From: a virus | Taxonomy: Duplodnaviria; Caudoviricetes | Length of the DNA stretch: 64,000 nucleotides | Direction: 5' to 3' (one strand) | IMG/VR virus record: IMGVR_UViG_3300028603_000025 | Coordinates: 34,936 to 98,935 of that record | Part shown: piece by piece, positions 1 to 64,000 of the stretch | Position numbering within the stretch: position 1 is the stretch's first letter | How the letters are laid out: every line of letters starts with the position of its first letter | Position numbers and translations under genes: made by a program | The notes under the pieces: model-generated | The model's database searches: none | Told to the model about the DNA's origin: nothing | Seen by the model: only the letters and a program-made list of their open reading frames with translations

Positions 1-234
1 AATCAGATACTTATTTGGATTTAAATGACGAACTTGAATAGGAGAAAAAGATGTTCTGGTTACTAATGAGTATTCTGATTGCATTGAATATCTATTACCG
101 ACCCCGGTAATATGGAATGCGACGGAAATTCATGGGCAGGTCTGATATTTTCAGGCGTGGTCATGCTGAGTATAATTGGAGTCATCGTTGCGGTGACGTA
201 TAGAATAATCAAAGATTTTGTAAAGGAGGATTAA

Positions 235-492
235 GTGAATATTTTTTCAGAAGATTTAGTAAAACGGATTCGTGGGGGTTTCGTCGAATATTCGGAATCG
301 TGTATTCGTACCGAAGCGGAAAAAGACCTTCAGAAAGAAATCATCGCGAAACTTTCTGAAGAGACCATGATTGATAAGGCTATCCTGAAGAAGCTTGTTG
401 CCATGTATCATAAACAGAACGGGGAGCAAGAAAAAGAGGCTTTCGACGAGATTTATCATATGTACGAGTCGATTCGAGGCTATCGAGGCTAA
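235..492 (+). CDS. dsbA: T4 DsbA-like double-stranded DNA binding protein
   Basis: 85 aa helical protein with EAEKDLQKEII...KKLVAMYHKQN...EIYHMYE, resembling T4 DsbA; AGGAGG RBS and GTG start. Confidence 0.75.
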   Translation: MNIFSEDLVKRIRGGFVEYSESCIRTEAEKDLQKEIIAKLSEETMIDKAILKKLVAMYHKQNGEQEKEAFDEIYHMYESIRGYRG

Positions 493-494
493 TC

Positions 495-1277
495 ATGGAT
501 ATCGTGACCGCGTTTACCGATATAGGAAGAGGAACTTGGAGTCATAATCCTTGGGGCGTACCGGTCCAGTCGTACATTCCTCGAACTGTTGATACTTACA
601 TCGAGCGGTTCGAGAGAATGGCGAGCCTGAAGAATCATATCACATGCTTCGTGGATTCGGACCTCTTGTTAAGACTTCCAAAGAACAGTAATATCGAATA
701 TCATGATATACGGGAAGTTACCGGACACGAATGGAACGTCGCGGTTCTGGATAAGATAAAGGGAGTTCATTCTTCGGACTGGTGGATTAGTCGTTTCCGT
801 AACGATGCTTCTCCTGAACGATGGAACTCTGATTATGTGTTCATCAACTGGATGAAGTCTCAGTTCTTGATAAAGGTGTTCCGGGATAAATACTGTCTAG
901 AAACTACCTTTGCTTGGCTTGATTTCGGATACTTCCGGACCGAACCAAAAACTGACTTCCTGACTTATCAGATTCCAGAAGGAAAGGAGCTGGTATTTTT
1001 CTCTAACGGAAAGACGAAACATGAAATAAACGAAGTCTCTCCGATTGATGCGGTCATGTCAGGAGAAGTATTCATTCAGGGATGTCATGTAATCGGTACA
1101 TCAGTAGGCTTCAGGTCATTGGGAGTTGCATCTTATGATTATCTTGATACTCTTGTTAATATCGGACTGATTGATGATGACCAGACCATGCTTCTGATGG
1201 CCTATAAAGGATTGCATGAAATGATTCATCTTCAGTATAATTCATCAACTAACTGGTTTGGGGTGTTTGCGAAATGA
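495..1277 (+). CDS. HtrL/YibB-family putative glycosyltransferase
   Basis: IVTAFTDIGRG-W, RTVDTYIERF, AWLDFGY and GLIDDDQTMLL motifs typical of HtrL_YibB. Confidence 0.8.
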   Translation: MDIVTAFTDIGRGTWSHNPWGVPVQSYIPRTVDTYIERFERMASLKNHITCFVDSDLLLRLPKNSNIEYHDIREVTGHEWNVAVLDKIKGVHSSDWWISRFRNDASPERWNSDYVFINWMKSQFLIKVFRDKYCLETTFAWLDFGYFRTEPKTDFLTYQIPEGKELVFFSNGKTKHEINEVSPIDAVMSGEVFIQGCHVIGTSVGFRSLGVASYDYLDTLVNIGLIDDDQTMLLMAYKGLHEMIHLQYNSSTNWFGVFAK

Positions 1278-1996
1278 AACTATTTTTACCACATTCCGGG
1301 AATCTGGGAGATACATCAGCTATTCTTCCTTCGATTTCCGGTCATTACAAAGATACCGGAAGAAAGATAACTCTTATCCTACGGGAGAAGATGCGTCAGT
1401 TCGTTGGTTTACAGGAACTGTATGAGGCTCAGCCCGGAATCAAGAAGGTATATTTTGAGACCGACGGCATTGAGCCGAATATATCGATATGCCTTTCAAA
1501 CGAATTTGTTCACATAGACCATCGTCCTGTAGAGACTAATCGTTATGCTATCAACTTTTCCCGGATATTTAATACGAGCTGTGACGATGATTTTGAGTTG
1601 GTTATTCCTGAGAAATATCGTGGTCTGAAATTTCCGGAAACCGAAGACAAGCAAATTGCGTGCGACAGAGTCGAATTTGGAAGCTGTGATAAAAGGCGTA
1701 AGTTTAATATCCTTAATGAGTTCAAAGACGAACTCTTTTTCATTGACGTAGCAAAACCTCTGGGATATAATCTTGCCTTGATTAAAGATTCTCCTGATTA
1801 TATTCTAGGGACGTTTACCGGTATAGCAGTTTTGGTCGATCTGATGTGGAAAGAACAGATTCTGATTTACCCGAACGACTTGATACACTGGGACGGATCA
1901 AAGTCTAAGCAAGAACTGTTTGAACGTCATTTCTATACGAATCGGAGAAGCGAATGGATGATAATGGAGGATTATCTACGTGAAATTAAGCAGTAG
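1274..1996 (+). CDS. putative GT-B fold glycosyltransferase (GT9 heptosyltransferase-like)
   Basis: N-terminal HSGNLGD (cf. GT9 xxGD motif) and C-terminal LIKDSPDYILGTFTGIAVL (cf. GT9 'L...a.l.ig.DSG..HLA'); overlaps the upstream stop. Confidence 0.5.
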   Translation: MKLFLPHSGNLGDTSAILPSISGHYKDTGRKITLILREKMRQFVGLQELYEAQPGIKKVYFETDGIEPNISICLSNEFVHIDHRPVETNRYAINFSRIFNTSCDDDFELVIPEKYRGLKFPETEDKQIACDRVEFGSCDKRRKFNILNEFKDELFFIDVAKPLGYNLALIKDSPDYILGTFTGIAVLVDLMWKEQILIYPNDLIHWDGSKSKQELFERHFYTNRRSEWMIMEDYLREIKQ

Positions 1997-2657
1997 GACA
2001 AAATCAATTCTCAAGAGCTTTTCGGGAATAAATCAGTCGATTGTTATCATGCCTGGTAATACGATAACGACTCAGGATGAAGCCGGGATTCTTTACGGAA
2101 TGGCACAGGTAGAAGAATCATTTGAGCATGAAATGAGGATATACCAGCTCCCGACCCTTCTTAACATGATGGATTCGTTAGAAGACGTCGATCTGGATAT
2201 TGGGGACATGGACGTGACGGTTCATGGTTCTCGAGGAAAGTACCGGTATCAATACTGCGCCCCAAACATACTCAAATACAGGTCTCCTTGGAACAAAGAA
2301 GATATCGTTGAGGAACAGATATTTACGTGTGATTTCCTGTCAGAGGACTTTCGTGCCCTGACCAAGGCTTCTTCTATTACTGGGATAAACCAGATATGTA
2401 TCTATACCAAGGACGGGGACGTTCTGTTATCTCTACATGATAAGAAGGCAGAAGGTAATTCGTTCAAGACTGTTCTTGGAAAGTCCGATGATGAGTTTTG
2501 CGTCTGGGCGAAAACTGATAATTTGAAATTGCTCCCAGATGATTATAAAATGAGTGTTAATAGGCGAGAAGGCAAGACCAGAATCGTTTCGTTCCTTTCT
2601 TTTTCCGGAGATAATTTGGATTATCTCTTGTCGTGTGACCCATCATCAAAGGTATAG
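1980..2657 (+). CDS. gp45: DNA polymerase sliding clamp
   Basis: MKLSSRTKSILKSFSGINQSI, IYQLPTLL and NLKLLPDDY match T4-like gp45; directly upstream of the clamp loader. Confidence 0.93.
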   Translation: MKLSSRTKSILKSFSGINQSIVIMPGNTITTQDEAGILYGMAQVEESFEHEMRIYQLPTLLNMMDSLEDVDLDIGDMDVTVHGSRGKYRYQYCAPNILKYRSPWNKEDIVEEQIFTCDFLSEDFRALTKASSITGINQICIYTKDGDVLLSLHDKKAEGNSFKTVLGKSDDEFCVWAKTDNLKLLPDDYKMSVNRREGKTRIVSFLSFSGDNLDYLLSCDPSSKV

Positions 2658-2659
2658 AG

Positions 2660-3577
2660 ATGATTTTAAACGAGAAATACAGACCATCCAGCATCGAAGA
2701 ATGTATTCTGCCTAAGTATATCAAAGACGGATTCAGTTCGATGGTAAAGAAAGGTGAAATGCAGCACTTGTTGTTATCTGGTGATAAGGGAATGGGAAAG
2801 ACGTCCGTGGCTATAGCGTTATGTAATGACCTTGATTCAGAGTATCTTCTGATTAATGCATCGTTACATAACGGTATAGATACGTTAAGAACAACTATTC
2901 TTGATTTTGCTTCGACCATGTCTATGGACGGCAACATGAAGACTATTATCATGGACGAGGCAGATAGATTATCGGCGTCTGCTCAGGACGGCCTTAGGGG
3001 ATTCATTGAGGAATTTTCTTCAAACTGTAAGTTCATCATGACCGCTAACTTCCCGAACCGTATATCATCCCCTCTTCGGGAATCGAGGCTGATTGAGATA
3101 GAATTCAAGATTTCCGAAGAAGAGAGAGTTGATATACAGAAACAGATGTTTGTTCGATGTATGGACATTCTGGGGAAAGAAGGAATATCCTTTAAGAAAG
3201 ATATACTTGCTACTCTGATTAAACGTTATTATCCTGATATGCGTAGGATAATCAATACGATGCAATATCATTCTCGTTCAGGAGTCTTGGAAATTACTTC
3301 TTTAAGTGATTCTGATGAAGAACAGGTTGCGTATATCAAGAGGGTAATCAAGTCGAACGATTTTGTCCGAATTCGAGAATGGGCAAACGATAACTCAAAA
3401 GCTGACCATAGTATTTTATTACAGAACATCTATTCAGTGGCAGGCGAGATATTTAACGGACAGGCTTTATCCGCAAGTATAGTGATGATATCAGACTATC
3501 AGGATAAGCTATATAGAGCAGTTAACCCTGAGATTACTCTTTCTGCGTTAATGGTTGAACTAGGACAGTTGACATAA
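2660..3577 (+). CDS. gp44: clamp loader large subunit (AAA+)
   Basis: EKYRP, Walker A GDKGMGKT, INAS, IIMDEAD, AQDGLRGFIEEFSSNC. Confidence 0.96.
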   Translation: MILNEKYRPSSIEECILPKYIKDGFSSMVKKGEMQHLLLSGDKGMGKTSVAIALCNDLDSEYLLINASLHNGIDTLRTTILDFASTMSMDGNMKTIIMDEADRLSASAQDGLRGFIEEFSSNCKFIMTANFPNRISSPLRESRLIEIEFKISEEERVDIQKQMFVRCMDILGKEGISFKKDILATLIKRYYPDMRRIINTMQYHSRSGVLEITSLSDSDEEQVAYIKRVIKSNDFVRIREWANDNSKADHSILLQNIYSVAGEIFNGQALSASIVMISDYQDKLYRAVNPEITLSALMVELGQLT

Positions 3578-3579
3578 TC

Positions 3580-3963
3580 ATGGGACCGTTTGATGTAATC
3601 GATTCGTTAAGGAAAGGAGAGGAATGGAAGCCCGAATTCAAAGCCGCATATTCTCCGTTCCTGACAAATAAATACTTCAGTAATGATAAAAAATACTTGT
3701 TTGTTTCGTCGATAGCAGATACAATTGTCGATTCTGAGATGAACTATAAGTTTTGGCTTGGGTTAGTTGATAAGAAGTCAAGACGTGTTCCTTGGATAAA
3801 GAACAAAAAAGAGTCAGAAGAGCTGTTGAGTATTTCTGAATACTATAAAGTAAGTCTGTTAAAGGCTAAAGAGTATTCAAAATTGTTGAGTAACGAAGAT
3901 AAGTTGTTGATTTTAAATATAATTAAGGAGAAGGAAAATGAGTCTGGAACAGTTTTTTTATGA
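3580..3963 (+). CDS. gp62: clamp loader small subunit
   Basis: YSPFLTNKYFS and ISEYYKVSLLKAKEYSKLL; lies between gp44 and regA. Confidence 0.88.
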   Translation: MGPFDVIDSLRKGEEWKPEFKAAYSPFLTNKYFSNDKKYLFVSSIADTIVDSEMNYKFWLGLVDKKSRRVPWIKNKKESEELLSISEYYKVSLLKAKEYSKLLSNEDKLLILNIIKEKENESGTVFL

Positions 3964-4396
3964 TGACCTGGAATTGCCCGATGATTACCATTCGATTGAA
4001 GTTGAAATTGATACGAACTCGTTCCTGAAGGTGAGGGAAACGCTGCAACGTGTCGGATTGGCTTCGCGGTCAAGAGATGACCAAGGACGTAAAACGTTAT
4101 GGCAAAGCTGCCATGTTCTACACAAACAAGGCAAATATTACATCGTCCATTTCAAAGAGCTGTTTCTGTTAGATGGGCATCGCGCTGACTTGACTCAGGA
4201 CGATTTAGTCCGTCGTAATATGATTGCCGAATTGCTCGAGAAATGGGGACTGTTGAAAATTATCGATAAAGAAGTCACCTACGAAAACCAAGTGTTTCTG
4301 AAAGTGATTCCATTCCGGGATAAATCAAACTGGAATTTCCAGAAGAAATATACACTTCGTTCAGATAAGAAATACGAGGCTTCCCAACGTGCTTGA
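3938..4396 (+). CDS. regA: translational repressor RegA
   Basis: FLKVRETLQRVGLAS and LWQSCHVLHKQGKYYIVHFKELFLLDG. Confidence 0.97.
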   Translation: MSLEQFFYDDLELPDDYHSIEVEIDTNSFLKVRETLQRVGLASRSRDDQGRKTLWQSCHVLHKQGKYYIVHFKELFLLDGHRADLTQDDLVRRNMIAELLEKWGLLKIIDKEVTYENQVFLKVIPFRDKSNWNFQKKYTLRSDKKYEASQRA

Positions 4397-4913
4397 TACC
4401 AAGAGACGTTTCTTTATTGACCTTGACCATACGGTCGCAGACTTTAACGGAACGTTTCTATCTCATTTCGGAAAAGGGCTATCTGAGTCTGGGCTGTATA
4501 TGACGAACGAAGACTGGGATTTAGTTAACTCAGAGAAGAATTTCTATCTCAGGTTAACTAAATTCGAATACGCGGATGAACTGGTATCCGAAATCGTTGA
4601 TATGTTTGGTTATGACCGAGTCTTCTTTCTAACCTCAAGTCCTCCTGAATACGAAGGCAATGCTTATCAGGATAAGGTTCTCTGGGTAAGGAATAATATC
4701 CGGTTCAATCTTCCGGTAGTATTCAACAATCAGAATTTCGGAAAGGGTATGTTTGTCGAGAACGGAATCAATGATATACTGTTGGACGATAAACAGAAAT
4801 GCATTCTGGACTGGAGAAGCCAGGGCGGAACCGGTATTCTGTTTGAGCAGAATATGGGATATGATTTATCATGGTTAAGATGTTTTGATTACAGGAGTCT
4901 TACGAATGAGTGA
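4389..4913 (+). CDS. HAD-family 5'(3')-deoxyribonucleotidase-like phosphatase
   Basis: FIDLDHTVADF (DxD), LTSSP, DKVLW, ILLDD and WRSQGGTGILF. Confidence 0.85.
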   Translation: MLDTKRRFFIDLDHTVADFNGTFLSHFGKGLSESGLYMTNEDWDLVNSEKNFYLRLTKFEYADELVSEIVDMFGYDRVFFLTSSPPEYEGNAYQDKVLWVRNNIRFNLPVVFNNQNFGKGMFVENGINDILLDDKQKCILDWRSQGGTGILFEQNMGYDLSWLRCFDYRSLTNE

Positions 4914-5667
4914 TAAGAAGCTTACCGTGGTTATTCCGACCACGTTATCTCCTGACGTATATGATTTACTGGATAACCTGAAAGGAAACGTTCCTGACCA
5001 GACTCTGATTTATCTGGTGATAGATGGTCAGGAACACCTTGACGAAGATTCAAAGATAAAGATAGCGTCGGCCCGAGCCAGATTTCAGGAACGGAACGGA
5101 GTTGAATTATATGAGATAGTTCTTCCTTTCTCTATCGGGAAGGGAGGATGGTACGGTCATAGAGCAATAGCAGGCTTTGCTCATATGATAAATACTCCGT
5201 ATGTTACGTTCATTGACCAGGATAACTTGGTTGATGCGTTTCATTTCGTGACTCTTTTAGAACTGCTTGAGAAATACGAAGACCTTCCGTTTGCTTATTC
5301 TCATCGAACCATCATCGATAAACAGGGCCGTGACATATGTCTTGACGAATGTGAATCGTTGGGATATAAGCCTATCATGGGTAATGAACAGAACGGCTAT
5401 CTGGTTGATACCTCGTCGTGGGTATATAGAAGACAGTTCATTGAACAGAACGGACATATCTGGCACCATGGGTGGGGAGCAGACCGAAGGTTTACTATGG
5501 CAGTTCGTAATGGGGTCGGTCCAGAAATGATGGAGAAAGCATGTACCAAACTCCCGTCATTATTATACAGGGTAGCAGGAAACGCAAATTCAGTGACCCC
5601 TGAATTCTTTATAACCGGAAACTCAAAAATTAAACTTCTGGAGAACAAAAATGTCAGTCCTGATTAG
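4906..5667 (+). CDS. family 2 (GT-A) glycosyltransferase
   Basis: LTVVIPT, LVIDG, FIDQDN (DxD), VDTSS and GWGADRRF; start moved to the ATG at 4906 behind an AGGAG RBS. Confidence 0.85.
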   Translation: MSDKKLTVVIPTTLSPDVYDLLDNLKGNVPDQTLIYLVIDGQEHLDEDSKIKIASARARFQERNGVELYEIVLPFSIGKGGWYGHRAIAGFAHMINTPYVTFIDQDNLVDAFHFVTLLELLEKYEDLPFAYSHRTIIDKQGRDICLDECESLGYKPIMGNEQNGYLVDTSSWVYRRQFIEQNGHIWHHGWGADRRFTMAVRNGVGPEMMEKACTKLPSLLYRVAGNANSVTPEFFITGNSKIKLLENKNVSPD

Positions 5668-5866
5668 AGCAGAAGATGCACGCAAAAAGGCTTTACGATT
5701 CATTGATTCAAACTTCAAACAGTTGTTGTTTAACGCTATAGAGAACGGAGATCTGTTTCTCATGATTTCGGAACCATACTGGCCATCTGAAGAATTGTTA
5801 GTAGAACTGGACAATCTCGGATACTCTATTTATCAGGACGGAGATACCCTGGAGATAAGCTGGTGA
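5651..5866 (+). CDS. hypothetical protein
   Basis: 71 aa ORF with GGAG RBS, overlapping both neighbours. Confidence 0.6.
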   Translation: MSVLIRAEDARKKALRFIDSNFKQLLFNAIENGDLFLMISEPYWPSEELLVELDNLGYSIYQDGDTLEISW

Positions 5867-6693
5867 TAATCATTACCGGAGTCGATGGTTTTATCGGAGC
5901 ATATGCCGCCAATACCTTCAAGAATGCAGGATATCGCGTTCTTGGGTTTGGTCAGAACTCGGTCAAGTCAGTAGGATTCTATGTAGATAGATATAAGACT
6001 GATATAAAAGCCATCCTCCATTTTGGAGCAATATCGTCAACCGATTCCACGAACCAAGAAGAAGTATTCAAATGGAACGTGGAATCGACTATAAATGATA
6101 TCCTTTATCCGGCTCAGAAGTATAATATTCCTATACATTTTGCTTCTTCGGCGTCTATATACGGTAACGTATCAAAGTATTGGTTTACAGAAACCGATGA
6201 GCCGAATCCGAACAGTATATATGCCGAATCAAAACTGACGTGCGAAACCGTTCTGAGTCTGTACGAGAAAGCATTCATATTCCGATATTTCAACGTCTAT
6301 GCCGATAATCCCAGATGGGAATGGCATAAACATCAGCCTTCTCCCCATACAGGATTCGTTAAGCAGCTATCCACCCAAGGAATAATAAGGCTGTTTGATG
6401 GATCAGAGAATATCTATCGAGATTTCGTTAACGTCGTAGACGTCGTGGAATATCATCTTGAATTCGTCAAGAGGTCTCATAAACCGGGCATCTATAACGT
6501 CGGATCAGGAAGTTTAACCTCGTTTCAGGAAGTAGCTATTGACGTCTTAAATAAGTTCGGGTATTCTCCTGTTCTTATAAGAGAGATAGCGTTTCCGGAA
6601 AAGCTGAAGAAATACTATCAGTATCGGACGCTTGCAAATATAAGTAAGATAACACAGGAGATTCTATATGATTTTGGTAACAGGCTGCTTTGA
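5863..6693 (+). CDS. hldD: ADP-L-glycero-D-manno-heptose 6-epimerase-like (extended SDR)
   Basis: IIITGVDGFIG, HFGAISST, ASSASIYG, YAESK (YxxxK), RYFNVY, RDFV and YQYRTLANISK. Confidence 0.88.
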   Translation: MIIITGVDGFIGAYAANTFKNAGYRVLGFGQNSVKSVGFYVDRYKTDIKAILHFGAISSTDSTNQEEVFKWNVESTINDILYPAQKYNIPIHFASSASIYGNVSKYWFTETDEPNPNSIYAESKLTCETVLSLYEKAFIFRYFNVYADNPRWEWHKHQPSPHTGFVKQLSTQGIIRLFDGSENIYRDFVNVVDVVEYHLEFVKRSHKPGIYNVGSGSLTSFQEVAIDVLNKFGYSPVLIREIAFPEKLKKYYQYRTLANISKITQEILYDFGNRLL

Positions 6694-7081
6694 TATTATT
6701 CACCGAGGCCATATTGAACTATTCGAGTACGCAAATGTCTTAGCTAAGAGAGGAGAATATTCGGAACCGATATTCGTCTTGGTTGACTCCGATGCTCGAG
6801 TAAAACGCAATAAAGGAATCGAGAGACCTGTAAATAATCAGGACGATAGGAGATATGTCTTATCCGGAATGAAAGGACTTCAGGCGTCACGGATAATGAT
6901 TTTCGATACTGATGAAGAACTAGTTGACGTCTGTGGAGATTTTAATCCCTTGAGAATAGTCGGCTCAGATTACAAAGGCCGCACGATTATCGGGGGAGAA
7001 CACTGTAGGAAAATCGAATATTTTGAAAGACTTGAAAATTATTCAACCACAAAAACAATCAATGAACTTACTAAAGCCTGA
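6668..7081 (+). CDS. heptose-1-phosphate nucleotidyltransferase (HldE/RfaE domain II)
   Basis: TGCFDIIHRGH (HxGH), DSDARVKRNKGIERPVN, VGSDY and YSTT. Confidence 0.88.
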   Translation: MILVTGCFDIIHRGHIELFEYANVLAKRGEYSEPIFVLVDSDARVKRNKGIERPVNNQDDRRYVLSGMKGLQASRIMIFDTDEELVDVCGDFNPLRIVGSDYKGRTIIGGEHCRKIEYFERLENYSTTKTINELTKA

Positions 7082-7916
7082 AGAAGTATTAATAATCGGG
7101 GATACCTGCCGGGACCATAATCTAATCGGGGAAGTATCCGGTTTGTCGCCCGAAGCCCCGATTCCTATTTTAACCAATCCGCGACATGACCTGAGTCTAG
7201 GTATGTCGTACAACTTTGTCCGTAATCTGGAAAGGTTCTTTAAAGGTGTTCCGATTCCTGACGAGAACCTGTTGTTTAGCAAACATCCTTCTGATATCTG
7301 GAACTACATGGATGAACGTTCCGGGCAGAAACTGTTACGAGTAGACAAGATTAATAAACTGTTTCCTGAAGTGTTAACATTTGATAAGGTGTCTCAAAGG
7401 GTTCATGATAAAATCAAGGTAATCATTGCGATTGACTACGATACCGGGTTCCTGACCAGTTCGCTACTTTCTGAGATAGCGGTTCAGTACGGTTCCTCAA
7501 AGTATCTGTATATTGATACCCGGAAACCGAATCTGACCCACCTTCAGGGATGGAAGATAAAGATTAACGATATCGAGGCCGCAAAAGCAAGGAAGGCAAC
7601 CAAGGGATTCGATGACCTTGATTTAATCGTGACCCACGGTAAAGAAGGTTCAGAAACACATGACCTGTTTGTTCATCAGAAGAATAAAGTAGATGCGCGG
7701 GACGTAACCGGGTGCGGAGAAACCTGGTTAGCTACCTTCATTTATATGTACCATTCTGATGATATCGTTAAGGCGCTGACTTGTGGTCAGCATGATTTGG
7801 AAGAAGTAATGAACCTCGCCAATCTTTCAGCATCGATTACTGCATCACACGTAGGAACGTATGCGCCAACCGTAAAAGAAATAGTTGATTTGTATTTGAA
7901 GACCAAAGGAGTTTAA
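7062..7916 (+). CDS. heptose-7-phosphate kinase (HldE/RfaE domain I, PfkB family)
   Basis: LIIGD, LSPEAPIPI, QKLLRVD, DYDTGFL, KIN and DVTGCGETW (cf. DVTGAGDT). Confidence 0.85.
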   Translation: MNLLKPEEVLIIGDTCRDHNLIGEVSGLSPEAPIPILTNPRHDLSLGMSYNFVRNLERFFKGVPIPDENLLFSKHPSDIWNYMDERSGQKLLRVDKINKLFPEVLTFDKVSQRVHDKIKVIIAIDYDTGFLTSSLLSEIAVQYGSSKYLYIDTRKPNLTHLQGWKIKINDIEAAKARKATKGFDDLDLIVTHGKEGSETHDLFVHQKNKVDARDVTGCGETWLATFIYMYHSDDIVKALTCGQHDLEEVMNLANLSASITASHVGTYAPTVKEIVDLYLKTKGV

Positions 7917-7917
7917 A

Positions 7918-8286
7918 ATGACCAGACTGACAGGATTCCAGCAGAAAGGATGGGGACACGAGATGATTTTCGTGAGCAACGATAAGTACTGCGGAAAGAA
8001 ACTCGTATTCCGGAAAGGTGGAAAATTTTCCATGCACTTTCACCGCGAGAAAGTTGAAACCTGGATTGTTCTATCAGGAAAGTTTCAGCTTGAAATCATT
8101 AATACCAAGAATGCATGTAAGAAAGTCATTCTGTTGGAAAAAGAGTCAGTCTGGACAAACGAAGCCCTTGTTCCACATCAACTGACCTGTATTGAGGAAG
8201 GAACGATACTTGAGATAAGTACCCCGGATAGCGTGGAAGACAACTACCGAGTAATCCCCGGCGATTCGCAGGCGATTGAAGTATGA
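7918..8286 (+). CDS. cupin, sugar-phosphate isomerase-like
   Basis: KGWGHE, YCGKKL, FSMHFHREKVETW and EISTPDSVEDNYRVIPGDSQ. Confidence 0.8.
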   Translation: MTRLTGFQQKGWGHEMIFVSNDKYCGKKLVFRKGGKFSMHFHREKVETWIVLSGKFQLEIINTKNACKKVILLEKESVWTNEALVPHQLTCIEEGTILEISTPDSVEDNYRVIPGDSQAIEV

Positions 8287-8594
8287 GAAACGAATTCAGG
8301 TTAAGCATTATTCTTATCGCCCTGATATGTTTCATTGTCTATTCAAACAAGTCGATGGCCGCAGACGTATACATTCACGGAGGAGTCGGGGTTCCGCGCC
8401 TTCAGTTCCAGTTCCAATACGGATATCCGTACGGAATTCCTCCGCAAATGTATATCTATCCAAACCAGAGATACCGAGGATATCAGGGAAACCGTTATAT
8501 TCAGCGTCACGGACTTGAATATCAACACCAAAGACGTTATAATCGTCATCAACCCTCCTGCGTATGGCATCGAGGACACTATCACTGCGACTAA
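8283..8594 (+). CDS. hypothetical secreted protein (Tyr/Arg/His/Gln-rich)
   Basis: N-terminal hydrophobic segment ending SMA-A, followed by a low-complexity mature region. Confidence 0.55.
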   Translation: MRNEFRLSIILIALICFIVYSNKSMAADVYIHGGVGVPRLQFQFQYGYPYGIPPQMYIYPNQRYRGYQGNRYIQRHGLEYQHQRRYNRHQPSCVWHRGHYHCD

Positions 8595-8609
8595 TCACCA
8601 TGGGAATAA

Positions 8610-11195
8610 ATGAACCTTTACACAGATGTATTCCAGTATAAAAACAAACTCCTGGTAAGAAATATCGAGGGTCTGAAGGAAGTTAAATTCAGACCTTCTT
8701 TATTCATACCTACCAAGAACGAAACAGAATATACGAACATGTTCGGGAAGAATCTCCGACAGGTTCAGTTCGATAAGATATCTGACATGCGGGATTACCG
8801 GAAACAGTATCAGGATATTCAGGATATCCATGGTAACTATAGCGCAGTCACCCAGTATCTTCATTCGACGTATCGTTCTGATATCGAATATGACTTGACG
8901 AAAGTCATTATCTATTCGATTGATATCGAGACCACGACAGAGAAAGGATTTCCGAACCCAGAACTCCCGGAAGAAGAGATTAACGTTATTACCATGACCG
9001 ATGTAGTCACGGATAAGGCTATCACATTAACGACCTTGGATGCTGACTTGAATCAGATAAAGAAGAAGTATCCATTTGCCAAGGTAATGGTCATGGAGAA
9101 CGAAGTTGAGTTAATCAAGAAGTTCATCTTCCTGTTCTCGCGTAGATATCCACATATCCTGACATCCTATAACGGGGAAGGCTTTGATATTCCGTACCTG
9201 ACTAATCGTGCCCTGGGAATCGTACCAGAAGCCTATTTTAAACGTTTATCGCCGTGGGGACTGGTCCGTGCATCAGAAATCCTTGATCCGATGACCAAGG
9301 AGAAGAAAGTAAATTATGAATGGATTGGAATTCAGTTAATCGATTACCTTCCTTTGTATAAGAAGTTCTCCCAGGCGTCCCCGGAAGATTACAAGTTGGA
9401 TACCGTGGCAAATCATGAACTGGGAGAGAACAAGGTAGAGAATCCGTACGACACGTTTCAGGAGTTCTATGAGAAATCTCCGACCCTGTTCGTTGAATAT
9501 AATATCAAGGATGCTTTGCTTATTAACAGACTGGACCGGAAACGTAAGCTACTGGCTCAGATTGTTGATACCGCATATTACGCAAAGGTTAACTACATAG
9601 ACGTGTTCAAACCGATGCGGGTATGGGATTCATTGATTCACGACTATTTGTATCAACAGAACGTAATCGTCCATAACCCCCCGAAAAAGAAACTTACCGA
9701 GAAGATTATCGGGGCCGCGGTAAAGGAACCGGTACCGGGGATATACGACTGGACAGTATCGTTTGATGCAAAGGCACTATATCCCAGCATAGCACGGTCG
9801 TTAAATATGTCTCCCGAAACAGTAGTGAATACCGAATCGATATTTGAGAACGCTATCGACGGAATAGACAGACTGTTAGAAGGATACGAAGAAACCGAGG
9901 ACCTGAAGAAGAATAACTACTCGTTATCCGCGAACGGATTCTATTTCAGGCGAGATAAGATGGGACTGTTTCCGACCATGTTCTCTCGAATAGGAAAACG
10001 TCGTGACGACGCAAAGAACCGAATGCTTGAACTAGATGCTTTCATACAGGCTAATCCGGACAAGGCCACTGATGAAATGAGGAACGAGAAGGAAACCATG
10101 AATTCAAAACAGGGTTCTTCTAAGATTCTGAACAACTCAGGTTATGGCGTTATGGCAGCCGAACACTTCCGGTTCTTTGATACCAGGATATCAGAAGGAA
10201 TCACGGCTACCGGACAGTTTGTTATCAAGACAGCAGAACAGTTCCTGAATAAAAGACTGAACGAATACTTTAAGACCGAAGGAATCGATTACGTTCTTTA
10301 CTCGGATACTGACTCGTTGTTTGTTAAGTTCGGGGGAGTTCTTTCGGATAAGGTAAAGAAGGAAAAAAGTAGCCAGGAAATCACCAACTTCCTTGATAAG
10401 TTTGCAAAGACCTATCTTGCCGATGTTCTGGAAGAGGCCATGAACGATATCGGGACCCGGTTAAACGTGTTCGAGAATCATCTTTACTTTAAACGTGAGA
10501 TGATTAATCAGAATCATCTGATGTATAAGAAGAAGAAGTATGCGTGTGCCTTGATTGATTCAGAAGGCGTAAGATATCAGAATCCAGAAATCAAGGTAAA
10601 GGGAATCGAGATTGTCAGAAGAACAACCCCGATGGTGGTGAGGAAGTATCTTAAGACCAGCGTAAACAAGATGCTGATAGAGGGATATGATTCGTTTCTG
10701 GAATACTTTGAAGAAATAAGGGATTCGTGGAATGACCACGATTACAAGGATATCCTTCTGGGAATAGGTAATAACGGAATGGACGTTTATTCGACTACAG
10801 ACGATAAAGGAGAAGATGGGATAGAAGAAAAAGAGAACGAATCTGGACTTGATATGATTGAAAAGTATCAGGATGATGGTAAAGTATATAAGAAAGGTAC
10901 GCCGTATCATATCAAGGCTTCTTTGATTTATAATCATAAAATCAAAGAGTTAGGCTTGGATAAGAAATATCCTTTGATACAGAACAGGGATAAGGTAAAG
11001 ATAGCATTCCTGAAGATGCCGAACAAGCTGATGGTTGATACGATAGCCTTTCCGGATAAGTTGCCAGTAGAATTTGAAGTAGAAAGTCTGATTGATTACG
11101 AAAGGCATTTTGAGAAGACCTATCTGAGTACTATTAAAAGGCTATCTGATGCTATCGGATGGAAGTTAGAAAGAAGTTATTCATTATTTGATTAG
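8610..11195 (+). CDS. gp43: family B DNA polymerase
   Basis: Exonuclease motifs DIET, YNGEGFDIPY and YNIKD; polymerase motifs SFDAKALYPSI, KILNNSGYG, YSDTDS and KKKY; C-terminal clamp-binding SLFD. Confidence 0.98.
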   Translation: MNLYTDVFQYKNKLLVRNIEGLKEVKFRPSLFIPTKNETEYTNMFGKNLRQVQFDKISDMRDYRKQYQDIQDIHGNYSAVTQYLHSTYRSDIEYDLTKVIIYSIDIETTTEKGFPNPELPEEEINVITMTDVVTDKAITLTTLDADLNQIKKKYPFAKVMVMENEVELIKKFIFLFSRRYPHILTSYNGEGFDIPYLTNRALGIVPEAYFKRLSPWGLVRASEILDPMTKEKKVNYEWIGIQLIDYLPLYKKFSQASPEDYKLDTVANHELGENKVENPYDTFQEFYEKSPTLFVEYNIKDALLINRLDRKRKLLAQIVDTAYYAKVNYIDVFKPMRVWDSLIHDYLYQQNVIVHNPPKKKLTEKIIGAAVKEPVPGIYDWTVSFDAKALYPSIARSLNMSPETVVNTESIFENAIDGIDRLLEGYEETEDLKKNNYSLSANGFYFRRDKMGLFPTMFSRIGKRRDDAKNRMLELDAFIQANPDKATDEMRNEKETMNSKQGSSKILNNSGYGVMAAEHFRFFDTRISEGITATGQFVIKTAEQFLNKRLNEYFKTEGIDYVLYSDTDSLFVKFGGVLSDKVKKEKSSQEITNFLDKFAKTYLADVLEEAMNDIGTRLNVFENHLYFKREMINQNHLMYKKKKYACALIDSEGVRYQNPEIKVKGIEIVRRTTPMVVRKYLKTSVNKMLIEGYDSFLEYFEEIRDSWNDHDYKDILLGIGNNGMDVYSTTDDKGEDGIEEKENESGLDMIEKYQDDGKVYKKGTPYHIKASLIYNHKIKELGLDKKYPLIQNRDKVKIAFLKMPNKLMVDTIAFPDKLPVEFEVESLIDYERHFEKTYLSTIKRLSDAIGWKLERSYSLFD

Positions 11196-11203
11196 GAGAA
11201 AGA

Positions 11204-12112
11204 ATGTCGATTCTTGACAAGATTAAAAAGAATAGTACCATTGGTTTAACATCAACGATTTCAGAATCCACGGTGCTTCTGGATAAGTTTGAAATACCCA
11301 CGAGCATACCTGCAATGAACATAGCATTGTCAGGTAGTCTTAAAGGAGGAATCACGGGAGGAACGACGATATTTGCAGGGGAGTCAAAACGATTCAAATC
11401 GATGTATTCGTTGTTCTTGGTATCAGAATACATGAAGTCGTTTCCGGAATCGGTCTGTATCTTCTATGACTCAGAGTTCGGAACTCCATTAAGCTATTTT
11501 GAGAAGATGGGAATCGACCTTGACAGGGTAGTTCATTGTCCGATTACTGATATCGACCAACTGAAGCATGACATAGTAGTTCAGCTAACAGAACTCGAAA
11601 GGAAAGACAGAGTAGTAGTCATGATTGATAGTATCGGAAATCTAGCCAGTAAGAAAGAACTGGATGACTCGATAGAAGGAAAATCTGCAGCAGACTTTAC
11701 CCGTGCAAAAACGTTAAAGGCGATGTTTAGACAGATTACGCCTATTCTGGCTGTTAAGGATATTCCGCTGATAGCGATTAATCATACCTATAAGGAAATC
11801 GGAATGTTTCCCAAGGATATACAATCGGGGGGTTGTCTGGAAGGGGGGACTAAGATAATCATGTCAGACGGCAGCACAAAAGCTATCGAAGACGTAAAGG
11901 TAGGCGACATGGTTAAAACTCTCGGGGGTGAAAATGAAGTATATGCGGTCTGGGACCCTGAAACTTTAGACGAGGGTGAACCTGAATGTTATCGGGTAAC
12001 ATTTGAAGACGGCAACTCTTACACCTGCTCCGCCAATCACAGATATAAAATCGGAGAGGAATGGGTTAAGGCAAAAGACCTTGTTGAAAATGACGATGTT
12101 GTTGCCATCTAG
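11204..12112 (+). CDS. uvsX: UvsX recombinase N-terminal part (210 aa) fused to a split-intein N-fragment (92 aa)
   Basis: AGESKRFKS, FYDSEFG, IDSIGNLASKKE and INHTY...QSGG, then CLEGGTKI... Hint-N sequence to the stop. Confidence 0.95.
   Translation: MSILDKIKKNSTIGLTSTISESTVLLDKFEIPTSIPAMNIALSGSLKGGITGGTTIFAGESKRFKSMYSLFLVSEYMKSFPESVCIFYDSEFGTPLSYFEKMGIDLDRVVHCPITDIDQLKHDIVVQLTELERKDRVVVMIDSIGNLASKKELDDSIEGKSAADFTRAKTLKAMFRQITPILAVKDIPLIAINHTYKEIGMFPKDIQSGGCLEGGTKIIMSDGSTKAIEDVKVGDMVKTLGGENEVYAVWDPETLDEGEPECYRVTFEDGNSYTCSANHRYKIGEEWVKAKDLVENDDVVAI
11834..12109 (+). mobile_element. split intein N-fragment (IntN) in UvsX
   Basis: Block A CLEGGTKIIMSDG..KAIEDVKVGD.V, block B CSANHR and WVKAKDL; acidic. 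Confidence 0.92.
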
Positions 12113-13385
12113 GGAAATAGCGCAGGAAATCTCCAGATTCTATATGGAAACTTTCGGGGTGGAAATTAAACCGACCCGAAAGTTTGTCTTAGTTGGTAAA
12201 GGGATGATTGAACTCGAAAACAAAACGTTAAATGACGTAATTCAGCGACATTTCGAGTTCATCAAGGCCAGGAAAAATTGTCCTGTCTCATGGATGGCGA
12301 ATTACGGGGCCTCCTACGAAGATGCGTTAATCTATAGTGAATCCCCAAATGGATATAGGGTTTGTCTTAATTGTGGAGTGATTTATAAATCGGAGAACAA
12401 CAGGTCGGGCTGCTGCTCCGAGAAATGTAGAGCAGAAAGGAAGACGCATACGTTTGTTCCTGAATATAGAGCCAAGAAAAACGGAATACCTATTCAACAA
12501 GCTATCGACGAAGTAAATGCCATCATGGCAAAGAAGGATAGTAAATCGTCGAAGTATTTCGAGAGTAAAGGATTCAGTCCGGAAGAGGCCAAGAAACTTT
12601 CTTCCGAAACACAGGCGAAAAGGAGCAAACGCACCATTGAGTATTTTACTTCGCGGGGATGTTCTTACGAAGAAGCCGTGGAGGAAAGAGCAAAGTACCA
12701 AAAAGATAAAGCAGATATCAGGTCTGCTAAGTATACCAAAGAAGAGCTTAGGATAATGAATCCCTGGAGCGATGAATTTTGGATGAACAAGGGATACTCG
12801 TTAGCAGAGGCAAAGGAAATAAAGTCTGGGTTTTTTAAAAAAGGAGCTGATGCCTATCTCTCTTTGCCGAGAGGGGTGCGACTGTCGAACAACCATCTAC
12901 ATTATTCTTACTGGAAGAAAAGATTTCCTGATTCGTGGGAAGAGAAATACGCTGACCACATGAAGGAGATTTATCATAAATCAGGAAGAGGGGTGTCGTC
13001 GATAGCAAAGGAATTTTGTTATTCTTTGCATGGTAAATTTGACTTCTGTTCCAATGTGTACTATTATCCTGATGAATTTGGTAAGTTAATCAAGGAAAGC
13101 AAGAAGTACGTATTTTACGATTATGTTGATACGAGGAGAATGGTATGTGTAGAATTTAACGGAAACTGGTGGCATGCAAATCCGGAGACCTATTCCCCAG
13201 ATGATATTCTTATGGGAAAGACGGCTTCTGAAATCTGGAAAAGAGATGCAATCAAATTACAGACCATCGAAGATTTTGGATTTCGGACGTTCGTAGTCTG
13301 GGAAAAGGACTACAAGAAAAACAAAGAAGAAGTGATTCAAACCATTTACGAGGAGATTATTCTGCATGAAAATAGCAAAAATTGA
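12090..13385 (+). CDS. free-standing Vsr/DUF559-like (PD-(D/E)xK) homing endonuclease
   Basis: C-terminal YDYVD...VEFNGNWWH...RDAIK...GFRTFVVWEKD; Cys cluster CLNC...CCSEKC; repeated YFxSxG.S.EEA helices; lies between the two uvsX halves; start at ATG 12090 or 12096. Confidence 0.85.
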   Translation: MTMLLPSREIAQEISRFYMETFGVEIKPTRKFVLVGKGMIELENKTLNDVIQRHFEFIKARKNCPVSWMANYGASYEDALIYSESPNGYRVCLNCGVIYKSENNRSGCCSEKCRAERKTHTFVPEYRAKKNGIPIQQAIDEVNAIMAKKDSKSSKYFESKGFSPEEAKKLSSETQAKRSKRTIEYFTSRGCSYEEAVEERAKYQKDKADIRSAKYTKEELRIMNPWSDEFWMNKGYSLAEAKEIKSGFFKKGADAYLSLPRGVRLSNNHLHYSYWKKRFPDSWEEKYADHMKEIYHKSGRGVSSIAKEFCYSLHGKFDFCSNVYYYPDEFGKLIKESKKYVFYDYVDTRRMVCVEFNGNWWHANPETYSPDDILMGKTASEIWKRDAIKLQTIEDFGFRTFVVWEKDYKKNKEEVIQTIYEEIILHENSKN

Positions 13386-13470
13386 AAAGGTAGGTAAAAG
13401 AAAGGTTTATGATATATCAGTTAAGGAAGTGGAACATTACATTTTAGATAACGGGGTAGTGTCCCATAAC
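13366..13470 (+). mobile_element. split intein C-fragment (IntC) in UvsX
   Basis: Block F VYDISV and block G SHN, with Thr as the +1 residue; basic. Confidence 0.93.
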
Positions 13471-13842
13471 ACTTCTGTTCAATACAGCCCAAATTCGGTT
13501 TTCTTTGTCGGAAGAGAACAGGTTAAAGAAGGAACCCAGGTAGTCGGATACAAATTTAACCTTACGATAGAGAAATCCAGACGGGTGCGGGAGAAATCAA
13601 AACTACCAATTGAGGTATCATTTGAAGAAGGCATCAACAAATGGTCTTCCCTTCTGGATATCGCCCTTGAACTTGGTCTGGTAATCGCACCGACTAAAGG
13701 ATGGTATTCCCGGGTAATCGAAGGCGTGGTGGAAGAAAAGAAATGGCGGCGGAAGGATACAGATAATAACGATTTCTGGGATGTATTATTGGAGGACCCT
13801 GAATTTGAAGCAGGAATTAACAAACTGTATCGTTTAGAGTAA
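13366..13842 (+). CDS. uvsX: split-intein C-fragment (35 aa) fused to UvsX C-terminal part (123 aa)
   Basis: MKIAKIEKVGKRKVYDISV...NGVVSHN then TSVQYSPNSVFFVGREQ, EKSRRVREKS, GGI-like EGINKWS and PTKGWY; own GAGGAG RBS at 13350. Confidence 0.95.
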   Translation: MKIAKIEKVGKRKVYDISVKEVEHYILDNGVVSHNTSVQYSPNSVFFVGREQVKEGTQVVGYKFNLTIEKSRRVREKSKLPIEVSFEEGINKWSSLLDIALELGLVIAPTKGWYSRVIEGVVEEKKWRRKDTDNNDFWDVLLEDPEFEAGINKLYRLE

Positions 13843-13851
13843 TAAGAGTTG

Positions 13852-13889
13852 ACAGGTCGATAAAGTTTACTATTCCTTCATCGACCTGT
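13852..13889. terminator. inverted repeat after uvsX-C overlapping a TTGACA hexamer
   Basis: acaggtcgat (13852-61) and atcgacctgt (13880-89) form a perfect 10-bp stem. Confidence 0.45.
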
Positions 13890-13969
13890 AGGAGAATAAA
13901 AGAGACAAAGAGACAAAGAGTGTGCGTTAAACAATCAGGAAGAAAAATATTAAACAAAAGGAAATTAAC

Positions 13970-14869
13970 ATGAAATACGGCATTCCTTACATGGGAAGTA
14001 AGCGAGCTATCGCTGGCAAACTAATCTCTTTTATGAAAGAACGACATCCCAATGCAACACACTTCTATGACTTATTTGGTGGAGGTGGCGCCATGTCTTT
14101 TGCTGCATTAGAAGCTGGGTTGAACGTACATTACAATGAGCTAAATACAGCAATTGTAGAATTGTTAAAGAAGATTCAGACAGATGGTGTTACTCCTGAG
14201 TTTTACGAGTGGGTGTCAAGAGAACAATTCCATAAACTAAAAACAGGAAATGATTGGAAAGCTGGTGTTATACAGACGTGTTGGAGCTTTGGTAATAGAG
14301 GAGACGACTATTTGTATAGTGAAAAGAACGAAGCTTTAAAATATCCTATTCACATGCTTATCGTACATCCTTGTGAAGAGCATTTGTCTATTGTAAATAA
14401 TCTTTTTGATGGTTGTATCCCCGAGGATGTGTTGCATTTACAAACAATCAATGAAAGAAGGTCGCTTGTTACAAAAATATTGAAGAAACGTGTTGATCAT
14501 TTCCAATTGCAGCATTTAGGAGCAGTTAATAGACTAGAACATTTAGAGCAATTAAACAGATTACCTAAAGGATACGTTCCTTTCACTATCACAAACGAAA
14601 GCTATGAAAATGTAAACATCACATCTTCCCCCGAAGAAACAATTGTGTATTGTGATATCCCTTATGCTGATACGAGAAAATACATATTAGGTGCATTCAA
14701 TCAACATGCGTATGCAGAATGGGCCACATCATCTAAATATCATGTGTACACTTCTAGCTACAACATTGACATGCCTTGTGTTTATCAATTAGATAAACGA
14801 TGTACATTTTCATCAACAAACAACTCCAAAAAAACAGTAGAAAAGCTATTTTACAATAAAAGACATTAA
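13970..14869 (+). CDS. Dam-like (D12 class) DNA adenine methyltransferase
   Basis: PYMGSK, DLFGGGGAMS, YNELN and YCDIPY (DPPY variant); more AT-rich than its neighbours. Confidence 0.85.
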   Translation: MKYGIPYMGSKRAIAGKLISFMKERHPNATHFYDLFGGGGAMSFAALEAGLNVHYNELNTAIVELLKKIQTDGVTPEFYEWVSREQFHKLKTGNDWKAGVIQTCWSFGNRGDDYLYSEKNEALKYPIHMLIVHPCEEHLSIVNNLFDGCIPEDVLHLQTINERRSLVTKILKKRVDHFQLQHLGAVNRLEHLEQLNRLPKGYVPFTITNESYENVNITSSPEETIVYCDIPYADTRKYILGAFNQHAYAEWATSSKYHVYTSSYNIDMPCVYQLDKRCTFSSTNNSKKTVEKLFYNKRH

Positions 14870-14920
14870 AGGAAAAATGTAAACCCTGTAACGCCAAGAA
14901 AGGCGGTCGTTACTAAATAC

Positions 14921-14954
14921 TTGAACCCGGGAATTATTCTGATATAATTCCCGG
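14921..14954 (+). promoter_or_regulatory. sigma70-like promoter overlapped by an 11-bp palindrome
   Basis: TTGAAC-16 nt-TATAAT; inverted repeat ccgggaattat / ataattcccgg. Confidence 0.55.
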
Positions 14955-14975
14955 ATTAAATCACGGAGAATCAAA

Positions 14976-15194
14976 ATGTCAGAAGTTACACTTGATCAAT
15001 ACGGTCAACCATCCTTTGAAACCCTGGTGCATCTTTATCAGACCGCAGAAATATCACGTAACCCGTTTGATATTTCGCGACTGCGACTGTATCGGTTTGC
15101 CAAGACAACATGGATACACACAGAAGAAGACAATCTTCGTTTTCAAATCGATAATTTACTTGAGGAAATGGGGGAAGGAATTTATGGAAACTGA
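14976..15194 (+). CDS. hypothetical protein
   Basis: GGAG RBS; 72 aa ORF downstream of the promoter. Confidence 0.6.
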   Translation: MSEVTLDQYGQPSFETLVHLYQTAEISRNPFDISRLRLYRFAKTTWIHTEEDNLRFQIDNLLEEMGEGIYGN

Positions 15195-15507
15195 TGAAAC
15201 CATGGAAACTGATGATAACGACAAAATCTATTCTGTTCATGCCGTGGGAGAACAACTGGGATTCAAAATCAATTCTGGTCCGTACGAAGCAACCGTCTGC
15301 ACAATAGAATTCGGAGAAGTTTTTGATGACGACGGAATCCTGGAATTCAATGTCAACTATATTGCGCTTCCAGAGCACCTGGGAAAGAAAATCATCGATG
15401 ACCCGATGTTCAACGAGACAATTCAGTTCATTATCAACGAAATAGTAAACGACGCCTTTCAATATGCTATCGACAACAATTCTGAAGAACCTGATTCACA
15501 ATCCTGA
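15184..15507 (+). CDS. acidic protein in the T4 gene 40 position (conserved upstream of gp41)
   Basis: ATG at 15184 with GAAGGA RBS; KINSGPYE...LEFNVN...FNETIQFIINEIV; overlaps the gp41 start. Confidence 0.55.
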   Translation: METDETMETDDNDKIYSVHAVGEQLGFKINSGPYEATVCTIEFGEVFDDDGILEFNVNYIALPEHLGKKIIDDPMFNETIQFIINEIVNDAFQYAIDNNSEEPDSQS

Positions 15508-17224
15508 ATACTCGGTAAAGGTAATATCCTACCTTCTGCCTGAGTATTTTGATAACCGATTAGAATCCATGCTTATGGAAGAGATAACCAGCTTTGTTTC
15601 AAAGTACGATTCCCTTCCTTCAGAAGATGCATTAAAGATTATGGTTCAGGAACGGGACTCGTCCATATCCCGAAAGGAAATAGAAGACAAGTTCTCGTCT
15701 TTCCTTAAACTGGAGGAAGAAAAGAACCTGGAATGGCTGGTTGATTCTACCGAGAAGTTCTGTCAGGATGCAGCCTTACGTAATGCTATTCTGAAGAGTG
15801 TCGATATCGTGGAAGGCAACGAGGAATCCCTGACCAAGGAATCTATTCCTGATATCCTGAAAGATGCGCTTTCAGTCGGCTTCGATACTTCTATCGGTCA
15901 TAATTACTTTGAGGATGCCGAATCTCGGTTGGAATTCAATACTTCAGAAGTAATCAGGCTTCCAATCGGCATCGATAAAATCGACAAGATAACCAAGGGC
16001 GGACTTAAACCAAAGACCCTGACTATCTTCTATGCAGGCTGTGTCCATCCGAAAACCACGGTTCACGTTCGTATAAATAATAAAACCAAGATATGTTTCA
16101 TTGGGGAAATCAAAGAATTTTTGGAACGATATGACCTGGTTGAAGTAGAATCCCCTGATGGATGGGTAAAGGTTTCAGAGTATGTGGAGAAAGGTGAATA
16201 TGAAGAATATCAACTTAACCTGACAAATACCTATACTGAATTCCCGACCAGAACAAATTCAGAGCACCTTTACGAGACTACCTTGGGATGGTATTCAGCA
16301 GAACAACTATCAGAGATGGAAGAAGGATTACATTTCCTGGCCAGAAAAGGATATGAACACGGTTACGTCACCCGAAACCCAGGTTCAAAAATACCGATAG
16401 TTGATATACTTGTAGACCACCCGAATCACAGGTATTATACCGATAACGTATCAAGTCATAATACCGGGGTAGGAAAGACCCATTTCATGTGCGCCATTGC
16501 CGCGAACCTGATTCGGGACGGAAAGAACGTTCTATATATCTCCATGGAAATGTACGAGGAGGCTATCGGAGAACGTATCGACGCTAACCTGATTGATATC
16601 GATATCGGGGAAGTCTATCTTAACCCCAACAGGTTTCTGAAGCGATTAAATCACGTAAAGGAAAAGAGTAAAGGCGGATTGGTCATAAAGGAATACCCAA
16701 CCTGTTCAGCCAGCACCGCTGACTTTGAAAGACTACTTGATGAACTCAAGATAAAGAAAGGATTTGTTCCCGAACTAATCTGTGTTGATTACATGAGTAT
16801 CTGTAAGAGTAGGAGATATAAAGTAGCCGGAACAAACTCGTATACCTACGTGAAAGGAATCTCAGAAGAACTAAGGGCCATGGCTCAAAAGTATAACGTG
16901 GCCGTGATTACAGGGGCACAGGTTAATCGTGGAGGATTTGGTGCCGAGAAGATAGAAATGACCGATGCCGCCGAAAGCTTTGGTGGTAACTTTATCGCAG
17001 ACTTGGTTCTGGGTTTAAACATAGACAAGAACAATCCTGACAAGGACACCATGATAGTTTCCCAGCTCAAGAACCGGTATTCCAGTATCGATAACATGAG
17101 TAAGTTCCTGGTCAGGATAGACCGGTCAAAGATGCGGGTAATAAACGAAGAAGAGTTTGAGGAACAAGAAGAAGCAATCTTGAAAGAAAAAGACAAATTA
17201 CGAAGCAGGTATCTAAAGAAATAA
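15464..17224 (+). CDS. gp41: replicative DNA helicase containing a mini-intein
   Basis: TEKFCQD, SVGFDTSIGHNYF, AG|TGVGKT Walker A split by the intein, YISMEM, IKEYPT, VDY, AQVNR, ESFG and KNRY. Confidence 0.97.
   Translation: MLSTTILKNLIHNPEYSVKVISYLLPEYFDNRLESMLMEEITSFVSKYDSLPSEDALKIMVQERDSSISRKEIEDKFSSFLKLEEEKNLEWLVDSTEKFCQDAALRNAILKSVDIVEGNEESLTKESIPDILKDALSVGFDTSIGHNYFEDAESRLEFNTSEVIRLPIGIDKIDKITKGGLKPKTLTIFYAGCVHPKTTVHVRINNKTKICFIGEIKEFLERYDLVEVESPDGWVKVSEYVEKGEYEEYQLNLTNTYTEFPTRTNSEHLYETTLGWYSAEQLSEMEEGLHFLARKGYEHGYVTRNPGSKIPIVDILVDHPNHRYYTDNVSSHNTGVGKTHFMCAIAANLIRDGKNVLYISMEMYEEAIGERIDANLIDIDIGEVYLNPNRFLKRLNHVKEKSKGGLVIKEYPTCSASTADFERLLDELKIKKGFVPELICVDYMSICKSRRYKVAGTNSYTYVKGISEELRAMAQKYNVAVITGAQVNRGGFGAEKIEMTDAAESFGGNFIADLVLGLNIDKNNPDKDTMIVSQLKNRYSSIDNMSKFLVRIDRSKMRVINEEEFEEQEEAILKEKDKLRSRYLKK
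16040..16462 (+). mobile_element. contiguous mini-intein (141 aa) in the gp41 P-loop
   Basis: Begins CVHPKT, has TNSEHL, ends IVDILV...YYTDNVSSHN with Thr +1; no endonuclease domain. Confidence 0.92.
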
Positions 17225-17240
17225 TTCCAAGGAGTAGGTT

Positions 17241-20200
17241 TTGATTAAAGTAATCGTTAAGAGAGACGGTAGGAACGAGGAGTTTTTTCCTCATAAATTA
17301 AACGGATGGGGAGAATGGGCAGCAGATACGTTAGGTGAATATGTCGATTGGCAAGGGATAGTATTGACCACGGTATCCACTCTTCCCGAAACGTGTTCGA
17401 CTGATTTGTTGCAGGATAGATTAATAAAATCATGTTTGGATATAGGCACGTATTCGTACAATCGCATGGCAGGAAGACTCTATGCTGCACAATTGCGCAA
17501 ACGAATATTCCGAAACGGAATGCCTACCGTGAAAGAGTTGCACGAAAATCTTATCGAAAAAGGATACATGGTAAGGATGAAGTACTCGGATAATGAGTAT
17601 GATGAGATTGAAGGGATAATTAATCACGAACTGGATTACGATGCTACTCATTACGAATTACATCAAACGAGGTCAAAATACTCATTACAGAACCGCGTAA
17701 CCGGAGAAGAATTCGAGACACAGCAGTTCGTATATATGAGAATGGCTATGGCCTTGGCCGAAACTCAACCTCTAAACCGTAGAATGTACGATTTGAGAAA
17801 ATGGTACGAGCACCTTAGTAAAAAGAGGCTGAACGCCCCGACGCCAAACTATGTTAACTTGGGCACTTCTTTGAAGGGATATGCGTCATGCTGTCTATTC
17901 ACGACCGGGGATACCGCCAAGAGTATCGAAACAGGAGTTCATATTGCATATACCATGACCACCATGTCTGCTGGAATTGGTGCACATATGAATATACGCA
18001 GCCTGGGCGACGCGGTAAAGGGCGGTACGATCCAACACATGGGAAAGATACCTTATTTTAGATACCTTGTTTCGGCGGTCCATTCGTCTTTGCAGAACGG
18101 GAGAGGTGGTGCATGCACTACTTACTATCCTGCATTTGACCCAGAAGTCAAAGTGATTAGTCAGTTGAAAAATCCAATGTCCACCGAAGACAAAAAAATT
18201 CGTGGAATGGACTATTCGTTCGGGAGCAACAAGTTCTTTGCTCGTAAGGTAGCAAAGAACGAAGAAGTGTTCTTATTTAACGGATTCACGGCTCCTGATT
18301 TGTATGAGGCGATGTATTCTTCTGATACGGAATTGTTTGAGAAACTCTACGTTAAATATGAGAACGACGAGTCATTCAAAAAGGAATACGTGAATGCTCG
18401 CGATATAGTTACCACGGTTCTAAACGAGGGATATGAAACGGGAAGAACGTACCTCCATTTTCCCGATGAAATGAACAGGCATACCCCATTCAAGGACCCT
18501 ATTTATAGCTCAAATCTTTGCGTTGCTCCGGAAACCGAAGTCTTGACCAAAAACGGTTATGTTCCTATCATCGAACTATCCGGAAACGAAGTTGAAGTTT
18601 GGAATGGTGAAGAGTGGAGTTTGTCGAAGGTCGAAAAGACTGGAACAAATCAAAAATTGCTTAAGGTGACGACCTCTGCTGGGCAGGTAATAGAATGTAC
18701 ACCATATCATAAATTTTATGTGATAGACGATTACTGGAAATCTCCGCGCGAAGTTCGTGCGTATGAGTTGCAAGAGGGAGATAAACTGATTAAATTCAAT
18801 CTTCCTGTAATAGAAGGGGAAAGAAAGCTAGATAAAGCATATATAAATGGGTTTTATTGTGGAGATGGGTGCTTGACAAGTCAGGGACAACGTATCTACC
18901 TATATGGTGAGAAAAGAAATCTCCAAGGTTATTTTGAGACCGGAAGTAAATGGACCATCCAAGATGATTTGGATAGACAATATATTCACTTTAAAGATTT
19001 GAAAGATAAATTTTTTGTTCCCATGAACGATTATGATATAAATAGCCGACTTCAGTGGTTATCTGGGATACTTGATTCTGATGGGTGCGTCTATAGAAAT
19101 GGTACGAACGAACAACTCGTGATATGTTCTATAGAGAAAGAATTTCTTCGCGATATTCAAAAAATGCTACAAACTCTGGGAGTATCTGCAAAAATATCGT
19201 CTGTTTTGGAGGAGGGGTTTAGACTTCTTCCCGCTAACGATGGTAGTGGAGAAATGAAGAATTTTTGGTGCAAAAAATCATACCGCCTATTGATTACTAG
19301 CTGCGACGCTCATAAACTTTATCAACTTGGTTTACGAACACATCGTTTAAAAATAAACGATAGATTACCTCAACGAGACGCCAGACAATTCACCAAAATT
19401 ATAAGTGTCGTTGATGAAGGAAGATGCGATGACACATACTGTTTAAACGAACCGAAACGCCATATGGCAATGTTCAACGGAATTTTGACTGGACAGTGTG
19501 CGGAAATAAGTCTCCCGACTAAACCTTACCATAACATGCAAGACTTGTATTCAACCGAAGACCACGGAAAATCAGAAATCGGTCTGTGTTCTTTAGCCGG
19601 AGTCGTGGTATCCAATATCGAAAACGACGAACAGTATGAAGAAGTAATTTACTACGCCCTGTTGATGATTGATAAATGTATCCATATGTCTGATTACGTT
19701 CTTCCTCATCTTGAAGTTACGGCCAAGGGAAGGCTGTCCGCGGGAATAGGCGTAATAGGGCTGGCGCATTTGATGGCTAAGAACAAACTATTATACTCTT
19801 CCCAAGAAGGAAAAAACTTTATTCATGAGTTGTTTGAGAAGCACATGTACTATGCAATCAAAGCCTCCTTGAGACTTGGAAAAGAGCTCGGTAATGCTCC
19901 GTGGATGAATAAAACCAAGTGGGTAGACGGATGGATGCCTATTGACTCATATAACCGTAACGTGGATAAGATAGTAACCATTTCTAATCGGCTTGATTGG
20001 GAGTACCTTAGACATGAGGTCATGAGAAATGGAGGAATTCGTAATAGCGTTTTAGTTGCTCATATGCCTTCCGAGAGTTCGTCGAAAGCATCAGGAACGA
20101 CTAATGGAGTATATCCGGTAAGGGATTTGTCTTTGCTCAAAGGAGACAACACCACCATGACTTACTGGGCTGCTCCAGAAGGAGAAGCTCTCGGAGAATG

Positions 20201-20468
20201 GTACGAACGTGCCTGGGATATCGACACCAAGGATATGATTGATTGTTATGCCATAATGCAAAAATTTACCGACCAGGCTATCAGCGCCGATTTATACCGT
20301 AGACTCGTCGGAGATGATGTGGTTACCACTACAGAAATGTTGACAGATTATCTGTATATGGTTAAAATGGGAATGAAAACTCGTTATTACGTTAACAGCA
20401 AAACGTCTGATGGCGTAGAGTTGGATAATGGCGATGTCGGTTGCGCGGGCGGCGCATGCACACTTTAG
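17241..20468 (+). CDS. nrdA: class Ia ribonucleotide reductase alpha subunit containing an intein
   Basis: ATP-cone VKRDG, NAPTP, ASCC, RGGA, SNL|CAEI, LCSL, MPSESSS and C-terminal CAGGACTL. Confidence 0.97.
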   Translation: MIKVIVKRDGRNEEFFPHKLNGWGEWAADTLGEYVDWQGIVLTTVSTLPETCSTDLLQDRLIKSCLDIGTYSYNRMAGRLYAAQLRKRIFRNGMPTVKELHENLIEKGYMVRMKYSDNEYDEIEGIINHELDYDATHYELHQTRSKYSLQNRVTGEEFETQQFVYMRMAMALAETQPLNRRMYDLRKWYEHLSKKRLNAPTPNYVNLGTSLKGYASCCLFTTGDTAKSIETGVHIAYTMTTMSAGIGAHMNIRSLGDAVKGGTIQHMGKIPYFRYLVSAVHSSLQNGRGGACTTYYPAFDPEVKVISQLKNPMSTEDKKIRGMDYSFGSNKFFARKVAKNEEVFLFNGFTAPDLYEAMYSSDTELFEKLYVKYENDESFKKEYVNARDIVTTVLNEGYETGRTYLHFPDEMNRHTPFKDPIYSSNLCVAPETEVLTKNGYVPIIELSGNEVEVWNGEEWSLSKVEKTGTNQKLLKVTTSAGQVIECTPYHKFYVIDDYWKSPREVRAYELQEGDKLIKFNLPVIEGERKLDKAYINGFYCGDGCLTSQGQRIYLYGEKRNLQGYFETGSKWTIQDDLDRQYIHFKDLKDKFFVPMNDYDINSRLQWLSGILDSDGCVYRNGTNEQLVICSIEKEFLRDIQKMLQTLGVSAKISSVLEEGFRLLPANDGSGEMKNFWCKKSYRLLITSCDAHKLYQLGLRTHRLKINDRLPQRDARQFTKIISVVDEGRCDDTYCLNEPKRHMAMFNGILTGQCAEISLPTKPYHNMQDLYSTEDHGKSEIGLCSLAGVVVSNIENDEQYEEVIYYALLMIDKCIHMSDYVLPHLEVTAKGRLSAGIGVIGLAHLMAKNKLLYSSQEGKNFIHELFEKHMYYAIKASLRLGKELGNAPWMNKTKWVDGWMPIDSYNRNVDKIVTISNRLDWEYLRHEVMRNGGIRNSVLVAHMPSESSSKASGTTNGVYPVRDLSLLKGDNTTMTYWAAPEGEALGEWYERAWDIDTKDMIDCYAIMQKFTDQAISADLYRRLVGDDVVTTTEMLTDYLYMVKMGMKTRYYVNSKTSDGVELDNGDVGCAGGACTL
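18519..19496 (+). mobile_element. LAGLIDADG intein (326 aa) with C-terminal Gln, at the NrdA catalytic Cys
   Basis: CVAPETEVLT, CTPYHKF, GFYCGDG, WLSGILDSDG, DDTYC and FNGILTGQ|C. Confidence 0.95.
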
Positions 20469-20476
20469 GAGAAATC

Positions 20477-21586
20477 ATGGGAAAGGATATTCATAGCAAG
20501 GTCTTTAACACAAAGAAAACAGATTATAGAAACGTATCCCTGATTCTAGGGGAACAGGACGTGGGCCTGTTTGATACAGTGAATAAGCAGTATCCAGATA
20601 TCTGGAAGCTGTATAAGCAACAGAAAAGTCAAGATTGGGACGAGAACGAATTTGATTATTCCACTTGCAACGTCGAATTTAAATCATGTTCTCGGTCACA
20701 GTATGACATCATGATTAGAACGCTTGCGTGGCAATGGGAAGCCGACAGCGTAGCATCAAGAGCAATAGCTCCTATCCTTGCGCCATTTATCACATCTAGT
20801 GAATTATGGGCAGCGTGGCTGAAAGTTACTGAGATAGAGTGTTTACATTCGGCCACATATTCGGAGATTGTTCGGTGCAGCTTCGATAATCCAGAACACG
20901 TTCTTGGGGAGATTTTGTCGGTCAAAGAATCTCTGAGTAGACTGACCGGAATAACCAGAGTGTTCGCTCAGGCATACGAAACTTCCCATAAATATGCGCT
21001 TGGAATGGTGGGAAATAACCAAGAGACGTACAACGATGCATTCATGTGTATAGTTGGGCTGTTGATATTGGAGAGAATACAGTTCATGGCCTCGTTTAAT
21101 AGCACTTTCGCCATTTGTGATACCGGGATATTTCAGCCTATCGGAAAAGCTATTCAGAAGATTGCACAAGACGAGCTCGAGGTTCATGTTGCATTGGATA
21201 AAGCTGTATTGCGACACGAAATGACGACTCCCCGAGGAAAGATTGCATTTTCTCAAAACAGAGAAAGAATCAGGACATTAATCGACGAAGTCGTGGATAG
21301 TGAATTTGAATGGACTGATTATTTGTTCTCGGAAGGAAGAGAGCTTGTCGGAGCGAACGCAGAAACCGTGAAAAAATGGGTGATGTTCAATGCCAAAGAC
21401 GTGTATAATATGTTTGGAGTGGAATCGAAGTATCCCTTGCCGCAGACAAATCCTTGTAAATTTATGGAAAACTGGCTCGATATAAGCAAGACTCAACCTG
21501 CTCCCCAAGAACAGGACATAGGCCAATATCGAGTTGGTATCATGCGAAGGGATGACGAAAATAAACATTTTGACATAGACTTTTAA
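20477..21586 (+). CDS. nrdB: ribonucleotide reductase beta subunit
   Basis: WDENEF, QWEADS, ECLHSATY, LERIQFMASF, DELEVH and QPAPQE; ATG at 20477 with AGGAG RBS. Confidence 0.96.
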   Translation: MGKDIHSKVFNTKKTDYRNVSLILGEQDVGLFDTVNKQYPDIWKLYKQQKSQDWDENEFDYSTCNVEFKSCSRSQYDIMIRTLAWQWEADSVASRAIAPILAPFITSSELWAAWLKVTEIECLHSATYSEIVRCSFDNPEHVLGEILSVKESLSRLTGITRVFAQAYETSHKYALGMVGNNQETYNDAFMCIVGLLILERIQFMASFNSTFAICDTGIFQPIGKAIQKIAQDELEVHVALDKAVLRHEMTTPRGKIAFSQNRERIRTLIDEVVDSEFEWTDYLFSEGRELVGANAETVKKWVMFNAKDVYNMFGVESKYPLPQTNPCKFMENWLDISKTQPAPQEQDIGQYRVGIMRRDDENKHFDIDF

Positions 21587-21661
21587 CCGAAAAAATAGCG
21601 GCGGGAATCGTCGGTACTGCTAGTCGATGTAATGTTATAAACAAGAGGAAAAAAGGAAGGT

Positions 21662-22501
21662 ATGGAAATAAATAAAATATACAACGAAAATTGCCTTGAT
21701 ACGATGGCTAAAATGCCTGATAATTTCATTGACTTAACGGTTACTTCACCGCCTTATGACAACTTACGACAATACAAAGGTTATTCATTTGCATTTGAAG
21801 ATATTGCTAAAGAATTATTCAGAGTAACAAAACAAGGTGGCGTGGTAGTTTGGATTGTTGGAGATGCGACCGTGAAAGGTAGCGAAACAGGAACAAGTTT
21901 CAGGCAAGCATTATTCTTCAAAGAAATAGGATTTAATGTTCATGATACAATGATTTATGCAAAAAATAACATTCCTGTTTATGACCCAAGAAATAAACGA
22001 TATAAAAACGGGTTTGAATTTATGTTTGTTTTAAGTAAAGGAAAACCAAATACATATAACCCGATAAAAGACGTATTATCGAAAAAGAAATCAAGCAACG
22101 GAGTTACAAAAAGAAATCCTGACGGAAGTATGAGAGCAGCAAAAGACGTCGAATTTGGAGAATACCAAGATAGAAGTAATGTTTGGTTTTTTAAAAATGG
22201 GTATATGCAAACAACAAAAGATAAACTCGCTTTCGAACACCCTGCGATATTTCCTGAACAATTAGCAAATGACCATATAATAAGCTGGAGCAACGAAGGT
22301 GATTTGGTTTACGACCCATTTATGGGAAGTGGAACAACTGCCAAAATGAGTATTCTAAATAATAGAAATTGGATAGGTAGTGAAATATCTTCTGAATACT
22401 GTGATATTATTGAAGAACGTATTAAAAAAGCGCTGGAAGAAAATCCAGTATTTGTCCAGTTGCCAAGGAAGCTAGAAGCTCCGTCCTTTAGGTCGGAGTA
22501 A
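21662..22501 (+). CDS. N4-C/N6-A DNA methyltransferase (beta class)
   Basis: VTSPPY precedes HPAIFP and DPFMGSGTT; AT-rich. Confidence 0.93.
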   Translation: MEINKIYNENCLDTMAKMPDNFIDLTVTSPPYDNLRQYKGYSFAFEDIAKELFRVTKQGGVVVWIVGDATVKGSETGTSFRQALFFKEIGFNVHDTMIYAKNNIPVYDPRNKRYKNGFEFMFVLSKGKPNTYNPIKDVLSKKKSSNGVTKRNPDGSMRAAKDVEFGEYQDRSNVWFFKNGYMQTTKDKLAFEHPAIFPEQLANDHIISWSNEGDLVYDPFMGSGTTAKMSILNNRNWIGSEISSEYCDIIEERIKKALEENPVFVQLPRKLEAPSFRSE

Positions 22502-22506
22502 TTCAC
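22475..22506 (+). mobile_element. IS200/IS605-type right-end hairpin remnant
   Basis: gaagctccgtcctttaggtcggagtaattcac: ctccg/cggag stem and TCAC terminus, as in tnpB-element right ends. Confidence 0.6.
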
Positions 22507-22508
22507 GA

Positions 22509-22976
22509 ATGGAAATGGAATATCTACCTGACTCACTTAGGGAGTATCTATCTTCGACCTACGGCATTCGGCCTCTTGCGAGGAGTAGGGATGCGCCCCC
22601 GAACTCCTACGCGGTTATTGACTCAATGTATTCTTTACGTTCCCTGAAGGTCGAATGTCCGAAGTTGCTTCACCTTCTGGAAATGTCTTCTCATGAACGA
22701 ATGAATGTACTAGTCATATTGATATTGCGCAGGGGCGATAACGGGAAGTTTCAGGTAACTTCTGCCCGGACACATCCGGATTCCCTCAGATTCAATGACG
22801 CGTTATGTCAGGATGATGTTATCCTACGAACAAAGACAAAAGTTATCCGGGATGATACAGAAGGACTGATTAAGGAGTTACGGTTGATCGAAGACAGGGC
22901 TTCGTGCATCCTGTTGGATGCTCACAACAAGTCGGTCGAGAGTGTTACGGCTGGCAAAGGAATTAGAATTGGTTAG
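22509..22976 (+). CDS. hypothetical protein
   Basis: 155 aa ORF with no recognised motif. Confidence 0.55.
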   Translation: MEMEYLPDSLREYLSSTYGIRPLARSRDAPPNSYAVIDSMYSLRSLKVECPKLLHLLEMSSHERMNVLVILILRRGDNGKFQVTSARTHPDSLRFNDALCQDDVILRTKTKVIRDDTEGLIKELRLIEDRASCILLDAHNKSVESVTAGKGIRIG

Positions 22977-23012
22977 GCTGGTGCCTACCAGTGTAAAAAG
23001 TTGTTCCACCTG

Positions 23013-23041
23013 TTGACAAACCTTCGAATCGTACGTATAAT
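23013..23041 (+). promoter_or_regulatory. consensus sigma70 early promoter
   Basis: TTGACA-17 nt-TATAAT. Confidence 0.9.
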
Positions 23042-23084
23042 TTAAACAATCGATAACAAACAAAGAATGATTAAGGAGATAGAA

Positions 23085-23342
23085 ATGACTAAAGTAAATT
23101 ATGAAGGGCAAGAATTTACGCTGATAACCGAGCCTGTGCTCGAAGCCAAGTATCCCATCCTTGATTATGGGACGGGATACGCCACATCAACACCCATTCA
23201 GTATGACTTTGAGTACACTGCGAAAGCAGTGGGCGCTGATGGTAAGTCATATTTACTATACTGGATGTTTGAAGAAGGAGAACCTGTACTATTCACAGAA
23301 CCGTACGACATCGAATGTATGGATGACTTTGAAGAAGAGTAA
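23085..23342 (+). CDS. hypothetical acidic early protein
   Basis: AAGGAG RBS and ATG at 23085, downstream of the promoter. Confidence 0.7.
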   Translation: MTKVNYEGQEFTLITEPVLEAKYPILDYGTGYATSTPIQYDFEYTAKAVGADGKSYLLYWMFEEGEPVLFTEPYDIECMDDFEEE

Positions 23343-23605
23343 TGACTATTCTAAAAAATATCGAAACTGTAAAAAGGCTGGAGGAAATTGCAAAAAACCA
23401 TTTATGCGGTGGCAAGTTTTCGTACGAGAACGGCAAAGCCCGTATTATATTTTTTCAGCCCTTTTCAGGGTTAGGCGGTGTTCAAGTATCGCTCCGAAAA
23501 GGAAAGTCCAATGCATTAGAAATTCTAATTAAAAAACTTGACGAACTGTACAATAAAGAATTTTCATGGTCGAAACATCACTTTGATATTAAATCAAATG
23601 AGTAA
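23342..23605 (+). CDS. hypothetical protein
   Basis: TAATG stop/start overlap with the upstream gene. Confidence 0.6.
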   Translation: MTILKNIETVKRLEEIAKNHLCGGKFSYENGKARIIFFQPFSGLGGVQVSLRKGKSNALEILIKKLDELYNKEFSWSKHHFDIKSNE

Positions 23606-23662
23606 TGACAATGCCGACATATAACGGAGTAATTCACTTCCTAAAAATATTTCAAATAACCA

Positions 23663-23691
23663 TTGACATGTCGCAGCGGATACCGTAAACT
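23663..23691 (+). promoter_or_regulatory. sigma70 early promoter
   Basis: TTGACA-17 nt-TAAACT, with an AT-rich UP element. Confidence 0.8.
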
Positions 23692-23724
23692 TCTTTTCAT
23701 CGAATCACGAACCGGAGTAACAAA

Positions 23725-23949
23725 ATGACAAAGCAAGATAAGATAATCGCTGCGCAACAAGAATTCAAGAATTCAAGCGTATACAAAACCTGTTCTGCTA
23801 AGTTTAATGAAGCGCGCGAACTGGGACTAAAAGGAGCAAGAATGTTTTACCACGTAAAGGAGGAGTTTAAGGCCGAGCAGGCCAAAATGAAAGAAATTGC
23901 AATGAAGTACGGAGTTCCTCCAGAAGATATCTGGGACTGGTCAATTTAA
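23725..23949 (+). CDS. hypothetical protein
   Basis: GGAG RBS downstream of the promoter. Confidence 0.7.
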   Translation: MTKQDKIIAAQQEFKNSSVYKTCSAKFNEARELGLKGARMFYHVKEEFKAEQAKMKEIAMKYGVPPEDIWDWSI

Positions 23950-23972
23950 TTTAACTTAACTTAAGGATAAAC

Positions 23973-24584
23973 ATGAAATTATCATACTTGATTACGAGCG
24001 CAGCTTTAGTATTTGCTTCACATTCATCATTTTCCGCGTCAACATCAGACGTAACGTTCAACGGGAGCAAATCAGACGCATACGTTTCTACCGGAAGTAA
24101 CTTCACGAACGCAACCGATGCGACTAACTATGCCAATACCAATAACGTGTTTGGGGGCGGATGGAATGTCGGGGATGGAGTAGTTGACGGATTTGATTTT
24201 ACCTTTGTCAAGTTCGGGGGAATGTACGGATTGGGCGTAACAGAAACAGGAACAAACGCATTCGCCCTTCCTGCCATCATGGACCTGTCGATTTACGTTC
24301 CTTCAGGAAACGACGGGGATTATTATTTCTTTGATGATGTAGAAGTGGACTGGCTTTCAGCAGGAACATATGACCTGAACTGGGAATGGGGGACTACCTC
24401 CGTCAATTTAGGATTCTTCACAATTGACATTCCCACTTACTTACCTACCACAGACTCAAGTGGAGTATCCTTGTTAGTCCGCGATATTCGTTCAAGTCAA
24501 GTTCCGGAACCAATGCCTTTGGCTTTGCTCGGAATCGGACTTCTGGCGGCAAGTTTCGCATCAAGAAGAAAAGTAATTAACTAA
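23973..24584 (+). CDS. PEP-CTERM sorting-domain surface protein
   Basis: Signal peptide (..SSFSA), Ser/Thr/Gly/Asp-rich body, then C-terminal VPEP, a transmembrane segment (LALLGIGLLAA) and basic RRK. Confidence 0.92.
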   Translation: MKLSYLITSAALVFASHSSFSASTSDVTFNGSKSDAYVSTGSNFTNATDATNYANTNNVFGGGWNVGDGVVDGFDFTFVKFGGMYGLGVTETGTNAFALPAIMDLSIYVPSGNDGDYYFFDDVEVDWLSAGTYDLNWEWGTTSVNLGFFTIDIPTYLPTTDSSGVSLLVRDIRSSQVPEPMPLALLGIGLLAASFASRRKVIN

Positions 24585-24588
24585 AACA

Positions 24589-24612
24589 GGAGCCGGGGAA
24601 CCCCGGCTTTTT
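24589..24612 (+). terminator. rho-independent terminator
   Basis: gccgggg-aa-ccccggc followed by TTTTT. Confidence 0.85.
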
Positions 24613-24615
24613 GAA

Positions 24616-24969
24616 ATGGAATTGATGCTGATTATTGTGGGTTTAGTCGGATTGATGTATTCTACTTATTTATTTACGAAGGAAATGAAAATGGAAGAAC
24701 CGGAACAAGTCGATTTAATTAAGAAGATGAAAATGCGAGTATCAGAAGACGCGCTGGAAGGAAAGAATGTATCAACGATTGTACTTGCCTCCCATGAACA
24801 AGTGACTCCTGAAATAAAGAAACAGTTTGGAGATTTGGGGATGAAAGTACAAGTATGGAAAGTTAATCAGGAAAGTACTAAGTTTAGAAAAGGGGATGTG
24901 TTTGTTACCGTAACAATCCCGACGAATTTGTCGTCGGTTATAGCGTCGCAGATAGCGGAAGAGGTATAG
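24616..24969 (+). CDS. hypothetical membrane-anchored protein
   Basis: N-terminal transmembrane helix LMLIIVGLVGLMYSTYLF. Confidence 0.65.
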   Translation: MELMLIIVGLVGLMYSTYLFTKEMKMEEPEQVDLIKKMKMRVSEDALEGKNVSTIVLASHEQVTPEIKKQFGDLGMKVQVWKVNQESTKFRKGDVFVTVTIPTNLSSVIASQIAEEV

Positions 24970-24973
24970 AAAG

Positions 24974-25008
24974 GACCGGGAGTAATTTATGGCCTCCCGG
25001 GTTTTTTG
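24974..25008. terminator. terminator between convergent genes
   Basis: ccgggag...ctcccgg followed by a T-tract. Confidence 0.65.
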
Positions 25009-27264
25009 TTACTCGTCTATTTCTGGAACAAACTCAGACCAACACCCTTGTTTATTCAGCATCGCGACGTCGTTGATAGAAGCAATTCTGAGATAATGTT
25101 CTTTGTTATACTTCCAAGTGCATTCTTCAACAAACCACGAAGTATTACTACCACTACCGACCCAAGCATACTTGCCCGGAATCTGAACTGGACTTGACCT
25201 ATTACTAGTATCTCCAAGTCCCAGCTCTCCAAAACCGTTACGACCCCATACCCATAAATCGCCACCTCCGGTAGGCGTCAGTCCGTCCTTAATCCCAAAC
25301 GAACTTGTTCTAGTTCCTCCGACACAAACCCATTTTCCCGGAATCTGGACCGGGGTTGAAATATTGGTCTCGTTGCTATTGTTACCTATCGCGCCAAGGT
25401 TCCCTAATCCCCATGCCCATAAATTACAGTCAGTATCTATTGCTTGGTTGGCATGTTCACCGACGTTAATATGGATATAATGGCCCGGAATCTGAACCGG
25501 GGAAGAAACACTCTGACCTGCCGCACATCCGGAACCAAACATTGACCAGAGCCAGTGTCCCCAGACCCAGAGAGTACAGTCAGTTCTTAATCCCATTGAG
25601 TGATTTTGGCTTAAGCCGATAAGTGATACACATAACCAGTTACCGGGTAGTTGAACCGGACTTGACCTGGCTATTACATCCCCCAGTCCAAGAATTCCAC
25701 AAGTATTTCTGCCCCAAACCCAGACTGTTCCATCACTTTTCATTCCTGCTGCGACATCAACTCCTGCCCAAACACATTTCCACGAGCCTGGAATCTGAAT
25801 CGGACTTGAATAACAAAATGTATTTCCTGTTCCGAGCTGACCACTTTCGTCATATCCCCAAACCCATAAGCTTTCGTCCTCCTTAATCCCGTACCCTGCT
25901 GAATATCCTGCCGTAAATTTACACCAGTTTCCCGGAATTTGGGTCGGGGTAGATATACCACATACCGATACTTCCCCAATCGGGAGGACTTGACCAAAAT
26001 GATTCCGTCCCCATCCGTATAATTCACCATTCGCGGTTAATCCATAAGCGGTATTATCAAATGACGACCAGGTCACGAAATTTCCAGAATTGCATACGTT
26101 TACTCGGTCGATAGAATGCTGGGCATTGTTGTTTCCAAGCTGGCCCCATTGATTATGGCCGACCGAAGTCATACGATTTTTGATATAGACTTTTCCGTGC
26201 TCGTAGAGGCAGTCTTCGATGGCCATGGTGATATTACAAAACCCAGAAGATACGGATTTATATCTACCAAGAATCTGAATAGGGCTGGATTGGTCATCAG
26301 TGTTGCCTATCCCTAACTGACCCACGCAATTCGTGCCCCAAGTATATAAGCTCCCATTTGTCTTTGTCGCTGACGAGAAAGACGTTTTAGACGATAAAGT
26401 ATCCCACTTTCCGGGTATCTGAACCGGGCAGGATAATGCACCGACTGTAAGGCCGACTCCTGTTCTTCCATTACCATTAGTCCCCCAGGCCCACATGTCA
26501 TTATTGCTATCAATCCCTATCACGAAACAATCTCCAGCGGACGCACAAATCCAGTTTCCGGGAACCTGAACCGGGGATGATTTATCCTGGCCATAACATG
26601 GGTTACCCAAATATACTTGATGTCTGGAGCGACCAGTGACCCACAAGGAACCATCTTCTTTGATGAAAGATGCTCCGGTACATGATATATCGGCCTTCCT
26701 GAATCCTGAACCGATAAACACCGGAGATGATCGATAAGTTATAGTATTATCACCAAGCTCGCCGAATTCGTTTTTGCCCCAAGTATATAAATCGCCATTG
26801 ACTCGGATTCCTGCCATTCCAAACACTCCGGTCTTAATTTCCTTCCAGTTTCCGGATAGTTGAGTTGGAGTACTGATACGGACATTACTGGCAAGATTTA
26901 AGCCGAGCGCACCACACAAATTACTGCCCCATACCCATAATGAGCAGTCCTGTTTAAGAGCCGCCACGATATTATTATTTTGGGATATACAAAGCCAGTC
27001 GGACCCAGGAAGTTGAACCGGGCTTGAACGGGAAGAGTTACTTCCGGTTCCAAGAATTGAGAAAGTACCGAGACCCCATGAATATAACTCATTGTCTTCG
27101 GTTATCCCGAAAGAAGATTTACCGATTTCAATTTGCCTCCAAATCTTACCGTTAATCCATACCGGGGATGATTGATTAACTGCGCAGTTATTGTTGAGCT
27201 GACCTTCGAGACCGTAACCGGCGGCCCAGATTCGGTTGTAACATTGGCGTGGTTTTATAAACAT
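25009..27264 (-). CDS. RCC1/BLIP-II repeat protein (about two beta-propellers), probable virion adhesin
   Basis: About 14 repeats of LWxWGxNxxGxLG...SSPVQIPG; late-promoter-like AATAAATA upstream. Confidence 0.9.
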   Translation of the reverse strand: MFIKPRQCYNRIWAAGYGLEGQLNNNCAVNQSSPVWINGKIWRQIEIGKSSFGITEDNELYSWGLGTFSILGTGSNSSRSSPVQLPGSDWLCISQNNNIVAALKQDCSLWVWGSNLCGALGLNLASNVRISTPTQLSGNWKEIKTGVFGMAGIRVNGDLYTWGKNEFGELGDNTITYRSSPVFIGSGFRKADISCTGASFIKEDGSLWVTGRSRHQVYLGNPCYGQDKSSPVQVPGNWICASAGDCFVIGIDSNNDMWAWGTNGNGRTGVGLTVGALSCPVQIPGKWDTLSSKTSFSSATKTNGSLYTWGTNCVGQLGIGNTDDQSSPIQILGRYKSVSSGFCNITMAIEDCLYEHGKVYIKNRMTSVGHNQWGQLGNNNAQHSIDRVNVCNSGNFVTWSSFDNTAYGLTANGELYGWGRNHFGQVLPIGEVSVCGISTPTQIPGNWCKFTAGYSAGYGIKEDESLWVWGYDESGQLGTGNTFCYSSPIQIPGSWKCVWAGVDVAAGMKSDGTVWVWGRNTCGILGLGDVIARSSPVQLPGNWLCVSLIGLSQNHSMGLRTDCTLWVWGHWLWSMFGSGCAAGQSVSSPVQIPGHYIHINVGEHANQAIDTDCNLWAWGLGNLGAIGNNSNETNISTPVQIPGKWVCVGGTRTSSFGIKDGLTPTGGGDLWVWGRNGFGELGLGDTSNRSSPVQIPGKYAWVGSGSNTSWFVEECTWKYNKEHYLRIASINDVAMLNKQGCWSEFVPEIDE

Positions 27265-27277
27265 GCTTGTTTCTTTT

Positions 27278-27309
27278 TATAAATAGTATTAGTATATAGT
27301 CTATTTATT
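27278..27309. promoter_or_regulatory. two oppositely oriented T4-type late promoters
   Basis: TATAAATA on + (27278-85) and AATAAATA on - (27302-09), serving the divergently transcribed tnpB/gp14 and RCC1 genes. Confidence 0.7.
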
Positions 27310-27318
27310 AAAAAAACT

Positions 27319-28461
27319 ATGATTCTTAAAGCATTCAAATTCCGACTCTACCCAAACAAGACTCAAGAAGTTCTATTAAATAAGACGTTTGGTTGCGTCC
27401 GATTTGTTTGGAACCATAATGTTGAAGTATTTAATGATTGGTTTAATAATCCAGAAAGAAAGGCTTTGAGTGTGGCCGAATTGAGACAAGAATATGAATG
27501 GATGAAGGAAGTTAGTGCTTGTGCCGTAGAGTCAGCATCAAATAATTTCAGAGACTTCAAAACTCAATATTTCAATAAGAAACGTAAGAAGAAACTCGGA
27601 AGACCACAATTCAAGAATAGAAATTCGAGACAATCATTTAAACTCGATTATCGTAGATTCAGATTGGTAAACAATAGAATTCGTTTTGAAAAAATAGGTT
27701 TTATAAAAATCAATATAACAAGAGAAATTCATTCTGACGCAGAATTCCGCTCAGTAACCGTATCAAAGAATTCAGCAGGTCAGTATTTTGCCTCGATTCT
27801 CGTCAGAATGGAGATAAGTAATCCTATTCCCTTAACCGGAAACGTGACGGGGATTGATATGGGTTTGAATCATTTCTTGACGTTGAGTAACGGAGATAAA
27901 GTTTCAAACCCGAGATTTTTTCGCGAGAGCCAAGCGAAACTAAGAACAGCACAGAAACACTTGAGCCGGAAGAAGAAAGGTTCAAGTCGTTACAAGAAAC
28001 AGAAACTCAAAGTAGCAAGAATGCATCTCAAGATATCTAATCAGAGAAAGAACTTTCTTCACTCCGAGGCCAATAAAATCCTTAAGGATTATGATATAAT
28101 AGGAATTGAAGATTTGAACGTAGAAGGGATGAAAAAGAGTCATAATCTTGGAAAATCGATTTCTGACGCTTCCTTTTCTGAGTTCTTCAGGATTCTTTCT
28201 TATAAAGCTGAATGGAACAATAAAAAGGTCATTAAAATCAATAGGTTTTATCCTTCGAGTAAGACTTGTAGCCATTGTGGTTGGTATAATCCTGAATTAA
28301 AGAGAGGAAATAGAACTTTTGATTGTAAAGCTTGTGGAATCAGTTTAGATAGAGACCATAATGCTGCTTTGAATATTAAAGAACAAGCATTAGGCATGAC
28401 TAATGTTATACGAACGCAGAACGAACAGAAGACTTCTAGTTGTATTGGGAGCAGTTTGTGA
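27319..28461 (+). CDS. tnpB: TnpB RNA-guided endonuclease (IS200/IS605 family), with no tnpA nearby
   Basis: KAFKFRLYP..Q, FGCVRFVWN, RuvC motifs GIDMG, IEDL and DRDHNAA, and zinc finger CSHC..CKAC; catalytic triad intact. Confidence 0.95.
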   Translation: MILKAFKFRLYPNKTQEVLLNKTFGCVRFVWNHNVEVFNDWFNNPERKALSVAELRQEYEWMKEVSACAVESASNNFRDFKTQYFNKKRKKKLGRPQFKNRNSRQSFKLDYRRFRLVNNRIRFEKIGFIKINITREIHSDAEFRSVTVSKNSAGQYFASILVRMEISNPIPLTGNVTGIDMGLNHFLTLSNGDKVSNPRFFRESQAKLRTAQKHLSRKKKGSSRYKKQKLKVARMHLKISNQRKNFLHSEANKILKDYDIIGIEDLNVEGMKKSHNLGKSISDASFSEFFRILSYKAEWNNKKVIKINRFYPSSKTCSHCGWYNPELKRGNRTFDCKACGISLDRDHNAALNIKEQALGMTNVIRTQNEQKTSSCIGSSL

Positions 28462-28498
28462 TGAAGCGTTTAGTTGCCACTTATTAAGGAGTAATATC

Positions 28499-29248
28499 AT
28501 CGCAGTTAATCCTTACTTCCAAGCCGGACGCAATATCGGGGAAGCTCCTGAACAGGACTTAATATCGGATCTGATTATCGAGTGTATTAAGATATATGGT
28601 TTTGATTTAATCTATCTTCCACGACAATCAGTGAACACCGATGATATCCTGAACGAAGACGTTCTGAACAAGTACGATTACGGATATCCTATCGAGATGT
28701 ATCTCTCGTCGGTGGACGGCTTTGAAGGAGAGGGAAGTTTACTATCGAAGTTCGGTCTTGAAATTCGTGATACGGCTACCCTTGTCGTTGCCAAGAAACG
28801 ATGGCACGAACTAGTTCAAGCAAACGGGACTACCCAGCTTCCCACCAGACCGACCACAGGAGATATCATCTATTTTCCTGATACTAAAGCTTTCCTCGAG
28901 ATTCGAGAAGTAAAAACAAAGAATCCTTTCTTCCAAGTCGGGAAGCTCTATGTATATTCTCTATCGTGTGAACTGATGCAGTTCAGTCATGAAAGGTTTA
29001 ATACCAATATACCAGAAATAGACGAAACTGCTGAATCATTCAGCTTGGATATTCTCCCGTTCAGTTTACTTCTGGAAGAAGGCGACGGTTCGTTATTATT
29101 GGAAGACCATTCTGATTCTAAACTGGTTCTTAATGGCTTCAGCCTTGAAGACAGGGATAAACAGTCCCAGAACGAACAGTTTACTCGACAAGTTAAAGAA
29201 GTACTATTTTCAAAACATAATCCATTCGGGGACCCAGAAGGAATTTGA
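28499..29248 (+). CDS. gp14: neck protein gp14 (probable non-canonical ATC start)
   Basis: AVNPYF, EQDL..DLIIECIKIYG...YLPR, IEMY, SKFGLEIRD, RPTTGDIIYFP, PFFQVGK and NPFG; AAGGAG lies 7 nt before ATC-GCA-GTT. Confidence 0.9.
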   Translation: MAVNPYFQAGRNIGEAPEQDLISDLIIECIKIYGFDLIYLPRQSVNTDDILNEDVLNKYDYGYPIEMYLSSVDGFEGEGSLLSKFGLEIRDTATLVVAKKRWHELVQANGTTQLPTRPTTGDIIYFPDTKAFLEIREVKTKNPFFQVGKLYVYSLSCELMQFSHERFNTNIPEIDETAESFSLDILPFSLLLEEGDGSLLLEDHSDSKLVLNGFSLEDRDKQSQNEQFTRQVKEVLFSKHNPFGDPEGI

Positions 29249-29251
29249 GAT

Positions 29252-30835
29252 ATGACGATTCTATTTAGCCAGCTCTTGGAAGAGTTGAACTCAGAAGAAA
29301 AGAAAGAAGTTGATACCTGGGAGAAAGGAGATAACTCCTTTTCTGACCACTTATTTAATCACAAAGATGACCATTCGATTGTTCTTCCTCTGAAACATCC
29401 TGAACAAGAAGGCCACAAGGACGAGATTAATTATCATCTTGAGCCTCATGGATATTCCATAAAAGACTATAAATCCGGAACCGCTATTGATAAACACGGA
29501 CGAGAAACTCGAATCGGAAAGGCTTTAAATGCAACCAAGGCCCCAGAAGACCTGAAGAATAAGTTTCAGAACGACCCTTCGCGGTCTCATAAAGAAACAG
29601 GCTCGGATGACCTAAGAGTAACTATAACCCGTCATCCTCATCATGTAGCTGGAATGACATCAGGAGGCCACTGCTGGGAAAATGAATCGTGTATGAGATT
29701 CTCCAGACTCCATGATGATACTAAAGACGAATACGAAAAGAAATTAACCAAAGATGCTTTACAATCTGACCTGAAACATGGAACGCACGTAGCCTATCTC
29801 CATCATAAGGACGACCACGAACTGAAACATCCCCTGGCCAGAATCGCCCTCAAGAAATTCTCTAATGAATCAGGAACAGAACATATCTTACGTCCCGAAG
29901 AAAGAACATACGGACCTGAATCAGATGCATTCCGTCATACTGTTCATTCTCATCTTGAAAAGCATATGCCGGTAAACGAATCTGAAGTCTATAAGAAACA
30001 CGAAAACGTATATGATGATGATAGACATAACGTCCGAATAGGAAACTCGAAAAAGGCTTTACGTAGATATATCGATAAGCTCGGAGAAAAAGGGCATTCA
30101 GAATCATCAAGAAAAATCATTCTTAATCATCCTGAATTCGACGACAAAACTGCAGACCAACTTCACGAAAAAGGCTATGGATACGTCATGGAAAGTCCGC
30201 GCCTGTCAAAAGAATATCTCGGTAAACAAGTTGACCGAGTAACAAATTACGAAATGCCCCATGACCCGTTAATCCATAATCCAAAACTGACGCCTGCGCA
30301 CATCCATAAGCTGTTGGATCATGGTGTACAGATGCATCCGGATTCTCCTGCTTTGAAGCCAGAGCATATCAAGAGGATAATTGATAAAGACGAGCGTGGA
30401 GGTCGAGAGACATCAGATTATATCCAACACCCAAATGCCAGTTATGATAACGTTAAGCATTTTATGGATACACATCCCGGATATAGGAGTAATGCTATTA
30501 GATTTAATAGTAAACTGAAAGGAGACCACCTTCATAAATTGGTTAAAGACGGGTATGCAGACGAAGGCGGCCCGGTAGCAAAGGCAATTCTATATCATAA
30601 GAACGTTCAGCCTAAGACCGTTGACCATTTACTCAATCATCCTGAAGCCAGAAAATCAATTATCGGGGACAATATTTCCAGCCTTGATTCACAGAATCCT
30701 GACGTAATCAGGACCATGTGGAAACACCAGAAGGAACATAACAAGAACGATGATAGCAGACTTAAAATTCTGAAGATAGGTTACCGGAACAAGAAAGGTC
30801 TTCCTGATGATATAAAGGACGAAGTACATAGCTAA
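29252..30835 (+). CDS. His/Lys/Asp-rich protein with C-terminal helical repeats, candidate internal head protein
   Basis: Paralog of 46998-48490; N-terminus MTILFSQLLEEL resembles a capsid-targeting leader; repeated (L/I)xxHP motifs. Confidence 0.6.
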   Translation: MTILFSQLLEELNSEEKKEVDTWEKGDNSFSDHLFNHKDDHSIVLPLKHPEQEGHKDEINYHLEPHGYSIKDYKSGTAIDKHGRETRIGKALNATKAPEDLKNKFQNDPSRSHKETGSDDLRVTITRHPHHVAGMTSGGHCWENESCMRFSRLHDDTKDEYEKKLTKDALQSDLKHGTHVAYLHHKDDHELKHPLARIALKKFSNESGTEHILRPEERTYGPESDAFRHTVHSHLEKHMPVNESEVYKKHENVYDDDRHNVRIGNSKKALRRYIDKLGEKGHSESSRKIILNHPEFDDKTADQLHEKGYGYVMESPRLSKEYLGKQVDRVTNYEMPHDPLIHNPKLTPAHIHKLLDHGVQMHPDSPALKPEHIKRIIDKDERGGRETSDYIQHPNASYDNVKHFMDTHPGYRSNAIRFNSKLKGDHLHKLVKDGYADEGGPVAKAILYHKNVQPKTVDHLLNHPEARKSIIGDNISSLDSQNPDVIRTMWKHQKEHNKNDDSRLKILKIGYRNKKGLPDDIKDEVHS

Positions 30836-31887
30836 TGTTTAATAGTAAGTTCTATATCGGAGTAGTAGAAAGCCGCGACGACCCGGAAAAGATGGGAAGA
30901 TGTAAGGTCAGAGTATTCGGTATTCATTCTGACTCAAAGATTCTTCTCCCAACCCGAGACCTACCTTGGGCGATTCCGTTACTTCCTACTACTTCTGCAT
31001 CTATATCAGGTCTAGGCATTTCCCCGACTGGAATCGTTCCCGGATCTTGGGTTCTTCTGATTATGTTGGACGGAGATGATTGCCAACAACCCATGATTCT
31101 TGGTTCGATTCTGTCCAAGTCAATGGATGCCAATTCAATAGTCCCAAGAAAAGAAGAACTGATTAATATCAATAACGGAATACTCAGAACCAACGACGGA
31201 GTAGAAGTAAAAGACTCAGATGGATTTCCGGTAAGATTCGGTATCCCGAAAAAGGAAGGATGGTATCTGGGAAAGACGTCAGAACAACATGAATCAGGAG
31301 GAAGAGGGCCGGGAGTAATTAATGATTACCTTGGAGGTTCGTCAGGAGATTACGGCGGAGCATCGTACGGCATGTTCCAGTTTGCTTCATATCTTCCTAC
31401 CAATAACAGACGGCCCGCGATAAAGAATTCCCCGGTAAAGGCATTCATTGCAAACAGCAAGTATAAAAGTAAGTTTGATGGAATGGAACCTGCCACCCGG
31501 GCATTCGATGATATGTGGAGACTGATAGCAAGTACGTATCCTGACTTTGAAGATGAGCAACGTGAATATATCAAACGTAAATATTATGACGTGGCCATGA
31601 GTAACATAATGCGATTTGGGATAGACCTTAGTAAATACGGACCAGGAGTTCAGGATTTAGTCTGGTCGACCGCAGTTCAGCTTGGTCCCAACAACACAGG
31701 AGTTTATAAGTTTCCGTTGGGAGGAAAAAGCGAACTGGACGATAAAAGCATCATTCAGTTAGTATCTGAATATAAAATAGCAAACGTAGGTAATCTGTTT
31801 CGGTCATCAAGCGAAATGATAAGGAATAATGTTCGGAATAGATGGAGACAAGAGGAGCAAGATTTAATCGCGTTAACGAACGGCTGA
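30835..31887 (+). CDS. gp5: baseplate hub gp5 (OB-fold plus lysozyme-like domain, no beta-helix)
   Basis: GVVESRDDPEKMGRCKVRVFGIH, LPWA and GSWV...DG..QQPMILG; then HESGGRGPG, GGASYGMFQFAS and WSTAVQLG, a muramidase-like domain. Confidence 0.88.
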   Translation: MFNSKFYIGVVESRDDPEKMGRCKVRVFGIHSDSKILLPTRDLPWAIPLLPTTSASISGLGISPTGIVPGSWVLLIMLDGDDCQQPMILGSILSKSMDANSIVPRKEELININNGILRTNDGVEVKDSDGFPVRFGIPKKEGWYLGKTSEQHESGGRGPGVINDYLGGSSGDYGGASYGMFQFASYLPTNNRRPAIKNSPVKAFIANSKYKSKFDGMEPATRAFDDMWRLIASTYPDFEDEQREYIKRKYYDVAMSNIMRFGIDLSKYGPGVQDLVWSTAVQLGPNNTGVYKFPLGGKSELDDKSIIQLVSEYKIANVGNLFRSSSEMIRNNVRNRWRQEEQDLIALTNG

Positions 31888-31918
31888 CACTCCCCCGCCT
31901 GAAGGAAGGGGATTTACG
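31885..31918 (-). mobile_element. IS200/IS605-type end hairpin remnant
   Basis: The minus strand reads aaatccccttccttcaggcgggggagtgtca, resembling tnpB-element ends; it overlaps the gp5 stop. Confidence 0.55.
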
Positions 31919-31921
31919 CTA

Positions 31922-32296
31922 TTATTTGTTAAAGTACTTTTCCATGTACTTAATCAACTTCTCAAGCTCTTCTTTCAGAAGCTTTCGTTTTATTTCCTCT
32001 ATACCATCACCGTCCAGGAAATACGGCAAGGATGATCCCGTGAACTGATATTCGTACTCAACCAAATCAATCGTGTCAATCTTCTTGAATATAATCGGGT
32101 GAGCCTTTATCCAGCAGTCAAATCGAAAACCTAAATGATTGGTCAACAGTTCATTCAAATCATCATTAACATATTCAATCTTCTGGGCCAAAATGAGTAA
32201 TTCTTTTCTTCCTCGGATGAGATATGTTTTATTTAGTTCAGACTCACTAAACCCGTATTCACTAAACCCGTATTCGATCAATTCTTCCGGTTTCAT
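31922..32296 (-). CDS. hypothetical protein (tandem duplicate A)
   Basis: MKPEELIEYGF...; near-identical to 32442-32813. Confidence 0.7.
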   Translation of the reverse strand: MKPEELIEYGFSEYGFSESELNKTYLIRGRKELLILAQKIEYVNDDLNELLTNHLGFRFDCWIKAHPIIFKKIDTIDLVEYEYQFTGSSLPYFLDGDGIEEIKRKLLKEELEKLIKYMEKYFNK

Positions 32297-32441
32297 CACG
32301 TGTGCCCTTTCATAAATAGATATGAGACAATTTAACATTCATTATATTCATGGCGGTCTGAATATTTCTATGTTTTAGTAATGAGTACTTCAAATCATCA
32401 ATTTTTGTGAATCCGTACGTGATTAACTTGTCTGTTCCTTG

Positions 32442-32813
32442 TTATCTTTCTATTCCTTTATTGAAGTACTTTTCCATGTACTTAATCATCTTCTCAAGCT
32501 CTTCTTTCAGAAGATTTCGTTTTATCATCGCTATACAATCTTCACCCGGGTGAAACGCAAAGAACGGTCCCGTGAACTGATATTCGTACTCAGACAAATC
32601 AATCGTGTCAATCTTCTTGAATATAATCGAGTGAGCCTTTATCCAGACGTCAAATCGAAAATCTAAATGATTGGTCAACAGTTCATTCAAATCATCATTA
32701 ACATATTCAATCTTCTGAGCCAAAAGGAGTAATTTTTTTCTTCCTCGGACGTTACAGGTTTTATCTAGTCCAAACTTACTAAACCCGTATTCAATCAATT
32801 CTTCCGGTTTCAT
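32442..32813 (-). CDS. hypothetical protein (tandem duplicate B)
   Basis: AAAGGA RBS; MKPEELIEYGF...; paralog of the previous gene. Confidence 0.7.
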   Translation of the reverse strand: MKPEELIEYGFSKFGLDKTCNVRGRKKLLLLAQKIEYVNDDLNELLTNHLDFRFDVWIKAHSIIFKKIDTIDLSEYEYQFTGPFFAFHPGEDCIAMIKRNLLKEELEKMIKYMEKYFNKGIER

Positions 32814-32866
32814 CGCGCGTGTCCTTTCATAAATAGATATGAGACAATTTAACATTCATTATATCT

Positions 32867-33142
32867 ATGGTCAAGTCATTTTTAATCATCTTATCATTAA
32901 CTACCTTATCATTAACTACCTTAACAGCATGTAAGACTGTTCCGGTAACTAAAGAATTCCCACGTGTTCCGGAAAAAATGCTTGAAGAACCCGAAACTCC
33001 AAGTATGATAACAGAACAAGATACGTTACTGTCTGATATGTTACCAGTAATCATTGATAACAATTCAGTCTGTACCAAGAACTATTATCTGTTAAAGGGC
33101 TGGCAAGCCTGGTATCACGAACAGAAGAAGCTGCACAAATAA
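32867..33142 (+). CDS. outer-membrane spanin (Rz1-like lipoprotein)
   Basis: Lipobox LTAC, Pro-rich FPRVPEKMLEEP, NNSVC...WQAWYHEQKK; CATAAATAG late promoter at 32828. Confidence 0.75.
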   Translation: MVKSFLIILSLTTLSLTTLTACKTVPVTKEFPRVPEKMLEEPETPSMITEQDTLLSDMLPVIIDNNSVCTKNYYLLKGWQAWYHEQKKLHK

Positions 33143-33165
33143 CTTAATTTATCTTTCTTACCCAT

Positions 33166-33193
33166 CCCGAATTCAAAGCGACTTCGGGTTTTC
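33166..33193 (+). terminator. rho-independent terminator
   Basis: cccgaa...ttcggg followed by TTTT. Confidence 0.6.
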
Positions 33194-33205
33194 TATTTTA
33201 CATAT

Positions 33206-34030
33206 ATGAATATCCAAATCAAAGGAACCGCTCCCGAATCACCTATCCTGACTTCTAACGGATACAAGGAGATTCAATCCCTATCTGAATCCGATAACGT
33301 CTGGAACGGAAGTGATTTTGTTCCGGTAAATGTCGAGAAATCTTCCGGGCCTGTAAAGTTACTAAAGGTAAAGACCGATAACGGATTTGAACAGGACTTT
33401 ACGGAAGACCAAGTCTGGTACGTGGTTGATGAACGTTCCACGGTAATCAAGACTAAAACAACCAAGGAACTCCGGATAGGCGACAAACTGATGGAAGTAT
33501 CCTACCCTGTCATTCAAGGGGAAAAGAAGATGCACAAAGCCTATATCAACGGGTATAACGGGGGAAAGCACTATTACAATTCAGGATGGTCGGTGCCAGG
33601 AGTGGTCTATGATATTGACACCCGGGTGAAATGGCTATCAGGAATCATTGATGCACGCGGTTCATTGTTCTCGTACAATACTTCAAGTATGCTTAAGATA
33701 AGCTGTTTGGATTATCAGTTCCTTCGAGAAATCCAGTTCATGTTGCATACGATAGGTATATCTTCTTCCCTGAAAGAAGCCGGATATGGAAAGGAATACA
33801 AACTGGTCCTGAATGACTATGCCTTGTTCCGGTTAAAACGAATCGGGGTTACTCCGTGCAGAATTAACTTGACTTCAGGAACCCGACCGATTAACATACT
33901 TGGAGTGCGTATATTATCTGTAGAAGATTCGGGAAGAAAGGATTCGGCCTATGCGATTGTCGATACCAAACTGGAAACCATGATATGCGGAGGAATATTA
34001 ACAGGAGTTCACGATGGCGAATACTGTTGA
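33206..34030 (+). CDS. free-standing Hint + LAGLIDADG protein, degenerate paralog of the NrdA intein
   Basis: Collinear with 18519-19496 (APE..LT.NGY, VWNG, VEK, KLLKV.T, GDKL, PVI.GE, KAYING, WLSGI.D, FLR.IQ.ML.T.G, GILTG), but with no exteins and no catalytic residues. Confidence 0.88.
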   Translation: MNIQIKGTAPESPILTSNGYKEIQSLSESDNVWNGSDFVPVNVEKSSGPVKLLKVKTDNGFEQDFTEDQVWYVVDERSTVIKTKTTKELRIGDKLMEVSYPVIQGEKKMHKAYINGYNGGKHYYNSGWSVPGVVYDIDTRVKWLSGIIDARGSLFSYNTSSMLKISCLDYQFLREIQFMLHTIGISSSLKEAGYGKEYKLVLNDYALFRLKRIGVTPCRINLTSGTRPINILGVRILSVEDSGRKDSAYAIVDTKLETMICGGILTGVHDGEYC

Positions 34031-34370
34031 GCAGGAAAAGACTTATAAGGAATTCATGATATTTTCGTTGCTTGGTAAACATGCCGACTACTGCGCAAAT
34101 CGAACAAGGATTATATATCTATTCGACGTATCATCAAGCAAAGACTCGAATATTCAGGAAATGGTTCAGTTTATCGACAGAGTCATAGGGTCACGAGGAG
34201 ATTTGGGAATGGTTAATCTATTTTCAATGGACAGAGATAAAGTTCTTGATTACGGGGGATTCCTGGTCGATGACTGGTTCGATAATATAAACCCGGTGGA
34301 TTTCATCAAGCTGAAGACGAACCGGAAGAAATGGATAGACGTGATTGTTAATTCAGGAATGGTATTATGA
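34014..34370 (+). CDS. hypothetical protein (paralog pair, A)
   Basis: Shares G.LVDDWF...NP...IKL.T.R..WI with 34367-34729. Confidence 0.7.
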   Translation: MANTVEQEKTYKEFMIFSLLGKHADYCANRTRIIYLFDVSSSKDSNIQEMVQFIDRVIGSRGDLGMVNLFSMDRDKVLDYGGFLVDDWFDNINPVDFIKLKTNRKKWIDVIVNSGMVL

Positions 34371-34729
34371 CGACCCCGGAACAAGAATATAACTACCTGC
34401 AGTATGTCACCAATATGATTATCGATTACTATCAGGATAATCGAAACATGTCTGGTGTGTACATGTCGGACATGGTTAATTCATCCTCCCCGGTATTTCA
34501 GGAAATATCCCAGTTTGTATATGAGTTATTCGGAAAGAGACATAATATCAGCTTGGTCTGTATGTACTCTGAAAAGTCAGGATTGCTTGTCGATGACTGG
34601 TTCGGTGCCCTGAATCCAATCTATATTATCAAGTTAAGAACCTGTAGGGAAAGATGGATATCCGCGATAAAAGATGAACTTCCGCATATTCGTGAAAAAA
34701 GACTTGACTGGAAGACCAGAAAGGGGTAG
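34367..34729 (+). CDS. hypothetical protein (paralog pair, B)
   Basis: ATGA overlap with the upstream paralog. Confidence 0.7.
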   Translation: MTTPEQEYNYLQYVTNMIIDYYQDNRNMSGVYMSDMVNSSSPVFQEISQFVYELFGKRHNISLVCMYSEKSGLLVDDWFGALNPIYIIKLRTCRERWISAIKDELPHIREKRLDWKTRKG

Positions 34730-34732
34730 AAT
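34704..34732 (+). promoter_or_regulatory. sigma70 early promoter
   Basis: TTGACT-17 nt-TAGAAT. Confidence 0.75.
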
Positions 34733-34769
34733 GCTTCTTATCGTGATGACAAACAGAAAGGAAATCAAA

Positions 34770-34994
34770 ATGAGAAGAACCAAAGAACGCATGCCCAAGC
34801 AACCCGACGGAACCAAATACAACTGGGGCTATAACGACGGACTCAATGCATCATCAATGAAAAATCCGATTCATAGAAACTGGAAAGGAAAAGATGGAAT
34901 CCTTCGTCACTTTGATGAAGCCTATGTAAACGGATACATCGCCGGATATGCTAAGAGTACAGGAACTGTTCTGACTGTGCTGATTCAGGATTGA
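34770..34994 (+). CDS. hypothetical early protein
   Basis: AAAGGA RBS and ATG at 34770; YNWGYNDG...AYVNGYIAGY. Confidence 0.7.
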   Translation: MRRTKERMPKQPDGTKYNWGYNDGLNASSMKNPIHRNWKGKDGILRHFDEAYVNGYIAGYAKSTGTVLTVLIQD

Positions 34995-35002
34995 TGTGAT
35001 GG

Positions 35003-35081
35003 TTGTCGATACCAAACTGGAAACAATGATATGCGGAGGAATATTAACAGGATGTTAAGATGACGAATACTGTTGAGCAGG
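35003..35081 (+). repeat. ~79-bp degenerate copy of 33957-34035
   Basis: ttgtcgataccaaactggaaac-atgatatgcggaggaatattaacagga...gaatactgttgagcagg is present at both sites. Confidence 0.9.
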
Positions 35082-35088
35082 TAAAATA

Positions 35089-35460
35089 ATGAGACAGGAA
35101 TCTGATTTCATAAATCATCTACGAGAAATTGGGTTTACCGTTGTTTCCGGGTTACCCGATCCCGAGAAAGATACGATTATCAGTTTGTACGCCGATATGA
35201 TCCCCAATATAGTAGAACACTACCGGCTCCATGATAAATTCCTCCTTCTATACGATCATTCCTTTGGGGGGTCGTATAGACGGTTGTTATATTATGAAAT
35301 CACTAAAGGTTTCTTGACACAACCTGCTGTATCATATATAACGGACGAAGACCCGATTCGAGTCATAAAGAATAAAATATTGTTCGGATATGTTCAAGAA
35401 TTAGGAAAGATATTGTTTCTTGAGTTGAAGAAAGAAATAAAGAAGAGAAAAATAAAATGA
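35089..35460 (+). CDS. hypothetical protein
   Basis: 123 aa ORF overlapping the next gene. Confidence 0.6.
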   Translation: MRQESDFINHLREIGFTVVSGLPDPEKDTIISLYADMIPNIVEHYRLHDKFLLLYDHSFGGSYRRLLYYEITKGFLTQPAVSYITDEDPIRVIKNKILFGYVQELGKILFLELKKEIKKRKIK

Positions 35461-35834
35461 AACCTATACCAGCAAAACTAATCGTGTCAGCAACAATCGA
35501 GGTCCGGGATAATCGAGACTTCTTAATTCTACAATGGAATGATAGGGAATGTCGTAAAGTATACCGGATTCTATATGATGAAGATACCGCGACAATAGAA
35601 CACTACACGTTTCATGGATACAGAGATGAATGTATGGAACTGGAAGAAGCGGCAAGAATCCTTAAGAACATGGCCGATTACTTACTGGTCGGATATTATC
35701 ATGTCACAGAATGCTACACCGAACCACACCTGCTGCCGATTGAACATTTGTTGAGGAAGAAAGATGATCGATGTTTTTTAAACGGCAACAACCCCAACAA
35801 AATAATACTTGACTCACTGGATGCTGCCGATTGA
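35457..35834 (+). CDS. hypothetical protein
   Basis: 125 aa ORF with ATGA overlap. Confidence 0.6.
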   Translation: MKPIPAKLIVSATIEVRDNRDFLILQWNDRECRKVYRILYDEDTATIEHYTFHGYRDECMELEEAARILKNMADYLLVGYYHVTECYTEPHLLPIEHLLRKKDDRCFLNGNNPNKIILDSLDAAD

Positions 35835-35857
35835 ACATTTGTTGAGGAAGAAAGATG
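35731..35857 (+). repeat. 36-bp perfect direct repeat
   Basis: tgctgccgattgaacatttgttgaggaagaaagatg at 35731-66 and 35822-57. Confidence 0.95.
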
Positions 35858-36039
35858 TTGCTGGTTCATAAGATTGAGTTGCGCCCAACACTAGAACAGG
35901 AGCAATTCTTGTTTCAGTCTGTAGGTGTGCGCCGTTTCACATATAACGCTTTACTGGCCCATTTTAAGCAGGACGGCGTGAATGTTGACTGCGTAAATAA
36001 GCCTAGGTTTTATTGAAAAACATAGATTTTTATGAACGG
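35855..36039 (+). pseudogene. internally deleted tnpB (IS607-like) remnant
   Basis: ORF 35855-36016 MLLVHKIELRPTLEQEQFLFQSVGVRRFTYNALL is a TnpB N-terminal HTH; it is followed by ...agatttttatgaacgg, like IS607 right ends. Confidence 0.75.
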
Positions 36040-36046
36040 TGAAGTT

Positions 36047-36151
36047 ATGAGTAAGATAAAAACTTTCTTAATCGATTTGATTATCACTGCTGTTTTTGCC
36101 ATAGTAGTCGTCCTGGTGCTGGATGCATCCGCCAAAATTTACGGAGATTAA
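36047..36151 (+). CDS. small membrane protein (34 aa)
   Basis: MSKIKTFLIDLIITAVFAIVVVLVLDASAKIYGD; below the ORF-track cutoff. Confidence 0.5.
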   Translation: MSKIKTFLIDLIITAVFAIVVVLVLDASAKIYGD

Positions 36152-36155
36152 AAAA

Positions 36156-37067
36156 ATGAGTATCATCAAACCAATGCTGGCATCAGACTACGACGAATCA
36201 AAATTGAAGTTTCCCTTAATCGTTCAACCAAAGATTGACGGAGTTCGTTCTCTTAATCAGAATGGAGTTCTTGTCGGGCGTTCATTAAAGAAGCATGCAA
36301 ATAAATACGTCGCGTCTTTGTTCTCGGGTCCTGAACTGGACGGATTGGATGGAGAAATCTGCGTAACCGGAAAAGTAACCTCCCAGGATGCATGCCGGGC
36401 AACTACTTCGGCCTTGAACAGCATAGAAGGAGAACCAAGGGTAACCTGGTGGATATTCGATTACATTACTCCGGAAACTGAAGGGCTACCTTATTCTGAA
36501 CGATATGAATTAGCACGCAAGAAAGTTCTGTCCTTGATAGGTGACTTTCCGAACATTGATATAATAGAAGCTGATGTTGTTAATTCCTTACCAGAACTAC
36601 TAGAATTCGATTCTAAGTGTCTTGATATCGGATTTGAAGGAACCATTATCCGGGACCCGAACAAGCCGCACAAACGAGGCCGTTCTACTGTTCGGGAAGG
36701 AGGACTATTAAGGATAAAACGTTTCATGGAAGAAGAAGCCGTGGTAGTTTACGTAAAGGAAGGAAAGCTCAATAATAACGAAGCAACCGAAAACGAACTG
36801 GGACTGACTTCTCGTTCTTCCCATAAGGAGAACATGATTCCAAACGGACAAGTCGGAACGATAGTCTGTATCGACACAAAGACCGGAAAGGAAATCAACG
36901 TATCTCCGGGAAGACTGACCGAACAAGAAAGGATTTACTATTGGTATAACCAAACTGAAATGATTGGAAAGACCATCAAATACAAGTTCTTTCCGAAAGG
37001 AATCAAGAATAAACCGAGATTTCCTACGTTCCAATCATTCAGGATGAGTTCTGATATCGGGAATTAA
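36156..37067 (+). CDS. minimal ATP-dependent DNA ligase
   Basis: KPMLA, QPKIDGVR (motif I), LDGEI, FEGTIIR, LLRIKRF and PRFPTF; GGAG RBS. Confidence 0.95.
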   Translation: MSIIKPMLASDYDESKLKFPLIVQPKIDGVRSLNQNGVLVGRSLKKHANKYVASLFSGPELDGLDGEICVTGKVTSQDACRATTSALNSIEGEPRVTWWIFDYITPETEGLPYSERYELARKKVLSLIGDFPNIDIIEADVVNSLPELLEFDSKCLDIGFEGTIIRDPNKPHKRGRSTVREGGLLRIKRFMEEEAVVVYVKEGKLNNNEATENELGLTSRSSHKENMIPNGQVGTIVCIDTKTGKEINVSPGRLTEQERIYYWYNQTEMIGKTIKYKFFPKGIKNKPRFPTFQSFRMSSDIGN

Positions 37068-37069
37068 AA

Positions 37070-37435
37070 ATGACGTTGTTAATCACCTTGCATACCGCAC
37101 GAAAGCTCGATGCTTATAAAAACTCAAAAATTTTATCATCGATTATAGAACCTCTTGAGTGGAAAGATTACGCATGTATTTACGTAGGAAAGAATAATTC
37201 CCCGAACAGAAAATTCTTCCTCAAGAAATTACGTCATAGAATAAGCCAGGAAATTACGTTTAATCTTTGCCAAGAAGAGGATGGAGTACTCTCGAGAACT
37301 AAATTATCGGCATTTCTTAGTTCTCCAGAACTTCAAGAAAAGGCAATGACAGACTTCGACGACATCACCAAAGAAATTGAGTTAAAAGGATTCAGATACT
37401 ATGATAAATATGACACTGCTGACCGTAAAGAATAA
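37070..37435 (+). CDS. hypothetical protein
   Basis: 121 aa ORF in a co-directional cluster. Confidence 0.6.
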   Translation: MTLLITLHTARKLDAYKNSKILSSIIEPLEWKDYACIYVGKNNSPNRKFFLKKLRHRISQEITFNLCQEEDGVLSRTKLSAFLSSPELQEKAMTDFDDITKEIELKGFRYYDKYDTADRKE

Positions 37436-37925
37436 GTTTTATTCTGAGCTGAACAGACGTGGAATTAAGACGGGGAATGATTTTCGACGACATAATCTGC
37501 GAGCCTATCTTGATATTTGCGGAGCACCTTCTTTTATCAAGAAGAACGATCTAGTAGAAGAATATCCGTTTATAATGTCATCGTGTAGAAAGTCTTTTTT
37601 ATACGAATCCTATCTGATATTTTCTCTGACCCCGGTCACTATTTCTCCAGACGGAACGATAGAATGGAAACAAATTGCTCTTGAATTTGAGCCCGAAGGT
37701 AATAGTTTAACCGATAAACCATATCGGGAAAGGATTGATGATATCATAGACCGAATGGTGTATAAGATGTACGTAAAAGAGCTTGTCAAACTGAAGGAAT
37801 GTGGTATAATGATGGTTAAGGAGTTGTTTGAAAGTAAGGACGAGAACGGAGTTCCTATTTATTATCACACGGAGGAACCAAATGAGAAAGTTAGTGCTGG
37901 AACGATTCAAGAAACATTTCGATGA
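37401..37925 (+). CDS. hypothetical protein (family with 38774-39304)
   Basis: C-terminal Y.KEL...F.SKDENG.P.YY shared with 38774-39304. Confidence 0.65.
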   Translation: MINMTLLTVKNKFYSELNRRGIKTGNDFRRHNLRAYLDICGAPSFIKKNDLVEEYPFIMSSCRKSFLYESYLIFSLTPVTISPDGTIEWKQIALEFEPEGNSLTDKPYRERIDDIIDRMVYKMYVKELVKLKECGIMMVKELFESKDENGVPIYYHTEEPNEKVSAGTIQETFR

Positions 37926-38328
37926 CGATACAGTATACAAATACACAGGAATTACCAAATACAGCTTATCTAATGGGAAGACTCTACAGACTGGTGACTT
38001 AGGAACCGTTAGAGTAGATCTTAATTCGGATGGATCAGTTAATGGTAGATACTTCCATACTGAAGATGCTATATGGTCTGTTCACTTAATGGACTATGAA
38101 GAACCAGAGGTTAAATCTAAAGAGTTCACTTCAGATGCACATGTAACAAAAGGGACATATGTGCTTGTGAAAAGTACCGGACATATTGGAACGGTAGTAG
38201 GAGTCAATGCACGTTCAATGCTGTGTGTTAGCACCAACAACAAACATTCCTATTATGACACTAGTGAATTATTGATTTACTATCCTTCTATATGGGAAGA
38301 ACTTAGATATTTCATTACTGGTAAATAA
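37882..38328 (+). CDS. hypothetical protein with SH3/KOW-like C-terminus
   Basis: GGAGG RBS; KGTYVLVKSTGHIGTVVGV. Confidence 0.6.
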   Translation: MRKLVLERFKKHFDDDTVYKYTGITKYSLSNGKTLQTGDLGTVRVDLNSDGSVNGRYFHTEDAIWSVHLMDYEEPEVKSKEFTSDAHVTKGTYVLVKSTGHIGTVVGVNARSMLCVSTNNKHSYYDTSELLIYYPSIWEELRYFITGK

Positions 38329-38361
38329 ACCAATATTTAATTAATAGGGCGTGGAGATAAA

Positions 38362-38547
38362 ATGTTATTTGAACTTGCACGATTTATTATCTGGTCTGTG
38401 AAAGGATCATACGGCGCTGTTGTAAACCGTAAACGACATATCGAAAACGCCAAAGGATTGCTGTTACTTGCATTACGAGGCTTGATTTATCTATGCGTGT
38501 CGGCAGCGGCTCTTAATGTCCTAACCGGATGGGGAATAATAAAATGA
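38362..38547 (+). CDS. small membrane protein
   Basis: GGAG RBS; hydrophobic C-terminal half. Confidence 0.55.
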   Translation: MLFELARFIIWSVKGSYGAVVNRKRHIENAKGLLLLALRGLIYLCVSAAALNVLTGWGIIK

Positions 38548-38792
38548 TAAACACTACAAGTAGCACAAATATGGATAATGAAAATTATTGGTATGAGTCA
38601 TATGCTGCATATTCACCTAAAGATAGTGGATGGATAGCAGGAGTATTTATGACTGCTCAGACAACTACTCAATGTATTTGGGTAGAGCCAGAGATTATCT
38701 ATTCAACTAAGTATCATGCCAAGATAGTAGCTGAGCAACAAATTATTAGATTACTGGCTATACAAAAAGAAGAATGTCAATGGATATTGTAA
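38544..38792 (+). CDS. hypothetical protein
   Basis: ATGA overlap. Confidence 0.55.
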   Translation: MINTTSSTNMDNENYWYESYAAYSPKDSGWIAGVFMTAQTTTQCIWVEPEIIYSTKYHAKIVAEQQIIRLLAIQKEECQWIL

Positions 38793-39304
38793 TTAGAAGA
38801 GCTTTCGGGGAACGCATGAAAAAACTCGGGCTAAGTTATTGTAGAATAAACGGCCACCCCCGAATCATTTTTTCCTTGGGATATAGCCTTGGACCAAAGA
38901 AAATCCAGAAATTTCTTTGTGGAGTTGGTGTAGAACTGGCCGCTTATGAAGCACTCACTTCCTTGGATTTTGCGAGCAAAGTTCTATTATATACCAATTA
39001 CTCTAAAATTTGGTTTTCTCTTCTTGACGACGGTAGATGTAAGTGGCATGATGATGGGCCACTTGTTAAAGTTCGAGAAAGATATGAATCGAGTAAATTT
39101 TTCTTGACGTATAATGACGGAGGAAAATATATCTATAAGGGAAACCTGGATCTAATCCAACGAACTATTTTGGAGACTTACATCAACGAGTTGGATCAGT
39201 TGAGTAAAATCTACATTAAGGAAATCGAGAAGATTTTTCTTGAGAAAGACGAGAACGGTAAACCAAAGTATTACAGCACAAAACATATCCTTAGAACGGC
39301 TTGA
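38774..39304 (+). CDS. hypothetical protein (family with 37401-37925)
   Basis: YINELDQL...FLEKDENGKPKYYS. Confidence 0.65.
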   Translation: MSMDIVIRRAFGERMKKLGLSYCRINGHPRIIFSLGYSLGPKKIQKFLCGVGVELAAYEALTSLDFASKVLLYTNYSKIWFSLLDDGRCKWHDDGPLVKVRERYESSKFFLTYNDGGKYIYKGNLDLIQRTILETYINELDQLSKIYIKEIEKIFLEKDENGKPKYYSTKHILRTA

Positions 39305-39329
39305 CGTAAAGTAAACAAGGAGAAATAAA

Positions 39330-39635
39330 ATGTTAATAAGTAGCCAACGTTGGCTGGACGATGATACAGTACAAGCCAAGCGTGTGTGGAAAGACTACGT
39401 CGTGACCGTCTCGCCTGAGTTCGAAATCGACGGTATTGTGATGCAGGCAATTATTGATGGTCATCACGCACTTGCAGCAGCCAAAGCAGATGGGGTGGTT
39501 CCTGAAATAATAGTTGCTACCAAGCGGGATGATGACAGGGTTGCATTGATTGAAAAATCAATCGATGACTTCCTCATTATGTGGTATCTCGATTCTGATT
39601 GGTATGATGTCGAAACGGGTATACCAATTTTTTAA
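39330..39635 (+). CDS. ParB/Srx-like domain protein
   Basis: IIDGHHALAAA motif; AAGGAG RBS. Confidence 0.65.
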   Translation: MLISSQRWLDDDTVQAKRVWKDYVVTVSPEFEIDGIVMQAIIDGHHALAAAKADGVVPEIIVATKRDDDRVALIEKSIDDFLIMWYLDSDWYDVETGIPIF

Positions 39636-39640
39636 AACAC

Positions 39641-39669
39641 TTGACAGCGCCGAAATGTGCTGTTAAAAT
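39641..39669 (+). promoter_or_regulatory. sigma70 early promoter
   Basis: TTGACA-17 nt-TAAAAT; an imperfect palindrome spans the promoter. Confidence 0.8.
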
Positions 39670-39704
39670 GTTTACATCAAATAAACAAACAAGGAGACAC
39701 ACCA

Positions 39705-39899
39705 ATGAGTCAAAAGATTTGGAGATCCATGATTCAGAAATGTAGTTGTTTCTGCGGTAAGTACACGGATGTAAACGAGCAGTGTGAAAAATGTGGGGTA
39801 AACCCACAGTGGCCACAAGCTCAAAAACGTTATGCGTACGATCGTATCATGAAAAGAGCGACAATTAACGAGTATGAGTATGAGTATGAGGAGGATTAA
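39705..39899 (+). CDS. small Cys-rich (zinc-ribbon-like) protein
   Basis: CSCFCG...CEKCG; AAGGAG RBS. Confidence 0.65.
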   Translation: MSQKIWRSMIQKCSCFCGKYTDVNEQCEKCGVNPQWPQAQKRYAYDRIMKRATINEYEYEYEED

Positions 39900-39900
39900 G

Positions 39901-40191
39901 ATGAAAAGATTGGCCTTTATCAGTAGACATCACCCCACCGCCACGCAGTTTGAGTTGGCAAACGAATCTGGATACGAACTGGTTCATGTGGGGGACGTCG
40001 ATGCATTTTCCGATGATTTGGATGTTGTCAAAGAAATGGGATGCGACGCAGTATGTTGTGTCCATCCAGCAATTGCCATGAAAGCGGCAGCACTTGGCTA
40101 TCCTGTCTCCGTTTTTGAAAATGGCAATCGCGCGCCGGAAGGCGAGAAGCCGCAATTTTTCGCCAAGAAATTGTGGTTATATGGACGATAA
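39901..40191 (+). CDS. hypothetical protein
   Basis: GAGGAGG RBS; AFISRH.PT..Q, GDVDAF, VHPAIA and FENGNRAPEGEKPQF. Confidence 0.7.
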   Translation: MKRLAFISRHHPTATQFELANESGYELVHVGDVDAFSDDLDVVKEMGCDAVCCVHPAIAMKAAALGYPVSVFENGNRAPEGEKPQFFAKKLWLYGR

Positions 40192-40257
40192 TCACATACA
40201 AGGAGAGTAAAATGCTGATCAGTAGCCAACGTTGGCTCAAAGCTCGGGAGGTAGGCA

Positions 40258-40491
40258 ATGACAGCCAATAAGCCTGCACGGAAGATTCGGTATCGTGACC
40301 GCCTGCGCACACACCCCGGCAAAGGCGTGGCCACCCTGCTCACGCTGTGCGGCGGGCGGGCTGGCGCATCGAATGAAAATGCGCCGCTCCTTGCAGGTTT
40401 CGTCGCGGGTGCATTATTCATGGGCGTGTTCGTCTGGGGCATCGTCCTATGGACTGCCCGAACACAACCAGTACGCGAGGACGAGATATGA
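40258..40491 (+). CDS. GC-rich small membrane protein
   Basis: GGAGG RBS; two hydrophobic segments; GC content visibly above the surroundings. Confidence 0.6.
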   Translation: MTANKPARKIRYRDRLRTHPGKGVATLLTLCGGRAGASNENAPLLAGFVAGALFMGVFVWGIVLWTARTQPVREDEI

Positions 40492-40499
40492 CAACCAAT

Positions 40500-40532
40500 A
40501 AGTCCTGTCGTTTAGTGCGGGGATGATGTCAA
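40500..40532 (+). mobile_element. degenerate IS200/IS605-type right end
   Basis: aagtcctgtcgtttagtgcggggatgatgtcaa: hairpin with a TCAA terminus. Confidence 0.45.
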
Positions 40533-40610
40533 TTCTGTAGCACTAATCAAATTGATTTCAATGATCATATTACCAAATAAACCCTAACTAACCATTTAAT
40601 AACTATATAT

Positions 40611-42419
40611 ATGAGTAAACAAATTTACCCCCGAGATTGGCATGAGAACGCAATCGAATTGGCAAAAGAAGGTATATCATGGCGCTCTATAAGTAAAGAA
40701 CTCGGAATTGCAAGGACTACCGTTTCAGATTATTTAAGAAAGGTTTTTTCCAATAATAAACCAAATCAAGAGTCAATCACTACCGTCAGAAAGAAAGATT
40801 CTGACAAGGAATATGATAATTCGAGGATACTGCTGATTAGCGATTTACATTGTCCGTTTCATCATCCTGACGCACTTTCTTTTCTTTCCTATTTAAAGGA
40901 TAAATATAATCCGACAAGAATTATTAATGGCGGTGATGAGTGCTTTCCCGGAGATGTCGAAATATTAACGGACATAGGATGGCAAAGAATAGACGATTAC
41001 GCTGAAAACTGGAATAACGGAATTGTTAATAAGGTATTACAAGTAAACGATGATTTAATCGGAGAAATGGTTATTCCAGAAAGAATCGTATTTAAGGAAA
41101 GTGTTCCGGAAATTTTACAATATAAAACCAAATCTTTAGTAAGTAGAACTACTCCAAAACACAACGTCGTCATACAAAATCCAAGAACCAAGAAACTTCA
41201 TAGACGAGAAGCATGGGACTTCGCGGGCACCACGAATTGGTATATTCCAAGACGCCTAAAAGGATTGATTGCGGATAAAAGAATTTCCTTAACGGACGAC
41301 GAAATCAGATTAATGGTGGCATTTCAGGCAGATGGTACTTTCACTAAAGGCGCGGCGAGATTCGCATTCACTAAGAAAAGAAAAGTAGAAAGGCTTCATA
41401 ATCTCTTAACCGAATGCAATGTTCAATATCATATGCACGAAATAGAACGTGGAGATGTCCAGTTTTATATCAATAAAGTAGATGTTCCGGAGTATTTCAC
41501 AAAGATATTCTCTGAAAGATTTAAATTAACTGATTTTTCTTTTGAACAGGCGAAAGTATTTTGTGATGAGCTTGTTCATTGGGATGGTACACCTATTGCT
41601 GGTGGTATAAGATATTCATCGTATGTAAAAGAAAATTTATCATTCGTGTCTAGTCTTGCTGTTCTTGGTGGCTATCTTAGTAGTCAAGAAAAAGATAAAT
41701 ACATCGACATAAGAAACAAAACGGAAAATTCTTCATTAAAATCAGCGAAGCCGGAAATCATTGAACACAATGCTCCAGTGTATTGCGTTACTGTCCCTAG
41801 TGGAATGATAATGACAAGACAATCAGGAACTGTTTCTATTTCTGGAAATTGTGATTCACATGCATTATCCTATCATGAACACGATCCTGATGGCTATTCT
41901 GCTGGTCATGAATTAATCGAGGCGAAGAGGGCTATCAAAGAACTGCATGACATGTTCCCGGAAATGACTCTTCTTGAGTCAAATCATGGAAGTCTGGTAT
42001 ATCGAAAAGCTAAAACGCATGGAATCCCAAAACATTATATTAAATCTTATAATGATGTGCTTGAGGTAGGAAGTGGATGGAAATGGGTATATGACTTAAC
42101 TATTACTTTACCAAATGGAGAAAAATGCTACCTCCATCATGGAAAAAATAATAATGGGTTAAGATTTGCTCAGACCATGGGGATGAATGTAGCACAATTC
42201 CATTACCACAACACGTTCAGGATTGAATATTTCGGCAATCCCAATGGGTTGTATTGGTCCATTCAGAATGGATGCCTGATACACGACGACTCATATGCTT
42301 TTGCCTACAATAATGTTAACATGCTCAGGCCGGTAATCGGAACAGGGGTGATCATTGATTCTCAACCAATTCTTGAGCCAATGATTCTGGATAAAACGGG
42401 GCGTTGGATTAAAAGATAA
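40611..42419 (+). CDS. HTH + calcineurin-like metallophosphoesterase containing an intein
   Basis: N-terminal HTH (GISWRSISKELGIARTTVSDYLR), ISDLH, GGDE|CD, SNH, HHG and FHYH. Confidence 0.9.
   Translation: MSKQIYPRDWHENAIELAKEGISWRSISKELGIARTTVSDYLRKVFSNNKPNQESITTVRKKDSDKEYDNSRILLISDLHCPFHHPDALSFLSYLKDKYNPTRIINGGDECFPGDVEILTDIGWQRIDDYAENWNNGIVNKVLQVNDDLIGEMVIPERIVFKESVPEILQYKTKSLVSRTTPKHNVVIQNPRTKKLHRREAWDFAGTTNWYIPRRLKGLIADKRISLTDDEIRLMVAFQADGTFTKGAARFAFTKKRKVERLHNLLTECNVQYHMHEIERGDVQFYINKVDVPEYFTKIFSERFKLTDFSFEQAKVFCDELVHWDGTPIAGGIRYSSYVKENLSFVSSLAVLGGYLSSQEKDKYIDIRNKTENSSLKSAKPEIIEHNAPVYCVTVPSGMIMTRQSGTVSISGNCDSHALSYHEHDPDGYSAGHELIEAKRAIKELHDMFPEMTLLESNHGSLVYRKAKTHGIPKHYIKSYNDVLEVGSGWKWVYDLTITLPNGEKCYLHHGKNNNGLRFAQTMGMNVAQFHYHNTFRIEYFGNPNGLYWSIQNGCLIHDDSYAFAYNNVNMLRPVIGTGVIIDSQPILEPMILDKTGRWIKR
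40941..41849 (+). mobile_element. LAGLIDADG intein (303 aa)
   Basis: CFPGDVEILTDIGW, TTPKHN, AFQADG, ELVHWDG, VYCVTVPSG and ISGN|C. Confidence 0.93.
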
Positions 42420-42436
42420 GATAGGACACAAAGTAT

Positions 42437-44416
42437 TTGGATAAGAATTTCATCAAAACCCTTTTTCTAAGGAAAGACGGTACGCCAAATCCATCAACTT
42501 TATCCGGAAAGAAAGGAAACGACGAGGTAAAGAGGGGACTGAAATTTCTACGTGATCTATACGGAGAGGACGTCCCTTATCCGGAAGCGTTCTATTTGTT
42601 CATGAATGACTTGGAGCGGCCTCTGTGTAGGATATGTAAAGTCAATCATGCTACCTTCTATTCGTACAAGAAAGGCCATAACGATATATGCAATGACAAA
42701 GACTGCATCGTAACTAAACGTAGACAAACCAACAAGGAAATATACGGAGTTGAGAATGCTGCGCAGGCCGATTCGGTTCGGGAAAAGATAAGCAAGAACC
42801 CACGCAAAGTAAGATTTGCTCCAGTTGACCAAGTATATGATATAAAAGACTGTTTATCAGTCACGGGAGACATGGTTCGCGGATTCCCGACCATGGAGAA
42901 GTACGCCGATATGCGTGCAAAATTAAAGTACAGACACGGAGACAAAACTGATTCGTTTTCGGAAATGCTATACTTTGAACTTACCGGAAACGGAATAGAG
43001 TATTGCGCCGGAGGATGTGGGTCCAGAAAAGAATTCCTGGGAATCAACAAAGGATATAGTCAACGGCTATGTATGTCGTGTGCCGCCAAGGAATGTGAAG
43101 GAAGGCGAGTAGATACTATGAAGGAAAGATACGGACCGAATTTCAAGCAAGTACACTATGAGAGGTGTAAACAGACTAATTTGCGACGGTATGGAAAAGA
43201 GAATGTTTTTCAGGTAGAAGAGTTCAAGTTAAAGTCAAGACAGACTATGAAGAAAAAATATGATGTTGAATATACCTCACAGTCTCAAGAATTGAGGACG
43301 AAGGCCGAGGATACCATCATGTCAAAACACGGGGTCCGCCATTACACCCAGTCGGCAGAATACAAATCCAGATTAAAGAGCATCCAGTATAAAACAATAG
43401 AAACTAATAGAAGTAGATATGGTGTAGATTGGTTCCATGTAAGTAGATTACCGGACGAAATCATAGTCGAAGAATATTTAGTCGGCAACAGTGCGATGGG
43501 GATATCTAAACGACTAAAGTGTTCTGTTCATTCAATATATCCGGTGTTGCGAAGAAACAACGTTTTTCGTAGACACAGAACCACGTTCATAGAAGAAAAA
43601 ATCGAGAATATTCTCGTCACCCATGGAATAAATTTAATCAAGAACGATAAAAAGATATTCTCTGGAAAAATGGAACTCGATTTCTACCTACCAGATCATC
43701 AGATTGCCATAGAGACAAACGGGCTATATTGGCATTCGATAATCGGAGGCAAAAAGGAAAAACGGTATCATCAGGAAAAATACTTAGCGTGTAGAGAAAA
43801 GGAAATCAAGTTATTTCAGTTATGGGAACCTGATATCGAAGATAGGATAGATATCATAGAAAGTATGATTCTGAATGCTACGAACAAAATAGATAAAAGA
43901 GTTTATGCCAGAAAGTGTGAAGTAATGATCCCATCTTTTCACGAATTCATGGAGTTTTTTGATGCGAATCATATCCAGGGCAAGTGTCCTCCAAATACCA
44001 AAGCATTTGGTTTATATTTGAACGGCGAAATGGTATCATGTATCGGTTATGTGGTGCAGAAAGACATGACCATCATGACTAGGTATTGTTCCAAGCTCAG
44101 GACGTCAGTGCCAGGAGGTTTCTCAAAACTTCTAAAAAGAGTGCCTGGAGATGTAATAAGAACCTATAGCTCAAATGATATAAGCTGGGGAGGAGTTTAT
44201 GAGAAGAATGGATTTAAGTTAATCAGATATAACACTCCGGATTTGTGGTTCACTGATTATCGCCAAATGTTCAATCGCCAAGCATTCACTAAAAAGGCTA
44301 TGAAAAGAAGATTTGGAGACATCGACGTAACTAAAACAGAATGGCAGATTGCATTTGAGAACGGATATGATAGAATATATAAATCAGGAACCGTTACTTG
44401 GGAGTTGAAAAGATAG
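42437..44416 (+). CDS. Hef-like free-standing homing endonuclease
   Basis: T...RYG...Q repeats, ELDFYLP..IAIETNGLYWHS, VYARKC, NHIQG, GGFSKLL and C-terminal SGTVTW; adjacent to gp23. Confidence 0.8.
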   Translation: MDKNFIKTLFLRKDGTPNPSTLSGKKGNDEVKRGLKFLRDLYGEDVPYPEAFYLFMNDLERPLCRICKVNHATFYSYKKGHNDICNDKDCIVTKRRQTNKEIYGVENAAQADSVREKISKNPRKVRFAPVDQVYDIKDCLSVTGDMVRGFPTMEKYADMRAKLKYRHGDKTDSFSEMLYFELTGNGIEYCAGGCGSRKEFLGINKGYSQRLCMSCAAKECEGRRVDTMKERYGPNFKQVHYERCKQTNLRRYGKENVFQVEEFKLKSRQTMKKKYDVEYTSQSQELRTKAEDTIMSKHGVRHYTQSAEYKSRLKSIQYKTIETNRSRYGVDWFHVSRLPDEIIVEEYLVGNSAMGISKRLKCSVHSIYPVLRRNNVFRRHRTTFIEEKIENILVTHGINLIKNDKKIFSGKMELDFYLPDHQIAIETNGLYWHSIIGGKKEKRYHQEKYLACREKEIKLFQLWEPDIEDRIDIIESMILNATNKIDKRVYARKCEVMIPSFHEFMEFFDANHIQGKCPPNTKAFGLYLNGEMVSCIGYVVQKDMTIMTRYCSKLRTSVPGGFSKLLKRVPGDVIRTYSSNDISWGGVYEKNGFKLIRYNTPDLWFTDYRQMFNRQAFTKKAMKRRFGDIDVTKTEWQIAFENGYDRIYKSGTVTWELKR

Positions 44417-44419
44417 AAT

Positions 44420-44444
44420 AAAAAAGGGGGGACCGAAGTCCCCC
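44420..44444 (-). terminator. gp23 terminator with cUUCGg tetraloop
   Basis: The minus strand reads gggggac-ttcg-gtcccccc-tttttt. Confidence 0.9.
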
Positions 44445-44488
44445 AGGTATGTTACAATGTAATTATTATTATTATTCAGGAGAAAGAA

Positions 44489-45802
44489 TTACATCAGGTT
44501 AAGAACGCGAGTTTTACGATAATAGAAGTTCCTATTGTTGGTCAGATTATCGCCGTCAGCACGTCCGGTGCTACCAACTACAAACGGGTTTTGGCTCAGT
44601 CCGTAACGGGTTTTAAATCCCATTTTAGGCTGCAAGGTATCTGGCGAAATAGCACGTACGAGATGCATCATGGTGTACGGGCAGTAGTACAATCCGCTAT
44701 CCCATGAGCTTTGGCCTTTATAACCAACTACGTAGAACTGACTATTTGCGCCGATATTAGCTGAATATGGATCAATGTAAACTTTGATTGAACCGATATT
44801 GCCAGCATAGGTGCTTGCTGTATCATCAACGTTCAGAGCAGGTTTTGGGTCCAGAACGCCGGTCATGGTCAATGCGCTTGCTACGTCAGAAGAACAAATC
44901 ATGACGTTACCGCGACCACGACGGGTTTCTTGAGCAATGTGGTTAGCATCACGTTGAATATTGAAGGCCATTCCTTTGAAACGTTCTACGCTCCAACGAC
45001 CGTTTGCATCTACGTCGAGGTTGAAAGTTCCGGGATTAGCTGTAGCAGCAGAGCCCCATTTAGCGACATTATAAATAGTTCTTACGATTTCGCGGTTAAT
45101 CTCAAACGTGATTTCCTGACTAAGAATCGTGGCCAGCAAATCATCAGCTTCCAGACCATGAACGCTCTTAAGGTCTTGAGCCAGTTCTAAAGTATATTCT
45201 GCTTTCAGTGCGCGGGTTTTTGCCTCAACAGACATCTTGTCGATAGTGAAAGACATTTGGCCCCATTGGTTACTGATAGCATCACCCAGCGCCTCGCCTT
45301 CCGCTGTAGTCATACCGTGGCCAGTAGTATAAGCACCATCTACAGGATTGGAACCAGCATGCGCACCGTTCAAGGGAGTTTGGTTGAAAGAGCCATCGAA
45401 TTTGCTTGAGCTGAAAGAAGTGTCTGCTTCGTTGAACAGGGCTTCTTTACGAGTCATTGCATTGGCACGTTCGCCGCCGTACAGGCTACGCAGACAAAAG
45501 ATAATGTCGGAGGGTCCGCGCATAGGTTGGACACCACATACATCGAAAGGCATCAGGTTAGGTAATGAACGACGAACCATGCCCAACATAATCGGTTCGT
45601 AACGGTCAATACCGCCAGTTGCCATGGAGTTATTGATTGGAGCTGCTTCAGCCAGAATTGCGCGGTCTGAGCCCATTTCTTTCATTTGGTTTTCCAGAAC
45701 CATAGCGGTCGTATATTTACGTGTAGCATCCTGCAGGTCAGGCATTCCATCCAGGTTCAGGATACCATCCCATTTTTCTAAAAGATTTTCTGCTTGGTAC
45801 AT
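44489..45802 (-). CDS. gp23: major capsid protein
   Basis: LENQ, MVRRSLPNL..DVCGVQPM.GP, EAKTRALKAEYTLELAQDLKSVHG, EINRE, GRWSVERFKG, YCPY and GFKTRYG. Confidence 0.98.
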   Translation of the reverse strand: MYQAENLLEKWDGILNLDGMPDLQDATRKYTTAMVLENQMKEMGSDRAILAEAAPINNSMATGGIDRYEPIMLGMVRRSLPNLMPFDVCGVQPMRGPSDIIFCLRSLYGGERANAMTRKEALFNEADTSFSSSKFDGSFNQTPLNGAHAGSNPVDGAYTTGHGMTTAEGEALGDAISNQWGQMSFTIDKMSVEAKTRALKAEYTLELAQDLKSVHGLEADDLLATILSQEITFEINREIVRTIYNVAKWGSAATANPGTFNLDVDANGRWSVERFKGMAFNIQRDANHIAQETRRGRGNVMICSSDVASALTMTGVLDPKPALNVDDTASTYAGNIGSIKVYIDPYSANIGANSQFYVVGYKGQSSWDSGLYYCPYTMMHLVRAISPDTLQPKMGFKTRYGLSQNPFVVGSTGRADGDNLTNNRNFYYRKTRVLNLM

Positions 45803-45827
45803 CTGTGAATCTCCTTATATTTTAAAG

Positions 45828-46946
45828 TTATTTCTTTCCAAAGCTTTTGGAAATTATTTTGGCATATTCATTAATATTCTCATTAATGTAATGAACACCA
45901 TTTCCGTAATCCAGTTCAATTGACGGTTTCTGAGTAGTGCCAGAAGCCGGTTTGAAATGAGATTCTTTGATGACGTTCAGTTTTTCGCGATACTTCTCTT
46001 CTGTCACAAAATCTATGCCATTAATTAACTTCGCGAATTTTTCTTTATCCAAAGCCGTCATTCCTTCGCAGACGTCTTCGATAATTTCTTTCTGATTTGA
46101 TTCGTGATTTCCTGCTTTGAGTTCAATGTTTTCGTTCAGGATATTATTCATTTCTGATTTCAGCTTGGCGTTTTCTTCAACCAGTTGGTCGATAACGTTT
46201 TGCTTACCTTCAGGAACTTCGATGTAGTGCTGCTCAAACAGGTCATGGAGTCCGGTAATGAAATCTGAGATAATGTTTTCACGTAAACCTGTTTCGATTG
46301 CAACAGCGTTTTTCGTCATGAATTCATCAGCCAGATAAGACATGTACTTGTTAATCTTCTCTTCAATAACCGAGAGTTCTTCTTCCAGTTTGCCGGTATA
46401 TTGTTCTTCCAAAGATTCGACGATTTCATCAGCGGCAAGATTAACTCTAGCAATGACTGCAGCTTCAAAGATGTTCGAGGCTTTATCTTTGATTTCTTCT
46501 TCTACTGATTCTCCGAAGATTGCTTTAATGTCGGTATCCAGTTCTTCTTTCGTAAATTTCTTCACTTGATAAGGAACTGAAGATTTTGAGTCACCTTGTT
46601 TAGGAAAGTCATCTGATTCGGCTTTCTGGGAAGGTTGAATAGAGTTATCTTTCTCAAGGGCTGATTGTGCGATGATTCCTGCGTCTTCATCGCCTTCTTT
46701 GGCCTGTTTAACTTCTTTCTTGGAATCGCCTTGTTTAGGAAAGTCATCTGCTTCAGCTTTTTGTGTGGCCTGAATAGAAGTATCTTTCTTGGTCAAGACG
46801 GAAGGTTTCTGGTTATATTCTCCAGTTTCCAGTTTTTCGATTTTTTCTTTTGAATTTCCTTGTTTAGGAAAGTCGGAATCTCCGGAATTGGAAACGGGAA
46901 CCGTTTTTTCTTCCAGAAGTTCTTGAATTTTTGATTGTAAACCCAT
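45828..46946 (-). CDS. gp22: prohead core scaffold protein
   Basis: KASNIFEAAV, NAVAIETGLR, FITGLHDLFEQHYIEVP and KLNVIKESHF; upstream of gp23. Confidence 0.92.
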   Translation of the reverse strand: MGLQSKIQELLEEKTVPVSNSGDSDFPKQGNSKEKIEKLETGEYNQKPSVLTKKDTSIQATQKAEADDFPKQGDSKKEVKQAKEGDEDAGIIAQSALEKDNSIQPSQKAESDDFPKQGDSKSSVPYQVKKFTKEELDTDIKAIFGESVEEEIKDKASNIFEAAVIARVNLAADEIVESLEEQYTGKLEEELSVIEEKINKYMSYLADEFMTKNAVAIETGLRENIISDFITGLHDLFEQHYIEVPEGKQNVIDQLVEENAKLKSEMNNILNENIELKAGNHESNQKEIIEDVCEGMTALDKEKFAKLINGIDFVTEEKYREKLNVIKESHFKPASGTTQKPSIELDYGNGVHYINENINEYAKIISKSFGKK

Positions 46947-46976
46947 GTAAATCTCCTAAGTATATCTTTCTATTAC

Positions 46977-46984
46977 TATTTATA
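46977..46984 (-). promoter_or_regulatory. T4-type late promoter
   Basis: TATAAATA upstream of gp22. Confidence 0.85.
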
Positions 46985-46997
46985 AAATGAATAATTT

Positions 46998-48490
46998 CTA
47001 TTGATTTTTAGATTTAAATGATGCGCGAAGTTGTTCCAGAGGGTTTCCGGATTTATGAAAAACTCCGGTGCTTCTTGATAAAAGGCTATTATGGATTCGT
47101 GGATTCGACGCCACACCAATTACATTATCTAATAGATGTTTAGCATTATCTTTATCAAAATGTTCATGATCCATGATTTTATCAATATGACCTAAATCTT
47201 TTTTATCATAGATATTAAGTGAATCAGCGTCTTTCTTGACAAATTTATCGAAATGTTCTTTTGGTAAATCTATATCTGGTTCTAATAACTTTCTTCGTCC
47301 ATCTTTGCCGTGTTTCTCTGATATTTCATCAAAATGAGATGGATGAAAATTTTGATGATTCGCAAATTTCGACCCCCCAAAAACAGAATGTGAATTCTGA
47401 ATAATTTTACTTATTACATCTTTGGTGATATTCGGATTTTTATGATTAAGGTTATCTATTGCATCTGGATGCGAATTCATAATTTTATCCATTGTTCCAC
47501 GTTTGATGTTTCTGTTGTAAGCTGCATGTAAATGCAAATCTTTATTTTCCTTGTGTTTGTCCAGTATTCTATTTACATCTTCGTCCGAAAATACTGAAGA
47601 ATTCGCAAGATATCTTGGGAATCTATGAATATGTTCTTCTGCTACATGTTTATCAAACGCCGGATGATTTAAAATATCAGGTGATATTTTTTGTTTATGA
47701 TCCGCTAGAAGACGATCTAATGCTTTTTACCATTACCTATAATGGTAGTTTTGGATGCATCGTTGTATACATTAGGATTTTTGTGATAAATCCCAGAATC
47801 ATTTGGCGGCATTTTATCGTTGATGAATTTATGAACTGTATGAGTAAATGCGTCAGATGGCGGACCATACGTCCTATTCTCTGGTCTAAGAACAGAATGT
47901 CCTGTTTCGTCGTCGGCAAACTTCTTCAAAGCTATTCTAGCAAGAGGATGTTCTAAATCCTTATCGTCTTTGTGATGAAGATAGGCAACATGGGTACCGT
48001 GTTTAACATCTTGTTTTAAATAATCCTTGTTACTTCCTGTTTCAAAGTTCATACACGATTCATTTTCCCAGCAGTGGCCTCCTGATGTCATCCCTGCTAC
48101 GTGGTGAGGATGTCTTGATATAGTTACTCTTAAGTCATTGCTCCCGATTCCTTTATTGCTTCTTGCAGGATCATTAGCAAATTTATTCTTCAGTTCATCT
48201 GGAGCTTTGGTTTTCTCTAGGGCTTTTCCTAGTTTAATTTCTCGACCGTGTTTATCTTCTCCGATACCAGATTTATAGTCTTTAATCTTAATACCGTGGG
48301 GAGCAAGATGATTTTTAATATCTTCAGAATGTCCTTCTGATTCTGGATGTTCTAAAGAAATAGTTTTTTCCGTATGAGTAGGATGGTCAAATAGATGGTC
48401 AGAAAAAGAATTATCCCCTTTCTTCCATCTATTGACTTTAGCCTTTTGAGCTTTATTGAGGATTTCTGTTAGTTCTAAAAAATTAATCAT
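46998..48490 (-). CDS. His-rich candidate internal head protein split by a -1 frameshift (ORFs 47717-48490 and 46998-47537)
   Basis: Paralog of 29252-30835; homology (KKAL...ILNHP.FD) continues in the -1 frame at the A5 run 47724-47728. Confidence 0.75.
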
Positions 48491-48497
48491 GAATATA

Positions 48498-49130
48498 TTA
48501 TTTGATATTAGAAAGTAATCGTTCGAATCTTTCCAAAATAATCAGGTTCTTTTCTTTCTTGGCTATCTGATCAAAGCTTTCTTCCAAGTCTACCGGAACC
48601 CATTCCCCATCGACAAATCTCCAGTCAACGCTTTCTGACAGCCCTTTCACATAGCAGTCAAATCCCGAAGGGTCTGATACTACATCTACCGTTGACATCA
48701 AGAATTCCTCAACGATATTACCCCGGTTCTTGTTTACCTTTCCCATTCCCCGACTGGATACCCCGGGTTTGTAATTCTCATCAATCAGAGTCTTCAATAT
48801 CTTTCCGTTTGGAGTATCGATTACTCTGGCCTTGCCGTATACGTCTGAACCATGAAACGACAGGCTTTCGATGATATGAGATACTTTATCCAGATTAACC
48901 GTGAAGCCTGGAGAATGATTCAGTTCCCCGACAGACCGGTTCTGTTTGATATATTCATCCCGGTACTTATCGACTGCACCTTCCAGAACCGATTTAGGGT
49001 ATACCCTTCCGTTTCTGTTCTTCCGGTCCCCAGAAAGAAATCTACCTTCAATGAAATAGTTCTTCTTTCCATCAACGCTTTCTGTTAAAATCTCTACGTC
49101 GTTTTGGTTTAATTCAAGTAGTAGTTGCAT
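48498..49130 (-). CDS. gp21: prohead protease
   Basis: IEGRFL...KNRNGRVYP, GELNH, VSH, TPNGKI, GVSSRG.G and DVVSDPS. Confidence 0.96.
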   Translation of the reverse strand: MQLLLELNQNDVEILTESVDGKKNYFIEGRFLSGDRKNRNGRVYPKSVLEGAVDKYRDEYIKQNRSVGELNHSPGFTVNLDKVSHIIESLSFHGSDVYGKARVIDTPNGKILKTLIDENYKPGVSSRGMGKVNKNRGNIVEEFLMSTVDVVSDPSGFDCYVKGLSESVDWRFVDGEWVPVDLEESFDQIAKKEKNLIILERFERLLSNIK

Positions 49131-49149
49131 GGTAGTATCCTTCCTGGTA

Positions 49150-49530
49150 TTAATCTTTATCCGGGGATTGTGATAAAGCGGCCTTCAGAACTTCTCTGTG
49201 CTTATCATGAATGTCATTATCGATTAAGGAAGCAACAGAGGTTAAAGGTCCCTTATCCTTTGTTTGAAAAATATGGTGATAGGATACTTGTCCGTTAGAA
49301 TGGTCATGAACCTGTGCACGGGTGGTTTGTCCGATACTGGTCTTTAACCCGGCTTCTTGCTGCACCAGTCTTTGTTTCTCGGGGTGTAAACCTTTCAGGA
49401 TATCAGCCTTGCCCTCGTTCTCGATATCGCCCTTTGATGCAGGACGTAATGATATCGTGTATCTTCCGTGCTGGAATTCTGAACCGGTCCGGAAATCTTC
49501 CCCGGTATGCATAGGATAATCGTTTCTCAC
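49150..49530 (-). CDS. hypothetical protein in the gp68 position
   Basis: His-rich ORF between the gp67-like gene and gp21. Confidence 0.55.
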   Translation of the reverse strand: MRNDYPMHTGEDFRTGSEFQHGRYTISLRPASKGDIENEGKADILKGLHPEKQRLVQQEAGLKTSIGQTTRAQVHDHSNGQVSYHHIFQTKDKGPLTSVASLIDNDIHDKHREVLKAALSQSPDKD

Positions 49531-49531
49531 T

Positions 49532-49711
49532 TTAGTCGTCCTGCGTCAGAATATTATTAGTTCCGCCTAAACTCTTGCCAATGGCTTTGCGAACTTCGTC
49601 TTTCTTCTCATCCATCTTGTCAGCTAACTGTTTATAGAACATAGTCTGAAACCATGTTTTTGCTTCGGATGCATCGCCAGCTCTAATTGCGTCTAAAAAA
49701 TCTCGTACCAT
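49532..49711 (-). CDS. gp67: prohead core protein gp67-like (59 aa, not in the ORF track)
   Basis: MVRDFLDAIRAGDASEAKTWF...KMDEKKDEVRK; AAGGAAG RBS; follows the portal gene. Confidence 0.75.
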   Translation of the reverse strand: MVRDFLDAIRAGDASEAKTWFQTMFYKQLADKMDEKKDEVRKAIGKSLGGTNNILTQDD

Positions 49712-49726
49712 GATTGTTCTTCCTTT

Positions 49727-51448
49727 TTAATCGTCGTCTTCGGTAAAATTACTTGTTTTCTTCCTTGTAGGAGGCTTAATTGACATAGCTAAAGCCTGTG
49801 CCTGTGTTGCCTTTACTCGTTCCTGGGGCGGCGGGGGCGACCATGCGCCTGCTGCCTGTGGAGATATAGACGAACAGTCTGGATCTCCTCCTTGGCCATC
49901 TTGTTCTTCAGGATTCATCTGATTCGCCTGATTCATGAACATCTGGTCATGTAACTGTTTCTCCATCTCCTCAGAATGGTCTTGCTCCATCTGTTTCCGC
50001 ATTTCTTCAACTTCTTCTTTATTCAATTTCAGAATCTTATCAAATACATATTCCTTGGAATAGAATACGCCCATGTACGGATATATATTATTCAGGAGAT
50101 CAAATCGGTTACGTAAAATCTCGGCTTCTTTTACTTCCAGGAAATACTGGTCCTGCTTATACTCATAATTTATATTTTCCTTGAGTTCTTCCCAGTCTTC
50201 CAGATTGATAATGTTCTTGGAAACAAGCTGGGTACGTAATAAGTCATCAAACAGGGAATTGAACTTTCTGCGCAGACGGTTGATGAACTTGGCAAAGGTA
50301 AGCTCATCGCGGGATACTTCCATCTGTCTTCCAAAGACCACGGATGATTCTTTGAATCTGGATACCGGAATCTGTAATGCACGATAAAGCTCGTCCTGAA
50401 TATTCTCGATATCGTTGGTGGAATCATCATTATGTGTTCCTTCCAGATTCTCTACCGAATGACCTTTTCCTTCTGAATCAACAGGAAACCAGTAGTCTTC
50501 CAGAATAGACATGAAATGTCGTTGGTCCTTTACTGTTCCTTCCGTGGAGTTATATACGATTTTATTCTTGTACTTTGAAATCACGGAACGCATATACTGG
50601 TCTGCCTTATTCTTTGACAGTCCAGAAACGTCAATCTTGAACATCCGTCTCATGGGAGCACGAACTATTCTGGATACGACCATTGCATCCTTAAGCATCG
50701 CCAGTTGATTAGCAGGCTTTAAAGCAGGATGAAGAAAAGACAGGTTCATGCCCCGGGCAATATCATGCAGTCCTGAACTTGCATAGGCAACAAACTCCTG
50801 GGGGAGACGAATGTCCCGGGAAGAAGATGCTGCAGAAACGTTATACATTGAATTGGTGGGAACAACTCCCATGTTGTTATAAACAAAGAAGTCTTCTGTT
50901 TTCTTGATGATTTCGATTCCGTCGTTGTTCTTTTCTTTATAGACCATCCGAACCTTACGGAACTTGCGCGGGTCGATAAAGACTAATTTTTCTATTCCGT
51001 CTTTATTCTCTCCCATGATGATTTGATAACCGCACTTCCCGGTAATATAGAACATCCGGAAGATATCGTGGGCACGTTCCTTAAAGTCAAGCAAATTAAG
51101 AATATACTTAAATTCTTCTTTGATTGAGTTCTTGAACTTATCAGAGTATTCTAAATCGGTTAAGTCGATTTCCACGGGGACTTCTGATGAAATAGTACTG
51201 ATGCTTTCTGATACTATTTCTTCGATGGCACGATTGACGTCAGGATATGTTGATATAGTAAGATACTTGTTAATCAGTTCAAACTCAGACGCAGCCGCGG
51301 TTTGGAAATCAAAGAACGAATTTGATATACCGGTGTCGGGAATAGTCAGCGCATCAGAATCAGACGGAACAACTACTTGTTTCCGCTTCAATCTGGTTGA
51401 GCGCTTATCAGGAAATAACGGATTGGTTGAATCGATAGTGGTTGTCAT
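49727..51448 (-). CDS. gp20: portal protein
   Basis: ELINKY, IDPRK, SFLHPALKPANQL, RIVRAPMRRMFKIDV, EDYWFP, LYRALQIP.SR and RDEL.F.KFI.RLR. Confidence 0.97.
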   Translation of the reverse strand: MTTTIDSTNPLFPDKRSTRLKRKQVVVPSDSDALTIPDTGISNSFFDFQTAAASEFELINKYLTISTYPDVNRAIEEIVSESISTISSEVPVEIDLTDLEYSDKFKNSIKEEFKYILNLLDFKERAHDIFRMFYITGKCGYQIIMGENKDGIEKLVFIDPRKFRKVRMVYKEKNNDGIEIIKKTEDFFVYNNMGVVPTNSMYNVSAASSSRDIRLPQEFVAYASSGLHDIARGMNLSFLHPALKPANQLAMLKDAMVVSRIVRAPMRRMFKIDVSGLSKNKADQYMRSVISKYKNKIVYNSTEGTVKDQRHFMSILEDYWFPVDSEGKGHSVENLEGTHNDDSTNDIENIQDELYRALQIPVSRFKESSVVFGRQMEVSRDELTFAKFINRLRRKFNSLFDDLLRTQLVSKNIINLEDWEELKENINYEYKQDQYFLEVKEAEILRNRFDLLNNIYPYMGVFYSKEYVFDKILKLNKEEVEEMRKQMEQDHSEEMEKQLHDQMFMNQANQMNPEEQDGQGGDPDCSSISPQAAGAWSPPPPQERVKATQAQALAMSIKPPTRKKTSNFTEDDD

Positions 51449-51483
51449 TAATAATTAATGGCGATATAATAAGGTATCATGAC

Positions 51484-51491
51484 TATTTATA
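51484..51491 (-). promoter_or_regulatory. T4-type late promoter
   Basis: TATAAATA upstream of gp20. Confidence 0.85.
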
Positions 51492-51591
51492 CAAACGAGG
51501 CGGGATGACTAAAGAAGAATCAGGAAAGAAATATGGAAAGTTCAATCCTGATTTAAATGAAGAAGAAAACGCTTACTTGAACGTTTGGGTA

Positions 51592-52179
51592 TTAAAACTG
51601 AGCTGACCCGCCTATATTGGTGCCAAGATTTATTCCTACTCCTCCACCAGATTGTGAGAAAGTGTATGTTTGATAACGTAGGGTAACGGTAGTGCTGGAT
51701 ACCTGAGAGTTCATGTCGAATCCGAGTACTACCTCGCCCACGTTAATCGGGAATGCATCGAATAGTTTATATGCCTTCAGAACTCTTCCGTTACGGTCTA
51801 GTTGATAGATATCTACATCGCGCATATAGGCAGAAGGATTGGTTTGTCCGAATTTCTGAATGAGATTTTCTTGCCCATTGACCCACTGCTCAAACGCAGT
51901 ACGTAAAACCATGGAGTCGTCGTTATAGAAAGCAATGGTCATGGGCTGAAATACTAAATCACCAGTCATATGGAATTCGCGCCCACGGTATAGCACTGTC
52001 GCGGGACTCATATCTAGACCTGGTAAAGTAGCATTGTGTATCAAAAACGGTGCCCGTTGCGTAGCCTGGGATGCAGTAGGAACAAACGAAGGAAATGACA
52101 GACTTACCATGAATTGGTTTGGTCTGGCTCCTCCGTTACCGATAGAAGAACGAAACTGGTTGATATTAAACGTGGTCAT
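51592..52179 (-). CDS. gp19: tail tube protein
   Basis: GGARPNQF, LPG, YRGR...GD, RTAFEQW, QLDRNG and FPINVGE. Confidence 0.96.
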   Translation of the reverse strand: MTTFNINQFRSSIGNGGARPNQFMVSLSFPSFVPTASQATQRAPFLIHNATLPGLDMSPATVLYRGREFHMTGDLVFQPMTIAFYNDDSMVLRTAFEQWVNGQENLIQKFGQTNPSAYMRDVDIYQLDRNGRVLKAYKLFDAFPINVGEVVLGFDMNSQVSSTTVTLRYQTYTFSQSGGGVGINLGTNIGGSAQF

Positions 52180-52222
52180 CTGTTATAATCCTATAGTCTT
52201 ATCGAAAATTCGTATACATTAC

Positions 52223-52230
52223 TATTTATG
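52223..52230 (-). promoter_or_regulatory. late promoter variant
   Basis: CATAAATA upstream of gp19. Confidence 0.7.
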
Positions 52231-52545
52231 AAAAAGAACAAATTTAGAAGGCTGCAACGAGAACAAGATGCTTATTTAAAGGAGGCGCACGATAAGCTGG
52301 AGGAACTGCTCCGGAAAATGGACCCATATGATATGTTGCGGTTCCTTTTCATTCTTCCGATAGGGGAATACGCCGAAGAAGCAACATTAATGATTTGGGA
52401 AATGCGAAAAGGGAAAGACCTTGACTGGATAATCAGAAATAATTTACCCGATTCGCTTGACGTATTCAATCACATGAAGATAAGAATGGCACTTGTTGAA
52501 ATGAAGAATGAATTCATTCGATTACGATTGTGTCCTTTAGATTAA
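52228..52545 (+). CDS. hypothetical protein
   Basis: 105 aa ORF opposite to the structural block. Confidence 0.5.
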   Translation: MKKNKFRRLQREQDAYLKEAHDKLEELLRKMDPYDMLRFLFILPIGEYAEEATLMIWEMRKGKDLDWIIRNNLPDSLDVFNHMKIRMALVEMKNEFIRLRLCPLD

Positions 52546-52951
52546 ACTCTCCCTCCACCGATTCGATCATATGATACTGGGTCTTTGAATCGCGTGGCGA
52601 ATACTTGCCTTTCGGAAGAGTAGTCTCTACTTTGATTCGTTTCTCTTCAGGAATGTGCTGAACCACGATAGCCTGATTATACTTCTTGGAATGGATGATG
52701 TAATGTCCGTGTTCCTTGTCCTTTAATGCAGCCGCCATTCTACCTTTAAAGTCGTCCCAGTTCCCTTTTGACATCTGCCCGTTTCGGTCAAGTTGCTGGG
52801 AAGGAGAATGAACTCCAACTTCAACAGAATAACCGCGATGTGTTCCGGATTGAAGTGGGGATAACTTTGCACGGGAAGCCTCTTCTGATTTGGAACGGGA
52901 AGGGAGGTTTTGTTCGATAAGGAAGAAAGATTTGAATGATAGCATGGTCAT
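52514..52951 (-). CDS. hypothetical protein, candidate internal head protein
   Basis: N-terminus MLSFKSFFLIE resembles a T4 capsid-targeting sequence. Confidence 0.6.
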   Translation of the reverse strand: MTMLSFKSFFLIEQNLPSRSKSEEASRAKLSPLQSGTHRGYSVEVGVHSPSQQLDRNGQMSKGNWDDFKGRMAAALKDKEHGHYIIHSKKYNQAIVVQHIPEEKRIKVETTLPKGKYSPRDSKTQYHMIESVEGEFNLKDTIVIE

Positions 52952-53025
52952 GGCGTGGAGATTTTGAATTGATTGGTATACATCTATTTATGAATAGAGT
53001 AAGAACGGAAAAAACTATACCAAAT

Positions 53026-54825
53026 CTAATCCATTACATAAACATTCTGTCCGCAATCCCATACCTTATACCACCCGTTTAACATCGCGTTCTCTTCTTC
53101 ACTCAATTCAAGATCAAATCGTTTCATGGTTTTTTCCTGATTCTTCTTACTCATCTGCAGACGATGTTTTCTTTGCATATTTTTGTTGACGTAAAAATAA
53201 CCAGGCTTCGTCCTGTTGATCAAAGCAAATCCGATTTTCTCGTAAAATCCGCTATCACCCCTTGTCCTATTGCTATAACTCATAATCGATGATGGCGCAT
53301 ACTCTTCCCTGAATTTCTTTAACATCTTACCTCCGGCTCCGACCACGCTATAATTCATTTTGTTGGCGAACCGAATCATCTCCCATTCATATTTCTTATC
53401 AAATCTCGGTTTTCCGAATGTCATGACCGAGACAAGTTTATCTTCATAAAAGAGCCCATAATTAACTTTTGTATTGATTGCTCCTTGCAAATGGTTCATT
53501 TCCAGAAAACCAGATACTTCTCGATACAGTAGTTTTCTCAACTCACATTTTCTGGCGTAGATACGATTGCTTGTCTCGCCAAGAATGGAAGATAACATGG
53601 ATTCCACCAATGCCCGTTTGTTCTTCCATTCGTCCTCAAATACATGAACTAACCTGATTCCCTTTGATTCACATTCTTTAGTTTTCTCAAGATGGTAACT
53701 AGAATCCTTGAATTTGGAGCTATGCCAATATACACCATTAAACTCAATAGCTATTTTCTTATCGGGAATGTAAATATCCAGTTCCTTTCCTCCAAGAACT
53801 CCCCTGTCATTTTCTATCAAATCTATTCCGAGCGCATTAATGAAATCTATCAATTCCTTTTCTGGGTGGGAATACGGGTTCTTAATAGGAGGAAAGCAAA
53901 TAGGACATGTCGGGATATTCCCGTCCTCAAAATAATCAGAATACTCAGTCTGGCACTCCGCGCATCGAAACTCGAATCTGTAATAACGCTCTTTAGTATC
54001 CACGTACTCTTTTTCCTCGAACAGAAAGACGTGAGTATCTTTCAAGGCTCTTTTTCTTCTTTGATACGAATTAGCCTTTTTTGAGTTTCTTGCTCTATCT
54101 GAAATACCATGCGACATAGACACATTCTCGACCCCGTATCTCTCGATATTAGTCTCTTTCTGTCTAAGTAATACCTCTTCAGTCTGAAGATGGTGTTCAG
54201 TCCCGTATTTCTTTAGATTCGTCTTCTTTGTTTTTTCGTGTTTATCTTCAGATTGTAGGTAATGGTCTACTCCGTATTTCTCTCGACATGTACTCTTTAC
54301 TGCATCCGAAAACTTCTTGGTCTTTGAATAATAATCAACCCCGTATCTATCCATACAGGTTTTCTTATACTTTTCTCTTATCCTCTTCCATTCTTCTTCG
54401 TTCGTATTTGCTTTGGTCTCCTTGATTTTGGTTTTAAAGTCTTCGTGTTTGCTATAATGTTCTACACCGTACTTTTCAACAATAGACACCTTCAATCTTT
54501 CTTTGATGATGTCGTTCTGCATAGGATTGGTGACTCCGTACCTATCCATGCATGTTTTCTTTGCTTTTTCCTGACCTTCTTTGATTGCACAGCCGGAACA
54601 TAGTTTGTTATATCCCTCTGACATGGACAAAAATCTGGTTATTGGTTCTCCGCATGAACACAAAGGCCGCTCGTCCATATCATGTAGTAATAGGTACGCT
54701 TTCTCTTTAGTTGATAAGTCCCGGCCATCGTCCTTGAAGAACTCTTCTATTTCTTTAGAGCGTTCTCCCCGAAGCCTTCCCAGCTTGTTGATATATTTTG
54801 ATTTGAATTCTTCTTTTTTATCCAT
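53026..54825 (-). CDS. Hef-like free-standing homing endonuclease
   Basis: About 6 KTCxxRYGV repeats, zinc ribbon, ELDIYIP..IAIEFNGVYWHS, IYARKC, NHLQG and WDCGQ; between gp18 and gp19. Confidence 0.82.
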   Translation of the reverse strand: MDKKEEFKSKYINKLGRLRGERSKEIEEFFKDDGRDLSTKEKAYLLLHDMDERPLCSCGEPITRFLSMSEGYNKLCSGCAIKEGQEKAKKTCMDRYGVTNPMQNDIIKERLKVSIVEKYGVEHYSKHEDFKTKIKETKANTNEEEWKRIREKYKKTCMDRYGVDYYSKTKKFSDAVKSTCREKYGVDHYLQSEDKHEKTKKTNLKKYGTEHHLQTEEVLLRQKETNIERYGVENVSMSHGISDRARNSKKANSYQRRKRALKDTHVFLFEEKEYVDTKERYYRFEFRCAECQTEYSDYFEDGNIPTCPICFPPIKNPYSHPEKELIDFINALGIDLIENDRGVLGGKELDIYIPDKKIAIEFNGVYWHSSKFKDSSYHLEKTKECESKGIRLVHVFEDEWKNKRALVESMLSSILGETSNRIYARKCELRKLLYREVSGFLEMNHLQGAINTKVNYGLFYEDKLVSVMTFGKPRFDKKYEWEMIRFANKMNYSVVGAGGKMLKKFREEYAPSSIMSYSNRTRGDSGFYEKIGFALINRTKPGYFYVNKNMQRKHRLQMSKKNQEKTMKRFDLELSEEENAMLNGWYKVWDCGQNVYVMD

Positions 54826-54858
54826 CTATGTATTTTAACACGTCTATCCAAAAAGACA

Positions 54859-54896
54859 AAACAAAAAAGGCCAGAATAGACTGACCTTTTTTGTTT
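54859..54896. terminator. bidirectional terminator after gp18
   Basis: aaacaaaaaagg(c)cag...ctg(a)ccttttttgttt. Confidence 0.75.
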
Positions 54897-54914
54897 CCGT
54901 CTACTTAAATCCAG

Positions 54915-56600
54915 TTAACCGTTAGTGGTCAACTCCTCAAAGTTAACACCTGAACGAGTTGCAACGAAGTTCAAGGTAATCGAATTAATGCTCTTATTCG
55001 GAGTAACCATGATTGTTGCTACAAATTCGTTCCGGTCAATTACTTCAGGAGTATTATTCGTCTCGTCACAGATTACTCTGAATGCCTGAATACCTCTTCG
55101 GCCCTGAACGTCACGCAAGAAAGGAGATACCATGTTCACGAATGCGCTTCTTGTGAACCCGTCATTAAACTCGAATAGTTGAAACTTAGCCGCACTCGCA
55201 ATCGCTTTCTCCAGAACAATGAACAGCCTTCTTACGTTGATTCTATCAAACGCTGACGGTTTAGCCAGTAAAGTTCTATCCCCATACAATACTGTTCCAT
55301 TACCCGGAAACGATACTACAGGATTAATTCCTTTCGGATAAATCAGGTCACGTTCTGTTCTGTTTGGACTAAACGCCAAACGCAACACGTTTTTAATCTG
55401 TCCCCGATTCAATCCAGCAGGACTCCACCACGGGTCATTCGTATAATCGGTTCTGGCCATGCAGCCTGCGACATCCCCGTTCAAAGGAACATACAGATAT
55501 ACGTCACGGTATCTGTCGTACTGATACTTCCAGCCTGAATCCAAGACTGCATATGATGTTGAAGGTAACGAACCGCGATAATCAACCACGTCTTGGGCTT
55601 CTGTCCCCACGTTATCAAATACGTCTGATAATTCAGGAGACAAGCATACGATACAGTCTTTACGTTTCTCAGCAATATTGTTAATCACGAACAACTGGGT
55701 AACCAACGAAGCCGCTCCGACAGGAATCAAGGAGATATCGTATTTCTCATCATTCGCAAACAGCTCCCACGTATTATTCAGGTTTCCGTCTGTTACGTCG
55801 TTTCCGTCATTCCCGCCCCGCAGAACTACGTCTACCGAAGCAATCAGGCTGGTATAGCTGGTATTAAATGCTGAACTTCCCCAGTTTGTCATGTTCTCCG
55901 GATGGTCCATCCACCAGACATATTTCGATCGGTTATTAATAACAGTCTTGTAATACTGGGAGGTGCCGTCTGCCTGACGTGCATCAGAAGCCTTGGATAG
56001 GAACTGGAATTTCTCCAGAATGGTTCCGGGGGTTCCTGTCCACAACCCCAGCTCATCAATAACGATTACGTGAAGTTCGTCGTTGTCACCTTGGAGGTTT
56101 GCGACGTAATCAGAAGTACCAGGAACGTTATCAAACAGGCTTTCAAAATCCCAGCCTACAAAAGTAGCCGAGTCTGCCATTGATACACGAATAGAGTTTC
56201 CTAGCTTGCCCGGATATTTTGCGCAGAACTCCCCGACTGCAGCTTCCCCGTTAACATAGGTAGAGAGATAATGGTCTTCGTTCTTTACAAACACGGTTAC
56301 GTTTGCGTCAACGTTTGCCACTGAGTTTTTTGCGGTTCCGTGATTAACCGAACGGACAACCAACATACTGTTAGTGTAGGCAAGAAAGTTAGCGGCAGTA
56401 AAGAAAGATATCGCGGTGTTTGCGTCTGGTTTATTAAAGGTAGATACCAGGGTTTGTTCGTTATCAATCAGTCTTGGTTCATCAACAGGTCCCCATTGAA
56501 ATGTACCAGCATATGCTCCGGTAGAAGCAGAAACCCCAGGAATGATTCCCGACAAGTCGGTTTCGGTTATGTTCACCGACGGTGAAAGTGCGAATGCCAT
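54915..56600 (-). CDS. gp18: tail sheath protein
   Basis: LSPSV...E.D, FQWGP, AANFL.Y, AKYPG, WWSPAGLNRG, INPVV.FPG, GDRT and SAFDRINVRRLF. Confidence 0.98.
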   Translation of the reverse strand: MAFALSPSVNITETDLSGIIPGVSASTGAYAGTFQWGPVDEPRLIDNEQTLVSTFNKPDANTAISFFTAANFLAYTNSMLVVRSVNHGTAKNSVANVDANVTVFVKNEDHYLSTYVNGEAAVGEFCAKYPGKLGNSIRVSMADSATFVGWDFESLFDNVPGTSDYVANLQGDNDELHVIVIDELGLWTGTPGTILEKFQFLSKASDARQADGTSQYYKTVINNRSKYVWWMDHPENMTNWGSSAFNTSYTSLIASVDVVLRGGNDGNDVTDGNLNNTWELFANDEKYDISLIPVGAASLVTQLFVINNIAEKRKDCIVCLSPELSDVFDNVGTEAQDVVDYRGSLPSTSYAVLDSGWKYQYDRYRDVYLYVPLNGDVAGCMARTDYTNDPWWSPAGLNRGQIKNVLRLAFSPNRTERDLIYPKGINPVVSFPGNGTVLYGDRTLLAKPSAFDRINVRRLFIVLEKAIASAAKFQLFEFNDGFTRSAFVNMVSPFLRDVQGRRGIQAFRVICDETNNTPEVIDRNEFVATIMVTPNKSINSITLNFVATRSGVNFEELTTNG

Positions 56601-56620
56601 GTTTGTTTCCTTATAAGTAA

Positions 56621-57241
56621 TTATGAACGTTCATATCTATTTATCAATTTATAGAATCGTCCAAATCTTAACTTCCTGTCGTCCAGCCCGTTCAGGCCCC
56701 CGTTAATTCTTCTGGTCAGGGCATCTATGTTATTCCCGTCTGCAAGAACGTTCAGCTTATTCTTGTCCCAGAACCAAAGGGCCGATAGCATTCCGTATAG
56801 TGGTTGATGTAATAGTTGCGGATGTTCCAGTAGAATTTCATCCCCGAATAAATCTATACTACATTCCCGGTAATTATTCTTGCCGGTTAACTGCAAAGGT
56901 CCTCCGCCCCGATACTTCCATCCGTCTCCCGAACGTTCATTACCGTTTCCCATTCTGTTTGCGTACACCCGATTAGCAATTGCTTCTGGTCGTCTGGCAT
57001 ACACGATTGCTTGTTCTGGAGTAAAGTACTTTGAAAATACTCTTCTTAGTCCTTCAGAAGAATAGTTCATGTTCTCCTTCATGGCCTTGAAGTCATTACT
57101 TTCATGCGACACTTGGGCAAGGAAATGTGATATCCTTAACTTAGTATTCACTCCAAAGTCAGGAAGGGTTTCAAATGCATCAAACCATTCTTCCTTTAGG
57201 TGAGGGAATAGTTCAGATATTTGTTCGGGGGTCAAAATCAT
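56621..57241 (-). CDS. glycoside hydrolase family 19 endolysin
   Basis: HFLAQVSHES, ENMNYS, ANRVYANRMGNG, DGWKYRGGG..QLTGKNNY and INGGLNGLDDR. Confidence 0.93.
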   Translation of the reverse strand: MILTPEQISELFPHLKEEWFDAFETLPDFGVNTKLRISHFLAQVSHESNDFKAMKENMNYSSEGLRRVFSKYFTPEQAIVYARRPEAIANRVYANRMGNGNERSGDGWKYRGGGPLQLTGKNNYRECSIDLFGDEILLEHPQLLHQPLYGMLSALWFWDKNKLNVLADGNNIDALTRRINGGLNGLDDRKLRFGRFYKLINRYERS

Positions 57242-57570
57242 TCGTCAGGACTCTTGAATTTCTTTTGGTCTTTGACGTAAGCTGGGTTACCAGTATCGCG
57301 GGATATGGTCTCATATTCATCAGAATATTTCCATCTGCGCATATGAGAAGGAATCCTCCCGATAAGTTTCTCTGCTTTTGGTACGTGTTCGGGCTTGACC
57401 CATCCGTTTATATCCAGAAGGTGACCGATTTTGTGATTTATTTCTTCAGGGGTTCCTTCGGTCTTTTTAGGAACATTCATTACTGTTTTCGGGGTAGCCG
57501 GGTTTTGGTGATAAGTCGGGTATGAAGTTGGGTGGAGAATGTTCTCCATCAATTCGTCGAATTTAATCAT
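57238..57570 (-). CDS. hypothetical protein, candidate internal head protein
   Basis: MIKFDELMEN leader; AAGGA RBS; AATAAATA at 57674-81 upstream. Confidence 0.55.
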   Translation of the reverse strand: MIKFDELMENILHPTSYPTYHQNPATPKTVMNVPKKTEGTPEEINHKIGHLLDINGWVKPEHVPKAEKLIGRIPSHMRRWKYSDEYETISRDTGNPAYVKDQKKFKSPDE

Positions 57571-57689
57571 GATTTCCTTTGGTTCCTCGTATATTTAAGA
57601 ATACCTTCAGAAGGCATCAGAATGCGATTCTGGAGGTCTGAATGTGAATTAATAGGTAGAATAGTCTTTTAACTATTTATTAATATTGA

Positions 57690-58436
57690 CTACCATCTAT
57701 CATCCTGTTCGAAGATATTTGCGAACCAACCACTTATTCCCGATCGACAATTATCATCGGGAGTAAAATGAATAACTGAAATATCCTGGTGGTGTATATT
57801 CGTTAACGTATCGATAAGCATCCGAAGTCCGTTCTTCCCTGGTAGCGCTGACTGAATCGGGTCTCCTGCTATGATTAACTGGCTACCATCCTCCAGTCGA
57901 GTAACTAGTGCCTTGACTTGTGCAGGAGTGGCGTTCTGAAGTTCGTCTGCCAACACTATGGTTCTATCATTGAATGATAAACCTTGAATTTTCTCAATAG
58001 GGACGATATTGATTCCCGAAATGTCCCTGAATAGAAGGTCATCTGGAGTGTTCTTTAATGCAGCCTGAAGAACATTTCCGCCTAAATACCGCTTAAATTT
58101 AAGTAACATGGACATCACAAACGGTAATAGCTTCTCAAAGTCAGATCCCGGAACCGCGCCGTAATCCTTCCCCAGATGTTGATAAGGTCTTGTAATCACC
58201 ACGGTATCCAGCTTACCTTCACGCCATAGCTTGGCGGCCCAATACGACATTAGTTCAGTTTTTCCTGTACCCGCACTTCCTGATAGGATGACAATCTGTT
58301 TCTGTGCAAAAGCTTGTAATGCTTGTTTCTGGGCCTCGTTCTTTGCAATCAGTGGGGGAATGAATCTGGATTCCTGGAACTTTTCTTTAATTTTGCGCAT
58401 CTTTGTCGTTTTTCCTCGAAAGTTATGAACTGACAT
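57690..58436 (-). CDS. phoH: PhoH-like ATPase
   Basis: GSAGTGKT, ITRP, GAVPG, IQGLSF, ADELQN and AGDPIQS. Confidence 0.92.
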   Translation of the reverse strand: MSVHNFRGKTTKMRKIKEKFQESRFIPPLIAKNEAQKQALQAFAQKQIVILSGSAGTGKTELMSYWAAKLWREGKLDTVVITRPYQHLGKDYGAVPGSDFEKLLPFVMSMLLKFKRYLGGNVLQAALKNTPDDLLFRDISGINIVPIEKIQGLSFNDRTIVLADELQNATPAQVKALVTRLEDGSQLIIAGDPIQSALPGKNGLRMLIDTLTNIHHQDISVIHFTPDDNCRSGISGWFANIFEQDDRW

Positions 58437-58449
58437 TTCGGACTCCTGT

Positions 58450-58695
58450 TTACGGATTGCGTGATAGTTTCTGATTCAGATTCGAATAAGGATTCCGGGA
58501 ATGAATTCTGGATAGGACTTCGTTGAACGCTCCGTTGGGTTTGGTTATCCCCAGTCTTACTGGGTCACCTATCGGAGGAGCAGAATCAAAGTATCTTTCA
58601 AGGTCTGGGTTGACAAAGGATTCGTAATCACTTATACTCATTTTCAAGGTTACGATTTCTTGGGTGGATTTGCTTTTGAAAGTGTAGATTGGCAA
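58450..58695 (-). CDS. FmdB-like small protein of T4-like phages
   Basis: TTG start giving MPIYTF; MSISDY...NP, GDPVRLG and FNEVLSRI; TATAAATA at 58752-59. Confidence 0.7.
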   Translation of the reverse strand: MPIYTFKSKSTQEIVTLKMSISDYESFVNPDLERYFDSAPPIGDPVRLGITKPNGAFNEVLSRIHSRNPYSNLNQKLSRNP

Positions 58696-58827
58696 GGGGA
58701 TACCTTTAAGTTGATTTATGGAGTGGTTGATAAAATGGGTTTCTATAAGACTATTTATAAACAAATGCGCGGAGCAATCCCCTTTCTTTTTAGATATGGG
58801 GTCGAGCCGCGCGGTTTAAAATAGTAG

Positions 58828-58856
58828 TTGATACCACATCAACACGCTTGTATTAT
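58828..58856 (+). promoter_or_regulatory. sigma70 early promoter upstream of the hsd cassette
   Basis: TTGATA-17 nt-TATTAT, followed by a cacatcaac leader and GAGGAG. Confidence 0.75.
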
Positions 58857-58891
58857 GCTTCACATCAACAACACAACGAGGAGAAAGAGCA

Positions 58892-59074
58892 ATGAGTCTA
58901 CGTGAAGGAGGTAGGTATGTGATAGATGCATACCTTGAACATGATGTTCTGAAGGAAGGGGACATTGTCACTTGCATAGCAGTGGACCCCATATTTAATA
59001 TACACGGGGAATTCGTTGACCAACGAGGAATCACCCATAGACTCTTTTCATACGATTTACTAGAGGAGAAATAA
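58892..59074 (+). CDS. hypothetical early protein
   Basis: GAGGAG RBS; 60 aa. Confidence 0.65.
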
Positions 59075-59075
59075 A

Positions 59076-60671
59076 ATGATAATCAAACGAATTAAGAACA
59101 GGAACAACAGCATGACCAGCGCCCAACAACGTGCCGAACTCCACCGCAGCATCTGGCAAATCGCCAACGATGTGCGCGGTGCCGTCGATGGCTGGGATTT
59201 CAAGCAGTATGTGCTCGGTGCATTGTTCTATCGCTTTATCAGCGAGAACTTTGCCAGCTACATCGAAGCGGGTGACGACAGCATTCACTACGCAGAACTC
59301 CCGGATAACGTCATCACCGCAGACATCAAGGACGATGCGATCAAAACCAAAGGCTACTTCATCTACCCCAGCCAGCTGTTTGACAGGGTGGTCGCGAGTG
59401 CCGACACCAACGACAGTTTGAACACCGACCTGGCAGCGATTTTCTCTGCCATTGAAACCTCCGCCCTGGGCTACCCGTCCGAGCGCTACGTCCGTGGCCT
59501 GTTCGCCGACTTCGACACCACCAGCAACCGCCTGGGCAACACCGGCAAGGACAAGAACGCGCGCCTGTCCGCAGTGCTCAAGGGCGTGGCCGCGCTGGAT
59601 TTCGGCCGCTTCGACGAGGCCCACATCGACCTGTTCGGCGACGCCTACGAATTCCTGATTTCCAACTACGCAGCCAATGCAGGCAAGTCTGGGGGCGAGT
59701 TCTTCACGCCGCAGCAGGTCTCCAAGCTGATTGCCCGGCTGGCCATGCACGGGCAGAGCAGCATCAACAAGATTTACGACCCCGCCTGCGGTTCTGGCTC
59801 GCTGCTGTTGCAAGCCAAGAAGCAGTTTGACGCCCACCTCATCGAAGACGGCTTCTTCGGCCAGGAACTCAACCACACCACCTACAACCTGGCGCGGATG
59901 AACATGTTCCTGCACAACATCAACTACGACAAATTCAACATCCAGCTCGGCAATACCCTCATCGAGCCGCACTTTGGCGATGACAAGCCGTTCGATGCCA
60001 TCGTCTCCAACCCGCCGTATTCGGTGAAATGGATGGGCAGCGACGACCCGACTCTGATCAACGACGAACGCTTCGCCCCGGCCGGCGTGCTCGCGCCCAA
60101 GTCCAAGGCCGACTTTGCCTTCGTGCTGCACGCGCTTAGCTACCTTTCCAGCAAGGGGCGCGCTGCTATCGTCTGCTTCCCCGGCATCTTTTACCGGGGC
60201 GGTGCCGAGCAGAAAATCCGCCAATATCTGGTGGACAACAACTACGTCGAAACCGTGATCTCGCTGGCGCCCAACCTGTTCTACGGCACCGCCATCGCGG
60301 TGAACATCCTGGTGCTGGCGAAGAACAAGAAAGACACCACCACCACCCAGTTCATCGACGCCAGCGGGCTGTTCAAGAAGGGCACCAATAACAACCTGCT
60401 GCTGGATGAGCATATCGAACAAATCATGGCGGTGTTCGACAGCAAGGAAAACGTCGATCACTTTGCCAAATCGGTGCCGTTGGAAGATGTGGCTGCCAAC
60501 AACTACAACCTGTCGGTCAGCAGCTACGTGGAAGCCAAAGACAACCGCGAGGTGGTGGACATCGCCCAGCTCAATGCCGAACTGAAAACCACCGTTGCCC
60601 GGATCGATCAGCTGCGCAAGGACATTGATGCCATTGTGGCCGAGATTGAAGGCGGGGAGTTGGAGGCATGA
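59076..60671 (+). CDS. hsdM: type I restriction-modification methyltransferase subunit (bacterial start probably 59112)
   Basis: [43 protein letters not shown] and YNLSVSSYV; GC-rich codon usage. Confidence 0.97.
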
Positions 60672-61876
60672 GCGGCAGGAACTTCTTGGAAAATCTGCTG
60701 GATGGGGGGGAAGTGGATTGGAAAGCGCTCGGCTCAGTGGTTGAAACTGTAACAGCGCCTTCAAAGCTAAAAGGTGACTCTTATCGCGCCACTGGGAAAC
60801 TTCCAATTATTGATCAAGGTATCGAATTCATCGCCGGCTACACTGATGAAGATGTAACTCCCGTTGAAGCTGGAGAGTATGTGATTTTTGGCGATCTTTC
60901 CGAGCACATAAAATACGTAGACTTTCCCTTCGTTCAAGGTGCTGATGGACTGAAAATTCTTAGGACTATTTCTGTCAATGCCAAGTACATCTACCATGCC
61001 TTCCTGAATTTCTACACCAAGGAATTGAACTACAAGCGGCATTGGTCAACTGCGCAGCAAACGGTAATTCCCATCCCCTGCCCGGACAACCCCAAAAAAT
61101 CGCTTGAAATCCAGGCCGAAATCGTTCGCATACTGGACAGCTTCACCGAGCTGACCGCCGAGCTGACCGCCGAGCTGACCGCCAGAAAAAAACAATACAA
61201 CTACTATCGCGACCAGTTGTTGAGTTTTGAGGAAGGGGAGGTGGATTGGAAGGCGTTGGAGGAAATTTCTAAGAAAATTTCATCTGGGGGAACTCCGAAG
61301 ACCGGAGTGGATGAATATTATGGTGGGGATATCCCGTGGCTACGCACGCAAGAAGTAGATTTCCGGGAAATATGGGATACGGGTGTCAAGATTACCGAGG
61401 CTGGAGTAAAAAACTCCAGTGCAAAATGGATCCCTGAGAACTGTGTAATTGTTGCAATGTATGGTGCTACTGTTGGGAAAATTGGCCTCAACAAGATTCC
61501 TGTGACCACAAATCAGGCGTGTGCAAACATAAATCTTGATGAGAAAGTTGCAAACTATCGTTATGTATTTCATTTTCTAACAAGCCAATATGAGTATATT
61601 AAATCACTAGGCACAGGTTCGCAGACAAACATAAATTTAGAGATCGTTAAGAAGCTGAAAGTGCCGATCCCTTTTGCTAATGAACCTGGAAGATCGCTCG
61701 CCGAACAAGCTCGCATAGTCGCCATCCTCGACAAATTCGATGCCCTCACCAGCTCCATCACCGAAGGCTTACCCCGCGAAATCGAGCTGCGCCAGAAACA
61801 ATACGCGTATTACCGCGACTTGTTGTTGAGCTTCCCCAAGCCTGCGGAGATCGAGGGCGAGGAGTCGAAGGTATGA
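60668..61876 (+). CDS. hsdS: type IC specificity subunit (two TRDs)
   Basis: [53 protein letters not shown] and [12 protein letters not shown]. Confidence 0.96.
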
Positions 61877-62487
61877 GCGGCAAGAACTTCTTGGAAAAGC
61901 TGTTAGATGGTGCTGAAGTTGAATGGCTGCCATTAGGGGATATCACGAAATATGAACAGCCAACCAAATACCTAGTGGCGATCAAAAGCTACAGCGACGA
62001 ATTTGATACGCCTGTGCTTACGGCGGGAAAGACCTTTGTTCTTGGCTATACGGATGAAGTCGACGGCATATACAAGGCGTCAGAAAGCCCCGTAATCATT
62101 TTTGATGATTTCACGACCGCCAATAAATGGGTTGATTTTGATTTCAAGGTCAAATCTTCGGCCATGAAGATGATCACATCAAAAGATGAAGGCAAGGTGC
62201 TACTTAAATATATCTATTATTGGTTGAACACACTGCCAAGCGATTTTGTCGATGGTGACCACAAGCGCCAGTGGATCGGTAACTATACGAGTAAAAAAGT
62301 CCCTATCCCCTGTCCGGATAATCCGAAAAAATCGCTTGAAATCCAGGCAGAAATCGTCCGTATACTGGATAGCTTCACCGAGCTGACCGCCGAGCTGACC
62401 GCCGAGCTGACCGCCCGCAAGAAACAATACGAGTATTACCGCAATCTGTTGCTGAGCTTCCCGAAACCGGAAGGGGCAGGGGCGTAG
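61873..62487 (+). CDS. hsdS: half-size (single TRD) type IC specificity subunit
   Basis: Same conserved N-terminal and TAEL regions as the full hsdS, one different TRD, and its own C-terminal LLSFPKP. Confidence 0.92.
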   Translation: MSGKNFLEKLLDGAEVEWLPLGDITKYEQPTKYLVAIKSYSDEFDTPVLTAGKTFVLGYTDEVDGIYKASESPVIIFDDFTTANKWVDFDFKVKSSAMKMITSKDEGKVLLKYIYYWLNTLPSDFVDGDHKRQWIGNYTSKKVPIPCPDNPKKSLEIQAEIVRILDSFTELTAELTAELTARKKQYEYYRNLLLSFPKPEGAGA

Positions 62488-62488
62488 C

Positions 62489-62530
62489 ATGGGAAAGACG
62501 CTCGAAGAAATTGCCCGGCAGCTGAGCACG
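62489..62530 (+). pseudogene. N-terminal stub of a PrrC-like anticodon nuclease gene
   Basis: MGKTLEEIARQL directly after hsdS resembles PrrC-family N-termini; the following YAFNGTGKT P-loop is absent. Confidence 0.5.
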
Positions 62531-62778
62531 CCAAAGCTCGTTCAAAGAACGGTCCCGGAAACGACGAAGGTCATGCGGGAATTATCTCGCATAATGAAGC
62601 AATGGAGTACTACCACTATGTTCCTTATCATGACCATTTGGAGGCATCATTGCGTCAATTGAGGGGGCTCTTCCTGGAGGACGAACTCCCAGATAACTTT
62701 ATGCTTTAAGAAGACTTAAGCAGGCGCATGCATGATAGTGATTAATTTGATTGATTTATAAATGATAGGAGAAATGAG

Positions 62779-62961
62779 ATGGTAAATGCTAAAGCACACG
62801 TGACTTACTTTCCCATGGAAGCTAAATATGGGATATCCTTGTGGCATGGTGACACTATGGTTGCTATAGATTACACCTTGTATGATACCAAATGGGATGC
62901 GCTGGCGGCGAGCAATGACCTTAGAAAGAAGGTGTTTCAGGAGAATCAAAATGATAATTGA
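62779..62961 (+). CDS. hypothetical protein
   Basis: AGGAG RBS. Confidence 0.5.
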   Translation: MVNAKAHVTYFPMEAKYGISLWHGDTMVAIDYTLYDTKWDALAASNDLRKKVFQENQNDN

Positions 62962-63256
62962 GCGAGTAAGCGTTGATAGGTTTAAAGCAGCTTTCCATGA
63001 AAAAGGTTGCGATAATCAATTTACGGACAAAGGGTTGAAAATCATATACAAGCATATGATTTATTTAAGCGACGTGATAGGTGAGAATCTGATGCTGGAT
63101 GTCATGGACATTTGCTGTAACTATACTGAGAAATCAATGAGTGATTTTGCCGAAGAGCACGGAATGGCCGAAGATGAAATATTTGAAAATTTTCCGATCT
63201 GCGGGAGCTATGAAAACGAGCAAGGGTTAACAGTGTATGTCTTCGAGCATTCTTGA
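62951..63256 (+). CDS. hypothetical protein
   Basis: AGGAG RBS; F..AF...NQFT.KGL...Y.H...LDV.DICC.YTE pattern. Confidence 0.65.
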   Translation: MIIERVSVDRFKAAFHEKGCDNQFTDKGLKIIYKHMIYLSDVIGENLMLDVMDICCNYTEKSMSDFAEEHGMAEDEIFENFPICGSYENEQGLTVYVFEHS

Positions 63257-63268
63257 TAAGAGGATGAA

Positions 63269-63676
63269 ATGATGAAACCTAAAACTTTAGCTGATGTCGG
63301 TTACGTGTCGAATCACAGAACGTTCATTCGACATCTTCCTCCCGAGAACATTCCTCAGTTCGTATCGGAAACTGGTTACCAAGGCGAGGTCGATTTCATT
63401 TCGAGATTCTTTGAGATTTACAACAGTAAGTCACATATCAGTCTCCGGGATTCTATCATTAGAGATACCAGTCTCCGGGATTCTATCATTAGAGATACCC
63501 CGGCATCTTCTACCCAAGACGACGCCACTTACTGGTATTCCCTTACGCAGCGTGTAGAAAGACTGGCGTGTAAAGCAAACCCGATAGAAAGCGTTATTCT
63601 ACTTAAAGGATTTGACCAGATTATCGGAATAAAGGATTTTGTTTTTAAATTGATTGAAGAAGGAAAGGTGGGATGA
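63269..63676 (+). CDS. hypothetical protein with an internal 30-bp tandem repeat
   Basis: SLRDSIIRDT twice (63439-63498). Confidence 0.6.
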   Translation: MMKPKTLADVGYVSNHRTFIRHLPPENIPQFVSETGYQGEVDFISRFFEIYNSKSHISLRDSIIRDTSLRDSIIRDTPASSTQDDATYWYSLTQRVERLACKANPIESVILLKGFDQIIGIKDFVFKLIEEGKVG

Positions 63677-63784
63677 TTGACGAATCTGGTACTATGGGGG
63701 GTATTAATTTTGTCTAAAGTATTCGAACAGGTTATTCGGATTAGAGATTTTACAAATAACCTGTTCGAGATAGATTAGTTAGGA

Positions 63785-64000
63785 TTAGTCTTCAATGTCG
63801 TCTATCGTGGGAATGAAATCGGACCAACTGTCTGAGCGAATACATTTGTAGACTGAGTTTAAGGAATGAATTCCTCGGTTATCGTTCTTGTTATATTCTT
63901 TCTCGATAGAGAAGAGAGCTAGGGAATGAGAACCTCCTCCGGATATTCCTGACCATGTTCCCGGAACCTGAACCGGACTTAACCTTTCTGTGGTCGTTCC
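63785..64000 (-). CDS. C-terminal end of a second RCC1-repeat protein (partial, runs off the window)
   Basis: The minus strand translates as GTTTERLSPVQVPGTWSGISGGGSHSLAL...WSDFIPTIDDIED*. Confidence 0.8.
   Translation of the reverse strand, partial: GTTTERLSPVQVPGTWSGISGGGSHSLALFSIEKEYNKNDNRGIHSLNSVYKCIRSDSWSDFIPTIDDIED

Follow-up and report, generated by a model that had tools for sequence, protein, structure and literature searches.

What is a nucleotide-sugar pathway with three glycosyltransferases doing among the replication genes of a T4-like phage, and onto what would its sugars be transferred: phage DNA, virion proteins or the host envelope? We addressed this question in a 64,000-nucleotide window (positions 34,936 to 98,935 of virus record IMGVR_UViG_3300028603_000025) and in the whole record, which at 98,935 bp covers 59% of the genome; the remaining 41% probably includes fibre genes.

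A sugar cassette interleaved with replisome genes

The plus strand from 235 to 8286 is a single gap-free gene array in the order dsbA, HtrL-like GT-A, mini GT9-like, gp45, gp44, gp62, regA, HAD, GT2, HldD-like, HldC-like, HldA-like and cupin, with gp43 next at 8610. Neighboring genes overlap by 4 to 26 nt or are separated by at most 2 nt throughout, and the cassette genes match their neighbors in GC and GC3. An independent contig, L085, has an identical gene order at 49 to 84% protein identity and a GC content of 34% (41% here), and a second, L005, keeps the dsbA-to-regA part. The arrangement therefore exceeds chance, and, because L085 keeps the order at such divergence, the block is inherited with the replisome. 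The genes are as follows:

235..492, plus strand: dsbA, T4-type dsDNA-binding transcription factor, first gene of the array (PF11126, E 5e-11; 84% identical in L085)
495..1277, plus strand: HtrL/YibB-family protein, predicted retaining GT-A-fold glycosyltransferase (PF09612, 85 bits versus a cut-off of 24)
1274..1996, plus strand: mini GT9-like protein (heptosyltransferase fold), 240 aa (AlphaFold model, VIA; start overlaps the HtrL stop, ATGA)
1980..2657, plus strand: gp45 sliding clamp (PF09116)
2660..3577, plus strand: gp44 clamp loader large subunit (PF21328, PF00004)
3580..3963, plus strand: gp62 clamp loader small subunit (weak PF16790 match, E 6e-4; kept in L085, where the gene call matches PF16790)
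3938..4396, plus strand: regA translational repressor (PF01818, E 2e-35)
4389..4913, plus strand: HAD-superfamily phosphatase, candidate heptose-1,7-bisphosphate 7-phosphatase (DxDxT motif; phrog_2643, E 2.5e-21)
4906..5667, plus strand: GT2-type (GT-A) glycosyltransferase, likely start ATG 4906 (ESM Atlas match to phage GT2 clusters)
5651..5866, plus strand: orf71, 71-aa acidic ORF, a doubtful part (not conserved in L085)
5863..6693, plus strand: HldD-like SDR epimerase, ADP-glycero-manno-heptose 6-epimerase type (TIGR02197, E 7e-44, 150 bits versus an equivalog cut-off of 274.6)
6668..7081, plus strand: HldC-like nucleotidyltransferase, HldE domain II type (rfaE_dom_II TIGR02199, E 4.5e-19, below cut-off; phrog_7878, E 4e-28)
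7023..7916, plus strand: HldA-like PfkB heptose-7-phosphate kinase, start TTG 7023 or ATG 7062 (rfaE_dom_I TIGR02198, E 4e-20, below cut-off)
7918..8286, plus strand: metal-site cupin (PMI-like), candidate sedoheptulose-7-P isomerase (PF01050, E 1.5e-5; PF07883; phrog_7851, E 3e-37)
8283..8594, plus strand: orf103, 103-aa low-complexity basic ORF, probably outside the system (absent in L085)
8610..11195, plus strand: gp43 DNA polymerase, downstream border of the cassette (PF00136, PF03104; 75% identical in L085)

An earlier sequence-only reading had described a nucleotide-heptose pathway and three glycosyltransferases interleaved with replisome genes. Family matches and the gap-free array bear this out, and every gene it named is present where it was placed and holds its identity, including the GT9-like one, which was recognized from a structure model. 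The two remaining ORFs are weaker candidates: orf71 has no family match in Pfam, PHROG or NCBIfam and no tblastn match in L085, and orf103 likewise has no family match in our searches, its place being taken in L085 by only a 31-aa ORF and, in the gene call of an identical ENA contig, by a minus-strand ORF.

Expression together with replication had also been suggested. A motif search for the T4-type late promoter TATAAATA found none within positions 1 to 11500; the motif is present upstream of structural genes. The tight gene coupling and this lack of a late promoter make co-expression with replication plausible, and judged from these sequence features the cassette would most likely be transcribed early or in the middle period, alongside the replisome genes. 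The regA-gp43 interval is variable, spanning 265 to 7115 bp in 43 other T4-like loci, where its contents are unrelated (an ATP-grasp enzyme, peroxiredoxin, metallophosphatases, dCMP deaminase, and a GT1 with an FkbM methylase). Embedding in the replisome is thus no evidence for a DNA target. The cassette is most likely an accessory module that, in this divergent T4-like phage, occupies two plastic slots of the replication gene cluster, dsbA-gp45 and regA-gp43.

Predicted nucleotide-heptose pathway

In bacteria, the ADP-L-glycero-beta-D-manno-heptose pathway comprises GmhA, HldE or HldA plus HldC, GmhB and HldD, together with WaaC/WaaF. Our kinase, nucleotidyltransferase and epimerase are 22 to 32% identical to E. 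coli HldE/HldD with motifs kept, and a GT9-fold transferase occurs in both systems. The kinase aligns to HldE residues 13 to 300, has SPEAPIP (SPEAPxP) and DVTGCGE motifs, and matches rfaE_dom_I best; the nucleotidyltransferase is 32% identical to HldE residues 342 to 444 (domain II), carries HxGH, and matches rfaE_dom_II best. The epimerase is 32% identical to E. coli HldD over its full length, with SSA, YxxxK and HK residues aligned, and 68% identical in L085. In contrast to the bacterial pathway, there is no GmhA or GmhB orthologue here but a cupin and an unrelated HAD instead. The kinase, nucleotidyltransferase and epimerase of the pathway read earlier stand; the HAD is not GmhB-like and GmhA is missing.

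The cupin has the full HxH...E...H motif and is 74% identical in L085. It co-occurs with the kinase: 35 phage records contain the cupin and 31 the kinase, and these two sets of cyanophage and marine-virus records largely coincide. A GmhA (SIS) gene was found neither here nor in the complete cassette-bearing cyanophages S-T4 and S-CAM3, making three cassette-bearing genomes that lack it, and the cupin probably supplies the GmhA step. The HAD has a counterpart at the corresponding place in L085 (55% identity) and matches neither a Pfam nor an NCBIfam family at E ≤ 0.01. BLASTP detected no similarity between it and E. coli GmhB; it is not a GmhB orthologue. Its nearest family, phrog_2643, is annotated as 5'-3' deoxyribonucleotidase, and it may instead serve nucleotide metabolism.

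We propose that the five enzymes downstream of regA would convert sedoheptulose-7-phosphate to an ADP-heptose-type nucleotide sugar. The cupin would act first, as a PMI-like aldose-ketose isomerase replacing GmhA; the PfkB kinase, as its family indicates, would then phosphorylate C1; the HAD phosphatase would remove the 7-phosphate; the HldC-like enzyme, again by family, would attach AMP; and the HldD-like enzyme, by family and catalytic residues, would epimerize C6.

All three Hld-like proteins score below the NCBIfam equivalog cut-offs, a further difference from the bacterial systems, and the product could therefore be a variant of heptose or a different sugar. Such a product might arise if the cupin and SDR modified an NDP-heptose (small cupins also act as NDP-sugar epimerases or ketoisomerases, and ours has a WbuC-family match at E 1e-5), or by the isomerase-kinase-HAD-nucleotidyltransferase logic of phage arabinose activation, which leads to UDP-arabinose in RB69 and DLP3 (PMC13326640). 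Against this, the heptose family clearly outscores all others for each of the three enzymes (HldD model E 7e-44 versus GalE E 5e-19), the HldE-specific SPEAPxP and the HldD HK residue pair are retained, and the same operon holds a GT9-fold transferase; we consider a nucleotide sugar other than ADP-L,D-heptose quite unlikely.

Three glycosyltransferases

The HtrL-like protein, 52% identical in L085 with DDDQ and WxDFGY motifs invariant, gave a structure model (pLDDT 92.9) with VIA Z 12 to 13 to the GT-A enzymes LARGE1, alpha3GalT and BoGT6a. The E. coli HtrL gene adjoins hldD-waaF-waaC, and ours likewise neighbors heptose genes. Its partner, the mini GT9-like protein, had no match in a Pfam search, and its identity therefore required a structure model (pLDDT 94.7), for which VIA Z was 13.8 to WaaC, 13.1 to 3tov, 11.9 to WaaF and 10.7 to TibC, with the next family at Z 7. 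Residues G12-D13 align to WaaC G12-D13. WaaC/WaaF are about 320 aa long, whereas ours has 240 aa, a reduced N-terminal acceptor domain, and Phe at the position of WaaC D261; a WaaC-type LPS-core acceptor is accordingly not implied. The mini GT9 family is small (46 cluster representatives, with Atlas look-alike clusters 98 to 100% viral), and homologues adjoin an HtrL gene in three distinct genomic settings.

The GT2 ORF lacks a Pfam match at E ≤ 0.01 and matches phage GT2 clusters in the ESM Atlas (feature score 0.99, TM 0.86), where the record begins at residue 8 of the ORF from 4885. It has a DxD-like DQD motif, is 59% identical in L085, and has homologues in T4-like genomes without the kinase. 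A GT25 lies upstream of the cassette, as do two proteins with weak matches, one GT9-like (373 aa) and one Anp1-like (GT-A-type). The heptosyltransferase is likely to be the mini GT9-like enzyme, which is always adjacent to the HtrL-like GT-A enzyme; further sugars would be attached by HtrL and GT2.

DNA, virion proteins or host envelope as acceptor

DNA had been named first among the possible targets. In such a reading heptose, alone or as an oligosaccharide, would be placed on a modified phage-DNA base during replication, after the model of T4 gp42 with alpha/beta-GT or of methylase/TET/GT clusters that heptosylate 5hmC. Both precedents cited for it are real. In T4, gene 42 and b-gt lie in the 43-uvsX interval, with a-gt close to 47. 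They are located within the replication gene cluster, as is our cassette, which is translationally coupled to replisome genes. Phage 5hmC sugar clusters consist of a methylase, a TET-like 5mYOX and a GT, and contig 53, through HAD/APH, cytidylyltransferase and GT-B genes, makes Hep- and di-Hep-5hmC; GT-A-fold DNA transferases exist too (bioRxiv 10.1101/2023.12.21.572611). Our cassette resembles these clusters in phage sugar activation (a HAD and a cytidylyltransferase-like enzyme), in its glycosyltransferases and in heptose as the sugar. Unlike them and T4, however, it has a PfkB rather than an APH kinase and a GT-B GT9-like rather than a beta-GT-like enzyme, and the mini GT9 resembles WaaC rather than T4 alpha-GT (Z 4.5). 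The absence of a hydroxymethylase from the window is confirmed and extends to the whole record: across the 98,935 bp there is no ThyA/gp42-family gene (dCMP hydroxymethylase), ThyX, C5 methylase or T4 a-gt/b-gt/42 homologue, and no TET/JBP or 5mYOX above the cut-off; the sole 2OG oxygenase is generic (PF13640; Tet_JBP 17 bits versus a cut-off of 34.9). That 59% of the genome is covered leaves some room for the DNA reading, but the complete S-T4 and S-CAM3 genomes, which have the module, likewise encode neither a ThyA-family enzyme nor a TET scoring above cut-off. The unrelated contents of the regA-gp43 slot elsewhere count against it as well, as do, weakly, three DNA methyltransferase systems in the phage, which fit methylation as DNA protection. 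A DNA target is thus not supported; we judge it very unlikely, and the least likely of the three.

O-heptosylation of fibre or capsid proteins from ADP-heptose, in the manner of TibC/Aah, is also unlikely in our assessment. The autotransporter heptosyltransferases share with the mini GT9 a GT9-related fold and the expected ADP-heptose donor, and A64R, the capsid glycosyltransferase of PBCV-1, is among the matches to the HtrL model (VIA Z 11.7). WaaC nevertheless outscores TibC for the mini GT9, which is also much shorter than TibC/Aah (240 versus about 400 aa). The 99-kb fragment shows neither a serine-rich or AIDA-like acceptor nor, among its ORFs of at least 150 aa, a Ser/Thr-run protein, the lone Ser-rich frame being antisense within a 1400-aa ORF, and the cassette, which has no late promoter, lies amid early replication genes.

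The closest comparison is with the "LPS gene" clusters of T4-like cyanophages (P-SSM2, P-SSM5, S-CAM1, S-CAM3, S-T4, S-SSM7, S-SM2, Bellamy, SynMITS9220M01) and with rfaE-bearing pelagimyophages. The cyanophage module is homologous to ours (kinase 28 to 35%, nucleotidyltransferase 34 to 40%, cupin 31 to 40%, epimerase 35% identity), and all these clusters share a split HldE, no SIS GmhA, several glycosyltransferases and a T4-like phage background (PMC1079782, PMC7378029, PMC7029224). In S-T4, S-CAM1/3, P-SSM2/5 and S-SSM7, the module lies in a hypervariable region among GT11/GT25/GT10 and tail-fibre genes, a setting that favors virion proteins as acceptor, whereas ours occupies the regA-gp43 interval and has an HtrL and mini-GT9 pair between dsbA and gp45 as its partner. 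The cyanophage HAD is small and capless (about 106 aa) and mis-annotated as "phosphoheptose isomerase"; ours is larger and of another subfamily.

The cyanophage clusters have been read as LPS or surface modification (PMC1079782; PMC7029224), and an envelope acceptor, the standing proposal for these homologous clusters of cyanomyophages and pelagimyophages, would by analogy be the most likely one here. The transferases are all of envelope-glycan types (GT9-fold, HtrL, GT2). Counting against an envelope acceptor, LPS remodelling benefits a lytic phage less than a temperate one.

Marine phages are already known to carry this gene set; new here are its placement in the replisome array and the conserved HtrL/mini-GT9 pair. 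Our best explanation, which we hold with about even confidence, is an early-expressed accessory glycosylation module whose putative acceptor is a host envelope glycoconjugate (LPS/LOS-core-like) that would be remodelled during infection.

Organization of the array and its genome

ORF calling and family searches delineated a single uninterrupted plus-strand array at positions 235 to 8286 of the window, in which adjacent genes either overlap by 4 to 26 nt or lie no more than 2 nt apart. Heptose-pathway and glycosyltransferase genes interleaved with replication genes had been read here from the bare sequence, and those gene calls are right: ORF calling, family searches and structure models all confirm the observation.

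Gene order of the array and its downstream flank (window coordinates)
235-8286, + strand, first half: dsbA, HtrL/YibB-family gene, 240-aa ORF, gp45, gp44, gp62, regA
235-8286, + strand, second half: HAD, 253/260-aa ORF, 71-aa ORF, HldD-like SDR epimerase, cytidylyltransferase-fold enzyme, PfkB kinase, cupin
8283-8594, + strand: doubtful 103-aa ORF after the cupin
From 8610: gp43

The 103-aa ORF has a hydrophobic N terminus and a Tyr/Gln/Arg-rich tail; in the gene call of the identical ENA contig it is replaced by an 89-aa ORF on the minus strand (8332-8601). Neither of these lies between cupin and gp43 in L085, a Logan contig from a relative, and we found no conservation of the 71-aa and 103-aa ORFs. 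Scans for sigma-70 promoters and terminators returned sites no more commonly than in shuffled sequence. The late-promoter motif TATAAATA, which directly precedes several structural genes in other parts of the window, is absent from window positions 1 to 11500, and it is from motifs and gene packing that we infer the timing of expression.

The phage is a divergent T4-like virus, and its gp43 is 34 to 36% identical to the nearest phage polymerases, those of cyanomyophages. Megablast with 12 kb as the query found no match in the phage collection, and IMG/VR searches for related loci with the kinase, the epimerase, the 240-aa ORF, alignment profile A1 and a gp43 alignment gave zero relatives; regA was the sole query that brought in related loci. 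The window forms the final 64 kb of a 98,935-bp IMG/VR record, which is about 59% complete by CheckV, with about 41% of the genome outside the record. ENA assembly ERZ27247346 holds a longer contig of the same phage (k141_548259; 133,704 bp), which encodes a 100% identical HtrL protein and, by coordinate arithmetic, reaches about 34.7 kb further upstream; genes missing from the record could lie in this additional sequence.

Several other features of the window were recorded. It carries a Dam-like D12 class DNA methyltransferase (13970-14869), a PF01555 N6/N4 DNA methylase adjoining nrdB (21662-22501), and an IS605 OrfB/TnpB-type gene (27319-28461, plus strand; PF01385, PF07282 Cas12f1-like TNB, HTH) flanked by genes for an RCC1-repeat protein and a neck protein. 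NrdA (17241-20468) contains an intein bearing a LAGLIDADG domain, and uvsX (11204-13842) is interrupted by Hint/intein pieces, and its two halves flank another ORF.

Hld-like enzymes and pathway completeness

The three Hld-like enzymes each find the corresponding heptose family as their best NCBIfam model, at scores below the equivalog cut-offs: TIGR02197 for the epimerase (E 7e-44; 150 bits, cut-off 274.6), TIGR02199 for the nucleotidyltransferase (E 4.5e-19; 69 bits, cut-off 181.5) and TIGR02198 for the kinase (E 4e-20; 72 bits, cut-off 345). Compared with E. coli K-12 HldD, the epimerase is 32% identical over its full length and about 35 residues shorter, and the SSA, YxxxK and HK positions are aligned; HldD enzymes are SDRs marked by GxxGxxG, a Ser/Tyr/Lys triad and a second catalytic lysine (K178 in E. 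coli). The nucleotidyltransferase is 32% identical to domain II of E. coli HldE (residues 342-444) and has HRGH at the HxGH motif. The kinase is 22% identical to HldE domain I across residues 13-300, SPEAPxP included; it keeps SPEAPIP, where the lid motif of the family is SPEAPVP, and reads DVTGCGE, with glutamate replacing the last aspartate of DxTGAGD.

The isomerase and phosphatase steps have no such clear counterparts. The SIS domain of GmhA (PF13580) has no match in the 98,935-bp record or in the complete genomes of the cyanophages S-T4 and S-CAM3. A cupin is always present where GmhA would be expected; that of the phage has a complete HxH...E...H metal motif, and its top-scoring Pfam family is the type II mannose-6-phosphate isomerase (PMI) domain. 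The conversion of fructose-6-phosphate to mannose-6-phosphate has its seven-carbon counterpart in the GmhA reaction, so a PMI-like cupin is a chemically sensible phosphoheptose isomerase, and the phage cupin may act as one in the place of GmhA. The HAD protein has a DxDxT motif, and its nearest family is phrog_2643, annotated as deoxyribonucleotidase. BLASTP detects no resemblance between it and E. coli GmhB, a capless histidinol-phosphatase-like HAD, and no Pfam or NCBIfam family matches it at E ≤ 0.01; it is not GmhB-like. Its conserved position makes it a candidate 7-phosphatase. Both the HAD and the cupin are assigned from sequence; no useful match came from searching PDB sequences with these two proteins, the GT2, alignment profile A1 or a 373-aa GT9-like protein encoded upstream.

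Three predicted glycosyltransferases, including a mini GT9-like protein

The 240-aa ORF has no Pfam match, GT9 (PF01075) included, and no PDB sequence match. Its family is small, with 46 cluster representatives among 1.8 billion proteins, and its closest ESM Atlas clusters are 98 to 100% viral. The hallmarks of GT9 enzymes are a GT-B fold, an N-terminal GD with the catalytic aspartate and a C-terminal DTG donor-binding motif. An AlphaFold model from a 31-sequence alignment (pLDDT 94.7) has GT9 enzymes as all its top structural matches: WaaC (Z 13.8 over 207 residues), a Veillonella GT9 (13.1), WaaF (11.9) and TibC (10.7); the score drops to Z 7 for the family after these and to Z 4.5 for T4 alpha-GT. 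Relative to WaaC, this mini GT9 has an N-terminal domain shorter by about 80 residues. Its invariant G12-D13 lines up with G12-D13 of WaaC in a MAFFT alignment, where its T182-G183 falls on D261-T262-G263, with D261 changed to Phe in the phage family; D13 and D261 are the key residues of WaaC. The BAHT protein heptosyltransferases (TibC/Aah) have a GT9-related fold with an iron-binding insertion, form dodecamers and act on serine-rich autotransporter acceptors; the match of the mini GT9 to TibC is below that to WaaC.

The HtrL-family protein scores 85.1 bits to PF09612, above the Pfam cut-off of 24.1 and below the NCBIfam YibB equivalog cut-offs. Its model (pLDDT 92.9) has a retaining GT-A fold and matches LARGE1, alpha-1,3-GalT and BoGT6a at Z 12 to 13 and PBCV-1 A64R at 11.7. 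The third ORF (253/260 aa) has no Pfam match at E ≤ 0.01, PF00535 included; ESM Atlas features (score 0.99) and a structural match (TM 0.86) point to a GT2, its Atlas neighbors are 93 to 100% PF00535, and it has a DQD motif. With the mini GT9 placed by its model, HtrL by Pfam and model and the GT2 by Atlas features, the count of three glycosyltransferases in the sequence-only reading therefore holds.

Genes for HtrL-like and mini GT9 proteins are adjacent, and often overlapping, in three unrelated contexts: the present lineage and loci L088 and L089, the former with a GT1 and a methyltransferase. In E. coli, htrL adjoins hldD-waaF-waaC. The arrangement suggests that the two genes work together in a heptose-linked unit.

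Conservation and relatives of the module

Gene order from dsbA to uvsX is exactly the same in L085 (34% GC, versus 41% in the phage), with protein identities of 49 to 84%, and L005, a second relative, keeps dsbA-HtrL-miniGT9-gp45-gp44-gp62-regA. In L085 conservation of the cassette genes (50 to 74% identity) is on a par with that of gp45 (49%) and gp44 (66%), and in the phage their GC and GC3 match those of neighboring genes. The block is old in the lineage and under purifying selection.

To our knowledge, heptose modules are widespread in phages (cyanomyophages, pelagimyophages and others), and a product or target has been demonstrated for none. Searches with the kinase and the cupin match 31 and 35 phage records, respectively; the records listed for the two, which are T4-like cyanophages and marine single-cell viruses, overlap for the most part. 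S-T4 and S-CAM3 carry a homologous nucleotidyltransferase, kinase, cupin and epimerase with GT11, GT25, GT10 and other transferases beside tail-fiber genes. Such "LPS gene" clusters were described for P-SSM2 in 2005 (PMC1079782), listed for SynMITS9220M01 (PMC7378029) and noted in pelagimyophages (PMC7029224), and by this homology the module is of a known kind. The recurrent heptose module is thus not new; what is new at this locus is its placement, the type of HAD and the HtrL and mini GT9 pair.

The cyanophage genes annotated as phosphoheptose isomerase (S-CAM3, L004:8743-9063; S-T4, L003:10557-10904) lack a SIS domain, and the small S-CAM3 protein is weakly HAD-like (PF25109, E 0.002). The annotation is therefore probably wrong, and the gene probably encodes the pathway phosphatase. 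Comparison ruled these proteins out as homologs of the 103-aa ORF, the cupin or the present HAD. The cupin next to the cyanophage gene is annotated as cysteine dioxygenase.

Possible targets of the predicted glycosylation system

Expression with replication and a target in DNA, virion proteins or host LPS had been proposed for this locus. Heptose genes and transferases do stand beside the replisome; the DNA heptosylation part of the proposal is unsupported. Modification of DNA would suit the conserved arrangement in which heptose-pathway and GT9/GT-A genes are translationally coupled to those of the replisome. The expected base-activating enzymes were not found in the 99 kb. The 98,935-bp record has no match to the ThyA/gp42 family (PF00303), to ThyX or to C5 methylase (PF00145), and no tblastn match at E < 0.1 to T4 42, a-gt or b-gt. 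A hydroxymethylase, TET or JBP elsewhere in the record would have filled this gap, and none scored above cut-off; the only Tet_JBP signal, of 17 bits (cut-off 34.9), fell on a PF13640 protein 14 kb upstream, a generic 2OG-Fe(II) oxygenase instead. Complete cyanophage genomes with the module (S-T4, S-CAM3) likewise contain no ThyA-family enzyme and no TET above cut-off. The phage differs from T4, where glucosylation uses gp42 with alpha- and beta-GT, in having homologs of neither in the 99-kb record. Heptose on 5hmC does have a genuine precedent, in a system that requires both a methylase and a TET-like enzyme (bioRxiv 10.1101/2023.12.21.572611). Of that hypermodification cluster (methylase, 5mYOX and GT), the C5 methylase and a TET above cut-off are absent from the 99 kb. 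The mini GT9 fold is WaaC-like, unlike the T4 DNA transferases. Protein charge was discarded as a marker of DNA transferases: the phage GTs have a pI of 5.6, T4 alpha-GT is also acidic (6.1), and beta-GT and WaaC are basic.

Nor is the position between regA and gp43 a DNA-modification address; it is a plastic slot. Across 43 other T4-like loci (L006-L084, from marine and freshwater phages) the distance between these genes ranges from 265 to 7115 bp, and the contents are unrelated accessory genes, among them a RimK-like ATP-grasp enzyme, dCMP deaminase, cytidylyltransferase, metallophosphatases, peroxiredoxin and GT1 with an FkbM methylase; the kinase is in none of the 10 larger relatives. T4 gene 43 itself has as neighbors not only 42/b-gt but also imm, which acts on the envelope. 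DNA heptosylation, with neither ThyA hydroxymethylase nor TET, would call for new attachment chemistry or a base-activating enzyme in the other 41% of the genome, and we regard it as improbable. If DNA were the target, this type of phage DNA modification would be new; present evidence is against it.

A second group of candidate glycosyltransferases lies upstream, on a piece of the same record (L002).

Second group of glycosyltransferase candidates
L002:8298-12824 (genome 25797-30323): 5-9 kb upstream of the array and upstream of dda-uvsY-uvsW

Its four members are a GT25, a 233-aa ORF lacking any family match, a 373-aa ORF (weak GT9, 13 bits) and a 293-aa ORF (weak Anp1-like, PF03452, GT-A-type); they are interspersed with genes for dCMP deaminase and a tail-tube-like protein, among replication genes. 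The assignable transferases are of LPS/LOS-core or surface-glycan types. Action on a host envelope glycan, remodeled during infection, is our best-supported guess, tentative as it is. Glycosylation of virion proteins seems rather unlikely: no protein with a Ser/Thr run was found among ORFs of at least 150 aa in the 99-kb fragment (41% of the genome lies outside it), and TATAAATA does not occur in 1-11500. We rank host-envelope remodeling first and virion glycosylation next.

Implications

The HtrL and mini GT9 pair is a compact candidate heptosyltransferase unit, in which a 240-aa GT9-fold enzyme is a form undescribed before. The locus also adds an independent case of a PMI-like cupin in the place expected for GmhA; if the cupin is a phosphoheptose isomerase, it would stand as a non-orthologous substitute within a pathway that has drawn study as a target of antibiotics and of innate immunity. 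Inheritance of the module with core replication genes points to a role that is required each time the phage infects.

Follow-up and report, generated by a model that had tools for sequence, protein, structure and literature searches.

How a phage could assemble a whole UvsX recombinase from a gene that lies in two pieces, with a third gene between them, is the question raised by positions 11204 to 13842 of the window analyzed here (64,000 nt of DNA from an uncultured T4-like phage, positions 34,936 to 98,935 of IMG/VR record IMGVR_UViG_3300028603_000025). We consider it highly probable that uvsX at this locus is a fractured gene in the order UvsX 1-210-IntN, Vsr-like homing endonuclease, IntC-UvsX 211-333, the halves of which are trans-spliced. 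The layout itself is real, and the locus belongs to a known class, the "fractured genes" that Dassa, London, Stoddard, Schueler-Furman, and Pietrokovski described in 2009 from ocean metagenomes (gp41-1 to -9, NrdA, NrdJ, IMPDH, DnaE, ligase, and terminase), with a Vsr-like endonuclease in about half of the loci (PMC2677866). The original prediction was correct in citing this precedent; uvsX itself stands outside the eight fractured enzyme types of that study, in which it figures only as a neighboring gene.

Results

Three genes on the plus strand follow one another in the fractured-gene order. The first (11204-12112, 302 aa; AGGAG ribosome-binding site at 11194-11198) encodes the UvsX N-extein, residues 1-210 (11204-11833), a RecA core with a Walker A motif whose C-terminal end is the L2-loop region ...MFPKDIQSGG, and then the 92-aa N-terminal intein half, IntN (CLEGG...VVAI), closed by a TAG stop (11834-12112). 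The last (13366-13842, 158 aa) starts 1253 nt from the IntN stop codon with the 35-aa C-terminal intein half, IntC (13366-13470; MKIAK...VVSHN), in which a basic N-terminus is accompanied by block F (VYDISV..EHY) and block G (VVSHN), and runs on into the C-extein (13471-13842; 123 aa and a stop), which begins with Thr+1 (T-SVQYS; TSVQYSPNSVFF...) and has no counterpart of the acidic tail found in T4 UvsX. Each half is an intact ORF, free of frameshifts and stops and preceded by its own ribosome-binding site, the site of the C half being a GAGGAG Shine-Dalgarno sequence at 13350-13355, read directly inside the 3' end of the endonuclease gene and ending 10 nt 5' of the ATG. A ribosome-binding site for the C half, the coordinates, the QSGG end, the acidic 92-aa IntN with Cys1, and the basic 35-aa IntC had all been called in the original prediction and agree with our direct reading of the sequence. 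The 1.25-kb interval is one intact 431-aa ORF in a different frame, the free-standing endonuclease gene (12090-13385, from the ATG at 12090, with the ATG at 12096 as an alternative start). This gene had been predicted to lie between the halves, which holds for its position, but it overlaps the ends of both, the 3' end of IntN by about 17-23 nt and the 5' end of IntC by 20 nt.

The exteins are those of a T4-type UvsX, with both the RecA ATPase core and the C-terminal domain present. The N-extein matched Pfam RecA (1.9e-8) as well as phrog_97 and phrog_8337, the C-extein matched Pfam T4_UVSX_C (6e-15), and phrog_18112 spans IntC and the C-extein from position 1. Against T4 UvsX (PDB 3io5), the alignment is contiguous across the two halves: the N half aligned over residues 31-211 (E 2e-59), the C half starting at about its residue 36 (E 1.5e-30). 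In 74 of 75 related metagenomic genes uvsX is uninterrupted and reads straight through the insertion site as ...GG/TG... (the slash marks the site), the DNA of one such intein-less gene being GGTGGTGGT/ACAGGT; splicing would therefore leave a seamless recombinase of 333 aa (210 + 123) and 37.5 kDa, with the predicted junction ...QSGG-TSVQY... (junction peptide DIQSGGTSVQYSPNSVFFVGR). The predicted product of about 37 kDa and 333 aa is thus borne out by calculation, and its GG/T register matches that of the 74 intein-less genes. Next to the junction, the C-extein reads TSVQYSPNS, unlike the family consensus TGSYYSADN. At the DNA level the locus matched none of 50,697 phage records, and its relatives were found only by protein-level search. 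The 98.9-kb record contains a single uvsX match; because it is only 59% complete, a second intact recombinase gene elsewhere is possible.

The two intein halves carry opposite charges (IntN, net charge -12 and pI 4.25; IntC, pI 9.16) and were recognized by intein profiles to different degrees. IntC scored above the cut-off of TIGR01443 intein_Cterm (27.5 versus 15.6 bits), IntN fell just below that of TIGR01445 (22.7 versus 24.5 bits), and N-terminal matches of IntN to Pfam Hom_end_hint, Hint, and Vint were slightly below the curated cut-offs. In profile searches, IntN matched the gp41-1 intein 6qaz (E 3e-9; E 1.4e-4 with the single sequence), and IntC matched Npu DnaE IntC (4lx3_B, 36 aa) from end to end (E 8e-6), with Mxe GyrA also matched; it is from the 6qaz and 4lx3_B profile matches that a HINT fold of the assembled halves is predicted. 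The end-to-end match of IntC also places the split, here on separate polypeptides, at the canonical endonuclease-insertion point. The top PDB match of the IntN profile, the designed repeat protein "Tako8," was disregarded, as it summed short repeats, no single stretch of which was significant. The window also holds a gp41 mini-intein, and the idea that IntN is a copy of it was rejected (BLASTP E 35).

The splicing residues are conserved to a high degree. Cys1 (Cys211 of the N-half ORF), directly after ...QSGG, is invariant in 15 IntN sequences, Ser66 and His69 of block B are invariant in 8 alleles, and H34 and N35 are invariant in 8 IntC sequences, the block-F His not being conserved in three related alleles. 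Block B reads S-A-N-H here, and since Ser replaces the Thr that is usual in most inteins, we count it as a conservative variant. The original prediction had singled out Thr+1; the residue is present, but it is the norm of the family (7 of 8 alleles, the other having Ser) and not special to this copy. In the pair RPN226 and Thanatos, dN/dS was 0.06 for IntN and 0.06 for the N-extein, and wherever dS was unsaturated the intein halves resembled the exteins at values well below 1, although with synonymous sites nearly saturated in most pairs these values are rough. All the sequence-level tests agree in this respect, supporting the assignment of IntN and IntC to a naturally split class-1 intein, and the pair is a plausible candidate for an orthogonal protein-ligation tool.

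The endonuclease consists of an N-terminal helical region, a Cys-cluster beta-hairpin (about 12351-12443), 3-4 helical repeats of the form W..[KR]G[FY]S.EEA, and a C-terminal Vsr-like nuclease domain (about 12978-13385). Searching its sequence directly against the PDB gave no match, 3r3p included, and its relation to Vsr and I-Bth0305I is accordingly one of predicted fold. The AlphaFold2 model (mean pLDDT 93.7) gave weak E-values when all 431 aa were submitted to Foldseek; the Z-scores come from re-alignment with VIA-align, in which residues 297-431 superposed on Vsr 1cw0 (Z 11.0, rmsd 3.6, 118 aa) and on I-Bth0305I 3r3p (Z 9.4, 97/97 residues aligned), and the endonuclease further matched 1vsr (Z 9.9). 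Of the catalytic residues, D344, E355, and H362 are shared by all 65 family members compared, and E329 and D386 show conservation of 90% or more; at the sequence level, the motifs YDYVD, VEFNGxWWH, W.RD..K, and VVWE parallel those of Vsr. The family is large (4204 representatives at E<=1e-3), and relatives of this endonuclease in other IMG/VR loci are found either within other split-intein genes, between the two halves, or free-standing directly after recA-family genes. Taken together, the model and these patterns support a putative homing endonuclease that is Vsr-like and of EDxHD type. No NUMOD match was found in Pfam, and the Cys-cluster hairpin and helical repeats may form a different DNA-binding module. 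A later start, at ATG 12144 or 12204, would place the hairpin described below in a 5' untranslated region, as in the loci of Dassa et al.; both were rejected because homologues align from REIAQEISRFY onward, upstream of 12144, and because in the model, numbered from the 12090 start, structure sets in with a helix at residue 7.

An 11-bp RNA hairpin at 12148-12185, near the start of the endonuclease gene (first 100 nt, plus strand), had a folding energy of -19.2 kcal/mol (z -3.8), which one of 200 shuffled sequences equaled, and it possibly attenuates endonuclease expression; the wider region around it folded without significance. Predicted promoters and terminators were no more numerous than expected by chance, so we make no claim of separate transcription. 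No intron, ribozyme, or other Rfam family was matched at E<=1 on either strand of positions 11000-14000.

The arrangement is neither rare nor restricted to metagenomes. Cultured T4-like phages carry the same intein at the same uvsX site in at least 25 GenBank records, among them those of Yersinia phage TG1 (KP202158), E. coli phages RPN226 (OL770073) and HY03, Salmonella phage pSe_SNUABM_01, Proteus phages Pm5461 and PM2, Shewanella phage Thanatos-1 (MT457552), and Vibrio phage VmeM-32, whose annotations list the halves merely as two "RecA-like recombination protein" genes. The original prediction, in which the fractured layout was known from metagenomic phage sequence, thus holds as to the precedent of Dassa et al. 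(2009) but not if read as confined to such sequence. Five further metagenomic loci have the split uvsX layout, two of them (L035 and L038) with no endonuclease gene, as is also the case for gp41-7 (PMC2677866). Among uvsX genes the cassette is sporadic, and its middle gene differs between loci. Our literature search found no paper on the UvsX split intein of T4-like phages.

Discussion

What is particular to this locus is the combination of an allele diverged by about 50% with a Vsr-like, EDxHD-type endonuclease at the uvsX site. The cultured T4-like phages share the GG/C...HN/T site and a split of 92-96 and 35 aa, with IntN 49-55% and IntC 60-66% identical to ours; their exteins are about 50% identical and end in the acidic tail that is missing here, and their middle gene is of GIY-YIG, HNH, or NUMOD/NUMOD3 type or absent, whereas ours is Vsr-like. 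The loci of Dassa et al. share with this one the same-strand three-gene order, a phage DNA-metabolism host gene, the canonical split site, and a Vsr-like endonuclease, but they have a non-coding spacer of 27-51 nt before the endonuclease gene, while here that gene overlaps both intein halves, and Thr+1 sets our intein apart from theirs. By sequence, the nearest solved intein is gp41-1 (PDB 6qaz and 6riz), which shares a phage origin, Cys1, and similar fragment sizes; it resides in another host protein at another insertion site, and the similarity is distant and limited to blocks A-B. The gp41-1 intein uses Ser+1. Atypically split "VidaL UvsX" inteins have reportedly been recovered from a lake metagenome by Burton et al. 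in 2020. VidaL inteins have an IntN of about 16 aa (PMC13014065). Contiguous inteins are found in RecA-family hosts as well, namely mycobacterial RecA and archaeal RadA (PMC4760082), but these are undivided, whether or not they contain an endonuclease domain; for M. leprae RecA, the L2 region has been recorded as a site of intein insertion (PMC3239194).

Recombinase genes are also associated with endonucleases in other ways. I-Bth0305I, the prototype "EDxHD" Vsr-like homing endonuclease, targets codons of the recA L2 loop (PMC3239194), a few codons 5' of the recA counterpart of the uvsX insertion site. It resembles our endonuclease in its Vsr-like catalytic domain, composite acidic/His motif, and location in a recombinase gene, but it belongs to a group I intron and has 266 aa with two NUMOD repeats, compared with a split intein, 431 aa, and WxxxGxSxEEA repeats here. 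T4 SegA, a free-standing GIY-YIG endonuclease that adjoins uvsX and cuts it (PMC2988022), is mobile and uvsX-associated, as the role proposed for our endonuclease would have it, and relatives of our endonuclease likewise stand free after recA-family genes; SegA, however, lies beside an intact, intein-less uvsX and comes from a different nuclease family.

We infer protein trans-splicing of the UvsX halves from the conserved residues, and the locus looks functional by its sequence. Acidic IntN and basic IntC would associate after translation into the canonical HINT fold, and class-1 trans-splicing would start with an N-S acyl shift at Cys1, followed by transesterification onto the hydroxyl of Thr+1, cyclization of the terminal Asn35 of IntC assisted by His34, and an O-N shift. 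This would create a seamless peptide bond immediately C-terminal to the Gly-Gly following the L2-loop sequence, and the excised intein halves would have masses of 10.2 kDa and 4.0 kDa. The endonuclease would act as the mobility module, its likely target being an intein-less uvsX near the GG/T codons in co-infecting phages, and recombinational repair of the cut would copy the whole cassette into the intein-less allele.

The intein halves could instead be a non-covalent dimerization module for the UvsX pieces, with no peptide bond formed, much as the product of nrdA split by mobE in phage Aeh1 is reassembled through interaction domains without splicing (PMC3045599). Charge complementarity between IntN and IntC would suffice for such an association, but the residues that serve only the chemistry (Cys1, the block-B His, the penultimate His, the terminal Asn, and the +1 nucleophile) are kept across about 50% divergence, and an unspliced intein of 127 aa immediately C-terminal to L2 would probably interfere with the filament, making this reading improbable. 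We give still less credence to a decaying, non-functional uvsX, in which insertion of the endonuclease broke a contiguous intein and left the phage without UvsX or dependent on another recombinase. The incompleteness of the record leaves room for such a recombinase and the closest extein relatives have no intein; against this stand the intact ORFs and ribosome-binding sites of both halves, the persistence of the split layout in many viable cultured phages and in the five metagenomic loci, including the two without an endonuclease, and the low dN/dS of the intein halves where estimable. That the halves are joined in the RNA or during translation (by a group I intron, trans-splicing, or ribosomal bypass) and that the intein motifs are incidental is scarcely credible, even though both group I introns and a translational bypass element occur in T4-like phages and Vsr-like endonucleases are known from recA group I introns (PMC2677866, PMC3239194), given the lack of Rfam matches noted above, the intact endonuclease ORF that fills the interval, and intein motifs that match intein profiles and lie exactly at the extein boundaries.

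With trans-splicing as the preferred reading, a wider proposal can be put forward tentatively, as one that we would sooner doubt than assert: that GG/T is an old, vertically persisting split-intein landing pad for unrelated endonucleases (Vsr-like, GIY-YIG, HNH, NUMOD-type, and none in two loci) and that the intein is at the same time an efficient Cys1/Thr+1 trans-splicer orthogonal to DnaE and gp41-1. More boldly, splicing might be conditional, for example redox-sensitive at Cys1, and so time recombinase activity during infection.

The uvsX intein family comprises diverged Cys1/Thr+1 split inteins of 92-103 and 35-39 aa, which are possible ligation tools. The UvsX recombinase is listed as required for mobility in a review of T4 intron homing (PMC2988022), and there is conceptual neatness in an element that fractures the very recombinase needed for mobility, although the layout has been known since 2009 and databases already contain many copies of its uvsX version. 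The settings in which Vsr-like endonucleases accompany recombinase genes now number three: in a recA intron, free-standing beside recA, and within a uvsX split intein. The list of enzymes fractured by split inteins now extends to UvsX, with one split-intein site hosting at least three unrelated endonuclease families, and the variety of middle genes, in relatives that include easily grown coliphages, bears on the 2009 model in which an endonuclease invades a mini-intein.

Architecture and insertion site of the split uvsX intein

The uvsX gene of this phage is interrupted by a genuine, apparently intact split intein with a Vsr-like homing endonuclease gene between its halves. Our reading of the ORF list and the raw sequence revealed three overlapping genes on the + strand. 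The first (11204-12112, +; 302 aa) has a RecA-family start, reaches ...MFPKDIQSGG at residue 210 and continues into the N-terminal intein half (IntN), CLEGGTKIIMSDG...TCSANH...DDVVAI. The last (13366-13842, +; 158 aa), whose ATG follows a GAGGAG box 10 nt upstream, starts with the C-terminal intein half (IntC), MKIAKIEKVGKRKVYDISVKEVEHYILDNGVVSHN, proceeds to TSVQYSPNSVFFVGREQ... and contains the T4 UvsX C-terminal domain (Pfam T4_UVSX_C, 6e-15). Computed by script, IntN comprises 92 aa (charge -12, pI 4.25), IntC comprises 35 aa (pI 9.16), and the flanking exteins sum to 210 + 123 = 333 aa (37.5 kDa). ORF list, raw sequence and script together bore out every figure of the original prediction, namely 210, 92, 35 and 333 aa, a distance of 1.25 kb between the halves and a product of ~37 kDa. 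The 98.9-kb virus record, estimated to be 59% complete, held a single uvsX match.

The identity of the inserts was supported by several profile searches. NCBIfam intein_Cterm matched IntC residues 13-36 at 27.5 bits (cut-off 15.6), intein_Nterm reached 22.7 at residues 211-280, below its cut-off of 24.5, and the Pfam families Hom_end_hint, Vint and Hint gave sub-cut-off matches over the first 40-70 IntN residues. A profile built from eight IntN alleles retrieved gp41-1, a split intein (6qaz, E 3e-9), and after it DnaB mini-inteins and PI-SceI; its counterpart from eight IntC alleles aligned end to end with the 36-aa Npu DnaE IntC (4lx3_B, E 8e-6), ahead of Mxe GyrA and the Neq Pol IntC. Across 15 IntN and 8 IntC sequences with only ~50% overall identity, conservation extends to Cys1, the block-B Ser-x-x-His, the terminal His-Asn and Thr/Ser at +1, the first C-extein residue. 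Where synonymous sites were unsaturated, dN/dS of the intein halves was 0.06-0.4, similar to that of the exteins, although these are rough estimates owing to saturation. In 11000-14000, no RNA family was detected, group I introns included. The halves would be joined by canonical class-1 trans-splicing using Cys1 and Thr+1, a predicted mechanism supported by every sequence-level test.

The crystal sequence of T4 UvsX (3io5) aligned with the N half as far as residue 211 (chain residue 187) and resumed in the C half from approximately chain residue 188. Scanning IMG/VR with the N half yielded 80 loci, 75 of which carried the closest exteins (57-61% identity) and matched residues 1-211 only; in 74 of these 75, the sequence reads uninterrupted as ...MFPKDIVGGG↓TGSYYSADN... 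(the arrow marks the insertion point). Because these 74 relatives are uninterrupted at the site, removing residues 211-302 of the N half and 1-35 of the C half would restore a normal UvsX with zero residues gained or lost. RecA alignments place the intein site just behind a conserved Gly-Gly downstream of MFPKDI, a sequence equivalent to the L2-loop region of RecA that PMC3239194 discusses, the exact RecA numbering being approximate. At the junction (13471-13500), the C-extein reads TSVQYSPNSV, whereas TG(S/V/A)(Y/M)YSADN(I/T) stands there in the 74 relatives without the intein and in the remaining alleles that carry it; this divergence could reflect adaptation of the extein to the intein or escape from an endonuclease target.

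The Vsr-like endonuclease and its association with recombinase genes

The middle reading frame is open from 12003 to 13385, and its homologues align from REIAQEISRFY onward. This alignment, together with an AlphaFold model computed from ATG 12090 (mean pLDDT 93.7, confident from residue 7), places the start at ATG 12090 or 12096, overlapping the IntN stop (12110-12112), and the endonuclease stop (13383-13385) falls within the IntC gene, 20 nt from its start. Sequence searches returned a weak Pfam REase_MTES_1575 match and phrog_22677, and no match in the PDB. Model residues 297-431 superposed on Vsr (1cw0, Z 11.0, rmsd 3.6, 118 residues; 1vsr, Z 9.9), and this C-terminal domain also superposed on the DUF559-like NGO0050 (3hrl, Z 9.9) and the I-Bth0305I catalytic domain (3r3p, Z 9.4, 97/97 residues). 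An exhaustive HMMER search collected 4204 representatives at E ≤ 1e-3. In a 65-sequence alignment, D344, E355, G358 and H362 were invariant and E329, D386, K389 and W404 nearly so, fitting the composite EDxHD active site reported for I-Bth0305I (PMC3239194). Helices make up the N-terminal 300 residues apart from a single beta-hairpin that bears a Cys cluster; this part has three to four W..[KR]G[FY]S.EEA repeats and no NUMOD match. An 11-bp RNA hairpin (12148-12185; -19.2 kcal/mol, z -3.8) lies ~55 nt into the gene; it is reminiscent of the hairpins that Dassa et al. reported 5' of such genes, although this one is within coding sequence.

In IMG/VR, relatives of the endonuclease separate the two halves of split inteins in family-B DNA polymerase (YGDTDS↓...HN↓S/T; ten loci), in terminase and in a ribonucleotide-reductase-like gene. 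Other relatives, namely the closest (L004/L005) and those at L026 and L032, are free-standing and lie directly 3' of RecA-family genes (Pfam RecA, 1.8e-11 to 2e-62). This placement hints at an endonuclease clade specialised on recombinase genes. I-Bth0305I itself is carried by a group I intron of recA and recognises L2-loop codons (PMC3239194), so that Vsr-like endonucleases are associated with recombinase genes in three genetic vehicles: an intron, a free-standing gene and the split intein of uvsX. We infer that the endonuclease described here cuts intein-less uvsX near the GG↓T codons.

Distribution of the uvsX intein and neighbouring inteins

Searching 50,697 phage records by tblastn with either uvsX half gave full-length matches, intein parts included, in at least 25 records of cultured T4-like phages infecting Escherichia, Salmonella, Shigella, Klebsiella, Enterobacter, Proteus, Yersinia, Pseudomonas, Shewanella and Vibrio. 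Alignments showed identical GG↓C...HN↓T junctions in phages TG1, RPN226 and Thanatos-1. There, each half is annotated as "RecA-like recombination protein", the gene in the middle as "GIY-YIG homing endonuclease" or "hypothetical"; PHROGs already holds the halves as separate families (phrog_8337 and phrog_18112). Five metagenomic loci carry the uvsX intein with a different middle gene or none: L036 has HNH + NUMOD3, L037 and L039 retain a NUMOD3 remnant that shares its frame with IntC, and L035 and L038 lack any endonuclease gene. In L037/L039 (4884-5861), the 148-aa NUMOD3 remnant runs without a stop into IntC and the C-extein, and IntC keeps its own Met (nt 5334). Since middle genes differ among loci, the split intein is the stable part and the endonuclease gene turns over; among the loci examined, only the window has a Vsr-like gene at the uvsX site. 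Extein and intein identities ran parallel in pairwise comparisons, a pattern that suggests long co-residence of intein and uvsX. At some point, however, the intein must also have been lost or have spread by homing, given that it is absent from the window's closest relatives by extein.

Other inteins were also observed. The window's gp41/DnaB helicase gene (15464-17224) contains a contiguous 141-aa mini-intein in the Walker A loop (16040-16462; ..FYAG↓CVHPK...NVSSHN↓TGVGKTHF) with no detectable similarity to the UvsX IntN. In L038 (IMGVR_UViG_2582580669_000004, ~5849-7694), the homologous gp41 intein is apparently split atypically after a 21-aa IntN: the first ORF ends in ...AGCVHPETKVKIRYWKHTASLRY and a stop, and after 1 nt the next begins with MSLFEEK... 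A simple frameshift was ruled out by a stop codon in the second frame, and the same contig carries the endonuclease-free uvsX split intein, with Ser+1. The 365-aa metagenomic protein P0011 is a UvsX middle piece. Its first ~128 aa are the C-terminal portion of a second intein, located at the Walker A site (...VHHN↓TMLGL...), and an IntN of the uvsX intein family described here forms its end; with intein parts at both ends, its uvsX seemingly comprises three pieces and two split inteins, of which the first would be split atypically. In the window, a D12-class N6-adenine DNA methyltransferase gene (13970-14869; Pfam 6.7e-13) separates uvsX from a small ORF 5' of gp41, at the position of T4 gene 40.

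Our full-text literature search on UvsX and inteins found no description of the uvsX split intein. There are atypically split VidaL inteins with UvsX in their names. PMC13014065 gives VidaL inteins an IntN of 16 aa. The precedent cited in the original prediction, fractured genes with Vsr-like endonucleases, is correct: Dassa et al. 2009 (PMC2677866) defined both the layout and the endonuclease family, in gp41, NrdA, NrdJ, IMPDH, DnaE, ligase, terminase and one unknown enzyme, whereas UvsX appears there only as a neighbouring gene. The uvsX fracture is no new mechanism; what is new is the host gene, compared with the 2009 paper, a diverged allele, and a pairing of intein and endonuclease that differs from the database copies.

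Follow-up and report, generated by a model that had tools for sequence, protein, structure and literature searches.

A free-standing, catalytically degenerate intein homolog in a T4-like phage: probable loss of its nrdA host gene in place and possible retention as a binding protein

The phage ORF at positions 33206-34030 (+; P0001, 274 aa plus stop) encodes an intein homolog without a host protein. Our best explanation is that it is an orphaned intein of the type still embedded in the NrdA protein P0003, and that it has been kept by selection as a non-catalytic binding protein (probability roughly 0.6). Positions refer to the window, the whole 64,000-nt stretch analyzed, which occupies the final 64 kb of a viral contig from IMG/VR (98.9 kb; estimated completeness 59%). 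The window is marked as part of a distant T4-like phage by genes for a gp5-like hub lysozyme, UvsX, a T4 neck protein, and a gp43-type PolB, the last with at most 36% identity to cyanomyovirus polymerases.

By BLASTP, residues 9 to 267 of the orphan aligned with the intein of the resident NrdA at 31% identity (E 4e-38), bearing out the end-to-end match reported in the first-pass annotation. This resident intein (326 aa; 18519-19496, +), carried by nrdA at 17241-20468, retains intact splicing and LAGLIDADG residues, and 42 of its residues are missing from the orphan. The N-terminal Hint part of the orphan (codons 8 to 104; 33227-33517, +) contains block A (TAPESPILT) and block B (TEDQ) and is followed by a LAGLIDADG remnant (codons 105 to 228; 33518-33889, +), consisting of helix 1 (GYNGGKH) and one half-domain (GIIDARG), and by the C-terminal Hint part (codons 229 to 267; 33890-34006, +) with degenerate blocks F and G (DSAYAIVDT...GILTG). 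Seven residues precede the Hint fold (MNIQIKG; 33206-33226, +) and seven follow it (VHDGEYC, with the stop codon at 34007-34030, +), the tail running into the beginning of the following ORF, whose ATG lies at 34014. The single Pfam match of the protein was LAGLIDADG_3 (PF14528) at residues 141 to 198, scoring 25.9 bits against a cut-off of 22.5.

The catalytic changes that had been named for the splicing blocks and for both LAGLIDADG motifs were all present in the alignments. Gly7 of the orphan aligned with intein Cys1 (CVAPE to GTAPE) and Thr8 with position 2, and no Cys, Ser, or Thr nucleophile occupies intein position 1. Block B reads TEDQ where P0003 has TEYH and the resident intein TPYH, the replaced His being present in 97% of the aligned family. 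Block F is DSAYA versus DDTYC in the resident intein, and the C-terminal end, GILTG-VHDGEYC-stop versus GN/C in P0003 and GQ/C in the resident intein, has neither the terminal Asn/Gln nor a +1 Cys/Ser/Thr. The first LAGLIDADG motif is changed from GFYCGDG in the resident intein to GYNGGKH, after which 11 and 31 residues are missing, and the second from GILDSDG to GIIDARG; hence the acidic metal-binding residues that end both LAGLIDADG helices are replaced by Lys and Arg. Altogether the orphan is deficient in four of the five features that define a functional intein and in two of the three that define a LAGLIDADG nuclease. Since Cys1, the block B His, the terminal Asn, and the +1 Cys are missing, the protein is predicted to be incapable of splicing, and since Lys and Arg occupy both LAGLIDADG acidic positions and a single half-domain is left, it should likewise be incapable of cutting DNA. 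A Thr-initiated active intein was considered and rejected given that the block B His, terminal Asn, and +1 nucleophile are absent.

Structure prediction, which had been put forward as a check, pointed to retention of an intein-like fold. An AF2 model built on a 34-sequence alignment (mean pLDDT 92.3, pTM 0.90) predicted with confidence a Hint beta-fold (residues 8 to 104 and 229 to 267) in which blocks A, B, F, and G are present and which encloses LAGLIDADG helix 1 (residues 112 to 122), a short loop, and a half-domain (residues 137 to 212). In the model, half-domain 2 is a complete alpha-beta-beta-alpha-beta-beta-alpha unit, and half 1 amounts to helix 112-122 only. The best PDB matches returned by Foldseek were endonuclease-bearing inteins (TliVMA, PhoVMA, PI-PfuI, and PI-SceI). 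The LAGLIDADG remnant has a pI of 9.6, whereas that of the Hint parts is 4.7.

Very probably, the orphan derives from a P0003-type intein that was embedded in NrdA, and its host gene was lost at the same locus. An exhaustive HMMER search of 1.84 billion representative proteins returned 728 hits, nearly all of them RNR-embedded inteins at 25 to 40% identity. The best of these was P0003, an 829-aa NrdA (E 3e-82) with 53% identity to the orphan over one uninterrupted alignment of residues 8 to 267. The P0003 intein (262 aa), positioned at the SNL/C active site, keeps Cys1 (SNL/CAAPET), TEYH, DSTYC, and the end GVITGN/CAEIAL; its LAGLIDADG motifs are GYNTGKY and GILDARG, and relative to full-length inteins it has the same indels as the orphan. 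Identity between the two was highest in the LAGLIDADG remnant (57%), followed by the N-terminal Hint part (55%) and the C-terminal Hint part (38.5%), the most diverged of the three. Thus, the orphan resembles this mini-type NrdA intein in length, indels, motifs (GYN.GK. and GI[IL]DARG), and genomic slot as well as in identity. Unlike the P0003 intein, which has a full NrdA host and keeps Cys1, the block B His, the terminal Asn, and the +1 Cys, the orphan is without all of these.

Synteny links the window to L013, the 21-kb contig that encodes P0003. Gene order in L013 is a 339-aa gene, a gp5-like gene, a lipoprotein gene, nrdB, orf117, an RCC1 gene, nrdA::intein, small ORFs, and ligase. The 339-aa gene corresponds to window positions 29252-30835 (45% identity), the gp5-like gene (L013 1014-2066) to the gp5 OB/VgrG3-like lysozyme gene at 30835-31887 (+; 79%), and the lipoprotein-like gene (L013 4161-4424), the left synteny anchor, to 32867-33142 (+; 61%). 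On the right, the ATP-dependent DNA ligase gene (L013 11099-12019) corresponds to 36123-37067 (+; 58%), and the small ORFs are weakly matched by small ORFs of the window. Between these anchors, nrdB, orf117, and the RCC1 gene have no window counterpart, and nrdA::intein is represented by its intein part only, at 33206-34030 (52 to 53% identity), directly after the lipoprotein gene. A tblastn search of window positions 31800-36200 found no remnants of the L013 NrdA exteins, NrdB, orf117, or RCC1, in line with the short flanks and missing host protein described initially. The exteins appear to have been lost in place because the L013 nrdA::intein occupies the syntenic spot between the same flanking genes.

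The window encodes a second nrdA-nrdB pair (17241-21586), with a full-length intein bearing an intact endonuclease domain. The best BLASTP alignment of its NrdA with P0003 gave 33% identity, and no match was detectable between its nrdB and the L013 nrdB. The first-pass annotation took the orphan for a copy of this genome's NrdA intein, and a duplicate of the resident intein (18519-19496) that was copied and then decayed or became domesticated would account for the end-to-end alignment of the two and for their common insertion site in NrdA. However, identity to the resident intein is the same as that to NrdA inteins of unrelated Vibrio phages (31%), compared with 53% to the L013 intein; all indels of the orphan are common to the L013 intein and not to the resident one; and the locus is syntenic with the L013 nrdA::intein. 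We therefore discarded the claim of a local copy, and regard a diverged duplicate as a highly improbable origin.

At the junctions, the leader MNIQIKG may have been left over from the N-extein or from the beginning of nrdA. Three candidate alignments were found, with the last N-extein residues NLDIKA, with the nrdA start MKKQQL, and with an ATA to ATG change, in each case over stretches too short to be decisive. The tail, in which HDGEY is a candidate match to C-extein HSSDEY over an equally short stretch, is variable, codon 269 being TAA in the close relative L012. The 3' end of the ORF, together with the start of the ORF at 34014, forms the first copy of an 83-nt direct repeat (33957-34039, +). 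The second copy, about 1 kb downstream (35003-35085, +) and 92% identical, thus holds another version of the orphan's 3' end, reading ...GILTGC and a stop, then the beginning of the next gene, truncated to nine codons. Tandem paralogs, duplicated small ORFs, and a 53-aa TnpB fragment are also found near the orphan.

Upstream, a weak hairpin followed by a T-run (33166-33200, +; -9.3 kcal/mol, z -1.7) lies between the lipoprotein gene and the orphan; it is a possible terminator, not called by the pattern scan. No Shine-Dalgarno motif is evident before the ORF, as had been remarked. The observation stands, and the caveat drawn from it does not: 29 of the 65 long ORFs in the window (45%), including those for PolB and helicase, are also without a Shine-Dalgarno-like motif, so its absence is uninformative and was rejected as an argument against a gene. 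A promoter and terminator scan together with a search for the late promoter TATAAATA gave no usable signal near the orphan.

Selection on the fold had originally been argued from the frame staying open although the protein is strongly diverged, has in-frame indels, and carries dead LAGLIDADG motifs. This argument mostly fails, given that these features are common to the embedded P0003 intein. The dead LAGLIDADG motifs, the halved endonuclease, and the indels are all found in an intein that is competent for splicing and therefore predate loss of the host gene; being inherited, the endonuclease decay and the indels are uninformative on later selection. Among the catalytic positions that changed, both of those at the junctions may have disappeared together with the exteins, and a clearly independent hit is seen only in block B, where Gln replaces His.

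Evidence on selection in the free-standing state instead came from L012, a 4.6-kb Logan contig with 97% nucleotide identity and the same free-standing boundaries. Over codons 1 to 268, nine synonymous and five nonsynonymous differences separated the two sequences (dS 0.051, dN 0.008, omega 0.16), a synonymous excess with P from 0.001 (equal rates) to 0.007 (kappa 6) over the assessed kappa range of 1 to 6. At the same divergence from L012, omega was 0.32 for the ligase gene, 1.96 for the TnpB fragment, and 0.66 to 1.9 for the small ORFs nearby. The claim of selection thus keeps some support, and the dN/dS comparison suggested at the outset has been run, albeit with a single 97% relative in which the ORF is frameshifted. 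As a case for purifying selection on the free-standing protein it is thin, given one diverged comparator and 14 substitutions.

These data bear on the main alternative, a neutral one in which the intein stretch is the part of a dead nrdA that has not yet been deleted, an open but functionless pseudogene like Arth_1007. In its favor, neither the host gene nor the splicing residues are left, the ORF is preceded by a hairpin and T-run without a Shine-Dalgarno motif, and its plastic setting, with the TnpB fragment, repeats, tandem paralogs, and duplicated small ORFs, is one in which relics are expected; the published precedent was likewise read as a pseudogene (PMC3196547). In L012, moreover, a 1-nt deletion in a run of five G residues (33560-33564, +) splits the ORF, and an earlier stop (TAA) occurs at codon 269. 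Against a relic, the omega of 0.16 reflects a significant synonymous excess, compared with values of 0.7 to 1.9 for several small ORFs and a still higher one for the TnpB fragment next to it; of the nine synonymous changes, moreover, eight fall on the 3' side of the frameshift in L012 and are synonymous in the original frame. Frame-breaking indels in L012 also affect the DNA ligase gene and two other ORFs, and we suspect that they are assembly errors because they are mostly length changes in short mono- or dinucleotide runs. The G run is intact in L014 to L017. An identical 274-aa protein is encoded on an 18.7-kb ENA contig (99.9% nucleotide identity) and on a Logan contig (100%), and a JGI contig shows no difference in the part that it covers (625 nt, 208 residues), so that the orphan protein occurs in at least three assemblies beyond the window contig and the open frame is the common allele. 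Finally, the deletions stopped within about seven codons of both intein ends.

The distribution of changes along the protein also speaks against neutral decay, as the acceleration is confined to the splicing blocks. Relative to the consensus of 32 embedded inteins, the orphan had 23 unique departures in the Hint parts, versus nine for the P0003 intein, and seven versus six in the LAGLIDADG remnant (30 versus 15 overall, P 0.025). Family-conserved columns were kept by the orphan at 26/40 positions in the N-terminal Hint part, 27/43 in the remnant, and 9/19 in the C-terminal Hint part, and by the P0003 intein at 32/40, 29/46, and 13/18, respectively. The extra divergence being confined to the Hint and splicing blocks, constraint was relaxed there and not elsewhere. 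Such a pattern fits a protein that would have been freed from splicing while still needing its fold or its binding. As a rough inference, the excess loss at conserved Hint positions equals about 0.1 neutral substitutions per site, which, with 4 to 5% of random substitutions creating stops, would predict several stop codons across the ORF; none occur within the 274-aa frame. On balance we consider a neutral relic unlikely, and hold the orphan to be a selected gene with somewhat better than even confidence.

We propose the following history for an orphan kept by selection. In an ancestor of this T4-like phage, an nrdB...nrdA operon very probably lay between the lipoprotein and gp5-like genes and the ligase gene, and its nrdA held a class 1 intein at SNL/C, with a LAGLIDADG endonuclease already dead and shortened. 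Beside the second, unrelated nrdAB pair (17241-21586), the old RNR operon would have been redundant and was presumably deleted in place, so that only the stretch coding for the intein was left, equipped with a start codon and flanked by about seven residues at either end. Judged by its residues, the resulting free-standing protein would perform no catalysis; it is predicted to combine a Hint fold with one LAGLIDADG half-domain and may, on the thin evidence above, be under purifying selection. As a non-catalytic binding protein, the excised intein might have been useful in its own right from early on, or might have become so later. We entertain tentatively the idea that such a job, e.g., nucleic-acid or protein binding through the inactive half-domain, existed first in the spliced-out intein and let it outlive its redundant host gene. 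The likeliest binding part would be the conserved basic half-domain derived from LAGLIDADG, acting on nucleic acid as in other inactive LAGLIDADG proteins; binding of nucleic acid in particular, suggested by charge and conservation only, is in our view doubtful.

A different role, raised in the first-pass annotation, would be that of a partner acting in trans on the live inteins of this genome (those of NrdA, UvsX, and a phosphoesterase), as a modulator of their splicing or as a shield of a homing site against a competitor endonuclease. The presence of several inteins in the genome and the retention by the orphan of a predicted Hint fold and a basic half-domain would suit such a role. However, since the endonuclease domain had decayed while the ancestral intein was still embedded, the protein had probably ceased to recognize the nrdA site, and in the resident nrdA this site already holds an intein. 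We consider a trans-acting partner quite improbable.

Contrary to the earlier statement that no similar phage case is known, there is a precedent of phage origin, located in a bacterial genome: the Arth_1007 intein of Arthrobacter sp. FB24 (PMC3196547), the subject of the only paper recovered in a full-text literature search on free-standing, stand-alone, or orphan inteins. This non-splicing intein, with exteins of 66 aa in total, was called a pseudogene (Tori and Perler 2011; PMC3196547). It is a class 3, DnaB-type intein without the block B His and Cys F:4 (PMC3196547). Asp123 and Asp219 of its endonuclease active site were mutated by the authors to block nuclease activity (PMC3196547), and its acidic residues were therefore still present. 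Like Arth_1007, the orphan is an intein homolog of phage origin with vestigial exteins, missing the block B His and another catalytic residue. Unlike Arth_1007, its LAGLIDADG acidic residues are already Lys and Arg, its exteins are about 7+7 aa, the host gene and locus of its ancestor could be traced, and its dN/dS shows a sign of constraint.

Inteins are usually seen as pure parasites that persist by clean splicing and homing, and in the textbook account the homing cycle ends with decay of the intein and then its precise loss. Here the reverse appears to have happened, an essential host gene being lost while the dead intein stayed, with the ancestral locus identifiable in a relative. WhiA regulators and intron maturases are inactive LAGLIDADG proteins used as binders, and have two half-domains plus extra domains. 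The orphan is similar in having a LAGLIDADG-derived fold without the metal-binding acidic residues, which by analogy offers a possible binding-only model as a lead; unlike these proteins it has one half-domain only, and the likeness is limited to the fold. HO and WHO proteins retain an active LAGLIDADG nuclease and have added a zinc-finger DNA-binding domain. In contrast, the nuclease domain of the orphan is dead and halved, and neither Pfam nor the AF2 model showed an added domain. What it has in common with them is that an extein-less, intein-derived gene (Hint plus LAGLIDADG) persists outside a host protein, as yeast HO endonuclease and the WHO elements are extein-less intein derivatives (Coughlan et al. 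2020; PMC7282813). The orphan thus joins a known class of extein-less intein derivatives, and its domestication is plausible on limited data. If confirmed, it would indicate that a virus can draw a useful function from an intein after its excision, making the orphan a phage counterpart of HO domestication minus the nuclease, and would provide a natural Hint plus half-LAGLIDADG scaffold, predicted to be well folded, for a search for binding partners.

The free-standing state is rare within the NrdA intein family. A word-based protein search at 150 to 480 aa found no free-standing orthologs, and in its longer mode the same approach recovered only NrdA inteins at 27 to 31% identity, missing even P0003. 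No free-standing ortholog was found in a scan of IMG/VR peptides with P0001, and a scan of IMG/VR with the P0001/L013 alignment gave free-standing inteins at 0 of 73 loci, all of which were in ORFs of at least 588 aa at 22 to 46% identity. In INPHARED, tblastn matched only NrdA-embedded inteins, the best among the matches listed being 31 to 36% identical and all below 60%. Likewise, the gp5-like protein, used alone or as an alignment, found no related phages in IMG/VR, a search for lipoprotein homologs returned only the query itself, and the JGI metagenome scan yielded one contig, identical over the ORF. The search for extein-less orthologs urged in the first-pass annotation thus added none from IMG/VR, JGI, or the protein searches, with L012 and the identical copies as the free-standing forms at hand. 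A second, independent NrdA-type orphan was nevertheless found on a 57.5-kb contig with no RNR nearby (P0096; L020:6001-6744). If the excised intein did have a job of its own, this second orphan and the present one would mark a general, undescribed route of intein domestication in viruses. P0096 begins ...TAPETLVLT and ends GVLCGARRL.

An independent second free-standing NrdA-type intein homolog, P0096, was present on a 57.5-kb contig from JGI 3300002026 (L020:6001-6744) and shares 29% identity with the orphan ORF of the window (P0001; 33206-34030, plus strand). No RNR gene was found within 6 kb of P0096. The frame upstream of P0096 is open through ...THTYTAPETLVLT, its ORF ends in GVLCGARRL, and its second LAGLIDADG motif reads GVIDAEG, the Glu being retained. 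In the resident NrdA intein (18519-19496), the LAGLIDADG motifs are intact and the C-terminus is Gly-Gln rather than His-Asn (GILTGQ|C); such a C-terminal Gln would be unusual for a phage intein. The UvsX/RecA gene (11204-13842) was spread over three reading frames, namely a RecA N-terminal part joined to a Hint N-terminal part (11204-12112), a 460-aa ORF with a weak restriction endonuclease-like match (12003-13385), and an intein C-terminal motif followed by the UvsX C-domain (13366-13842). This locus resembles a fractured gene in which an endonuclease ORF intervenes between the parts of a split intein, an arrangement for which PMC2677866 provides the comparison.

At the 3' end of the orphan ORF, its last 19 codons and the first 9 codons of the following ORF form an 83-nt direct repeat, the two copies of which (33957-34039 and 35003-35085) are 92% identical, with 5 of the 7 differences grouped at the stop/start junction. 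Three small ORFs (34014-34370, 34367-34729, and 34674-34994) lie between the copies. In L012, a Logan contig (SRR29050540) related to the window at 97% nucleotide identity, a single repeat copy is found and ~1 kb is absent. The first two of these ORFs, directly 3' of the orphan ORF, are paralogs (33% identity, E 6e-18), the stop of one overlapping the start of the next, and are weakly similar to small ORFs 3' of nrdA in the related phage contig L013.

Further downstream, small ORFs with no assigned function differed from L012 by 3 synonymous and 21 nonsynonymous changes (37401-37925) and by 2 and 11, respectively (35457-35834); the resulting omega values of 1.5 to 1.9 point to relaxed or diversifying selection. 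An N-terminal TnpB/OrfB_IS605 transposase fragment of 53 aa (35855-36016) adjoins a perfect 36-nt direct repeat (35731-35766 and 35822-35857), and a full-length TnpB of 380 aa (27319-28461) is located 8 kb upstream. The fragment carried 1 synonymous and 7 nonsynonymous changes relative to L012, the pattern expected of a pseudogene.

Tandem minus-strand paralogs (31922-32338 and 32442-32855; 75% amino acid identity, and 87 to 94% nucleotide identity over 350 nt) sit between the gp5-like and lipoprotein genes. The strain contigs L014 and L012 differ chiefly at these paralogs, where an insertion of 15 nt and deletions of 2 nt occur, a pattern that suggests recombination between the copies. The L012 DNA ligase is broken by a 1-nt insertion at the equivalent of window position 36601; since other short-run indels accompany it in the contig, the split suggests assembly error rather than genuine gene loss.

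Follow-up and report, generated by a model that had tools for sequence, protein, structure and literature searches.

In EcoprrI-type restriction-modification loci, which belong to type IC, a modification core is paired with a nuclease and a suicide gene. The prr-type loci compared here are arranged as hsdM-hsdS-prrC-hsdR, in this family hsdR comes directly after hsdS or prrC, and an intact prrC encodes a protein of ~380-400 aa with a Walker A NTPase and a C-terminal nuclease. PrrC is latent through its association with Hsd proteins, anti-PrrC serum brings down HsdR, and Stp can activate PrrC only in the presence of DNA whose EcoprrI sites are unmodified (PMC3014915). EcoprrI and EcoR124I each have one hsdS gene. 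Type IC specificity subunits can also act as halves: homodimeric half HsdS proteins are known in EcoR124I HsdS(delta50), truncated EcoDXXI HsdS and the natural NgoAV, with HsdS(delta50) reading GAA-N7-TTC (PMC3874165).

Modification genes also occur without their nucleases. The gain of protective methylation by mobile elements is an established strategy, also termed a 'Trojan horse' strategy; phage orphan methyltransferases are 'mostly Type II', and the named phage examples are single-chain enzymes (PMC12707154). HsdMS without HsdR can even sequester a toxin, as in Ronin, a ronA-hsdS-hsdM decoy system in which ronA encodes a small transmembrane toxin (bioRxiv 10.1101/2023.04.06.535777).

Here we analyse a high-GC block of 3.5 kb (59.1-62.6 kb) that encodes a type IC HsdM, a two-domain HsdS and a natural half-size HsdS. 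It lies in a window of 64,000 nucleotides from the viral record IMGVR_UViG_3300028603_000025 (positions 34,936 to 98,935). The sequence itself shows which genes are present, where they join the phage DNA, that they are intact and that the record lacks hsdR; our preferred reading, which we hold to be probable, is that the capture by a T4-like phage is real and recent, and that the genes are used for self-methylation.

A type IC methyltransferase core in a T4-like phage

The contig belongs to a T4-like myovirus, with tail sheath, endolysin and PhoH genes adjoining; the tail sheath is ~50% identical to those of Pelagibacter and Stenotrophomonas T4-like phages. The IMG/VR record comprises 98,935 bp and is an estimated 59% complete according to CheckV, with 41% of the genome unsampled. 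The window and the record end together, 1.3 kb past the cassette. A Dam-like gene lies elsewhere in this phage, at 13970-14869. The features of the locus, all on the + strand, are:

58828..58856, +, sigma70-type promoter-like site TTGATA-17-TATTAT (10/12 matches) in a 127-bp divergent intergenic region
58892..59074, +, 60-aa phage ORF that opens the + strand unit (GC3 0.38)
59064..59111, +, left junction: phage start word AGGAGAAATAAAATGATAA with ATG 59076, then donor 5' UTR
59112..60671, +, hsdM, type IC N6-adenine methyltransferase subunit, 519 aa from its native ATG or 531 aa from ATG 59076
60668..61876, +, hsdS1, full-length specificity subunit of 402 aa with two target recognition domains (TRDs; Methylase_S in two stretches)
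61873..62487, +, half-size hsdS of 204 aa: N-terminal arm, one TRD, one dimerisation helix
62489..62575, +, prrC stub, the first ~29 codons for the anticodon nuclease PrrC (MGKTLEEIARQLSTPKLVQRTVPETTKVM, compared with E. coli and Klebsiella PrrC N-termini)
62578..62709, +, start-less frame of 43 codons ending LEDELPDNFML* (stop 62707-62709; GC 0.43)
62779..63676, +, downstream phage genes: 60-aa ORF 62779-62961, 101-aa gene 62951-63256, 135-aa gene 63269-63676

GC content rises from ~0.40 to 0.58-0.63 between 59000 and 59400 and is back down by ~62600, in agreement with the abrupt rise near 59100 reported in a first-pass annotation, which had also placed hsdS genes after hsdM, as we find them. 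Third-position GC is 0.81 in hsdM and 0.38-0.44 in the flanking phage ORFs, so that hsdM equals the high-GC bacterial copies at twice the phage value; because this composition is unameliorated, the acquisition appears recent, as the same annotation had proposed. The reading frame 59076-60671 matches TIGR00497 at E 1e-194 (648 bits, cut-off 243) and N6_Mtase at 3e-118, and its translation contains the SAM-binding motif DPACGSGS and, in SNPPYS, the catalytic NPPY motif expected of a type IC HsdM. The bacterial origin and type IC identity that had been suggested are supported. The earlier proposal that a search with hsdM would identify the donor failed: the nearest database HsdM proteins are 90-91% identical and come from many phyla, the closest HsdS1 is 73% identical, the best DNA match (87.5%) is a Paracoccus plasmid, and no donor can be named.

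Where is the nuclease? Neither an HSDR_N domain nor an EcoR124-type HsdR was found in the 98,935-bp record, which extends to the whole record the absence of hsdR first noted for the window; the sole ResIII match above cut-off is an unrelated helicase frame of 505 aa, 60 kb off. The HsdR of a complete type IC system, with HSDR_N, SWI2/SNF2 motor and EcoR124_C and a gene after hsdS or prrC, is thus absent from these 98.9 kb, and since phage DNA follows the prrC stub, we describe the locus as the methyltransferase core of a type IC system, not as a complete member of the family. The genes might instead be half of a complete phage-borne system used against competing phages or host DNA, with hsdR in the 41% of the genome outside the record. 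Related loci lend this some plausibility, since 61 of the 63 judgeable IMG/VR loci with a related HsdM keep hsdR, which equally makes a locus without it rare, and P1-like phages carry whole hsdM-hsdS-prrC-hsdR loci. However, hsdR normally comes directly after hsdS or prrC, whereas in this locus the break falls within prrC and phage sequence takes over, and the whole-locus carriers examined are temperate P1-like phages and phage-plasmids, not lytic T4-like ones. We consider a split system highly unlikely. The stub shows that the remaining operon was cut away, in support of the earlier view that hsdR was lost at this locus.

The cassette resembles EcoprrI and EcoR124I in its HsdM (82-87% identical to HsdM of prr-type loci), in the conserved type IC arms of its HsdS proteins with their TAEL repeats and, as in bacterial prr loci, in a prrC start 2 nt past the hsdS stop. 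It differs in lacking hsdR, a functional prrC and a native promoter, in having two hsdS genes (one full, one half) in place of one, and in residing in a lytic T4-like phage rather than in a bacterial chromosome, a plasmid or a P1-like prophage.

Two specificity subunits and their predicted targets

The full-length hsdS1 is a two-TRD type IC gene, with TAEL repeats in the central conserved helix of the alignment, and the full-length proteins closest to it share 71-73% identity. The final 10 codons of hsdS1 (61844-61873) were once the 3' terminus of an hsdM gene and lead into the half hsdS, which overlaps the hsdS1 stop by ATGA; the corresponding repeat (60639-60721 and 61844-61926) is 81% identical. 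On this sequence evidence two type IC loci contributed to the cassette, which is thus a mosaic. A codon-degenerate search for the join (FPKP|AEIEG) in 185,579 species genomes returned one chance match, in an unrelated Flavobacterium gene.

The half-size gene has a single Methylase_S stretch and TAEL repeats at 62380-62415, and a second repeat (61070-61244 and 62302-62476, 83% identical) links it to hsdS1. Residues 1-200 of its product match residues 1-200 of EcoR124 HsdS (7bst_A; E 2e-116 for the whole protein), and it is 74% identical to the HsdS of the prr locus on an E. coli IncY plasmid. It thus has the make-up of a half HsdS, with one TRD and one dimerisation helix, aligning to the N-terminal half of a full HsdS and retaining the conserved tail. 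In this it is like HsdS(delta50), the truncated EcoDXXI subunit and NgoAV, which likewise consist of a single N-terminal TRD and one dimerisation helix. Unlike HsdS(delta50), the phage half gene is natural and has a proper C-terminal-type tail, and in contrast to all three it comes with a full-length HsdS encoded alongside, so that one HsdM would serve two specificities.

In EcoR124 HsdS the domain matched by the half HsdS is the N-terminal one, which reads GAA, and its enzyme is therefore predicted by analogy to target a GAA-N7-TTC-like site. The phage part of the record contains 79 GAA-N7-TTC sites; this spacing is no rarer or commoner than others, and hence not avoided.

Junctions with the phage genome

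Both ends of the insert can be read closely. On the left, the TAA stop of the 60-aa phage ORF lies 1 nt ahead of ATG 59076, which is preceded by GAGGAG-N7 and belongs to the start word AGGAGAAATAAAATGATAA. This word recurs at phage gene starts, including that of the 101-aa gene (62939-62957, MIIERV), and the window has 5 copies of it where 0.11 would be expected; it is what underlies the resemblance between the two starts that the first-pass annotation had pointed out. The sequence upstream of hsdM in Azotobacter pAcX50f exactly matches AACAGGAACAACAGCATG, and as judged from this match donor 5' UTR is certain from ~59097 and probable already from ~59084. Bacterial HsdM proteins start at residue 13 of the window protein (ATG 59112), which makes the 12 leader codons an in-frame upstream extension. 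The fusion of hsdM to 12 codons behind a phage-type ribosome-binding site, as first described, is thus a real extension, but only ~3 of the codons are phage; codons 4-12 are the in-frame reading of donor 5' UTR. Since hsdM keeps both its native ATG and the AGGA belonging to it, the fusion is optional.

With only ~15-28 nt of donor upstream DNA left, any expression would have to rely on the phage promoter at 58828. A CA-rich, G-poor leader follows this promoter-like site, a style repeated after other strong promoter-like sites of the phage (G000 25328, 57948, 69639 and 74576), and there is no terminator-like site on the + strand within 58300-64000. The earlier suggestion that the cassette was wired to a phage early promoter holds for its dependence on a phage promoter; we infer the early timing class.

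On the right, the start-less frame to 62709 with which phage-like DNA had been said to resume is confirmed, but between it and the half hsdS lies the prrC stub, which had gone unrecognised. The stub stops short of Walker A (GTGKT is absent), its open frame continues to 62662 in unrelated sequence, and the junction falls at ~62570-62580. The stub thus falls far from an intact prrC, and donor-type prrC genes match PADLOC PrrC at E 1e-147 to 1e-150. That the block ends within the first ~29 prrC codons indicates that it was excised from an EcoprrI-type hsdM-hsdS-prrC-hsdR locus. The start-less frame is presumably the 3' remnant of the phage gene that starts at ATG 59076. No relatives of it turned up in phage records, the contig or the 101-aa family, so it is only composition and position that point to a phage origin. 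We also considered the broken gene as a paralogue of the 101-aa gene and rejected this as unsupported: the family HMM misses the remnant, and the two genes resemble each other only in the start word.

The neighbouring genes are those of a phage. The start of the 101-aa gene is backed by 277 homologues, many aligning from residue 1, and in a related phage (a 2,484-bp Logan contig) the counterparts of the 101-aa and 135-aa genes are 92% and 86% identical; comparison of the flanking proteins with viral and metagenome sets otherwise gave only distant loci, without synteny. The flanks and the junction-spanning 531-aa HsdM are catalogued together on one 133,704-bp contig.

Could a metagenome assembler have joined 3.5 kb of bacterial or plasmid DNA into a phage contig? 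The composition breaks are sharp, the cassette is 1.3 kb from the record end, the exact junction words have no match among 2.9 million viral contigs and no second assembly, and there is a precedent in the public record of Staphylococcus phage UPMK_1, which erroneously holds host hsdMS beside spl genes. An artefact would nonetheless need two false joins 3.5 kb apart, both back to the same phage, with the AGGAGAAATAAAATGATAA start word and composition alike on both sides, no long shared repeat at either junction, and flanks on a single 133.7-kb contig. The block would have to begin just ahead of a start codon, in frame and stop-free, and end inside prrC, and within it two type IC loci meet at yet another join, also in frame, that is itself absent from the species genomes searched. 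We therefore judge an assembly artefact very unlikely.

Possible uses of the captured genes

We infer the expression, enzyme activity, target sites and benefit to the phage as follows. A lytic T4-like phage would have gained the modification half of EcoprrI-kind type IC loci recently, through illegitimate recombination. The insert spans ~15-28 nt before hsdM to 87 nt into prrC and thus came without the donor promoter, without the anticodon nuclease and without hsdR. It sits just past the start codon of a phage gene, the second in the + strand unit, and is probably transcribed from the phage sigma70-type promoter, with translation of hsdM beginning at the phage start, at the native one or at both. 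Together with the full HsdS, HsdM should form an M2S enzyme reading an asymmetric bipartite site, and with the half HsdS an M2(half-S)2 enzyme reading a palindromic site, predicted to be GAA-N7-TTC-like. Both methyltransferases would put m6A on replicating phage DNA, and the progeny would escape type I enzymes of the same specificity in the next host with no need for an inhibitor.

The same insert might instead be a young passenger, neutral or slightly harmful, a recombination by-product that is unselected and will be lost, its intactness reflecting youth. hsdM shows no sign of decay: it has no stops, its private changes at conserved columns number 4 (median 2, maximum 7 among 118 relatives), and its dN/dS of 0.09-0.17 is like that of bacterial pairs. 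A single-copy insert with wholly unameliorated GC3 may be too young for selection to have tested; moreover, the cassette was seen in one phage only, with its junction words absent from the viral contigs, the useless prrC stub and the broken phage gene remain, and the 531-aa HsdM is not catalogued from Logan, whereas flanking phage proteins are. The cut points, however, are unusually apt: hsdM and both hsdS genes are whole while toxic prrC and hsdR are gone, the donor promoter has been swapped for an in-frame phage start site, and the join of hsdS1 to the hsdM tail preserves frame and ATGA coupling. Two productive joins in succession exceed one accident, and we regard a mere passenger as rather unlikely.

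A different use, which we find quite unlikely, is that phage HsdM and HsdS act on host proteins, instead of or besides DNA, by binding type IC HsdR and PrrC, redirecting or soaking up the nuclease and keeping PrrC masked, such that restriction is evaded without tripping the guard. The cassette stems from a prrC-bearing locus, the similarity of its HsdM to prr-locus HsdM makes cross-assembly conceivable, PrrC latency is maintained by Hsd proteins (PMC3014915), and Ronin offers a precedent for toxin sequestration by HsdMS. Neither the Rnl1 nor the Pnk-type kinase family turned up in the 98.9 kb, which therefore give no sign of tRNA repair by the T4 route, although the Rnl1 search was run without a positive control and on a 59%-complete genome. 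Yet it is HsdR that anti-PrrC serum pulls down; the interaction, like the titration or reprogramming of host HsdR, is pure conjecture. By methylating the sites the phage enzyme would, in addition, deprive PrrC of the unmodified DNA that its activation requires. There is likewise a small chance that the phage took M and S of a PrrC-guarded system and so disarms both layers, methylation of EcoprrI-type sites avoiding restriction without a Stp-like inhibitor and removing PrrC-activating DNA, while the HsdM/HsdS core may mask host HsdR and PrrC. If true, this would be counter-defence that mimics the host guard's own partner, an alternative to the T4 route, in which restriction is inhibited and the cleaved tRNA repaired afterwards.

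Ronin shares with the cassette the presence of HsdS and HsdM without HsdR, but is bacterial and ordered ronA-hsdS-hsdM, whereas the cassette is phage-borne and ordered hsdM-hsdS. We rejected a Ronin-like decoy, as no small membrane toxin gene is adjacent: the upstream ORF at 58892-59074 has no family match, and its translation contains no hydrophobic stretch of helix length and so is not RonA-like.

Self-methylation by a captured core, the reading we favour, places the cassette beside the Dam enzymes of T4 and P1 and the multispecific Bacillus phage enzymes, which are nuclease-less methyltransferases on phage genomes with a presumed role in DNA protection; here the cognate nuclease gene is absent from the 98.9 kb of a genome an estimated 59% complete by CheckV. 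It differs from these orphans in being a multi-subunit type I enzyme with long bipartite predicted targets, and in showing scars of capture (donor UTR, prrC stub and unameliorated GC3).

The locus thus presents a lytic T4-like phage with a whole multi-subunit type I methyltransferase and two specificity subunits, in which the scars of theft remain legible, from the donor UTR and the ten-codon hsdM tail in hsdS to the prrC stub and the unameliorated codon usage. It would be a dated, base-level example of the passage of a host defence operon into counter-defence, with M and S kept and the nuclease and suicide gene discarded, and it may offer a natural test of whether self-methylation can take a T4-like phage past PrrC-guarded restriction untriggered.

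Gene content and donor of the cassette

Within the window, GC content climbs from 0.40 to about 0.60 across 59000-59400 and is back at the phage level near 62600, and GC3 is 0.81 in hsdM versus 0.38-0.44 in the flanking phage ORFs. All the elements that the first-pass annotation had listed for a captured type IC methylation cassette were found in place.

Genes of the cassette (window coordinates)
59076-60671, + strand, HsdM (TIGR00497, E 1e-194)
60668-61876, + strand, HsdS1, a two-TRD HsdS
61873-62487, + strand, half HsdS with one TRD

A further remnant had been overlooked: 2 nt past the final hsdS stop, an ATG opens MGKTLEEIARQLSTPKLVQRTVPETTKVM, a match to the start of the PrrC protein in E. 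coli and Klebsiella that breaks off ahead of Walker A. This shows that the cassette came out of an EcoprrI-type locus (hsdM-hsdS-prrC-hsdR), cut about 87 nt into prrC, and that the cut removed the anticodon nuclease and hsdR in one event. The earlier statement that the window holds no hsdR is borne out, as the HSDR_N domain is absent from the whole 98,935-bp record (CheckV 59% complete), and given the stub it becomes a statement that hsdR was deleted at this locus. That the cassette is one part of a complete system that has been split is an unlikely rival reading. The sole ResIII match above cut-off in the same incomplete record, a 505-aa helicase frame, lies 60 kb from the cassette.

The nearest annotated DNA matches lie in Paracoccus pKON1 (87.5%), Azotobacter pAcX50f (85%) and Aeromonas plasmids (82-83%), and in these, as in E. 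coli and Klebsiella plasmids, the gene order is hsdM-hsdS-X-hsdR, where X is PrrC (PADLOC, E 1e-147 to 1e-150) and HsdR has an EcoR124_C domain. The hsdM search that the first-pass annotation proposed for identifying the donor does not allow one to be named: the closest HsdM proteins, spread over many phyla, are just 90-91% identical, and the best relatives of HsdS1 71-73%. Three metagenomic catalogue proteins from ENA/JGI (P0030, P0037 and P0039) are three-TRD HsdS with a length of about 590-600 aa; TRDs one and two match those of HsdS1 at 57-59% identity, and the third, at the end, is variable.

The hsdM gene contains no stops and keeps both catalytic motifs. At positions with 97% or higher conservation among 118 relatives, its product has four private substitutions (median 2, maximum 7). 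Compared with its nearest DNA copies, hsdM has a dN/dS of 0.09-0.17, close to the 0.05-0.11 of bacterial pairs. In GC3 the gene is on a par with high-GC bacterial copies (0.80-0.82), without any visible amelioration toward the 0.40 of the phage. In a rival, less probable account the cassette is a young passenger.

Phage setting, junctions and promoter

The window is the final 64 kb of a 98,935-bp IMG/VR virus record (G000:C1:34936-98935 in whole-record coordinates) that is classed as linear, with a CheckV completeness of 59% and a phage genome of about 40% GC. Genes near the cassette encode a tail sheath, an endolysin, a PhoH-like protein and a small regulator; because of these neighbors, and of a sheath about 50% identical to those of Pelagibacter, Stenotrophomonas, Methylophilales and Sinorhizobium T4-like phages, we assign the genome to a distant T4-like myovirus. 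A 599-aa HNH homing-endonuclease-like gene (53026-54825, - strand; phrog_3339, E 3e-133) directly adjoins the sheath gene. A Dam-like (MethyltransfD12) orphan methyltransferase gene lies at 13970-14869, and the phage therefore has a second, conventional solitary methylase. Beyond the cassette, the ATG at 62951, not 62882, is the true start of a 101-aa gene (62951-63256). Its product is a member of a 277-protein family of unknown function; the members are around 100 aa long, share a conserved ICC motif and match nothing in Pfam or PHROG. The Logan catalogue likewise includes the small phage proteins that flank the cassette but lacks the 531-aa HsdM.

Bacterial HsdM proteins begin at window ATG 59112, so the 12 codons before it, which sit behind GAGGAG-N7-ATG, are an in-frame upstream extension. 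The window agrees base for base with the Azotobacter hsdM upstream region over AACAGGAACAACAGC-ATG, and probably over about 12 further bases, and upstream of this donor-matching segment stands AGGAGAAATAAAATGATAA, a 19-nt translation-start word with five + strand copies in the window (at most three mismatches) versus 0.11 expected.

Copies of the start word (window coordinates, + strand; gene starts where checked)
59064-59082, left junction
62767-62785
62939-62957, start of the gene at 62951
39318-39336
38532-38550

The preceding 60-aa phage ORF stops 1 nt ahead of the ATG at 59076. Taken with the start word and the donor match, this means that the "leader" consists of about three phage-gene codons followed by the donor 5' UTR, which happens to read open in frame with the phage start. 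Either start may serve, since hsdM retains its native ATG together with its AGGA. Shared start words of this kind could offer microhomology for gene shuffling.

The donor promoter is gone, since no more than about 28 nt of the donor's upstream DNA is left. The sole strong promoter-like site upstream of the cassette, TTGATA-17-TATTAT (58828-58856), is followed by a CA-rich leader (site and leader together 58828-58891) like those after the phage's other strong promoter-like sites, and no + strand terminator-like site was found between it and the window end. The "phage early promoter" of the first-pass annotation thus corresponds to a promoter-like site with a phage-type leader, its early timing being presumed. 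The strongest sigma70-like sites (window 58828; whole-record 25328, 57948, 69639 and 74576) precede similar CA-rich, G-poor leaders ending in GGAG, and look like one promoter-leader family.

A chimera of metagenome assembly would need two false joins, both returning to the same phage, with start word and composition alike on the two flanks; moreover, the block opens directly upstream of a start codon, with the reading frame unbroken, and its other edge falls within prrC, neither junction has a long repeat, and JGI/IMG and ENA catalogue the 531-aa junction-spanning HsdM together with the flanking phage proteins on a single contig of 133,704 bp. As grounds for caution, that contig exceeds the 98,935-bp record by 34.8 kb, the cassette lies only 1.3 kb from the end of the record, no other viral contig has the junction words, and GenBank "phage" records with host hsdMS exist. 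In Staphylococcus phage UPMK_1 (MG543995.1), hsdM-hsdS adjoin splA-splF serine protease genes, which we take to be S. aureus island genes, so that record probably includes host DNA.

The half HsdS and a proposed function

The last ten codons of hsdS1 and the following ATGAGCGGCAAG... copy the hsdM end and hsdS1 start (repeat D3; 81% over 83 nt). It follows that ...SFPKP of hsdS1 was fused in frame to a second type IC unit, which is made up of an hsdM 3' end, the half hsdS and a prrC 5' end, and the fusion preserves the ATGA overlap. When 185,579 species genomes were searched for the fusion with a codon-degenerate pattern, the single match was due to chance. In the half HsdS, an N-terminal arm and a single TRD are accompanied by a TAEL-repeat helix and a C-terminal-type tail. 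The protein looks as though a crossover had joined the central conserved region to the C-terminal one (repeats D1 and D2). Its residues 1-200 match residues 1-200 of EcoR124 HsdS (7bst_A; E 2e-116 for the whole protein), whose N-TRD reads GAA. Type IC half subunits homodimerize and read palindromes, as is the case for EcoR124I HsdS(delta50) with GAA-N7-TTC, for truncated EcoDXXI and for the naturally occurring NgoAV (PMC3874165). One HsdM should therefore serve two enzymes, with one asymmetric site and one GAA-N(about 7)-TTC site as the predicted targets. GAA-N7-TTC occurs 79 times in the phage part of the record, and that spacing is not avoided.

As the most likely reading, we think it reasonably probable that a phage promoter would drive the cassette genes, that HsdM and the specificity subunits would assemble as M2S and M2(half-S)2, and that these would methylate phage DNA, so that progeny would go unrestricted by type I enzymes with the same specificities. 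Such self-methylation matches the "Trojan horse" strategy (PMC12707154). Origin, nuclease loss and wiring, as the first-pass annotation interpreted them, are supported, and its pre-methylation function stays a suggestion. Another, unproven reading starts from the prr locus, where PrrC is kept latent by Hsd proteins and its activation requires unmodified EcoprrI sites (PMC3014915): prr-type M and S subunits might let a phage evade restriction with no inhibitor involved, so that PrrC would not be triggered; they might even keep PrrC masked or sequester HsdR. Rnl1 and Pnk-type kinase families were not found in the 59%-complete record, the Rnl1 search having no positive control.

Distribution among phages

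HsdM relatives are present in 115 of 50,697 phage records, the four closest being three P1-like (Punavirus) phages and one Klebsiella phage. In the P1 phage phi456 (Escherichia), a long frame occupies the hsdR position downstream, a P1-like E. coli IncY plasmid has a complete hsdM-hsdS-prrC-hsdR locus, and Salmonella phage SJ1 (24.5-kb record) has hsdS and hsdM alone, beside transposon genes. Among 80 IMG/VR loci with close HsdM relatives, hsdR is kept in 61 and prrC in 16, 17 are cut by the contig end, and only two are without hsdR. One of these two (L070:1-15941, IMGVR_UViG_3300023296_000494) is T4-like, with a GC of about 0.41.

Features of locus L070
4433-5980, hsdM, 78% identical to the window's
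5977-7206, hsdS
13423-14316, T4 RNase H

It has no type I hsdR within 15.9 kb; a 5'-cut type III Res gene (GC 0.58; PADLOC REase_III, E 3e-176) lies 2 kb upstream. A full-text literature search found no description of a lytic phage with orphan type I M and S genes. The cassette is a rare, well-preserved case of a known strategy, in which the enzyme class is unusual and the donor locus instructive.
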